Shown piece by piece: positions 1 through 64,000 of a DNA stretch of 64,000 nucleotides. Below the pieces are notes generated by a model. It made no database searches. It had not been told where the DNA came from and worked only from the letters and a program-made list of their open reading frames with translations. The stretch is from Convolutriloba macropyga (Eukaryota). The translations under genes were made by a program, and so were the position numbers. The stretch is taken from the NCBI RefSeq assembly GCF_964194025.1, contig NC_134468.1, forward strand, positions 68,386,001 through 68,450,000, written 5' to 3'. Numbering within the stretch: position 1 is the stretch's first letter; each line of letters starts with the position of its first letter.

Positions 1-872
1 TAGTATTAAAACATTGGGTGATTACATTCTTGTTTATCCAGTTTCAAGAACATTAGCAGCTTAACTCATTTGCAAGTGTCCCATAGGATCATACTACCCT
101 CAGCGACATAGTAAATTAGGAATGTAACCAATGGATTGCGGCAGAGGTGCAAAATAGCAAGCAGTCAGGAAAATTTGAAGTCTTTTACAAAAAAAAGAAC
201 TTTCTTGGTTGTAGCTGTATAAACTCCCCCATACCTTGAGATTCCATTATTGCTCATTCTTTTATTTCTGAGGATATCAAAATTTGGCTCGAACAGCATT
301 GCATCTCAATTGCCATCGGTGAACAATGTTTCTGTAAAACACAAATTGTTTTGCAGATTTTCAATATAATGGGATTCAAGAAATGTGCTCTAAGATGGTA
401 GTCAATTATAATACTTACGATGTAAACGATAATTTCAAGGTACAAAGAAAGTCAATTTTATCATTGTTCAGATTCACTTGAGTTGTCTTTTGTCCCATTA
501 CCATTTTTATGTGCTACAATAATTTAGCCATTTGAAGATCTTAGGCTCCTGGGATCTAAGCCTTGACTGATTAGTTCTCGCCTAATTACTAGTGGCTTCT
601 CTCCTAGTCCAACTTCCTCTTTATAGAGTTGTCGACTGAGAGTGATCAGATGCGTGAATGTTTTGACTTTCTTTGCTGATAAGAGCAGGGGTTTTTCTGT
701 AAATTGTTTGAAATTTTTAGACGGTTTGTACGTTTTCTGTCATTCAAAATTTGGCCACGTCGAATAATGTCCTTGACTACAGTCTCTAATTCAAGATGTG
801 CTAATATTTTTAAAGATTAGCAGGAAAATGTTTGTGACAATCCCTTGGGATCTTTTCGCTGCTTTCAAGTAC

Positions 873-1150
873 TCATCGGGATCTGATTGCATCTGTAGTT
901 TCAACAGGAATCGCCATCTGCAATAATTTTTCCTGCAGCTTTTTATATATCAAACGGTTGACATGGTTGGCCTTTGCAGCCTTGGAGGTAGTTGGAGCTT
1001 TGATTTTTTGTACAGTTTCCTTTGAAATGTTCGAAGTCTCCTTGAACCTTCCGTAAAGTTTTCCACAATGCTCTCCGGCACGACAGTGGCGATGTTGATG
1101 CCAAACTCCTGAGCAATGGTCCTCATGACGTTGCACTCTAGCTTCTTTTA
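873..1150 (-). pseudogene. Possible pogo/Tigger-like transposase N-terminal helix-turn-helix remnant
   Basis: An alternative minus-strand frame at ~1150-1075 reads KKLECNVMRTIAQEFGINIATVV, resembling an HTH_psq/CENP-B-type motif. No DDE domain recognised. Confidence 0.25.
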
Positions 1151-1589
1151 CAGCCGCTCGAATTTAAAAATTTATCGATTCGTGCAACTCTTGGTGATGA
1201 TTACGCCAAAGGCCTGTGAGGAATTTTATAGTCAGACCGTACTTCAATGAAAAATATTTTTGATTTGTTGACAAAATCCAGAATATTTTTAACCCGCTGT
1301 TACGTTTAGCGAAAGACTAAAGGGAAATGAAGTAAAATTACAACGAAGTAGTTAAAATTTTTTTTCAGTTAAAATCACATTTGCAACGTTCTAAGTACAT
1401 CTATTAAAAAAAAACTTTCAATCTGTTTTAAGGAGGCTTTGAATATTCGCGTTAAGATATTTTTAGATCCTGAAAGGAATTTTCTGTTTTCATTCCTATG
1501 TGTTGTTTTCCTCGTTAACGTTGGCAAAATTTTGAATTAACATGCATTCGAAGAATTTTGGATTTTCGAAAGTCAAATTTTTTGCATTT

Positions 1590-1720
1590 GAACTAGGATT
1601 GAATGTCAAATCAAGCCTCCGGTACTCGTCGCCCTTTTTAGTTGCGGATTCAGTTTTTTAATGTAGGTCGCTTCAATTGTCATTAGTTTGTGGTTGTTTT
1701 GAATACAGTGTTGCACTTCT
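1590..1720 (-). mobile_element. Penelope-like element 3' remnant (GIY-YIG endonuclease C-terminus)
   Basis: Minus strand reads KLMTIEATYIKKLNPQLK and, after a frameshift, DEYRRLDLTF. This matches the E-x-x-x-I-x-x-x-x-P-x-L-N tail of Penelope GIY-YIG domains. Confidence 0.55.
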
Positions 1721-1784
1721 ATCAACCCCGGAACAGGCATAAAGAATAGCCCATCTAATACTATGCGCTGTACCACAGTGTGGT

Positions 1785-1912
1785 TGTAACACGTATATAA
1801 AAAAAATGTACGAAAAACCTTGGGTTTCAAGGTTCAAGATTTAATTTAAAACTTGATTTATTACCTGATTTTTGGCTGACACAACTTTGATAGGTGTCAG
1901 AAATGAAAATAG
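1785..1912 (+). repeat. 5' LTR, truncated (joined directly to an RT fragment)
   Basis: 1785-1912 aligns by eye with 36228-36240 plus 37086-37200 (shared GGTTTCAAGG, TTTAAAACTTGATTTATTACCTGA, TGGCTGACACAA). Confidence 0.75.
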
Positions 1913-2455
1913 ATGGCTCTAGATGACGTTATCGTTTTGGGAAGAAATTTTGACGAACATCTGAAACTGGCTTTCAAACGTTTAGCGGAGAATGGAGTAA
2001 ATATTAAGGGATCAAAATGCAATTTTTTTCCAAAAACGTGTAAGCTTCTTGATGCACATTGTATCCGAGAAAGGAGACGAGTTCAACCCAGAGAAAGTAA
2101 GAGCGGTAGAAAGAACGAAAGGACCATCATCCCTGAAGGATGTCAGGGCCTTTCTAGGCCTTGCGGGCTATTATCGGAAATTTGTTCTGGGTTTCGGAAA
2201 AACAGCAGAACCTGTTTACAGTTTACTGAATAAGTTGAATAAGTAAAATAAAATTAAATGGAGTACAGAGCGCAAAAATGAGGTAACCGAGTTTAAAAAG
2301 AAGCTTTGGACGCCCAGTTTTAGGATATCCAAACGATAGGGACCCGTATACATTAACTACGGATGCTTCATTGACAGGAATTGGAGCAGATCTTACCCAA
2401 AAGCAAGGAACGGAGAACAGAGTTATTGCATATGCTAGCAAAACTCTGAGTAAAA
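1913..2455 (+). pseudogene. pol: Gypsy RT C-terminus / RNase H N-terminus fragment
   Basis: LDDVIVLG, PEKVRAV, DVRAFLGLAGYYRKFV, YTLTTDASLTGIGA, VIAYASKTL; frameshifted. Confidence 0.9.
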
Positions 2456-2594
2456 GACTTAAAATACAATATTGAACTTCGAATTTTTTGATTTCATGTA
2501 AAAAAAAAACAGTTTCAATAAGATTCAAAGCTGCTGAGTTAGAGTGTCGAATAGTAGTTCGGTTTTTGAACATAATTTTTGAAATAATTTGAAA

Positions 2595-3648
2595 AACAGC
2601 AGCTTTTAAATAAAATACTGATGGCGCGGCACTCCGCAAAAACGCTGTTAATGGAGCCTTTTACGAGTTCGAATGATTTCGAAATTTTTGTTTCTTTCTT
2701 TGAGCTTTTGTCACAACTTCAGAAGTGGCAAAGAAAAAAAAACAGTAAACGGCGCCAACAATGAAATTGATGAACGGCCGCATTATTTTGCATTAAGGCT
2801 ACAAAAAACGGCTATTGATTTTTATCGTGCACTTTTGGAGGACACTAGGAAGAACTATGATGAGACTGTAAAAGTTTTCAGACAACATTAAAATGAGAAC
2901 CCTATTGTTTTCCGGTAGGCTAGCTAGGAGAGTCCAGCAGCCGGGTGAAAAAATAACAGAGTTTCTCCGTGATTTGCAAACTTTAGCATTGAAAGCGTAC
3001 CCTCAGGAGTCTATTGAGATAAGAGAACATCTCGTTTTGAGGGGATTCCTCGAAAGCTTAGAAAATGGTCTGGTGCGACTCGACCTGAGAAAGAACTTGG
3101 GTGACGCGGATATGACTTTAGACAAAGCTTTTGAAAGAGCACTACATATTGAAGCTGTCACGAGAATTGAGGAGGAGGACAATGAGCAGCGAGTTTCTGC
3201 CATCCAGTCGAATGAAAACACTCATTAGTTAGTTCGATTAACGATTTAGTGCGAACACTGCAGATTAACCAATCTAACTTGCAAGATAATCCAAAGTGGT
3301 CATCGCAAGAAGCGAGGCCAAAAGTATCTGCGCAGAAGTGAGAGTAGTTCAAGAGGAACCTGCGATAGAAATAGAAACTATAATAGCTATAACAGAGGCA
3401 GCGCTGATAATAGACGAACGAATTACGACAAGAGAGCGCGATCGCCAACACCAGGAGGCAAGAACAGATGCCAAGATCGGTCGCATGAGAGTCGTGCCGA
3501 GCAGTCAAAGACAACGTTGAATTTTGAGAGAAAAAATGTCGCCGTGCGCTGTCAGCGAAATCATGCACCTAAGGAATGCGAGAATTGTTTTGAATGTGGG
3601 AGTCCAAATGAATTCAAACAAAATTGCCCGTATTTAAACGACAACTAG
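2595..3648 (+). pseudogene. gag: Gypsy gag with C-terminal zinc-knuckle remnants
   Basis: RVQQPGEKITEFLRDLQTLALKAYP and MTLDKAFERALHIEAV (retrotransposon gag-like), an R/S/N-rich linker, and CFECGSPNEFKQNCP (degenerate CX2CX4HX4C) at ~3585-3630. Confidence 0.8.
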
Positions 3649-3709
3649 CTTAAAATGGCAGTGCTTCATTTTCAGCTAGCTTTGTAAAAACTGTGGCTGA
3701 AACAGCCCA

Positions 3710-4060
3710 GTGGAGGCCTTGTTTGCAAAAATAATGATAAAAGACAAACTGATAATGGCCTTAATTGATAGTGAAATTAGTGTTAATCTTCTAAACGACA
3801 ACCTCTACCAGCAACTGGGAGAAACGAGCCACCTCAGAGTGTTCAATAAAAATATAATAGCTGCCAAAAAATGGAAAAATGCCTGTAAAAGGGTCAACAG
3901 CTATTCAGGTCCAACTTCAAAAGTTTTCATCTGAGATAACAGTTGAGTTTCTAGTGACCAAAATTGAGATAACGCTTTGTTTATTGGGCATTTAATTCTT
4001 ATATAATTTTGACTGTATTTTATAACCCCGAAAAAGCAAACACTTTTGCGGGACAATAGG
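3710..4060 (+). pseudogene. Gypsy aspartic protease, degenerate
   Basis: IMALIDSEISVNLL (degenerate LIDSG motif) and a downstream CLLG-type segment, located between gag and RT. Confidence 0.7.
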
Positions 4061-5620
4061 GAAGACATTACAATTGTCCCCATCACAACGATGTAAAAAG
4101 AATCTGTTTTTAATTGCTGCTGAGGATCACGAATTACTTCGTCGCTGCGCAGGTTTCAATAAATGCAAAATTGTCGATGAAGAAGGTATTATAACACAGC
4201 AAACAAAAATTATAGTCGAACCTATGAAAGAGTTTGATGACAAATCACATTTATTAATAGCGAGATTGCTGATTGACATGGTTCATGATGTTGCATGGGT
4301 TCAAGTTCTGGGCCCTACATTAGAACCAAAGAATTTTTTCAAAAATGCGAGAATCGCATGTGGTGAAAACATTGAAAAAATTTCAAGAGCACAACAAAAT
4401 AACCCTGACAATAATAGTAAACATAGAGATGAATTTGATTTTGAGAAGCATGTGAACGCATGTTCAATGAGCTTTTTTGTGAGGAAATGACAAAAGTGAG
4501 GTCACTTTGCGCAAAATATGAAGTAATATCTTCAAATGATATGGGCGAAATTCAATTGATATGGGATTTTGCGACCGAATTTATGATTAAAAAAACTAAA
4601 AAAGGATGCTGTGCTATTCAGACGTACATACGGCAGCATGCGTTTTGAGAAAAGAAAAGCCATGAAAAATATTGTTGAGGACTTGGAACGTGATGACTTA
4701 GTCGAACCAACACATTCCGACTGGGCAGCACCATCAATAATTTTACCAAAAATGATGGAACCTATCGCTTGGTTGTAGACTATCGTGGTATGAACAGACA
4801 AATAGAAAAAACATGCTGTCCTTTACCACCAATTAATGGGGTTATTGATTCACTGGAGGGAAACATGTACTTCACGAACATAGATCTTGTGTCGAGGTAC
4901 TTTCAGATGGCGAACGAGGACGAGAGTCAGAATTTAAGAGACTTTATTACGCTTCTGGGCTTTTATAAGTAGAAAAGACTCCCTGTGGGACAAGCGTCTG
5001 CTCCGGGTGCTTTTCAAAACCTAGTTTAGTTCATTTTTGCTGGCTTCTCTTTAGAAATGGCTCTAGTGTATCTAGATGACGTTATAGTTTTGGGAAGAAA
5101 TTTTGACCAACATCTGAAACGATTAGAACTGGCTTTCAAACGTTTAGCGGAGAATGGAGTAAAGATTAAGGGACCAAAATGCAATTTTTTTCCAAAAGCG
5201 TGTCAGCTTCTTGATGCACATTTTATCCGAGAGTGGAGACGAGTTCGACCCAGAGAAAATAAGAGCGGTAGAAAGAATGAAAGAACCATCATCCCTGAAG
5301 GATGTCAGGGCCTTTCTAGGCCTTGCGGCCTATTATCGGAAATTTGTTCTTGGTTTCGGAAAAACAGCAGAACCTCTTTACAGTTTACTGAATAAGTTGA
5401 ATAAGTAAAATAAATTTAAATGGTGTTTAAAGGGCAAAAAATGCGGTAACCGAGTTTAAAAAGAAGCTTTTAGACGCCACAGTTTTAGGATATCAAAACG
5501 ATAGAGATCCGTATACATTAACTACGGATGCTTCGTTGACAGGAATTGGAGCAGATCTTGCCCAAAAGCAAGGAACGGAGAATACAGGTATTGCATACGC
5601 TAGCAAAACTCTGAGTAAAA
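4060..5620 (+). pseudogene. pol: Gypsy PR-RT linker, reverse transcriptase and RNase H N-terminus
   Basis: VEPTHSDWAAP, VVDYRGMN, PLPPINGVIDSL, FTNIDLVSRYFQ, YLDDVIV, FLGLAAYYRKFV, TTDAS; many stops and frameshifts. Confidence 0.92.
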
Positions 5621-8600
5621 GACTTAAAATACACAATTGATCTTCAAGTTTTTTGGATTTTTTTAAGAAATAAAGCAGTGTCAATAAGATTCAAAGCTGC
5701 TGAGTCAGAGTGTCGAATAGTAGTTCGGGTTTGGAATATAGTTTTTGAAATAATTTGAAAAACAGCAGCTTTTAAATAAAACACTGATGGCGCGGCACTC
5801 CTCAAAAACGCTGTTAATGGAGTCTTTTACGGGTTCGAATGATTTCAAAAGTTATGTTTCTTTCTTTGAGCTCTTGTCGCAACTTCAGAAGTAGCAAAGA
5901 AAAAAACAGTAAACGGCGCCGAAACCGAAATTGATGAACTGCTGCATTATTCTGCAATAAGGCTACAAGAAACGGCTATTGATTTTTATTGTGCTCTTTC
6001 GGATGACACTAGGAAGAACTATGAAGAGCTATGACAATTGGGAAAACGTTACAATTGTCCCCATCATAACGAAGTAAAAAGAATCTGTTTTTAATTGCTG
6101 CTGAGGATCACGAATTAACTCGTCGCTGCGCAGGTTTCACAAAATGCAAAACTGTTGATGAAGAAGGTAACATAACACAGCAAACAGAAATTATAGTTGA
6201 ACCTAGGAAAGAGTTTGATGACAAATCACATTTTTTAATAGCGAGATTGCTGATTGACATGGTTGATGATGTCGCATGGGTTCAAGTTCTGAACCCTACA
6301 TTAGAACCAAAAAAGTTTCCAAAAATGCGAGAACCGCATGTGCTGAAAACATTGAAAAAATTTCAAGAGTACAAAAAAATAACCCTGACAATTATACAAA
6401 ACATAGCGATGAATTTGATTTTGAGAAGCATGTGATCGCATGTTCAATGAGCTTTTGCAGTGAGGAAATGACAAAAGTGAGGTCACTGTGCAAAATATGA
6501 AGTAAAATCTTCACGAAATTCAAATGGTATGGGATTTTGCGACCGAATTTATAATAAAAAAACTAAAAAAGGATGCTGTGTCATTCAGACGTACATACGG
6601 CAGCATGCGTTTTGAGAAAAGAAAAGCCATGAAATAAATTTTGAAGACTTGGAACGAGACGATTTAGTCGAACCAACACATTCCGACTGGGCAGCACCAT
6701 CAATAATTTTACCAAAAATGATGGAATCTATCGCTTGGTTGTAGACTATCATGGTATGAACAAACAAATAGAAAAAAATGCTGCCCTTTACCTGAAGTTA
6801 ATGGGGTTATTGATTCACTGGAGGGAAACATGTGCTTCACGAACATAGATCTTGTGTCGAGATACTTTCAGATGGCGATCGAGGAAGAGAGTCAGAATTT
6901 AAGAGATTTTATAACGCCTCTAGGCCTTTATAAGTAGAAAAGACTCCCTGTGGGACAAGTGTCTGCTCCGGGTGCTTTTCAACACCTAGTTGAGTTAGTT
7001 TTTGCTGGCTTCTCTTACGAAATGGCTCTAGTTCATCTAGATGACGTTATGGTTTTGGGAAGAAATTTTGACGAACATCTGAAACGACTAGAACTGGCTT
7101 TCAAACGCTTAACGGAGAATGGAGTAAAGATTAAGGGATCAAAATGCAATTTTCTTCCAAAAGCGTGTCAGCTTCTTGATGCACATTGCATCCGAGAATG
7201 GAGACAAGTTCGACCCAGAGAAAGTAAGAGCGGTAGAAAGAATGAAAGAACCATCATCCCTGAAGGATGTCAGGGCCTTTCTAGACCTTGCGGCCTATTA
7301 TCGGAACCTTGTTCTGGGTCTCGGAAAAACAGCAGAACCTCTTTACACTTTACTGAATAAGTTGAATAAGTAAAAAATATTTAAATGGTGTACAAAGGGC
7401 AAAAATGCGGTAACCGAGTTTAAAAAGAAGCTTTTAGACGCCCCAGTTTTAGGATATCCAAACGATAGAGATCCGTATACATTAACTACGGATGATTCGT
7501 TGACAGGAATTGGAGCAGATCTTACCCAAAAGCAAGGAACGGAGAACAGAGTTATTGCATATGCTAGCAAAACTCTGAGTAAAAGACTTAAAATACACAA
7601 TTGAACTTCAAGTTTTTTGGATTTTTTTAAGAAATAAAGCAGTGTCAATAAGATTCAAAGCTGCTGAGTTAGAGTTTCGAATAGTAGTTCGGGTTTGGAA
7701 TATAGTTTTTGAAATAATTTGAAAAACAGCAGCTTTTAAATAAAACACTGATGGCGCGGCACTCCTCAAAAACGCTGTTAATGGAGTCTTTTACGGGTAC
7801 GAATGATTTCAAAAGTTGTATTTCTTTCTTTCAGCTCTTGTCACAACTTCAGAAGTGGCAAAGAAAAAAAAACAGTAAACGGCGCCGAAACCGAAATTGA
7901 TGAACGGCTGCATTATTTTGCAATAAGGCTACAAGAAACGGCTATTGATTTTTATTGTGCTCTTTCGGATGACACTAGGAAGAACTGTGAGGAGCTATGA
8001 CAAATGGGAAAACATTACAATTGTCCCCATCATAACGAAGTAAAAAGAATCTGTTTTTAATTGCTGCTGAGGATCACGAATTAACTCGTCGCTGCGCAGG
8101 TTTCAATAAATGCAAAACTGTTGATGAGGAAGGTAACATAACACAGCAAACAGAAATTATAGTCGAACCTAGGAAAGAGTTTGATGACAAATCACATTTA
8201 TTAATAGCGAGATTGCTGATTGAAATGGTTGATGATGTCGCATGGGTTCAAGTTCTGAACCCTACATTAGAACCAAAATTGTTTCCAAAAATGCTAGAAT
8301 CGCATGTGCGGAAAACATTGAAAAAATTTCAAGAGTACAACAAAAATAACCCTGACAATAATACAAAACATAGCGATGATATTGATTTTGAGAAGCATCA
8401 GAGCCCATGTTCAATGAGCTTTTGTTATGAGGAAATGACAAAAGTGAGGTCAATTTGCGCAAAATATGAAGTAATATCTTCGAGATATCAAATGATATGG
8501 GATTTTGCGACCGAATTTATAATAAATAAAACAAAAGAAGGATGCTGTGCCATTCAGACGTACATACGGCAGCATGCGTTTTGAGAAAATCAAAGCCATA

Positions 8601-10269
8601 AAAAATTTTTTTGAAGACTTGGAACTAGACGATTTAGTCGAACCAACACCTTCCGACTGGGCAGCAACGTCAATAATTTTACCAAAAATAATGGAACCTA
8701 TCGCTTGGTTGTAGAATATCGTGGTATGAACAAACAAATAGAAAAAACATGCTGCCTTTTACCACCAATTAATGGGGTTATTGATTCACTGGAGGGAGAC
8801 ATGTGCTTCACGAACATAGATCTTGTGTCGAGATACTTTAAGATCGCGATCGAGGAAGACAGTCAGAATTTAAGAGCTTTTATAACGCCTCTAGGCCTGT
8901 ATAAGTAGAAAAGACTCCCTGTGGGACAAGCGTCTGCTCCTGTTGCTTTTCAGAACCTAGTTTAGTTCAATTTTGCTGGCCTCTCTTCCGACATGGCTCT
9001 AGTGTATCTAGATGACGTTATCGTTTTGGGAAGAAATTTTAACGAACATCTGAAACGATTAGAACTGGCTTTCAAACGTTTAGCGGAGAATGGAGGAAAG
9101 ATTAAGGGACCAAAATGCAATTTCTTTCCAAAAGTGTGTTAGCTTCTTGATGCACATTGTATTCGAGAGTGGAGAAGGGTTCGACCCTGAGAAGGTAAGA
9201 GCGGTAGAAAGAATGAAAGAACCATCATCCCTGAAGGATGTCAGGGCCTTTCTAGGCCTTGCGGCCTATTATCGGAAATTTGTTCTGGGTTTCGGAAAAA
9301 CAGCAGAACCTCTTTACAGTTTACTGAATAAGTTGAATAAGTAAAAAATATTTAAATGGTGTACAAAGGGCAAAAATGCGGTAACCGAGTTTAAAAAGAA
9401 GCTTTTAGACGCCCCATTTTTAGGATATCCAAACGATAGGGATCCGTATACATTAACTACGGATGCTTCGTTGACAGGAATTGGAGCAAATCTTACCCAA
9501 AAGCAAGGAAAGGAGAATAGAGGTATTGCATATGCTAGCAAAACTCTGAGTAAAAGACTTAAAATACACAATTGATCTTCAAGTTTTTTGGATTTTTTTA
9601 AGAAAAAAAGCAGTGTCAATAAGATTCAAAGGTGCTGAGTTAGAGTGTCGATTAGTAGTTCGGGTTTGGAATATAATTTTTGAAATAATTTGAAAACAGC
9701 AGCTTTTAAATAAAACACTGATGGCGCGGCACTCCTCAAAAACGCTGTTAAGGGAGTCTTTTACGGGTTCGAATGATTTCAAAAGTTATGTTTCTTTCTT
9801 TGAGCTCATGTCACAACTTCAGAAGTGGCAAAGAAAAAAAAAGTGAACGGCGCCAAAACCGAAATTGATGAACTGCTACACTATTTTGCAATAAGGCTAC
9901 AAAAAACGGCTATTGATTTTTATTGTGCACTTTGGATGACACTAGGAAGGACTATGAAGAGCTATGACAATTGGGAAAACTTTACAACTGTCCCCATCAC
10001 AACGAAGTAAAAAGAATCTGTTTTTAATTGCTGCTGAGGATCACGAATTAACTCGTCGCTGCGCTGGTTTCAATAAATGCAAAACTGTTGATGAAGAAGG
10101 TAACATAACACAAAAAAAAGAAATTGTAGTCGAACCTATGAAAGAGTTTGATGACAAATCACATTTATTAATAGCGAGATTGCTGATTGACATGGTTGAT
10201 GATGTTGCATGGGCTCAAGTTCTGAACCCTACATTAGAACCAAAATTGTTTCCAAAAATGCGAGAATCA

Positions 10270-12036
10270 GAGAAACAAATAGAAAAAACATGCCGCCCTT
10301 TACCACCAATTAATGGGGTTATTGATTCACTGGAGGGAAACATGTACTTCACGAACATAGATCTTGTGTCGAGATACTTTCAGATCGCGATCGAGGAAGA
10401 CAGTCAGAATTTAAGAGCTTTTATAACACCTCTAGGCCTGTATAAGTAGAAAAGACTCCCTCTGGGACAAGCGTCTGCTCCGGTTGCTTTTCAGAACCTA
10501 GTTTAGTTCATTTTTGCTGGCCTCTCTTACGACATGGCTCTAGTGTATCTAGATGACGTTATCGTTTTGAGAAGAAATTTTGACGAACATCTGAAACGAT
10601 TACAACTGGCTTTCAAACGTTTAGCGGAGAATGGAGTAAAAATAAAGGGATCAAAATGCAGTTTTTTTCCAAAAGCGTGTCAGCTTCTTGATGCACATTG
10701 TATCCGAGAGTGGAGACGAGTTCATCCCAGAGAAAGTAAGAGCGGTAGAAAGAATGAAAGAACCATCATCCCGGAAGGATGTCAGGGCCTTTCTAGGCCT
10801 TGTCTGCTATTATCGGAAATTTGTTCTGGGTTTTGGAAAAACAGCAGAACCTCTTTACAGTTTACTGAATAAGTTCAAAAAATTTAGATGGAGTACAGAG
10901 GGCAAAAGGCGGTAACTGAGTTTAAAAAGAAGCTTTTAGACGCCCCAGTTCTAGGATGTCCAAACTATAGGGATCCGTATACATTAACTACGGATGCTTC
11001 GTTGGCAGGAATTGGAGCAGCCCAAAAGCAAGGAACGGAGAATAGAGTTATTGCATATGCTAGCGAGTAAAAGTCAGCCAATTTATTCAACCACTCAGTG
11101 GGAATTATTTGCAATCGTTCAACATTTTACTCAACATTTTAAAAATTTTTTTAATTGGACAGCACTTTTTATTTATAACGGACCACCGGGCTCTTGTCTG
11201 GATCTATAGTTTTAGAAAACCAGACAATACGGTTGCAAGATGGATAAACTTGTGCAATTTAACTTTAAGATCAAGCATAGAGCAGGCAAAAAAATTACAC
11301 GCTGACTGTCTGTCGCGCATGAACACAGAAGACAATGAACAGAGAGCTTTTGTTAGTGGTATTGCGATGGAAGCAGGGCAAGAAAATACCGATCATGGTA
11401 GTCGAAGTTGTCAGTTAGACAAACTGCAGAGAGTGAAACTACGAGATTCGCAGCGATTTGACAAACTGCTCAAAGAAGTTTAATCCTGGGTTATAAACAA
11501 AAAAAACGGAACCACGGCAAAAAAGAAACGGAGAATCAAAGGAGTTATGGAAATACTGCGTTCAGTATACAAATCTTTGTCTCATAGAAGGGATTTTGTA
11601 TCGTAAACACCAAACAGAACCAAACTTTCAGACTGTTTACCAAATGCGTGTACCATGGGAGAGAGTGTCCAACGTGCTTGAGCTGTTGCATGACTTTCCT
11701 AGCGCAGGTCACTTCGAGATTGAGAAAAAAACCAAAGGGCTTGTGAAAAGTTTTATTGGCCGTGCATGAGAAAGGACGTAAGAAACTGGATAAGAAGCTG
11801 TTACCTGTGCCTAAAAATAAAAGGCACTAAGCAGAAAAATTATTTACTTTATGTCAAAATTATTTTGTAGTCTTTGCAGCGAAAGAGTAAATCAGAGGAC
11901 ACCAATAACGTGTTACCAGCCACAAGGGAACGCGATGATTGAAAGAAAAAAAATGGACAATAGAAGAATGTCTCTCCAAATACATTGGCCAATATCAACA
12001 TGATTGGACCAAAATTCTAGCTTTAGCGATGATGGC
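10270..12036 (+). pseudogene. pol: Gypsy RT, RNase H and integrase N-terminal half
   Basis: YLDD; TTDAS; YSTTQWELFAIV; FLFITDHRALVWI; HADCLSR; LHDFPSAGHF...FYWPCMRKDVRNWIRSCYLC (H2C2 zinc finger); PQGNAMIER; QHDWTKILALAMMA interrupted at 12036. Confidence 0.88.
12031..12036 (+). repeat. 6-bp target-site duplication GATGGC of the Polinton insertion (partner at 31107-31112)
   Basis: GATGGC precedes the TIR remnant at 12037 and follows the right TIR end (...ACTACT|GATGGC). Removing the insert restores the integrase reading AMMAYRS. Confidence 0.85.
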
Positions 12037-12138
12037 ACTTGTAATATATTGAGCGACACTCCGGGGGGTGAGGTCACCATGAATCCATGTATTAAGATTG
12101 GGTATAGCGTTGATCCAGGAGATAGGAGCCTCCTACAT
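12037..12138 (+). repeat. Remnant of the original left Polinton TIR (~100 bp)
   Basis: ACTTGTAATATATTGAGCGACACTCCGGGGGG...GTATTAAGATTGGGTATAGCGTTG is a diverged copy of the TIR terminus at 12609. Confidence 0.8.
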
Positions 12139-12608
12139 GCTCAGGCGCAAATTGCTTTTATCGTGTTTTATATTTTTTCAGTCGGTCATAATGGACCTTA
12201 TTAGCTTTCCTCGTCTTCATATCCTCTACCTTGAAGTTCAAATTGTTTATAATTTCCACTATTATGTACGATCCTCCTTAGAAAGAAGTAATTTTTCTTG
12301 TTTCTCCTTTTTTAACCTTTGGGTTGCAAACTAACACTTCTTCGCCAACTTTATAGCTCGGACGATACATACTGCGATCATAATAGGTCTTCTGGAGTTC
12401 TTGTTCGACATCCATATATTCTCGCATCAACTGATACGTCTCCGGTAGTTTCTGTTTCATTGTGAAAACATAGTCACTTGGTGTTGCATATATTGCGGTC
12501 TGTGGTGTGTTATAGATGCAGTCTATTGGTAGCAACAGTGGAAAACCCATTACCACATACATTGGGTTGTATTTTGATACACTATGGGTTGATGATCGAT
12601 AGGCCATC
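12139..12608 (-). pseudogene. Inverted duplicate of the Gypsy integrase C-terminus (copy of 31107-31577)
   Basis: ORF 12278..12655 (MAYRSSTHSVSKYNP...GFPLLLPID...YKVGEEVLV) is a slightly diverged copy of ORF 30976..31548 on the opposite strand. Confidence 0.9.
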
Positions 12609-13318
12609 AGTAGTAATATAGTGAGCGGCAGTCCCCGGGTGGTTGAGGTCCCCATGTATTAAGATAGGGTATAGCGTTGTTCCACGAGATAGGGGCCTCT
12701 CACATATATTAAGATAGGGTATAGGGTGCATGTATTAGGATTTGTAATAGAATCTACATGTTTTTATATTTGTTATAGTGGCTGACATGTATTAAGATTA
12801 TTTATGATCGCCGCCACGCATTAAGATTAGGATTAGACGCCGCCACGTATTAAGATTAGTAATAGCCGCCACAACGTATTAAGATTAGGAAGGTCGACAA
12901 TAGTATATAGTGAGCATAAGTGTTGGTATTTTAGGAGGGCATTCTTAATGGTCGAGAGGTTTAGTGTAATAAACATTGTAGATGAATTTTTATTGAAAAG
13001 AGGGGTAAAATTGAGTGTTATTTGTGTTTGTCTATTTAGTAACAGTTGTTGCCAGAGAAATGTTTACACACATTCTCATCACTCTCACTGTTTTAAACAC
13101 TCTCTGTGGGGAGTCAAGATGTTACCTCAGAATGTTGATTTTGATTTAGAGAAACATGTATGGTTTTTCCCTGGGGGTCCAAGGTGTTACCGCTGAGTGA
13201 TAAAATTGTAAACACTTTTTCGGTCAATTGTAAAGATTGTTCCCATAATGGTTTGGATAAATTGTGCACCAATTGTCTTTTGCGCTCTCATTAATTTGAA
13301 AAGGTTAAATGATAGAAA
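12609..13318 (+). repeat. Polinton left terminal inverted repeat
   Basis: Starts AGTAGTAATATAGTGAGCG and is the reverse complement of ~30303-31106 with scattered mismatches. Confidence 0.9.
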
Positions 13319-13407
13319 AAAATGAATTGAATTAGTATAAAATAACAGAGACAATATAAATGCAATAGTGAATTTTAAAGAATTGTGATATAGTACTTCG
13401 ATTAAAG

Positions 13408-16400
13408 TTATATGTTGAGTGGTGCTGTATGAATACCGTCAGACTGAACAATGCGCTTAGGGTAGAAATAGGAAAGTCCTTTCTGTGTCTGCTCATACGT
13501 AGCAGCACAATGGTTTATTGTTCTGCAGCCTCTATTTGTTGAAGTAACATTGATAATTTCATCCATCACACGCCGATATTTCTCCATTGGTCCATCTTCG
13601 TTCTCTTCTAGTGTTCTCTTGTTGAGACTTTTACTGCTGAACTTATATTTTTCAGACTGTGCATCGTAGCAACAATAAATTTTGCTACAAAGACAAATCA
13701 TTTCGTACATCTGAATTATTCCTCGAAAAGGTCCGGTTCCCGTTTATCATGCTTCTTAAGCTTAGAACAACACGTTCTAGGGAAGAAATTTTGAATAGCA
13801 TCTGCTTGGAAAGAGTCATTACATTACATTCCTTCTGTCTCAATACTTCGCATTCATGATTTTTAGCAGGTCGAATACAATCATACAAATTCTCATGAGC
13901 TGGGCTAAATGGAGAGAATCTGTTTCCATCTCTAACTCCTCGAATTTATCCACATCGCAATATCTGTCACAGAAGTTACAATAGAGCTCCAACATACGCA
14001 GTTTATCGTACTGAGGTATGAAGAATCCAACTATTTTAGGTTCGCGGTGTTCAATTTTTGATTTTGCCAGCTGAACTTCTTTAAGCTCTTTTGAGACATT
14101 ATTCAATCACCTAAACTGTTTCCCATTGGTTGCTTTGTGCGTCTTCTCATCGTTCAAATATTTTGTCTCTGTATGTTTGCTTCTGTCCATAATCTGATAA
14201 CCGTAAGAGCTTTTACCCAAAAATAGTCTCAGCCAATAATAGTCTCAAATTCATAGTCTCAGCAACGATGCGGGAATCAGTATTTTCATTTCCACTTCTT
14301 CTAGCGTCATCCACTGATTGTACAAAGGTGTTGAAACGTTTTCTCGGCATTTATTGTACAAACCTATAAATTCTTGTATATTTCAGACCAAGACTGATGT
14401 ATAAATTTAGTAGGCGAGTAATAATTGTTCCATTTTCCAGATTGAAACTCGAAACTAGCATTCGTTGAGGTTGCTTCAATAAGTTGTTTTCAACAGCGTA
14501 ATCTCTCATATGATCTCCAATGTCAGCTCGACTAACGTTGAAAACTTTAAAAATAGTAGGGAAATTCGAAAACTAGTATTTCAAGCTTGCGGGAAATTCC
14601 AAATCACATTGTACTTATCCAAACATCTTCCCATCTATTATTATAGCTAATAGAGACTCTTGCTTCAAAGGTAGTTTGAAAGGAAAGTTCTTTTTCACGT
14701 GATTTCTGACATTTTCTTCTTTTTCAACAATTTCGCACCATTTACACTCCCAGATTTCAACAATCTTATATTCTTTACTTTTTAAGTAATCTCTTCTCAA
14801 TTCATCATGTTCTCTTTTTCTAATCCCTCTCTGTGTTTCCTCTTCCGAGAGACTTGCTTTAGCTTCCTGACAAGGACAGAAATGAAAGTAACAACCCATG
14901 GCTTCAAACACCGCATTACAATGTGTGCAAAATCCGTCTACGCTAAAACAATCAATCTTCTTCTGTTTTCCGGTTGTGTAGTAGCTCTCAATTTTACATT
15001 CGGAACGTTTTGATTGAAGATATGACATAACCATGTTCTCAAATGTTCGACATCTGTTTGTTCGAGCCCTGAATTTTTGAGAATCTGTATCAAATTCCCA
15101 TCGAGTGTAAAGTCCAGTGGGCATTTCTTGACACATTGAAAAGGGATAGAGTTGGCTAGCGTCAATACCTACGATAGACTTGCAAAGGTTTTCAGAGTTT
15201 CGTATGAAGGTCTGATCAACTACTGCTTTTCTAGTAAAAACAATAGATGGACCACCAGTCATATCCTCACGTATTTTGTCATGTAAATCTTTGTCAGCTT
15301 CAACAAATGGAAAAAACTTGTGGTTTGTTGACTTGTGAAGACAGATATTAGCCAAGTTCGGAAGTGTACATCCAAGTTTTAACATAAGGAGGGAGAAAGG
15401 TTGCATCGAGCTTTTCGGGAGAGTCGAACCATTCAGAGGGGAAGAATGCTTTGGTCTCACTTGTCTTGTATGCTTTAAGGAAAGAATCAAGTGAGGTAGC
15501 TCCACCGGGAAAGTTGAGGATATCGAGAAAATGCACAATACGAAACTTAAGAGAAACAAAGTGATTTGCCTTTTTAATAACAGTAGGTTGAATGTCGTGC
15601 TCATGATTAAGATAGGGTAGGAGATAGGACTTAATGAGATTTAAATCATATTTTCCACAATTGAATCCGAACACAGGTTAAGTATTTACATAACTCTGAA
15701 AGTGTTGCTGTAAGTCCAAAAGCCGGTTTTTCTGCATTCGGAGAAATTGCGTAGACATATCACTTTCATCATCTTCTTCGATACGTTCATCTTCACACTA
15801 AAATGTAGAAGTGTTTTGTTTCTTTCTTTTATTAAAATTTTCGCAAATTGCGTTAAATAATGCTCTGATTATCGTTTCAATAGAGGAAAACTTTGTCCGC
15901 ATTTCAGTTTTACTTTTGTTTGCTAAATTTTAAATAGTTTCAACAAAAGATATAATGAGAGCTTTGGGATCTTTATCGCTTAGGAAGACTGGTTCATCAA
16001 TTAAATTGGAGAAAATAAAGACAGAGATTGGTTCATACTTTCCAATCCAAGTGGTTGTGTTTGCGTCTTTTAATTGCTCGGAGGGTACACATATCGATTC
16101 AAATTCAAAAACAGCCAAGCTTTTGAACAATTTGTGATCATCGCTGTAAGAGATTTCAAATCCGTCAAGTTTATCAAATAAGGTCTTGCGCAACGTATAC
16201 ACACTCTTTGGATAACTATGCTGTACTCTGTTTTTAGACGTTTTAGCATGGCGGTTGAAATTTCCCGCTTTCTGAATGAGTGTAGTATCGCAACTGGGAC
16301 AACGGAATTCTTTAAAGAATCGTTGTTGTAACGTCATCATAACGTCATTAATATTTTCTCTTAATAAATAAATATTGTCTCATACATTTCAACATTTCTC

Positions 16401-17498
16401 CTCGCAAATTCAACAACAAAATCTCCATCTACAATGTCAATATCGTAAATAAATATGTTGTGCTTTATCGCATGTTCAACAAATACAAGATGATTGATCG
16501 ATACCCCTCTGAAGTTGATTGCGTCATGTCCAGATTTATGGAGGAATGCACTGAACAAGTTTTTTGCATTGGTGTCAAGCTCCGATGATCCATTTAAGTG
16601 AACAGCTATAGCTCGGAATAAACAAAAACAATCTTTGTAAGTCTCGCCGTAGCCATTCAATACAACACAATTCACATCTGGTCGTCTGAGTAACTGTTCA
16701 GGAAGAACAGCATCGATACCTCCCATTGGAATGGTTTTTAAGAGAGCGCAGAATATTGTTACATTGGTAGTCAGAGCAAGTCACCATTTTGTATTCCCCG
16801 CTCCTGAGCACACGTCTCCACCAAATCCATCTTTTCAATCTTGTCCTGAAGAGAGACTATGTCTTGTTTGGAACATAGTAGATAAAATTTCTCGAAGAAA
16901 GTGTTGTTTTCGTGAGCGTAGAAGTATCGATACTTGTCCGTGTCACATTTAATATAAAACCCAGAGCCAGGTTGACTTTGGCTGCACAGTTAAGTTTTTC
17001 GAATACTTCTTTCAACTTTTTATTAAGTTCATGAGAATTGAGCTTCGACAGCTTGAAGTTGAACACATGATCTTTTCAATTTGCCATCTGAGTATCGACA
17101 AAAATGTGCTGACAAGCACTAAGTTCTTGTTGCAGCTTCTCGTTGTCCTTTTCCAATTCCTCTGAATCTAGAACTTCTCTATGTTTTTCACTCGATTTTG
17201 TTCCAACTTTTGCGGAAGTTCCATGCTTTCTCCTCTTGTAATGTTGAAGAAAATAGAAACTCGGAAACTCCTCCAAGCATACAGTATACATAGTAGTTAG
17301 CTTTGTATCCTTAGGAGCGTGATGATTTGCAATGTGGTAATTCATGTCTTCTTTCTTTTTTGTACTGAAATGTGGGAATTTGGGACAAAATAAAGTCCCA
17401 CTATCACAAGACTCCTTGTGTCTTGCCATATTCTTCCTCACCACCATTTTGTTGCACTTGGTGCATTTCACTGGGAGATTTCTATCAAGAGCAGGCAT
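13408..17498 (-). pseudogene. polB: Protein-primed family B DNA polymerase with N-terminal C2H2-like zinc fingers, fragmented
   Basis: LAVFEFES (ExoI), GFNCGKYD (ExoII), GGPSIVF, DASQLYP (motif A), SSYGYQIMD (motif B), EMETDS (motif C), KGLSYFYPKR C-terminus. N-terminal CTKC...RHKESC and related C/H clusters. Confidence 0.93.
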
Positions 17499-17689
17499 TG
17501 TTTTGGAACAAGATGAAACAAATTTGGGTATAGTGACGAACAACTAATTGTGAAAAAAACAAAAAGAGAATGAAAGAAATTATTTTTGTACAATTAGGGA
17601 ACGCAGCTATGACGCATCACTCCATATATGGAAATTTATCAATTCCATTTTAGGAAGCTTGTCGTCATAACCGAACATTCTAAAACAAA

Positions 17690-18464
17690 ATGAATAAACC
17701 AATCAGATTCTTCCGTACAAATACCCTAAATATTTATGAACATTCACTTTAAATGTGCGAATTCATTCCTTGGCGTAAACTCAAAAATCTCAAATCATCC
17801 TTATATAAATTCTTAATTATTTCTGTTACATTTCATATAATTTTTCCTATTTCATCTAGATATAATCCAAAAATATACTCACAACACATTCAAACAAATT
17901 GTTCCAATTTTAATGAACTCTGCTATGCAAATTTGTGTATATCCACAATTGACAAAAATCGGTGCTCGCAAACAAATCTAGTTGTTTTGAAAATTGAAAT
18001 TAGCACATGAATGTGTTTCTGCAACAATGTTAAAGATATTGAAAACAAATATACATCAATACTCAGGAACAAATATTAACTGTAAAACTTAAGGTTATTG
18101 TCTTGGAACCTCTCAAACAATCAGAATCCCGTGTTAAAGGAACTATTCTGAAGATTAACAATTTTATTTTGTGTAATTGTTTCCTAATTTTAACTTTCTT
18201 TTACATAAACAGTGTTGCGTGAAATTTTGCTCAAAAACATACAAAAGGGAAGAAGGAATTGCCGACGCTTACAAAGTTGACGAGGTTGAGGTTGATACCT
18301 ACTTTTTCTACAATTTCTTGGGCATTTGTGTTCAGAATGGCAGAATAATCCGATTTAGTAAAAGATTTGAATATGCAAGATTTTCCATTAAAAAATTCAA
18401 ATTTGATGATTATATAACGAAACAATCATTTGATTTATCGTCAGAGATACACATTAATAAGTAA
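17690..18464 (+). pseudogene. Possible Polinton accessory ORF remnant of unknown function
   Basis: Consecutive plus-strand ORFs 17753..18010 and 18177..18464, divergent from pPolB. No motif recognised. Confidence 0.3.
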
Positions 18465-18651
18465 AAAATTTTATTTGTTTTGAATTCTCTTCCTGGTATT
18501 TTAGAACAGTACAGAAATTTAGCACAGGCGGACTGTATTCCAATTCCCGATCCCATAGCAATCACTTCGTCTGTACAAAGCGCGTTCTTTTTCCAATACT
18601 ATACACAACACAATTCTGATGGGGTAAGAATTCAATTTGGAATTCGACTAC

Positions 18652-18654
<3 letters not shown>

Positions 18655-18695
<41 letters not shown>
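18655..18695. repeat. (AT)n microsatellite
   Basis: About 20 uninterrupted AT units. Confidence 0.98.
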
Positions 18696-18697
<2 letters not shown>

Positions 18698-18796
18698 AAA
18701 TTCCGTTCCAAGTAAGGAAAACTATCCAATATTGGTTTAAAATTTAACGAAGTCTAACAAATTTTTCAGAGCTTGACATTTTTGGTAAATTTTGTC

Positions 18797-20510
18797 AATT
18801 CGTTCCCACTCAGCTATCCATATTTAGTATACAAGTAATCAAATCATGTGTTACATGTATTAGTCGAAAACTATATTTTGTGTCTTTTCACGCTTTAAAG
18901 TTCCTGTGTCGTGTATGATCATCACTTTTATAACAAATGAATTCGTTCCCACTCAGCTATACATATTTAGTATACAAGTAATCATATCATGTGTTACATG
19001 TATTAGTCAAAAACTATATTTTGTTTCTATTCACGCTTTAAAAATCCTCTGTCGTGAATGGGCATCAATTTTATAACAAATTCTTCTACATTTTTTTACG
19101 TTACAAACCTTTCATTTCCTGTTTTGGTTACTAGCGTCACTTTTTCTACAACATGTTTCCTTCTTTGTTAAGTATTGATACTAGCACATGGTCAGCAAAC
19201 GACCAACAGAACTTTGATCCGGCACAGTACTATGGTTCTACTGATATGTCGACTACTCCATCAATGACAACACCTTCCATAGAAGATGGAACAGCCCACA
19301 ATCCAATTTTGCTGACTAACGAAAATTCAACAACTCCAATCAATTCGTTCCCACTCAGCTATCCATATTTAATATACAAGTAATCATATCATGTGTTACA
19401 TGTATTAGTCAAAAATTATATTTTGTTCCTTTTCACGCTTTAAAGTTCCTGTGTCGTGAATGAGCATCACTTTTGTAACAACTTCTTCTATATTTTGTTA
19501 CGTTACAAACCTTTCATTTCCTGTTTTGGTTACTAGCGTCACTTTTTCTACAACATGTTTCCTTCTTTGGTAAGTATTGATACTAGCACATGGTCAGCAA
19601 ACGACCAACAAAACTTTGATCCGGCACAGTACTATGGTTCTACTGATATGTCGACTACTCCATCAATGACAACACCTTCCATAGAGGATGGAACAGCCAA
19701 CAATCCAATTTTGCTCACTAACGAAAATTCAACAACTCCAATCAACTCGTTCCCACTCAGCTATCCATATTTAGTATACAAGTAATCATATCATGTGTCA
19801 CATGTATTAGTCAAAAACAATATTTTGTTCCTTTTCACGCTTTAAATTCCTGTGTCGTGAATGAGCATCACTTTTATAACAAATTCTTCTATATTTTGTT
19901 ACGTTACAAACCTTTCATATTACTGTTTTGGTTACTAACGTCACTTTTTCTGCAACATGTTTCCTTCTTTGGTAAGTATAAATACTATTACATGGTCAGC
20001 AAACAACCAACAGAACTTTGATCCGGCACAGTACTAACACCTTCCATAGAGGATGGAACAGCCCACAATCCATTTTTGCTGACTAACGAAAAATCAACAA
20101 CTCCAATCAATTCGTTCCCACTCAGCTATCCATAATTAGTATACAAGTAATCATATCATGTGTTACATGTATTAGTCAAAAACTATATTTTGTACCTATT
20201 CACGCTTTAAAGTTCCTGTGTCGTGTATGAGCATCACTTATATAACAAATTCTTCTATATTTTGTTACGTTACAAACCTTTCATTTCCTGTTTTGGTTAC
20301 TAAGTCACTTTTTTTACAACATGTTTCCTTCTTTGGTGAGTATTGATACTAGCACATGGTCAGCAAACGACCAACAGAAATTTGATCCGGCACAGTACTA
20401 TGTTTCTACTGATATGTCGACTACTCCATCAATGACAACACCTTCCATAGAGGATGGAACAGCCCACAATCCAATTTTGCTGACTAACGAAATTTCAACA
20501 ACTCCAATCA
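18797..20510 (+). repeat. Tandem array of ~402-bp units inside the Polinton
   Basis: Units start AATTCGTTCCCACTCAGCTAT at ~18797 (partial), 18940, 19342, 19744 and 20109. Each long unit contains the MFPSL(L/V)SI... ORF start. Confidence 0.93.
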
Positions 20511-20614
20511 GCATTCATCCATCTAATACTCCAGCAATCTTTGAACGTTCTAGACCTTTTGGGAATGAGATTCAAAACTTGCCAGATTATGTATTGAGAA
20601 CTCTGTTTGAATAG
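20321..20614 (+). CDS. Small S/T/P-rich Polinton accessory protein (97 aa); 3'-truncated copies at 19153, 19555 and ~19957
   Basis: ATG-initiated open frame repeated across the array. Only this copy carries the ...LPDYVLRTLFE C-terminus. Function unknown. Confidence 0.5.
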   Translation: MFPSLVSIDTSTWSANDQQKFDPAQYYVSTDMSTTPSMTTPSIEDGTAHNPILLTNEISTTPISIHPSNTPAIFERSRPFGNEIQNLPDYVLRTLFE

Positions 20615-21568
20615 ATTTGAGTTTGTATGATTTTCCAGCTTCATTCGTACTGAATTTTAACAGAAAAGTTGTAGATTATATATACATTTTCCAGGTGATG
20701 TATTTAAACATTTCTTATAATATAATCTATCTTATATGAGCTTTCTTTTCTAAACCAGTTCATTAGGATATCATTAAATAAAATTTTGATTTTTTTTATT
20801 TCAGAAAGAGCATCATCAACACTCGGCATTTGACAAAAATACTTGATCCAAAATTTGATATTTAAGAAAAAACTGAGCAGAAATTTGATTTCTATGAAAA
20901 AAAACTTGAATGAAATCTCGATTTATAAGTTGTTTTAGTAAATAAAAACTTGTTATTTTGAAAACTAAAAACTCTCATTTTTTGCGTTAAATTATACTGT
21001 AAACTGAAGAAATTCAGGATAAAGTTTGCGTTTTATTGTATCCAATTGGAGTCCATTTTTCGATATTTAAACAAAAAAATTCCTAGAAAACTCGAGGTTT
21101 AACAAAAATTTTGTTGAGAAAACCCGACTTTTGTTAAAATAAGTTTTTCAAAAACCCAACATTTAACAAAATTTTCGTGAAAAAAACTCGACTTTAAAAA
21201 GAATAATTTGTTACAAAACTCAACTTGTAACAGATTAGAGGTATCAGTTTAAACATTTAGGAAAGATTGTAGAAAAATATGAAATTGAATTTTTTTTTTG
21301 ATTTTTTAGCCAAAACATAAAACTTAAACTAGGTAAATAATTGTGATGTAAATACAAATTTATTACTTTCTAATTTCAAAATATAACAGAGTTATCAATT
21401 AAGTCATGACAGTCTAACAATCAGTCAACAATTTTTATCAATTCACTCTCATATTTCGAGTTCTTAAGACGCTTAATTCTGTCTTGAAATGTGTCTTAAA
21501 TTCTCTCGTTTTTGTGCTTACATTTCTTTGTTCAGCTAGCAGTAAATGTCTCTTGAACTTTTTTCTAC

Positions 21569-21967
21569 TCAATCATTCCTTGGACACACTAGGTAACTTC
21601 TCATCTCAACAAATTTGTTCTCATAGTTGTGTTGTACTTCTCTGTCTAACTGAGTAAAGACAAGTCCTGATTCTTCCAAAATTTTAACAAAGAATTGATG
21701 TTTGTATAATGTATATAAACAATCGACTGTCTGATATAAATAGGAGAGATCTTCCAGTTTTTGTTGCCACATTTCGGTGGAGGAAGATATGAGAACAATG
21801 TGATATCGACAAGTTTTCAGGGGACAGAAACTGTTGTTTGAATCAATAACATATTCACTTGTAACAATATATGGTCTATAATCTTTAACAGATACAGATA
21901 AAAACAACGCCTTTTCACAAAATTTTTTGTAAAAGTTTGGTAAAGCCTGGCACATAACTGCTGCCAT
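21569..21967 (-). CDS. Polinton accessory protein of unknown function (132 aa)
   Basis: ATG-initiated ORF MAAVMCQALPNFYKK...CPLKTCRYH. The duplicate at 23574..23846 has a premature stop. Confidence 0.55.
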   Translation of the reverse strand: MAAVMCQALPNFYKKFCEKALFLSVSVKDYRPYIVTSEYVIDSNNSFCPLKTCRYHIVLISSSTEMWQQKLEDLSYLYQTVDCLYTLYKHQFFVKILEESGLVFTQLDREVQHNYENKFVEMRSYLVCPRND

Positions 21968-23448
21968 TATGTAAAATTATTTAGTATGTTCAAATAAGGA
22001 AATCAATTTCTTTGGAACTCAAAATCCAAATAAGATAATTAACTTATATACTATAAATGAACCCAAATTCCAAATAAGGAAATCATATTATTTAATATAA
22101 ACGAAATCAAATTCCAAATAATGAAACCAATGAAATTGTCATGCTCAATTTAAAATCTCATTTGAACTATGAATCAATTCAAGAAACAGCGGATAAAAAA
22201 AAATCGATGTTTTAGTTGTTCAAAATATTTTCGTCACTACTTCCCTCTAAATTAGTCAAAAACTATATTTTGTACCTATTCACGCTTTAAAGTTCCTGTG
22301 TCGTGTATGAGCATCACTTATATAACAAATTCTTCTATATTTTGTTACGTTACAAACCTCCAAACAGCTCCAATCTACAAACTCCAATCAGCATTCATCC
22401 ATCTAATACTCCAGCAATCTTTGAACGTTCTAGACCTTTTGGGAATGAGATTCAAAACTTGCCAGATTATGTATTGAGAACTCTGTTTGAATAGATTTAA
22501 GTTTGTATATTTTTCCAGCTTCATTCGTACTCAATTTTAACAGAAAAGTTGTAGATTATATATACATTTTCCTGGTGATGTATTTAAACATTTCTTATAA
22601 TATAATCTGTCTTATATGAGCTTTCTTTTCTAAACCAGTTCATTAGGATATCATTAAATAAAATTTTGATTTTTTTTAATTCAGAAAGAGCATCATCAAC
22701 ACTCGGCATTTGACAAAAATACTTGATCCAAAATTTGATATTTAAGAAAAAACTGAGCAGAAATTTGATTTCTATGAAAAAAAACCTGAATGAAATCTCG
22801 ATTCATAAGTTGTTTTAGTAAATAAAAACTTGTTATTTTGAAAACTAAAAACTCTCATTTTTTGCGTTAAATTATACTGTAAACTGAAGAAATTCAGGAT
22901 AAAGTTTGCGTTTAATTGTATCCAATTGGAGTCCATTTTTCGATATTTAAACAAAAAAATTCCTAGAAAACTCGAGGTTTAACAAAAATTTTGTTGAGAA
23001 AACCCGACTTTTGTTAAAATAAGTTTTTCAAAAACCCAACATTTAACAAAATTTTCGTGAAAAAAACTCGACTTTAAAAAGAATAATTTGTTACAAAACT
23101 CAACTTGTAACAGATTAGAGGTATCAGTTTAAACATTTAGGAAAGATTGTAGAAAAATATGAAATTGATTTTTTTTTTGATTTTATAGCCAAAACATAAA
23201 ACTTAAACTAGGTAAATAATTGTGATGTAAATACAAATTTATTACTTTCTAATTTCAAAATATAACAGAGTTATCAATTAAGCCATGACAGTCTAACAAT
23301 CAGTCAACAATTTTTATCAATTCACTCTCATATTTCGAGTTCTTAAGACGCTTAATTCTGTCTTGAAATGTGTCTTAAATTCTCTCGTTTTTGTGCTTAC
23401 ATTTCTTTGTTCAGCTAGCAGTAAATGTCTCTTGAAATTTTTTCTACT

Positions 23449-23846
23449 CAATCATTTCTTGGACACACTAGGTAACTTCTCATCTCAACAAATTTGTTCT
23501 CATAGTTGTGTTGTACATCTCTGTCTAACTGAGTAAAGACAAGTCCTGATTCTTCCAAAATTTTAACAAAGAATTAATGTTTGTATAATGTATATAAACA
23601 ATCGACTGTCTGATATAAATAGGAGAGATCTTCCAGTTTTTGTTGCCACATTTCGGTGGAGGAAGATATGAGAACAATGTGATATCGACAAGTTTTCAGG
23701 GGACAGAAACTGTTGTGCGAATCAATAACATATTCACTTGTAACAATATATGGTCTATAATCTTTAACAGATACAGATAAAAACAACGCCTTTTCACAAA
23801 ATTTTTTGTAAAAGTTTGGTAAAGCCTGGCACATAACTGCTGCCAT
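23449..23846 (-). pseudogene. Duplicate of the 132-aa accessory ORF with a nonsense change
   Basis: Near-identical to 21569..21967, but CAA>TAA after ...LYKH. Confidence 0.6.
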
Positions 23847-24403
23847 TATGTAAAATTATTTAGTATGTTCAAATAAGGAAATCAATTTCTTTGGAACTCA
23901 AAATCCAAATAAGATCATTAACTTATATACTATAAATGAACCCAAATTCCAAATAAGGAAATCATATTATTTAAAATAAACGAATTCAAATTCCAAATAA
24001 TGAAACCAATGAAATTGTCATGCTCAATTTAAAATCTCATTTGAACTATGAATCAATTCAAGAAACAGCGGATAAAAAAAATTCGATGTTTTAGTTGTTC
24101 AAAATATTTTCGTCACTACTTCCCTCTAATGCAAAACAGATGTGCTAAACACAAAGACCCTTTTTCTATAATGATTCAAAAGTTTTCTCTTGTAAAAATT
24201 TCTGATTAGAATTCCTTTTAAGGAAAAGTGTAAATAGACATATTTTTGTCTCACATTTTAGAAATTTGTGTGAAAACAATGATGTCATTAGCATAAAAAA
24301 AATTCTCTTTGGTAGAGGGACTTAAAATTTTAAGCAAATCATTTACTTCTCGCAGCTTACTCAAGTTACGTAAACGTCTCTCTCAAAAGTATCTCCTATT
24401 TAA

Positions 24404-25740
24404 TTGAGCCCTCCACCAATGATTACAGATTCACAACCCAAATTGGGTACTGATTCCGTCTCAATTTTTATAGATTTGGTTCTCCTCCAAACAGATTTGG
24501 GAGGTTTACTGTGTCCCAAATATATAGAAAGGGACAAAATTACTCTCAACCAATTTTTCAAGTCTTTAAAAAAGAAAAATGTGGAACATTTGAAAAGTAC
24601 CAACAACTGAGAGATGGAGATTACGAATTCAAGAAGTTTTGTCTCCCTAAGAACGATCTGCTGAGAGAATCCAGTTCAATTTGAGAAGAACCCAAAAATG
24701 GAGGATTTGCTGCAACAATGTCACAAAGCAAGAGAGATCAGCATTGGAAAAAACCGAAGACTCTACATTGCCTTTATACAGTACGTTCAGGACAATCCAA
24801 CTTCAGTTTATGTCCAGATCCGATTTGTTGCAAAAAGAGCAATGAGTTCAAGCAAGTGAGCTATGTCAGCTGTAAAATGGAAGAATTCAAGGAACTGGTT
24901 CAAAATCTTAAAGATTTCACCAATTTTGAACAATGTACATTTCAATAATAACTGCTGCGCAGTTTAATAATGTGTTTTTATACATTGGATAATAAATATT
25001 TCGTAAATTATATGTATGTGTCTTCTGAGTAAACATTTTTTTCTTTTGAAATTTTTTACTCCTAAAATGATTTGGGATATTGTATGCTCTAGAAACGTTT
25101 TCTTAAGTCTTAGAGACAAGTCAAAAGTTTTTCACGTCAGGTTGCATTACGAGCAACAGTTCATGAAGCGCAAAAGTTTCCCAATTTGGATAATTTAGAC
25201 GTAGAATCCCAAATTTTTGAACTTAGGTGCGTTATTCATAATGATATGCGCAGAACAACTCTAACATATCGTTCTGACAAACAAGAACTTTCCATTTCTC
25301 AACATTGATGGAACGGATATCAGTGGATTTTTCGTACAAAAGGGTGGTTTGAAAAAAGAAGAGTATAAAAATCTAGTAGATCAACTACCAACCCTTCTTG
25401 ACTGTATAGAAATTTACAAAAAGACTTGCATTATTTCGGACGAAACAACTCAGAGTCAATGAATATCGTTACTCTGTTCAACATTTTCAAATGTTTCGGA
25501 AGCACTGTTCCCTACGAACCAAAAACGTAAAAACTGTTTTCTTGCAGCTTTTAAAATTTGAGACCGAAATATTGATTTAAACGAAATTGATCAAAAGTTT
25601 TCTCACGGAGGAATAATTGGATATTGAAGCTCTCTCTTGGTTTTTTTCTTAGCTGTAAAAACAACAACAGACGGAGACCAGGTTATTGTTACATGCTGCC
25701 GCAAGCTCCCCAGCTCCTGTCTTCTAGGTCATATAACTGG
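24404..25740 (+). pseudogene. Fragmented Polinton accessory ORF(s), unknown function
   Basis: A run of short co-oriented ORFs (24404, 24718, 25016) with coding-like composition. No family recognised. Confidence 0.3.
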
Positions 25741-25819
25741 AATATTCTTTTGTCTCTACATCAAAGTCTGTCACCCTCAAGTTTTTAAAATACTAGATAA
25801 ATAATCATTTTTAATTTAT

Positions 25820-26302
25820 CGCAGCTAAAAAGAAGATAACTCCCGTTGTGTTTGATATTGAGTGCTTGGAGGGAACAGTTGTTAATGAGCTGGGAATTTT
25901 CAAGGACGGAATTGGGTTGGGATACACATTCCTCCCACCGAATGACTACAAGCAATCATTTCAAGCAACGTGGAAAACAAAAAATTACATGGAATCTACT
26001 GGAGTAAAGGAAAAGTTGACTACTCAGATCTTCCAAGCATAATTCATCAATAATGTTCTCCTACAACCGAATACTTTGCGAAAGGATTGGAAAATTGTAA
26101 AATTGAATCCGATTACTTATGTAAGGATGTAGAAAACTTGGACAATTTTGGTTGTCTAAAAGCCTCTAAGTTGACTTCCAACGAAGATACTATCTATGAA
26201 AGTAGTGACTGCCGCTACCGACACCAGAAAACAATGCACTGTGCGGAGAAGAAAGCTTATGCTGATGGAACTTGGGTTCCTAATTTTTTTGACAAAATTT
26301 AA
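25820..26302 (+). pseudogene. DEDD/DnaQ-fold (possibly Maelstrom-like) nuclease
   Basis: VVFDIE...VNELG, (frameshift) KLHGIYWSKG, YFAKGLENC, ENLDNFGC, CRYRHQKTMHCAEKKA. Confidence 0.6.
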
Positions 26303-26873
26303 TATTTGTAAAATTTTTTATGTACTTTAATTGCGCTGTATCGTATTACCTTTCAATTAATTTCAAAAATCATTTTATTCTTTTACAAAACATAAAAAAG
26401 TTGCATCAAAAATGAAAAAATTGAGAAAATTGAATTAATTTTTAATTTATTTTCCCTTTTTATGCTTTCTTTTATTAATTCCTATAAAGAGACAGTGTTT
26501 TGGCTATCGCTGTTGTTTGTTTCTTTTTTATGTTTAGAAGCTTATCTCATTTTTTATTTATTTACATGGCAGTCCAGTTGAAACATTTTTTCTATCACCT
26601 CAATGATAGCGTTTAAATGACTAAGCTTACAGATAAGGGATTAAATTTGGGTAATTTTGTCTTTGATGACAATAATTAAGAACGACAATCATGGAAATGT
26701 TTTGGACAGACTTGTAATAGGTCTCTAGTCGTTTTTCTGTCCCATTTTTTTGTACTTGTAATTCGGGTCTGTTGCATAGTAGCAATAGCATTGGCTACAA
26801 CGTGTAAAGAAACAACACTTTGGATTGCAATTCTTTCGAGTACAGTTGGTAATTTTTTACCTTCACCTAATTT

Positions 26874-27390
26874 ATGAACAAGATAATTTCCACAACAGAA
26901 CAAAATCTTATTTCATTGGTTGGTCCAAGCGGGTCTGCGAGATCTCATCTTATACATGAATGGTTAACAATTGGAACTTTTCAACCAGAGTTCGACAATT
27001 TGTACTACTTCTATCCATATTATCAATCTCTTTATGGTTTGATGTCCAAAGACGTTAAAAATATGAGTTTATAGAAGGTGTTGACTTTGAGTTTGTTCGA
27101 AACCTCCAGAATAACGGACCAAAGTATGTGTTAATTTTTTACGACTCTTGTGACGAGATTTACAGCTCCAAATATTTTGTTAAAATTGCATTAGCTGGAA
27201 GACATAAAGGAATTAGCACAATATAGTAAACACTATATATTTCATCAGACTAGATTAGAAAGAGATATAGAGTTACAAAAATACTCATATTGTCTTGTTC
27301 AAATCTCTTAGAGATTTGAATTAAATAAAAACTCTGAGTCAACAGTTGGGATTAGGTTCACAACTAAAAGATTGGTATTTCAAAGCATAC
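26874..27390 (+). pseudogene. A32/FtsK-type genome packaging ATPase
   Basis: Degenerate Walker A ISLVGPSGSARS, Walker B-like YVLIFYDSCDE, AGRHKGISTI and LQNTHIVLFKS. 3' end truncated. Confidence 0.85.
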
Positions 27391-27429
27391 AAAATAACGT
27401 CAAGCAGCTCGATATTTTAGACAATTACC

Positions 27430-28130
27430 CGCATTTGCAAAGCGGATGAATGAAATCTGGTGTCCTGATTTAGTTTTTATGGCTTAATTGTCAAAATTTA
27501 ATAACGGAGTAAAGTATTTATTAGTCTGCGTTGATGCATTTTCTCGTTTTGTCAGTGTTCAACCAATGAAATCAAAGTATTCTAAAGATGCTGTACCAGC
27601 TTTCAAAAAAATGCTACGAAAAAACAATGCCTCACAAAAAGTGTGGGTCGATCAAGGAACAGAGTTTGGTGGTGAATTTTGGAAATTTTGTGGACAAAAG
27701 ACAATTCAATTTTATTCAATGAGAAAAGAAACAAAGGCTGCCGTAGCTGAGAGAGCAATCAGATCTTTGAAAAACATTATTTATGGCTTCATGGAAAAAA
27801 ATGGGTATAAGTACCTTGTAAAAATCAGCTCTTTCTTAAATACAATGAATAGTAGAGTAAATAGATCTACAGACAAAGCTTCAGAAGATGTAAAAAAAGA
27901 GACTTTTTATCAATTCTTTTTTTACAAAAATCCGATCAGTCAATACAAAAAACCTCGGTATATACGATATTCCTTCTAGAAAAGAATAAAAGTCGCCGTT
28001 CACGCGTGAAATCTTGGAAGTTGTTAAAATTGCTACTTACAAATCTCCAACATACAACCTCAAGGGAGAGCAGTGTTAGGAAATACTACGAAAATTTTAT
28101 GAACAAGAGCTCTCAAAGTGTATCATTAGT
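27430..28130 (+). pseudogene. Polinton retroviral-like (rve) integrase
   Basis: NEIWCPDL, KYLLVCVDAFSRF, KVWVDQGTEF, KAAVAERAIRSLK (D-D-E triad) and a C-terminal FTREI...PTYNLK...KFYEQEL segment. Confidence 0.92.
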
Positions 28131-28131
28131 G

Positions 28132-28942
28132 ATGAACTCTTTGACGGTAGAGCTGGTTTCGAACGCCTCTTTTGATTGTTATCCAAATAATACATTGAGT
28201 TCTTCTACCAATTTCCTTCTAGAACAGATTAATTTTGAAAAAGAATGGGAGGGGGCAATAACCGAACTCTCATATCCATCTTTGTACCAGAATATTACGG
28301 ATAAAATTTTTTTCTATCTAGATTCTGCAACTTCAGATACAAAACCTTCTGATTAATATACAATTGATGCAGTACTATATTCATCCAAATCTGATATTGT
28401 GAACAAAATGAACAAAAAAATTCAGTAAAGAGAAAAGTATGAGAAAACTCCAATCAAATAAAAGTCAACAGAATTACACAGAGAATATCCCTAATTCTAC
28501 CTAAAAAAACCCGTTACTAGTTATCTTCAGTACTGATCTCTGTCACGTATTTGGGTCTGAGGAAGCTGCTTACGGAATGGGAGTTTTTATGAGTGGTGCT
28601 GGACCGCATTTTACTAAATTTCCCTTCGATATTGTTCAATTTCATATTCTGATGATATACAGTGACATTGTTGAATACAGTATTTTAGGTGATACAAAAA
28701 CCGCGCTTTCGAGATGTATTCGGTTCATTTCTAAAACTAAAAAAGGAGACGTGATATCTACTGGACAATATATTAATTATCAAAACTTCCCAAACCTACA
28801 ATTTAAAAAATTTCCGAAAAATTTTTTCCACGGCATTAAACTTGAGCTCCTGGACTCATACGGTGAAAATGTTCCCTTCATTTCGGTAGGTGTAACTAGA
28901 GCCGTATTGATGTTAAGAAAGGCTTCAGAAAATCATTTTTAA
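28132..28942 (+). pseudogene. Polinton minor capsid protein (penton)
   Basis: LVSNASFDCYPNNTLSS...EWEGAITELSYP at the N-terminus and IYSDIVEYSILGDTKTAL...IKLELLDSYGENVPF at the C-terminus, both typical of Polinton pentons. Confidence 0.8.
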
Positions 28943-28959
28943 ATTAAAGTTTACAAAAA

Positions 28960-29314
28960 ACGGATGCAGACAGTGGTTTACCGTATTTTCGTGGTTATTC
29001 AAGACAAATGGCGAGAGGATTTGAAGCTTTAGCACAAACAATTGGGAGGACTGCAATTCCTTCTTTCAGACGATATGTTGTACCAGCAGCTAAAAACGTT
29101 GGTGCTGACTTGTTTGAATTAGCCGCGCCAGAAATAGAAAATGTATTAGCTGGAAGGAAAGAGTTCAAATCTGCAGCCACAGGTGTTGGAAAGAAAACTT
29201 TACCTAAACAAATAGGAGGTTGAAACCTGGAAAAAGACGTATTATTTGAAAACGCTCGCCAAAAGTCAGTCGACGTCCTCGAACTAGGAGGGACATTTTT
29301 TCCAAACTAAAATG
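28960..29314 (+). pseudogene. Small basic virion core-like protein preceding the MCP
   Basis: PYFRGYSRQMARGFEALAQTIGRTAIP resembles the conserved QRGxG-type small Polinton ORF; basic C-terminus; QIGG is a possible adenain site. Confidence 0.55.
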
Positions 29315-29472
29315 AATACGAGGTCAACAAATGATAGTATTTTCCGTTATGGACACCTTACAAATTCTTGCTCGGAGATTTTTGACAAAATTCCGGTTTT
29401 GGAACTAATTGAATCCTCCCATATTCAATAAATTTATCCCAGTACTTCATTGGATGAAATTTCAATTTGATT
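29312..29472 (+). pseudogene. Major capsid protein N-terminal remnant (~50 codons; remainder deleted)
   Basis: TNSCSEIFDKIPVLELIESSHIQ*IYPSTSLDEISI*F resembles Polinton MCP N-termini (L-x-L-F...I......P......I-E-F) at the expected position. No room for a full MCP before the protease. Confidence 0.55.
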
Positions 29473-29537
29473 GTAAGGTGACAAATCAAATCCCTCTTCC
29501 AAAGGAGCTTGCGAATTGCTGCGGAAAATTAATTGTC

Positions 29538-29936
29538 ATGGATAATCAATCTCTTCAACAAATTATTGAGCGCATTCCAGAGCTAAAATTCAAATACATT
29601 GGATCGTTTCCAGCAGATTTCATTCCAAATTAACCTAAATTCTGCTTTGCAATCTTTAACACTGCTTCGAGCAAAAAAGTTGGTGAGCATTGGATATTGT
29701 TTGCTCGACTCAACAGAAATTACTATTATGCGGATTTTCTGGCTCGATCAATAACACATTACAAAATTTTATGTAGAAAGTACGAAAAAATTATACATCG
29801 ACCACCTCAGAAGAAGCAAAATTTTTGTGGATTCTACGCAATTTTTGCGGCTGTTCAACTATTTAAGTTTTTCCAAATCAACTTGAACAATATTCATGAT
29901 GTGCACGTGTTAAACTTTATAAGTAACTATATGTAG
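29538..29936 (+). pseudogene. Adenain-like cysteine protease
   Basis: YIGSFPAD, AIFNT...GEHW (His), YYAD (Asp), QKKQNFCGFY (Gln/Cys); one internal stop at ~29631. Confidence 0.88.
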
Positions 29937-30236
29937 AATTATTCATTTTGATATTTTATAAGCTGAAGTTAATAAAGTCGATAGTATATGTTTCTCTTTA
30001 CTGTTTTTCGTGAGTTTTTTAAATTTTTTTATTGAATTTTATTAAACAATCGACTAAGTGTACTTTAATGTTGGTTTTAATTTAAACAATTTATTGTAAA
30101 TATTAGAGTAATTTTGTATTTTGATGCTCACAATTTATACTGTCTGTTGTTACGTACTTTTTAATTCAATTTTTTCCTTTTGTTTAACATCTTTTTCAAA
30201 CAATGTACAAATGATAATGCATATATGCATGTATTC

Positions 30237-30307
30237 AGCAAAATGGCGCAGCGGGAGCGCGGTGGGCCCATAACCCAGAGGACGGTAGATCAAAAATATC
30301 TCTTCTA
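30237..30307 (+). tRNA. Initiator tRNA-Met(CAT)-derived sequence, probably a pseudogene
   Basis: AGCAAAATGGCGCAGCGGGAGCGCGGTGGGCCCATAACCCAGAGGACGGTAGATCAAAAATATCTCTTCTA is collinear with animal tRNAi-Met. A-box and GGG-CCCATAA-CCC anticodon arm are intact, T-arm and acceptor stem are decayed, and TTTTT follows at ~30315. Confidence 0.8.
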
Positions 30308-31106
30308 TCTGAACTTTTTCCGATTATTGAGCTCGCAAAAGACAATTGGTACTTAATTTATTCAAACAATTAGGGGAACAACTTTTTCAATTGACCGAAA
30401 AAGTGTTTACAATTTCATAACTCAGCGGTAACACCTTGGACCCCCCCCATAGAAAAACCATACATGTTTCTCTAAATCAAAATCAACATGCTGAGGTAGT
30501 ATTTGACCCCCCACCGAGAGTGTTCAAAACAGTGAGAGTGATCGGAATGTGTGTAAACATTTCTCTGAAAACATCTGTTACTAAAAAAACAAACACAAAC
30601 AACACTTAATTTTACCCCTCCTTTCAATAAAAGTTCATCTTGAATGTTTAATACACTAAACCTCTCGACCAGTCAGAATGCCCTTCTAAAATACCGACAC
30701 ATATTGTCGCTATATACTATTACCAACCTACCTAATCTTAATACGTTGCGTTGGCTATTCCTAATCTTAATACGTGGCGGCGGTAATTTTTAATCTTAAT
30801 ACGTGACTGCGGCTATTCTTAATCTTAATACGGGGCGGCGATTATTCCTAATCTTGATACGTTTCCGCGGCTATTCCTAATCTTAATGCATGGTGGCGAC
30901 CATAATTAATCTTAATACATGTCAGCCGCTATAACTAATCTTAAAACATGTAGATTCTATTCCAAATCTTAATACATGCACCCTATACACTATCTTAATA
31001 TATGTGAGATGCCCCTATCTCCTGGAACAACGCTATACCCTATGTTAATAATTGGGGACCTCACCCCCCCCCCCCCCGGGGGACTGTCGCTCACTATATT
31101 ACTACT
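30303..31106 (-). repeat. Polinton right terminal inverted repeat
   Basis: Ends ...CGCTCACTATATTACTACT; inverted match to 12609-13318. Confidence 0.9.
30731..31050 (+). repeat. Array of TAATCTTAATAC motifs with ~29-bp period within the TIR (mirrored at ~12655-12890)
   Basis: About 10-11 copies of (T)AATCTTAATAC(G/A) separated by variable GC-richer linkers; about 8 reverse-complement copies in the left TIR. Confidence 0.85.
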
Positions 31107-32015
31107 GATGGCCTATCGATCATTAACCCATAGTGTAACAAAATACAACCCAGTGTATGGGGTACTGGGTTTTCCACTGTTGCTACCTATAGACTGCATC
31201 TATAACACACCACAGTCCGCAATATATGCAACACCAAGTGACTATGTTTTCACAATGAAACAGAAATTACCGCAGACGTATCAGTTGATGCGAGAATATA
31301 TGGATGTCGAACAAGAACTCCAGAAGACCTATTATGATCGCAGTATGTATAGTCCGAGCTATAAATTTGGCGAAGAAGTGTTAGTTTGCAACCCAAAGCT
31401 TAAAAAAGGAGAAACAAGAAAATTTACTTCTTTCTATGGAGGATCGTACTTAATAGTGGAAATTTTAAACGATTTCAACTTCAAGGTAGAAGATGTAAAT
31501 CTGAGGAAAGCTAATAAGGTCCGTTATGACCGACTGAAAAAAATATAAAACCCAAGAAAAGCAATTTGCGCCTGAGCTTCAAGCGAAACGAAAAACCACA
31601 GTTAAGGAGCAGAAGAATACCAATTTGAACAGCTCAGACGATGACGATAAAATTGAAATAGAATCATCTACAGACAGTGAAAGCAATCTGAAAACAGAAA
31701 ATCAATCCGAAGCTAAGGATGCTAACAATTTACTAAATGTTACAAATCACACTTCTGAAAATGAAGCTAAAGAATCAGAAAAAAAACAACAGAGTACACT
31801 GGGACAAAACATCAAAAACAAAAACTCAAAAACCAGACAAAAACCACAGGAATCTAATAATAAAACAAAAAAGTACTGAAGAAAGTACTAATAGGGATCA
31901 TAAGGCACCACAAATGGCTACAAGGTCTAGCAGCCGATTAAAATCGGTGCCTGAGAAATTAAAGAATTACTTTACTGAGCAAGATGAAGAGTATTTTAGC
32001 AGCATGTGTTGTTAG
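31107..32015 (+). pseudogene. pol: Gypsy integrase C-terminus (GPY/F-like domain) and low-complexity tail
   Basis: MAYRSLTHSVTKYNP, QKTYYDR, YKFGEEVLV, KFTSFYGGSYLIVE, KVRYDRLK, then an acidic/Ser-rich tail and TRSSSRLKSVPEKLKNY. Confidence 0.88.
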
Positions 32016-33406
32016 CTAAAACCACAGTTGGATTGCTACAGGAGTATTAGCCATCGTGTTTTAGCGAAAGACATAGAGTATTGCGATATTAGCAGCCAGG
32101 AAACTGATGATTTTTTTGTTTCAGCAAAATCCAGAAAGAAAAAACAGAATCCAAAAAAAGGCGAGTTTGACCGGAGCATCGTGTGATGGAGTATCACTAT
32201 GTTTGTCTCTGGCATTTCTAGCCACTTTTGTTTCTCCATCACATTGTATCAAATTAAACGGTTATGATTTTGACAGTATCGTATCAACAATTATCTATTC
32301 CCTAGATTACAGTACAAACGGTGATAACAAGATTCGAGTATCAAAAACAAAAGAAGAAGGTAATTTGTTATATGCTGACATTCAGCCTGAGATGAAACTA
32401 AAATTTTTCATATATGAACCGGCATATACAGCGTCAGCACTTTAAAAAAGCAACGTATCTGACGATGTCGTTTTTTTCACAGAAAATTCAAGACTACTAA
32501 AATCAATACACCCCTTAAATGAGGGAGTTTGAAGGAACATTTGGCAGAACAAAAGTTTTGCTATACCAGGTTTTGGAGATAGGACATTGAAAAACAACAG
32601 AGTACACTGGGACAAAACATCAAAAACAAAAACTCAAAAACCAGACAAAAACCACAGGAATCTAATAATAAACCAAAAAGTACTGAAGAAAAGACTAATA
32701 GGGATCACAAGGCACCACAAATGGCTACAGGGTCTAGCAGCCGATTAAAATCGGTGCCTGAGAAATTAAAGAATTACTTTACTGAGCAAGATGAAGAGTA
32801 CTTTAGCAGCATGTGTTGTTAGCTAAAACCACAGTTGAATTGTTACAGGAGTATTAGACATCGAGTTTTAGCCAAAGACATAGAGTATTGTGATATTAGC
32901 AGTCAGGAAACTGATGATTTTTTTATTTCAGCAAAATCCAGAAAGAAAAAATAGAATCCAAAAAAGGCGAGTTTGACCGGAGCATCGTGTGATGGAGTAT
33001 CACTAAGTTTGTCTCTGGCATTTCTAGCCATTTTTCTTTCTCCATCACATTGTATCAAATTAAACGTTTATGATTTTGACAGTATCGTATCAACAATTAT
33101 CTATTCCCTAGATTACAGTACAAACGGTGATAACAAGATTCGAGTATCGAAAACAAAAAAAGAAGGTAACTTGATATATGCTGACATTCAGCCTGAGATA
33201 AAACTAAAATTTTTCATATATGAAGCGGCATATACAGCGTCGGCACTTTAAAAAAGCAACGTATATGACGATGTCGTTTTTTTCACAGAAAATTCAAAAC
33301 TACTAAAATCAATACACCCCTTAAATGAGGGAGTTTGTAGGAACATTTGGCAGAAAAAAAGTTTTGCCATACCAGGTTTTGGATATAGGACATTTAAAAA
33401 CAACAG
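31782..33406 (+). repeat. ~807-bp tandem duplication covering the pol tail and env N-terminus
   Basis: The 11-bp microhomology AAAAACAACAG occurs at 31782, 32590 and 33396 and bounds two near-identical copies. Confidence 0.95.
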
Positions 33407-34838
33407 GTCGGTAACTGCAACAATTTTACGACAGGCCAGCGAATCCACTAATGTCAAAGTGCACAGTCAAAGCTTCATGGCAAAAAATGGACGCGAAGGC
33501 GCTATGTATGCAGAGCCTGTAGGGTGGGTTTCACCTAAAGGAGAAAAATTTATTGGAAATGTGGTAACCAATGCATAATTTTACATCGGAACAACTTGGT
33601 GGAAGCTGCTACAAAGAAACCTAACAAATTTTAAGGATCGCCTAAGTTTCTCGAAAACCGTTCTCATCAAAACCACATATTTTGAAGACAATTTAGTAAG
33701 CCTTTTGGAAAATAAAGGTGAGCAGACAATCAGACGATAAAACCTTTATTAAGGAGGACCCTGCAAAAATTTTTGGTAACAGCAAGACCAATTTTATCAG
33801 AGGGAAAATTTTACACAAAAACAAATTTGAAGATTTTGCATTACAAAACTTAAAGGAAAAAGCAATTAATTTGTGTGGACAGCATGACAGCATGTGAAAA
33901 CAGCCGGAATTCCAGGTGTTTTTTAATCCGAGGAAAGATCAGAGCTGAAAACAGTTAATCTTAAAATAACCATGGAAATGTTTCTTTCAAGCGTTGTTGA
34001 CACCTTTAATTTCGAAATTCTCAAATAGAGAGAATTTTTTTCTGTGAAAATTAGAACGCTCCAATGCGACATTCAACGACTGGAAATTCAAACAACATTG
34101 GACAACGATCGAACAACCTTCTTCGAGAAAGGAACTCACGCCGAAAGAGCAGGATCTGTGTTATATGTTCATAAATGTGCCAAGATGGTAGCAACAATAA
34201 CTTAGCTTCCTCTTTTGCACCCTAATACAAAATTCTTTATCATAATTATACAACCGCTGCATGCAACCCACTGTACTCAAATGTTGTCAAATCAGAAGAC
34301 GGCTGTCAAAACAGAAGATTAGAGAAACGCTGAAGAATTTCAATCGTGAGATATATCAGTGGTCGATGAATAATAACTTAAATGTAAGTGATGAAAACCT
34401 GCATCGCAGCCTTTTCTCCATATCAGACGTAAAACAGAGTCAAATTGCTCGAACAATTCGCCATATTGATAAAGGAATTATCACTCGGGAAGCATTCGAG
34501 ATTCCGATGGAAAACACTGTCATGAAAATTTTATTCACTGGGACGACCAGTTCCAATAACAATTTTTCTAACAAATGAAATAACAATTTTTTGGAATTTA
34601 GGGAACCGAAAGCTTATAGATTTGGTTAGAAGCGAAAGACATTGCTGTGTCGGTCTTAACAGTATACCTCATTTTTAATATTGTGAAAAATTTCCCTAAA
34701 TTGTTCATCTATTTAGGATTGGCTATTAATGGAGCGTCTTTGCAACAACTATCGCGGAATCTTGACCCCATAACGGTAACACATTTGTATAATCAATTAC
34801 TCAAATTATTAAATAAACGCCGAGAACAAAAAAAATGA
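32160..34838 (+). pseudogene. env: env-like ORF resembling class III (gB/chuvirus G-type) fusion glycoproteins
   Basis: Hydrophobic signal-like segment VSLCLSLAFLATFVSPSHC; IKLNGYDFDSIVSTIIYSL; RTLQCDIQRLE; GTHAERAGSVLYVHKCAKMVATI (34131-34200); ACNPLY; several N-x-S/T sequons; hydrophobic TM-like stretch at ~34640-34740 and a basic tail. Confidence 0.7.
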
Positions 34839-34916
34839 TTGAAGAAAAAGAGTCCTTAAAAGAGTCAGTTTTAAAAAGAGTTGTTTTAAAAAAAGAAGGA
34901 AAAAGAAAATTAAGTT

Positions 34917-35155
34917 ATTTTGAGTTCAAGACCAAAAAAGGAAGGAACGTCTCGAGTTTGAGAACAAAAAGTTGTCTTGAGTTCAAGACCAAAAAAAGAA
35001 GAAAGGGCAACTGCTCGATTTTGAGACCGAAAAAATGTCTTGAGCTCGAGACCGAAAAATAATTGTTTTGAGTTCAAGACCAAACAAAAACGGGAACGTC
35101 TCGAATTCGAGACCAAAAAAAGAAAAGAAAAAAGGAAAAATCTTGAGTTCAAGAT
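34917..35155. repeat. Array of 8 palindromic TCTYGARYTCRAGA-like sites separated by A-tracts
   Basis: For example TCTTGAGTTCAAGA (~34975), TCTTGAGCTCGAGA (~35038), TCTCGAATTCGAGA (~35099); most are followed by CC(A/G)AAAA. Confidence 0.85.
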
Positions 35156-35189
35156 TGAAAATATCGAGAAACTTTAGAAGTAAAAAAGA

Positions 35190-36100
35190 TTTTTTATCCG
35201 ATATAGCGGGTAACGAGATTCCACAGATTGATGAATATTAGTACTACATGCAAGAATTGTAGAAATTTATTTCCGAGATTTCTCCGGGAGTGTATCGAGT
35301 GGAGTCTTATCTGTCGCGGACTCGGAAAGTATATACGCTAGAACATCTGGCACCAACCAAATTTCGGTCGCGTGCTATGCAGACTGAAGTGGAACTGCAA
35401 AACCAGTGCTTAAAGTTAGAGAAGATGAAGAGTACTAACACTTCAGAAAGACCTCGTCAAGATTCGACAAGAACTAGATAACTGTTGCAACAAGACCAAA
35501 GAGGCATCAAAAGAGGCTTTGGTCAAATGGAGCGCCGAATATGAGGCGTTACGAGATACTTTAAAGGCAGCAGCAGCGAAATGCTGAAAAGGAGCAATCC
35601 ATTGAGGTATTGAAGCAAGAGTTGGCTGATTTGAAAGTCAAAGCTGCTAAGAAAAACAAAGCCATCGAAAATATGAAGAAATTGAATGACCAATTGAGGT
35701 CAGAGTTTGAGCACCTGGAACACTTTTATCAGTATTTGGCCAACGAATGCCGAAAAAAAGATTATCTCATTGATCGACAAAAGAGTATTCTTAGAAACGA
35801 AAAAGCCAAAACAAAGGCCACGGAGGAATGTTTATCCGAAATTTGGAACAAAAACATTAGGAACTGGCCTGCAACGCTATAGGAGGTTTTGTTGGTAAAA
35901 TGTTCTGCTTCAAAAGATCAGATCAAGGAACACTACCACAAAATGAGCATGTTGACGCACCCTGATGCTGGTGGAGACGAAAAATTCTTCAAGACCATCA
36001 ACCGTGCGTATCAAATTCTGACAAATGATGCGGCACGGGAAGCGTACAACATATTTGGACTTGACGAGGCAGAAAAGTTATGAACAAACAAAACTGTTGA
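35190..36100 (+). pseudogene. Accessory ORF: coiled coil followed by a DnaJ (J) domain
   Basis: Heptad-rich KQELADLKVKAAKKNKAIENMKKLNDQLRSEFE, then in frame TL*EVLLVKCSASKDQIKEHYHKMSMLTHPDAGGDEKFFKTINRAYQILTNDAAREAYN, a complete J-domain with HPD. The TAG at 35880 is probably a mutated Tyr codon. Confidence 0.85.
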
Positions 36101-36214
36101 TTAAACTGTCCACATGAATCTACATACTTTTTGTAAAGCAAGACGTTCATATAAATTGAACTGTGAAGGAAAAAATTGTTTGATTTTGAGTGAGTGGTGC
36201 ACTCTATTCTTGTT

Positions 36215-36224
36215 AAGAGGGGGG
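36215..36224 (+). promoter_or_regulatory. Polypurine tract of the LTR element
   Basis: AAGAGGGGGG three bases before the TG start of the 3' LTR. Confidence 0.75.
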
Positions 36225-36227
36225 CAC

Positions 36228-36239
36228 TGTCACACGTAT

Positions 36240-36270
<31 letters not shown>

Positions 36271-49328: not shown

Positions 49329-50208
49329 TAATTGCTCTCAAACGAAGTTTGTAGCAATTATATTAGTCCTGTCGGTCTTTTTTTTCAATGCAATTTTTCG
49401 CTTGACCGAATTTTTGTCTGACGCTTTTGACTTTTCGTCCTCAACATCGGGATAAACAGGTAGCGCCCAGCGGGCATTAAGTGCTCTTAAAGCCTTTCAG
49501 CTCTGTTTCAGCTCAAACTGTTTTGGAGACCTATACTTATGGTGTGAAGGGCGGTTCTTAGAGGTCGAAGACACCCCAACTGTTGACCCCCCCCCACTAT
49601 TGCCCCTGCCCCCCCCACTGCGATGTTGTCCCCCCCACTGTTGGCCTCACCACCCCCCTCCCCATCAGCCGACCCCCCCCCCCCCCCCCCCCCGTTGCTA
49701 CGCTCGAACAACCGATCGCTAAAAACACGCAATTTTATACTAATTTTCACAATTTTTTTCAAGCTTTTTGAAAATTTTTGCCATTTTTTGAGTTTTTCAG
49801 CCCTAAGTGTCAAAGAATCTCCTCTAGGGTTTTATAGTAGGTTGCTGCATAGTTACTAGTGGTAGTGGAATGGTTTCAGCATTTTAACATCGCGAATTTT
49901 AGCATTTTTTTTTTACAAATTTTGCATTTTCTTTCAATTTTGACATTGTCATTATTAAGGTTTTTCAGCCTAACAGAAAATCTCCGTTAGGTTTTGATAA
50001 TAAGTTACATTTTCACGGCGAAATCTGGAAGCTTTTTTAAATTTTTAAAATATCAGTTTTTATTTATTTACTAACAAGGCTAGAAAACTAAAAGTTGCAT
50101 AGTCGAATCAAGCTAAAGCTAGCCTCACTATACCGTGGCTTGCTACTGACGAAGTCAACCGCTCGCTGATCGTTTGAGAGCAATTCGCCCGACGTTAGTC
50201 GGTTATGT
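49329..50208 (+). mobile_element. Helentron-type non-autonomous element, family C (shorter copies ~59289-59657, ~62104-62517, ~63364-63777)
   Basis: 16-bp IR AATTGCTCTCAAACGA / TCGTTTGAGAGCAATT, then hairpin CCGACGTTAGTCGG and TTATGTTT; internal C-runs. Confidence 0.55.
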
Positions 50209-50983
50209 TTTTATATCTGCAAAGCTTTAAACGGAACGGTAGCTATAATGTGGTGATCTTGGTTTTTCGTTCCGTCTGCATAATTTTTAAAAGCAATTTT
50301 TCACCCCGGAAGTGTGCTTCGGTCATTTGAGTAACTGAACTGCGTGATCAGTTTTCTAAAATCAAAAATGACACCTTACTTGCTGACTTTCTACCTTTTT
50401 TGCTGACTTTCAGCACTTTAAGGTGACGTGAGTCTACTATAAACATTTTCTATAAGGTTACTATACAGACGATTCCTATGTAAAAAGGCTATTACTAATG
50501 AAGCATCGCGACTGAAATGTAATAAGCACTATATTTATGCAACAAAATTATGTATTTTAAGGAAGATTTTGATTTTTTAGAATAATTTTAGCGACTCCAT
50601 AAACTCAATTGTGTATCTTGTGTCGAATCCTGAGCCTCTAAAAGACTGTTTTGCAGCTGTTCCTACTTTGTAAATCTATCGAGTATGTTTTCAGTTCGTC
50701 TTCTTTTCCAATTTTAGGTTCGACCATTTAAGTTCGGCCATTGAGCTTCAAGAAGTTAAGGTGCAACATTTGCGTGAGTGAAATATTTTTTTGCTTTATC
50801 TATGTGCATAGAATAGGCCTGTGACTAATTTTTATATTGAAGCTCTTTTTAGTATTTAAATGGTGCCTAAACCTATAATAATAAACCTATAATAATTTTT
50901 TAGAATATGTAACCTACCTGACTAAATAAAATTGCCTTCTGCACTCACTTTTAAAATCTAAATTAAGAATTTAAATACTAATT

Positions 50984-51912
50984 AATAGCCGCCCTCATCT
51001 TCTCAGCCGGCTATTATTGCGCTCGTATTTTTTTTTTACAATTCAAAGAATTTGAATTGTATTGGGGCGCTATCTTTAAGATCTGTTCACACATTTTCAT
51101 GATTTTTGAAGTCAAATTGGAGTGGTGATTTTGGTCACGCCGAAACAGGAAATGGAGCGAAAAAGCGAGTGGTTTTGCGGCGTGAAATTTTTTCGCTCGA
51201 AATTTAAAGTAGAGTGAGAAAATGATGTTTGAACAAAAATTCGCTTTCTCGCTAGTGGTTTTTTGTTCACATGCGGCAATTTCACTTTGGTTTTTACTCT
51301 TTTTTCGATTTTTTGGATCAGATTTTTTTCTAAATGGTTTTTCCAATCCATTCATAGTCCGTTTTAGGTCTAGTTTTTTTAGTCAATGAAAATTCTTTGA
51401 ATTGTACGTCAGGACTTGTCCTGCTATGTTTTTTTACTTCGTCAAACTTTTTTTCGCTTTACCATTTTGCCGCTTTTTCGACATTTTGCGTGAAATCATT
51501 TTGACTTCTCTAGGCTAGTTTCTCTCTTCTCTCATTCTGCTAAAAGTGAATTTGAACATCAGTTGCTAAGCAAAGCAATTCAAAATGAACAGAGTCGGTA
51601 TAAAAAATTGAAGTCAGAAATAGAAACGGGATAAACCCATAAAGCCCAATTTTAGATGCCCGCTATTTCAACGTCGTTCCTATAAGTCTTAGTTACCACC
51701 TCTAATGCTTATTGGTGTTGATAGTAGCCCCTGTAGCCTCTCTCTAAGAAACAGAAGTATGTTCAACTACGAAATGCCATCAAAATAAATCGGACTTAAA
51801 AAATATTTTTGTACAAAAATCTTTTTTTTTTTCAATATATTCTATTCGTTCAATCCCAATCATGCTTATTGGAATCAACGGCGGCTATTTTCCGGCAATC
51901 TGCCGGGTATGT
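50984..51912 (+). mobile_element. Helentron-type non-autonomous element, family A (related copies ~44342-45230, from ~52440, ~54221-54790 and ~55205-57352)
   Basis: Same termini as 47838-48380. The internal block TTTTGGTCACGCCGAAACAGGA is shared with ~44455 and ~54370. Confidence 0.55.
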
Positions 51913-52829
51913 TTGTTATTCGAAGCAGTCATGCCAGCTAATAATTATAAGGTTATATTACTTGAAAGTCGGAAGTGTTTGCAATAAGTCGCTGAGGTGT
52001 TTTCTTAGAGCTTATTATGAGTTCTCACATCATAATGTGAGGGGTTGTTTCTCACAGTTTAGATCCCTTACTCTACCCGCTTCATAGCACGCCCCACTCC
52101 ACCCCTACACCTCTTTCCAACCCTAACCATGCACACCGCTTGTTACTGACGGCCAACCGCGCGGCAGTCGTTTGAGAGCGTTCAATCTTGTTCGTCTTAT
52201 GTTACTGCTTGTTGTATTTACTGCTTCTGTAACTGGCTCAAAGCAAAGTCTGTAACAATTATTTGAGTCCGGTTGTTTTGATCGTTGTGTCTGACCGATT
52301 TGAGTTCTTGACTTTGTTGCAGGTCCGGAGAAATGGGCATTATGTCGCTTGTGAATTGCTTAGAGCTTCTTAGGCGAATCGGATTTTTAACTGTACAGCT
52401 CACGTAAATGTTGAGGTCGTGCATAGTTTCTGTTTTTTATAGCCGCCGTCAGCCTCTCAATGGCTATTATTTAGGCGCTCTCCTTTTTACAATTCAAAGA
52501 ATTTGAATTGTAATGGGGCGCTGTCTTTTTTTTTGTACGAGTATTGGTTTTCTTAAGGTTTTTACGACTCGAAGAGGAGTATTGAGATTCTACAGGTTTT
52601 TTAACAGAAAGCAAGTCTGTTCATGACTTGAATTCTGACTTCTTTCTGTTCGAGCATTTACCTCCGTTTTTGATTGTTGACTTCTGTTTTCGAATATTGG
52701 ACTTTAGCGGTAGCTTCGTTTGTAATGTAGAGTAATTAGGAACTGCTGGTAATGTTCAAGGTGAAGAGGTCATTTTGAGATTTTTTGTTCCTATATAAGT
52801 CACCCCTAATTATCTAAACTACACCGTAC

Positions 52830-53145
52830 AACCCCCCACCACCTATCTACGCCCCACCGCCCCCGCACCCCCCAACTTACCCCCACCTACCCCTACCCCT
52901 CCCTTCACCTAGCTACCCCCAACTACCCCAACATTACCCATTTCCCCAACCTATCTACCCACCCACCCATCTACCTATCCCCCCTCCCCACCACCTACCT
53001 ACCCCCGCCCCAACTTTTCCCCCACACCTACCCCTACTCCCCCCCCCCCCACACCTACCCCCCCCCCCCCCCCCGCCACTACCCCAGCACTACCCACCTC
53101 CTCAACCTATCTACCCAGCCACCCCACCTAGCTCCCCCCGCACCT
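52830..53145. repeat. C-rich low-complexity tract (CCCCACCTA-like units)
   Basis: About 300 bp of C-runs interspersed with ACCTA; a shorter version lies at ~43415-43500. Confidence 0.9.
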
Positions 53146-56100
53146 AAAAATTGTCGGCATGTTCAATAATGTGGTTTGTTGGGCTACTTTTGTTTTTTTC
53201 TCTTCTCTTTATGTTCTGATTTCGGTAAGGTTAGGTTAGAGATTATAATGCACGACGATTCGAATCGTTTCAGGTATTCTAACCGGCTATGTACTATTCG
53301 CTCAGGCGGCGTTTTGACCTAATAGTGAAAGTCAGTAAAATTGTCTTGTGAACTAACTTTTCCCGAGCGAGAGAAGTTTTCGTTTATGCGCTTCGTTCAG
53401 TGAATAACCTTTTGACTTTGAAAAGAGTTTTTGAGAGATTAGCTTATATAGATAAGTTTTTGGACGTGTTTTCGTCCATTTGGCCCATTTTTTTTTACTG
53501 TAACCTGGTATTTTGTGGAGGTAAATTTTGATCGATGCAGTATGAATATGCAACCATCTGAAATTGATACCACAATGTTTCTAGAGAGCTTTTAATGTGT
53601 TTAAATTGCAATATTGGCCCGTATTTCTTAATTTTTTTTTGTCAATTTTTGGCTTTCATTAATTTCTTCGTTTTTTGGTTCTTTGAGCGCTGTTTTTTAA
53701 AATCCAATTAGAAAAAATGTAAAAAGGTCTTTTTGTTAGTTCCTGAATTGAATGCTACTTTTTGACGTGAGGTGTTTATGTTTTATAAAATTGTACACAT
53801 GCTAGTCCGTTTTTTTGCGGTTTTTTTCAAAGTTTTCTAAGTTTGTTGTTTTAACTTTGAGTTTATTTACCATAGAAAGTTCTTTAGTGCACCATCGGTG
53901 ATTTTGGATTCATTTTGTTGCTAATTGAATTGTTTTTGGCGACAACTCTTTATAATTCAGTGACTATTTTTACAATATTTCAAACATTTTTATTTCAATT
54001 TATTTTATTTTTCGGAGTTGAGCTGTTTATTGAGATAGGAAGATGGCTGATTAATGTTCTCAAACCTTGATCTCTCCCCCTTGTACTCCCCCAGCCCTGT
54101 CACACTCACCCCACGCGCCTTCAAATAAGCTTAAGCTGGCTTCCCTAAAACTTAACTAGCTACTGACGAAGGCAACCGCTCGCTAGTCATTTGAGTTATT
54201 CACCCTAGTCAGTTTTGTTTAATAGCCGCCTCAGCTTCTCAGCCAATTGTTATAGCGCTCCTGTTTTTTACACTTCGATTAATTTGATTTTTATTGGGGC
54301 GCTGTCTTTTTTATTTAAGATCTGTTCACACATTTTCATGATTTATGAAGTCAAATTGGAGTAGTCATTTTGGTCACGCCGAAACAGGACTTTGAGCGAA
54401 AAAGTGGTTTTGCGGCGTACATTTTTTTCACTCCAATTTTAAAGTAGTGAGAAAACGGTGTTTGAAAAAGATTTTGGTTTCTCGCAAGTAAATTTTTGTT
54501 CACATACAGCAATTTTACTTTGGTTTTTAATGTTTTTTGATCGGATTTTTCTCTGAGTGGTTTTCCAAGTCCATTCATAGTTCATTCTAAGCCTAGTTTT
54601 TTGTTTGAACCAAATTTCGTTTTCGTTAGTGGTTTTTTTGTTCACATGCGGTTTTCTGTTTGTTTTTTCATCTGATTTTTTTTAAAAAAAATTTTTTGGA
54701 TTTCACTCATAGACCGTTCTATGTCTAGTCTTTTGTTTAGTCGATCAAAATTCCTTGAATTTTACGTAAGGTCTTGTCCTGCAATGTTTTTTTAATTAGC
54801 TTTACCTCTTGATCACGTTTTATGTTTTACATAAGTCCCAATTTTCAGGTTTGAGTTCTGAATTAATTCACTCACTGTTTCAACTGATTTGTTTTTAAAT
54901 CCATTCACTCAATTAATTACGCAAGATAGTGATTACAATCAGGGTGCAAAGAGCAAAATCAAAGTCAAAAGATCAAAATCAAAAGAGGTGGGATAAACCA
55001 CTGAAGCCCTGTCATTAAGTCATTGAGGAATATGTTATCAAAGTTCATTAGAGTGTTTGCTAGCTGACATTGGTATTGAGTTTATTAGCTTTCAGTTTAG
55101 AGGCTGAATTAATTAGTTTTAGAGTCCCACTGAAAATGCACGCCAAATTAGAACATTTTACACTGAAAAGAGCAGAAAAGAATTCGGCCAATTTATCTTT
55201 TTTTCAATAGCCGCGAAGCGATAGCTGAGGCTAATATTGGCCTCATCTTGGTTTTTACGACTCGAAGATGAATATTGTTTTTTAACCGGAAGTACTATTC
55301 GCTCAGACGGTGTTTTGAGCTAAAAGCGAAAATTGTCATTTGTTTTTTTTTCTGTGCGAGAGAAGTTTTTTTATGTGCTTTGATCAGCGAATGACTTTTC
55401 GAAAGTGTTTTTTTGACAGAATTCCGCATATTGATAACCATTTTGCCGTTTTTTCTTTCAATTAGCTCAGTTTTTCCGCATATAATTAAGTTTTTTTGTA
55501 GAAATAATTTTAGCAGGAGCTGTACTAGTATGTCAAACTCTGAAATTGATACCATAGCGTTTTTGAGATTCTAATAATGCGTTTTAAGTTCTAAATGAGA
55601 ACATATTTCCAATTTTTTAATTCATTATTGGATTTTTAAAAAAAATATTGCGTTTTTGGAGCTTAAGGCGGATTTTTTTGTCTGATTTTTCAAAAATCAG
55701 TGTATATGGCGATTTACTTTTGATAATTCATGAATAGAATGCCTTTGTTATGTGAGGTACTTTTGTTTTTTTGGATATGTACAAATGCTTGCCCGATTTT
55801 GGATTGATTCTTTTTGCACTGTCAGGGATCCTGATTTTGTAATAGTTGAATGATTTTGTGGCGTTCTGTATTTGAAATTCCGCAAAATTTTCCTAAATGC
55901 AATTTTGAAAAAAAATTAACAATTTTATTGCCAAGTATTTTGTTTCCACTCTTTGAACTATGTTTCTACAGTTTAATCTATACGGGAGGATAGCTATATA
56001 ATTTTTTGAATTAAGGAGCTGTAATTGTTTTTCTATTTCCTTTTCAATTAGATTTTTTTATCTCAAAAATCAGGAAGTAGTCTTTTTGTTTTATGTGTTT

Positions 56101-58437
56101 TTTGTGTCCTTATTCTCTTCATTCTAGCATGTATCAGTTTCTCATTTTAATGAGACTTGTAGTTGTAATCAGCTTTTCTTTTATGAGTCGTTGAAAATAT
56201 TGATTTCAGCCTTTTTCTTAGATTTCCGTTTTGTTTGCAATTGATTTCATTTGACTGGCACTGAGAATTTACTTTAAATGCCGTTTAAACATAGACTGAA
56301 AATAGCCTTCTAGGAATACTATTGTGGTATTAGTTTTGATTTTGAAAGATTTTCTTCACTCGAATTTTATTCTGTTTCTGTCTTTTTGTTGATTAATATA
56401 AAGGTTTTTTCTTCTATTCTGCTGATTTTATCATTGGCAATTTTTTGGTCTTTTTAACGTTTTGAATTTATTGGTATTTGATTTAAAGCCTCATTCCTGT
56501 TGTCTCTTTCTATGCAATATGAGAAAAAATTGAGAATTTTTACACATTTCTCTCAATTTTTTCTTGAAAAATATGTTCGTGAGCTCATTAAAATTTTGGG
56601 TGGTATTTTGTGGTTTGGTTAATTGCTTTCATTGCATGAAACAACGGTTTTCATTTGTATGAGTATCTGTACTACATGGAAAATTGATTGAATTTTCCTA
56701 ATTTTTCTCGTTAGTTTTTGCTTGCAAGTTTTCCTTTTTTATTTGACTTAAGACTGTCCTTTTCTCTGCATTGAAGCGGTCTGCAAAGAGATATTTGCTA
56801 TTTGAAAAGCCAGTTCTTTCGGAGAATATGACTTCGAGTCATTTCAGGAATTCTTCCGGCTATGTTTTTTTTCGTCAAAATTTTTGTTACGACCATATGA
56901 CTTCACAGTCACAGCAAATCTGCATTTTGTCAATTCGTGCATGCAATTTTAACTGAAATGAGTTTTTTTGTTCATTCACGTGAAAAAGTTTTTGGTCGCA
57001 CGTGACTTACCTCACTATCAAAAATGACTTCCTCTCTCTGAAATTGATTTTTTTGCCTTAATTCAAAGAGATGAGGTCAATTGAGCGCTTGTCACTCTAA
57101 TTGAAGGTTATATAAGAGCAGCTAATAGTTATACAGATTTTTAATCAGAATTTAACATCTCAGCCCTTAATGAAAAGAGTAACTTTCTTTTTTGGTCTGT
57201 CTTTTTTAATTTCTTTTTGAGACTACAGATCTATAAAGCTATTGTGGCTATTTTCTCGCAATCTTCCAGCTATGTTTTTTCATTTTCTGTTCCAATCCCG
57301 ATGTGCATCAAGCGCGTCAACGGCGGCTATTTTCCGGTAATCTGTCGGCTATGTGAAAAGTCTAGACTCCCCGCCCGCCGATTCCACATCCGGCCTCCCC
57401 TCGTACGAAGTGAGGCTAGCTTCCTTAGCTTAACCTAACCACAATTAAATCTAGCCCCTCTTGGTTCTTTTTCTTACTAGTTTGTGTTTTTTGAACTTGA
57501 GAGACCGTTTGATCGTAGCAAAATAAGAGCAAATCTAATAATTGTAGTTCTACAGCATCATTTTTTACTCTATTAGTCCGAAAAAGATTAAAGCTCTGCT
57601 ATCGAAGACGACAATGTTTATTGTAATTTGTTATTGGCCAGCTGAATAAGATCAGCTACCTTTTTAAGCAGTTCTCTTCGCTCTAGACGGAATGGCTTTT
57701 CTTTGATAGGCAGTTTCATGTAACTGGCTGCAAATTTTGCAAATTGTATGTTTGTATTTTATTTTTGATAGGCTTGAATAAAGCAGATGCATCAGTCTTT
57801 TGTCTCATTGAATAATATTTTTGCGAGCTTGTATTGTATCTTTTATGTTAGACGCGAGGTTGGAGTGCTGAACAATATCAATTACATGGTTCTTTGACTT
57901 TAAAAGGGCATTCAAATAACGGCCGTCATAACATGAACAAAGTGAAGCTCTATTTTTATTTTTCAAATGCTTCCATTTTTGTAGGCCACCTGCTTTTCTT
58001 ACTGCTGAGTCCGTCGAAAAGTTAAATATCTGTATAAAGTATGTTGTGTAAGATTCAATTTTGAAGATTTTGAATTCAAACAGTTAACTTACGTTAAAGC
58101 GGAGTAATTACTTTTCTAAAAAATTTAATTTCTCAATAGGACGGAATTGCCGACCCGGAAAGAGATCGTAAAGAGGAGATTTTTGTCACGAGCAGAATTC
58201 CGATAAACGATCTGGGTGGTTGTTGGATCATGTGTAAAACAAGGGAGGGTCTTAAGTGCGAGAGTTATTTTCCGTAAAAGAATCTTGTTGTTCCAACATT
58301 TTAAAACTGGGGGAATATATATGCGAGGCTGGCTTTTTTCTGTCAAATTGCCACTTTTCGTTTATGCTTCGTAGAGAAAAAAGAAAGACACCATTTTGTA
58401 GCCCTTGAGATTTAGTTTTGATTTACATAAAGAAATA

Positions 58438-61400
58438 ATTATAAATTTGATAAAGGGAAACTCGAAGGGAAAAATTTCAAGGAAAAATTGAGAATTAACG
58501 AAAAAACTGATAAATATGAATTTAATTAGGTTGAATAGATTTTTCAGCATTTTTGTTTCAAGCCTAAAAATTAGCCATTTAAACTATATGACCAAAAATT
58601 TTTCCAAAATGAATCCCATTTTTTTCAAAATTATATCTAAGAAACCTTTCTATAATACTCTTTTTTTTTGCTGGTTAAGAACCATTGTATGGAATCGTTT
58701 TTCCTCTGCATCAAAATTTCTTTTTGGTAAAATGAAGACTTCAGGCAATTTAGAGCTTTCAAAATAACAAAAATCAACTTTGAAAATTTAGAACTGACAG
58801 CAGAAAATGGATTCTCTTCTGAGTTCTAGAGTTCTTTTTTTTAAAAAATTCTTATCATTTTATTGGAACTAGCCATTTGAGTATTTTCAAAACCTTGGAG
58901 ACGTAAAAAACTGGTTTCGTGTAATGAACATCAAATCAACCACATTTGCTTTGAAAAAAAGGAAAGCTTTTATTTGATTTTTCATAATGTCAGAGCACAT
59001 AGTTTGAACTTATCTCCTCTGGTATAAGGAGATACAGCTGAACATTGGGTTTAGAGAGTTTATGGGTTTCGAGCTGGAAAATTAAAAGATGTTTATTACT
59101 TTTTGAAAATGTGAATATTGTTTTTCATTTCTCTGTTTTTTAAGACTGCTCCTCGAACAGATATCTTCAAGTCCTAGGTCGGTTCTGTAATTAGGAAAAC
59201 GAAATTGTTTATTGATTGTGAAACTACTCATATGAAAAATGAAAATTTTTTTTGAAAGAAGATTTTTTTCAGTTAACATAAAAATTATTAATTGCTTCCG
59301 AATGAGAAGCAGTTGTAATTATGTGTCTGTTTTTATGCAAATTATCGCTGAACCGTTTTTTGCGCTTTTATTCTGGAATAGTATTTGACTTCTCAAGTGA
59401 TTTCTTCACATACTTCTTGACTTTTGAGTGATTTTAATTGCTCTAACTCCCAATTAAGTTTGTTTTTCAAAGAAAACCGAAGGTTAGAGAGATGATGACA
59501 TGCCGCTGATGGCCGAGTAGTTGTTGCCCCTGTCGAGACTTTTGTGTGTTAATTTTTGCACCCATGAAGAAAAATTTATCTGCGCTACAGTCCCTGAATT
59601 AATTTGCCTCGCCTGTAATTCGAGAGCAATTTTTCCGACGTTAGTCGGTATCTGTTTAAATTCTCCTAATTCTTTAAAAAACTAACACAAAAGAGCGAAA
59701 CGCATATTTCACGTATGACCAAGGTTCCCCAACGCTACTAAATAAGAGCCTTTAAAAATAGATTTCAATGTTCCTCTACATGTCAGACACAACTAGACGC
59801 AGAGTGCAAAGCCGCCTGAATTATTAAAATGGTAGCAAAACTCCTTAACTTAGAACAATTTGCAAAAGATTGAAAAAAAATATATTCAAAACAAAATTGT
59901 GTTTATTAAATCTAGCTGTTAACACATCTGCGAGATCTGCTAGCTGTTAACACATCTGCGAGAAGAAACGGTGGCTAACATTGAGAGAAGATCAGATTTC
60001 AAAAAAAACAGGAAAATTTACCTAATGTTTGCTGCCAATAGTGGCTTTAAATGTGTCCAAAAGCAAAACTGTTCTCAAATCGTGCTGGTATCTACAAATT
60101 TTTCAAAAACTAATTGTCCCATTGTGCTCATGAAACATTTAAAATAACAAATTATTTCGAAAAACTTCAAAATTTCACTTCTGGTTTTACTAGAAATTTT
60201 CGATTACAGATAGAAGTGCTTCATGAAGTCCACGTCTGATTTTCCAGAAAAACGCAATCAAGAAATGTATGACGGCGAGGAACCTTGAGCAAAGATCAGA
60301 TGCCAAAAAGAAAAAATGAGAGAGAAAGCGAAACTTAGTCGGAGATAATTAGTTCCTTTAAAGATTGGACATAAGTAGAGACAGAGTGCAAAAATAAGAA
60401 ATCATGAGAAAAATAGAAAAATTATATATTATTTGCTATAAATTGGGTTAAAAAATTAGTACAAAACCAAAACTGAGTTTTTCAGGTGTCGTTGATGACA
60501 CACTTACGAGATTTAAAAAATAATTGTACTATTTTGCTCATGAAAAATCGAAATTCACACCAAATTTCAAAAAGTTAGATTTCAAAATAGTGTGAAAATT
60601 TCAGTTACCGATACCATTGCCTTGTAAAGTTGACTTCTGTTTTTAAATGAACAGTCACCAACCTTGAGTATTGACCAGTTTCTAAAAACAATTTTAAAAA
60701 TGTTTTTTTTTGGTGTTGGGCTTTGTATTTGTTGATAGATGTCTTTTTGTGTTATTTATTTTTTGTGTTTGATTTTTCTGTGTCCTTGTGGTTCAAATTG
60801 TCATTTTTGTCTGCAGAAAAAAGGCGGTATTTTTATTGGTTCAAACAGAACAAGTAATTTTCTCCAATGCATTTATGTTCCTTTTGGATAATCCCAACGG
60901 TGCCTGACAGAATTTAAAAGTTTTGTTTATAACACTGAGAGGTATGTTGGAACAAGCTGTGCTACGCACACTCGCACGAGCCCTTTTCTTTACAGTTGAT
61001 ATGTCTCCCATAACATTTTTTTTTCTTATTCCTCTTTTTCTCAGTGTTGTATTCACTGCTATTTGTTATCAATGCGTAGGCCACCTGTTGCTTTTCTGAT
61101 GCGTGGAGTCAATTTTGTTGTTTTTGTACGATTTTCGATTTGCAAGACAATAAATACCATGTTATAATTGTAAAATGGTTGAGAACAATAACGGAAGCTT
61201 TAGTACTCCCAATACTGGTCCAGTTTCTTATTCTGATGTGCGCATTTGACAATTCCAAAAATGAATGATCATAAATTTGATAAAGGGGAACTCGAAGAGG
61301 AAAATTTCAAGGAAAAATGGAGTAGAATTAACGAAAAAAACGGATAAATCTGAATTTAATTAGGTTTAGATTTTACAGCTTTTTTTTCAAGCCTAAAAAT

Positions 61401-64000
61401 TAGCCATTTAAACTATCTGACCAATTTTTTTTTGAAAAATGAATTCTTTTTTTTAAAATTATATATAAGAAACCTTTCTATAATACTCTGTTTTTTGCTG
61501 GTTAAGAACAATGAACAGTTCTTTCTCTGCATCAAAAATTTTTTTTTTGGTAAATGAAGACTTTTAGAGCTCTCAAAATAACAAAATTCAACTTCAAAAG
61601 TATAGAACTGACAGCAGAAAATGGATTTTTTTCCTGAGTTCTAGAGTTCTTTTTAATAAAATTCTTATCATTTTATTGGAACTAGCTATTTGAGTATTTT
61701 CAGAACCTTGGAGACGTAAAAATCTGGTTTCAAGCATTAAACATCAAATCAACCACCTTTGATTTGAAAAAAAGGAAAGCTTTTGTTTGTTGATTTTTTA
61801 CAATGTCAGAGCGTATAGTTTGAACTAATCTCCTCTGTTATAAGGAAATACAGATGAACATTAGATTTAGAGAATTTATGGATTGGGAGCTGGAAAATTA
61901 AAAGATGTTTATTATTTTTTGAAAATGGGAATATTGTTTTTCATTTCTCTGTTTTTTAAGACTGCTCTTCGAACAGATATCTTCAAGTCGTAGGTCGCTT
62001 CTGTAATTAGAAAAAAGAAATTGTTTATTGATTATGAAACATCTCATATGAAATACGAAAATTTCTTTTGAAAGAAGAATTTTTTCAGTTCACATAAAGA
62101 CTTTTAATTGCTTTCGAATGAGAAGCAGTTGTTGTAAGTATGTGTGTCTGCTTTTATGCAAATTATTTTATCAACCGTTTTTGTGCTTTTATGCTGGAAT
62201 AGTATTTGACTTTTCAAGTGATTTTTTTCACATACTTCTTGATTTTTGAGTGATTTCAATTCCTCTTACTCCGAAGTAAGTTTGTTTTTCAAAGTAAAAC
62301 CGATGGTTAGAGAGATGATGTCACAGCCATAGTAGCCGATTGCTTATTGCCCCTGTCGAGATTACGGAATCGGATTCAGTTGGTCGAGGTTTGAATCCAT
62401 TGTTTGTGTTAATTTTTGCACCCATGAAGAAAAATTTATCTGCGCTACAGTCCCTGAATTAATTTGCCTCGCCTGTAATTCGAGAGCAATTTTTCCGACG
62501 TTAGTCGGTATCTGTTTAAATTCTCCTAATTCTTTAAAAAACTTACACAAAAGAGCGAAACGCATATTTCACGTATGACCAAGGTTCCCCAACGCTACTA
62601 AATAAGAGCCTTTAAAAATAGATTTCAATGTTCCTCTACATGTCAGACACAACTAGACGCAGAGTGCAAAGCCGCTTGAATTATTAAAATGGTAGCAAAA
62701 CTCCTTAACTTAGAACAATTTGCAAAAGATTGAAAAAAATATATTCAAAACAAAATTGTGTTTATTAAATCTAGCTGTTAACACATACGCGAGTTCTGCT
62801 AGCTGTTATTACATCTGCGAGAATAAGTGGTGGCCATCATTGAGAGAGCAGATTTCAAAAACAGGAAAAATTACCTAATACTTGCTCCAAATTGTGGCTT
62901 TAAATGTGTCCAATAGCAAAACTGTTTTCAAATCGTGCTGGTATCTACAAATTTTTCAAAAACTAATTGTCCCATTGTGCTCATGAAACATTTAAAATGA
63001 CAAATTATTTCGAAAAACAATAAAAAGTTCACTTCAGGTTTTACTAGAAATTTTACGATTACAGATAGAAGGGCCTCATAAAGTCCTCGTTTGATTTTCT
63101 AGAAAAACGCAATCAAGTATTTTATGAACGGCGAGGAACCTTGAGTAAAGATCAGATGCCAAAAAGAAAAAAATGAGAGAGAAAGCGAAACTTAGTCTGA
63201 GATAATTAGATCGTTTAAAGGTCGGGCATAAGTAGAGACAGAGTGCAAAAATGAGAAATCATGAAAAAATTAGAAAAATTTATTGTTTTTTGATTATGAA
63301 ACTACTCATATGAAAAACGAAAAATTCTTTTGAAAGAAGAATTTTTTCAGTTCATAAAGATTTTTAATTGCTTTCGAATGAGAAGCAGTTATTGTAAGTA
63401 TGTGTGTCTGTTTTAATGCAAATGTTTTGCTCAACCGTTTTGTGCGCTTTTATTCTGGAATAGTGTTTGACTTTTCAAGTGATTTTTTTCACATACTTCT
63501 TGATTTTTGAGTGATTTCAATTCCTCTTACTCCGAAGTAAGTTTGTTTTTCAAAAAATGATGGTTAGAGGGATGATGTCACGGCCTTGGTAGCCGAGTGC
63601 TTATTGCCCCTGTCGAGATTACGGAATCGGATTCAGTAGGTCGAGGTTTGAATCCATTGTTTGTGTGTTAATTTTTGAAGCCATGAAGAAAAATTTATCT
63701 CCGCTACAGTCCCTGAATTAATTTACCTCGCCTGTAATTCGAGAGCAATTTTTCCGACGTTAGTCGGTATCTGTTTAAATTCTCCTAATTCTTTAAAAAA
63801 CTTACACAAAAGAGCGAAACGCATATTTCACGTATGACCAAGGTTCCCCAAGGCTACTAAATAAGAGCCTTTAAAAATAGATTTCAATGTTCCTCTACAT
63901 GTCAGACACAACTAGACGCAGAGTGCAAAGCCGCTTGAATTATTAAAATGGTAGCAAAACTCCTTAACTTAGAACAATTTGCAAAAGATTTAAAAAAAAT
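58438..64000 (+). repeat. ~2-kb direct duplication (58438-60420, 61270-63277) plus a third partial tandem copy (63280 to window end)
   Basis: Both long copies start ATAAATTTGATAAAGGG and end AAATCATGA..AAAA.AGAAAA. The third copy restarts at the position equivalent to ~62025. Confidence 0.92.

Follow-up and report, generated by a model that had tools for sequence, protein, structure and literature searches.

A broken Ty3/gypsy env copy in Convolutriloba macropyga, its predicted class III fusogen relatives and a conserved J-domain gene downstream of env

Whether an env-like region in the genome of Convolutriloba macropyga represents a class III fusogen carried by a Gypsy element, and how such a gene would be expressed and acquired, is the question raised by the locus studied here. 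It lies in a stretch of 64,000 nt (GCF_964194025.1, NC_134468.1, forward strand 68,386,001-68,450,000), referred to below as the window. A preliminary description had proposed a single env ORF at 32160-34838 with class III signatures, independently captured by the element and possibly translated as an extension of pol. With good confidence, the stretch is a dead env copy of a multi-copy Ty3/gypsy element whose siblings encode a predicted class III fusogen, likely from spliced RNA. The novelty lies in a conserved and selected DnaJ-domain gene in the same element, the class III env itself being of a known kind.

For the window copy, all of the motifs named earlier were found in the order given, namely GYDF at 32260, YSL at 32296, LQCDIQR at 34059, AGSVLYVHKC at 34149 and CNPLY at 34262, with a hydrophobic stretch within the ORF 34620-34838 coming last. 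However, the single ORF did not hold up: the region runs through three frames with many stops, the longest stop-free run within 32160-34838 is about 120 aa, and the span runs across a duplicated env 5' end. The tandem duplication concerned (Table 1) has 784 of 817 bases alike. Compared with an unbroken sibling, the second env copy contains 17 indels inside aligned blocks, of which 15 shift the frame, as well as many stops and, near 34216-34220, an additional gap that spans about 58 bases. None of the three env pieces of the window matched PF24664 when X was placed at stops, and the family assignment of the window copy depends on siblings that are 82-87% identical to it in DNA. As the window env is broken, its former identity is readable from these siblings only; the copy is dead and partly duplicated.

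Further rearrangements were observed around this env. A Polinton-like insertion of 19 kb, with a 6-bp target duplication (12031-12036 and 31107-31112), lies between the 5' half of the element (1778-12036) and the 3' half. This Polinton/Maverick-like insert contains an integrase, an adenoviral-type protease and 29-bp repeats in its terminal inverted repeats; its right end, together with about 470 bases of flanking pol, recurs in inverted orientation inside its left end (12139-13317), and a repeat with a period of 402 bp occupies 18795-20510. A 93-bp insertion with an 8-bp direct repeat is present in the pol tail at 32004-32096 and again at 32810-32903, and is older than the tandem duplication, since both halves carry it. 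Letters related to this insertion form loose ends at about LTR position 413 in sequencing-run contigs, and the insertion is suggestive of a small mobile element.

Table 1. Features of the element copy in the window (positions are those of the window)
Feature	Position	Strand	Basis
5' LTR remnant	1778..1913	+	81% to young-copy LTR over 139 bases
Element 5' half: gag/pol pieces, broken, with internal tandem duplications	1920..12036	+	blastn 78-90% to young copy; repeats D1-D9
Polinton/Maverick-like insertion, foreign to the element, splitting the integrase gene	12037..31106	.	Junctions, terminal inverted repeats; rve and adenoviral-type protease matches
pol 3' end: integrase C-terminal domain and low-complexity tail, broken	31107..32141	+	tblastn 51-76% to sibling pol end; PF22938 in sibling
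817-bp tandem duplication of pol tail and env 5' end	31782..33406	+	31782-32600 / 32590-33406, 96% identity
env copy 1, truncated: hydrophobic leader, GYDF..YSL	32143..32600	+	67% to sibling env residues 2-163
env copy 2, near full length, with stops, frameshifts and a gap; predicted class III fusogen gene	32950..34873	+	tblastn to sibling env; sibling PF24664 match and predicted gB/chuvirus G fold
Spacer of short imperfect tandem repeats, env to fourth ORF	34875..35170	+	Siblings have it too
Fourth ORF, broken: coiled coil and C-terminal J-domain with HPD	35182..36083	+	PF00226 E 9e-15 on window; 66-74% to sibling
Polypurine tract	36215..36227	+	Sequence; matching place in siblings
3' LTR, broken up by a TTG run and an unidentified insert at ~36240-37085	36228..37508	+	blastn 75% to sibling LTR, 37086-37508

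Searching the same genome by DNA yielded 40 scored candidates with 72 matches; of the 20 loci returned, five retain an unbroken env frame (677 codons; 666 aa counted from the first ATG). The flanks of these siblings define an element of about 9.9 kb with 430-bp LTRs that encodes gag, pol, env and a fourth ORF, with pol read in a different frame. The LTR pairs are 97.9-99.8% alike in four of the five copies examined, the fifth being without its 5' part, and three of four copies are flanked by a 4-bp target duplication. A PBS-like site that starts with TGG and a polypurine tract (PPT) occupy the expected places, the PBS-like 11-mer occurring 830 times versus 146 for a control, a count that points to no particular primer tRNA; the young LTRs (loci L021-L030) start with TG and end, one base before the PBS-like site, with TA instead of the usual CA. 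Gag contains a zf-CCHC domain, and pol shows the gypsy-type order PR-RT-RH-IN (PF13975, PF00078, PF17919/17917, PF17921, PF00665, PF22938). On the basis of the LTRs, target duplication, PBS and PPT sites and gag-pol domains, the element is a Ty3/gypsy LTR retrotransposon. Unbroken gag and pol occurred together in none of the five copies examined, leaving present activity no more than a possibility. Two subfamilies were distinguished, a young one with LTRs 93-100% alike and an old one with LTRs 70-75% alike to the young; the window copy falls in the latter. There are also internally deleted derivatives (L082, L085, L089, L096), in which the fourth ORF and LTR are retained and env is lost, pol or gag running straight into either the fourth ORF or the env end.

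The proposal that this Gypsy element carries a class III env resembling gB and chuvirus G was supported in the unbroken siblings, by profile and by predicted-structure comparison alike. Sibling env matched the chuvirus-type fusion glycoprotein family PF24664 over residues 307-615 with an E-value of 1.8e-10 and 39.9 bits (cut-off 27), which was also passed by all five full-length outside homologues of env (27-30% identity). An initial structural model, built from 6 sequences, was of low quality (pLDDT 43). Compared with 48,161 chains, it nevertheless had herpesvirus gB at all five top ranks (Z 6.0-7.6). A second model, restricted to the ectodomain and built from 36 sequences, reached a pLDDT of 61, with values of 70-95 over a large part of the N-terminal beta region and mainly below 50 in the C-terminal half. 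For this ectodomain model, Foldseek ranked herpesvirus gB first in the PDB (E 7e-8), with GP64 and Thogoto G next, and in BFVD the top matches were glycoproteins of chu-, qin- and xinmo-like negative-strand RNA viruses (E 2e-16, 12-15% identity). Ranks 1-11 of a VIA-align comparison with 48,161 chains were occupied by gB, rhabdovirus G or thogotovirus G (Z 7.3-4.3); the top match (Z 7.3) had an rmsd of 14.1 over 240 residues, and an HCMV gB fragment (Z 5.1) an rmsd of 2.5 over 75 residues. The predicted protein has a gB-like domain I/II fold followed by a long central helix, in a model with low global TM-scores (0.12-0.38) and VIA Z-scores below 8. Sequence searches of solved structures with env, as a single sequence and as a profile, gave nothing below an E-value of 0.8, the best score in the ESM Atlas (0.88) was a lead only, and no relative was found in the viral contigs searched.

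Other properties of env were assessed from the siblings and their homologues. Judged by hydropathy, the ectodomain sits between a leader and a C-terminal hydrophobic helix; the Kyte-Doolittle values are 2.07 at the N-terminus and a weak 1.56 at the C-terminus, versus 2.1-2.5 in homologues. The hairpin tips expected as fusion loops appear polar by eye. Eight cysteines are invariant in an alignment of six sequences, and one is offset. The N-terminal cysteine of the chuvirus-type GYDC motif is absent, and the earlier suggestion that GYDF is a decayed form of it was contradicted by the copies: phenylalanine occupies the position in 28 of 28 motif matches (from partly overlapping loci) and isoleucine in 5 of 5 distant homologues, so that GYDF is native. 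The Env protein would enter the secretory path, where its C-terminal helix would anchor it, and would trimerise and let particles fuse with another cell, as has been proposed for errantiviruses.

For the expression of env, translation as an extension of pol was not sustained, since siblings have their own env ATG, which overlaps the pol stop in a five-base stop/start arrangement and lies in a different frame. A shared frame in intact copies had been suggested as a check, and the overlap with its frame change was found in 17 of 19 loci; the junction is missing from the remaining two. In the old subfamily, 13 loci included five without the junction and one that could not be mapped, and four of the seven mappable copies have the overlap; among five further young copies it is kept in two and differs by one base in three. 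Both window copies lack it and differ from each other at this place, and the frame shared by pol and env in the second window copy is thus attributable to decay. About 20 bases upstream of the env ATG there is an acceptor-like site consisting of a branch point, a pyrimidine run and AG, kept in nine of nine young copies, five of eight old copies and both window copies, although its location within pol-coding DNA means that this conservation is not independent of pol. A donor-like site is present in the non-coding leader before gag, with no ATG upstream, in all of the copies reaching that far (four young and two old; 10 sources examined). Spliced env RNA has been reported in Drosophila errantiviruses and in Tor3a, according to the parts of these reports that were available (PMC13669377, PMC4402516). 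Env is probably translated from its own start codon on a spliced RNA, in which the leader donor-like site would be joined to the acceptor-like site before the env ATG. GT..AG ends were seen at none of 15 joints listed, with a further 294 outside the listing, in four runs of contigs of unknown kind from one study, a result with no bearing on splicing.

Two other modes of expression were considered. Influenza B BM2 and caliciviruses provide precedents for termination-reinitiation, and Env might be made in this way on genomic RNA at the pol stop/env start overlap, the five-base form of which is kept by both subfamilies. This is nevertheless unlikely, because matching donor-like and acceptor-like sites are conserved, because reinitiation behind the low-abundance Gag-Pol product would yield little Env, and because splicing is the env mode reported for the Drosophila errantiviruses and Tor3a cited above. 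An internal promoter for env or for the fourth ORF, which the spacer repeats before the latter could hold, has a precedent in Oikopleura Tor3b/4b (PMC4402516, as far as its available text goes) and would fit the conservation of the repeat spacer; it appears equally improbable in view of the splice-like signals upstream of env and of an acceptor-like AG noted by eye upstream of the fourth ORF as well. Splicing thus stays the preferred mode for env.

For the fourth ORF, which lies inside the LTRs between env and the PPT and encodes about 285 aa, a short N-terminal region is followed by a long coiled coil and a C-terminal J-domain. The sibling sequence matched PF00226 with 61 bits (cut-off 27.8), and among solved structures 37 J-domains were matched, the best being Sis1 (E 2e-10). 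Its matches number 130 among 128 scored candidates, with 58-100% identity, and the loci picked by this ORF contain env in 46 of 50 cases and an LTR in 49 of 50. Among the matches, the HPD motif is retained in 32 of 37 from the young subfamily and in 9 of 14 from the old one. Both env and the fourth ORF are under purifying selection, the net dN/dS between subfamilies being 0.11 (0.07-0.15) for env, 0.09 (0.05-0.15) for the fourth ORF and 0.06 for the integrase, as obtained by pairwise Nei-Gojobori estimation with within-group distances subtracted, a bootstrap over codons only and copies chosen by search score. Within groups, dN/dS is 0.55-0.79, as decay would give. The synonymous distance between subfamilies is larger for the fourth ORF (0.70) than for env (0.195), and similarity between them is lower in the 3' module (77-80% versus 81-87% identity), which together suggests that the 3' end was swapped with a more distant lineage.

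Homologues of the fourth ORF (57 found, 49-95% identical) are all unnamed. No longer relatives were present among 7,792 candidates, which is weak evidence, and the ESM Atlas gave no useful match. An SH3-like N-terminus resembling the integrase C-terminus was considered and rejected (hhalign probability 0.2). About 14-20 codons before the first ATG are open (L028:2793-2861; window 35182-35250) and lie downstream of the acceptor-like AG, and by eye the subfamilies differ there mostly at third positions; the protein may start upstream of this ATG through splicing. The product would be a soluble cytosolic adaptor, the J-domain of which likely recruits host Hsp70; the chaperone could be brought to Gag particles or their RNA and act in particle assembly or uncoating. 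It is very unlikely that the ORF is host DNA carried along with no function for the element, even though no relatives were found outside this element family, given that its net dN/dS stays at 0.09 over a synonymous distance of 0.70, its position is fixed in both subfamilies and HPD is retained. No report of a J-domain gene in LTR elements was found in the accessible parts of the literature searched, the coverage of which did not extend to subscription journals and Repbase.

For the origin of the pol-env pair, an independent capture by this element is not supported, in view of two lines of evidence. Two metagenome contigs carry env relatives (31% identity) directly after a gypsy integrase, and this integrase (L103) scores 93 bits to the pol of the present element versus 49-51 bits for the other families of the genome; as the arrangement is shared by outside contigs, the pol-env pair is older than this family. 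Furthermore, the available portions of Chary and Hayashi (eLife 2026, PMC13524379), who catalogued 1,512 env-bearing gypsy elements, describe the pairing of Gypsy with gB-type env as widespread and ancient. Within the same genome, other env families with PF24664 account for 99 matches; gypsy pol precedes env at three of the four loci examined, and the fourth is an LTR-bounded arrangement without pol. These envs score 135-152 bits against PF24664 versus 39.9 for the env studied here. A phmmer comparison of this env with the other gB-type envs of the genome gave no match, hhalign gave a weak profile match (probability 74%, 17% identity), and the pol proteins of those families are 26-33% identical to the present one, which together places this env in a distant sub-lineage. 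That sub-lineage may have arisen by a separate ancient capture or by long divergence.

The earlier version, in which a viral glycoprotein was captured recently and independently and is translated fused to Pol, is highly improbable and its fusion part is largely refuted: the frame shared by the pol tail and env start in the second window copy, the remoteness of this env and pol from the other gB-type families of the genome and an outside protein (P0257) that runs a pol-tail-like stretch into env speak for it, but siblings of both subfamilies have a separate env ATG, the window copies disagree with each other at the junction, and the outside env relatives follow an integrase nearer to this one than those of the other families are.

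Among known systems, the HSV/gB-type errantiviruses of the above catalogue are similar in having Gypsy pol, the gag-pol-env order, LTRs, multiple copies and an env with a leader, a C-terminal anchor and a gB-like fold. They differ in that the env described here is without the GYDC cysteine and is followed by a fourth ORF with a J-domain, the term 'DnaJ' having no occurrence in the main text and seven supplements available for that study (PMC13524379). Nine short env, gag or RT motifs of the present family are absent from the supplements available, a weak test in view of their gapped representative alignments. The chuvirus/Monjiviricetes glycoproteins (PF24664) share the order of cysteine motifs and provide the best predicted-structure matches, and the cut-off of their family is passed; however, identity is 12-15%, the score is weak and the env here is carried by a retrotransposon. 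Chuvirus glycoproteins have also been described in BEL/Pao elements (Anakin) in the accessible parts of Dezordi et al. (PMC7642597). Anakin likewise is an LTR element with a chuvirus-type glycoprotein, whereas the pol of the present element matches gypsy-type models and its target duplication is 4 bp. Membership of Anakin (BEL/Pao) was rejected, as only gypsy-type Pfam domains and no Pao-specific family were found at an E-value of 0.1.

Extra ORFs other than env are known from LTR elements, such as the GDSL and DEDDy genes of bdelloid Vesta and Juno described in the available text of Rodriguez et al. (PMC5408684), in which 'DnaJ' does not occur. Like these and the aORFs of plants, the fourth ORF is an enzyme-like or host-like gene that has been captured and lies within the LTRs, at the 3' end; in those elements, the extra ORF replaces env, whereas the J-domain gene here follows it. 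The selection on this gene was described above. J-domain proteins are also encoded by viruses, as exemplified by polyomavirus T antigens and by the baculovirus protein BJDP, which contains a coiled coil. The HPD-bearing J-domain is shared with these proteins, and the coiled coil with BJDP, with no sequence relationship implied; in contrast to them, the fourth ORF is borne by a retroelement and its J-domain is C-terminal.

On balance, the family may be regarded as a 'complex' invertebrate retrovirus, that is, a Gypsy element with a deeply divergent and possibly separately captured class III env and its own selected Hsp70 co-chaperone gene. With env alone, a published class gains one divergent member. 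The J-domain gene, being under selection, points to accessory proteins of env-bearing Gypsy elements that steer host chaperones, for which DNA viruses and complex retroviruses with accessory proteins are proposed as a parallel. As the other gB-env Gypsy families of the genome have RING-finger or coiled-coil ORFs 3' of env, accessory genes at this place may be a general and overlooked layer there. Surveys that score gag, pol and env only would have missed the fourth ORF, and it may be worthwhile to re-scan the roughly 1,500 catalogued errantiviruses between env and the 3' LTR.

Several further features of the genome and the window were noted. The ORFs located 3' of other gB-type envs (L046:4253-4675, L048:4087-4581, L046:5466-6425, L044:2654-3505 and L044:4180-4638) are RING-finger-like, with a PF13920 match of 27.2 bits in one, or end in a coiled coil. 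Another gB-type env copy has no pol in the 7 kb upstream and is immediately preceded by a secreted-type ORF with a PAN domain; it is flanked on both sides by a 457-bp repeat that is 99.6% identical, and is possibly a non-autonomous env carrier (L045:5900-6559 and L045/L046 repeat 6527-6983). Near the end of the window, three repeat copies with 97-99% identity occupy 59540-63958. Outside the element, a short ORF at 38789-39082 begins like a signal peptide and repeats a cysteine pattern resembling C-x-x-D-x-D-C, and may encode a small secreted host peptide.
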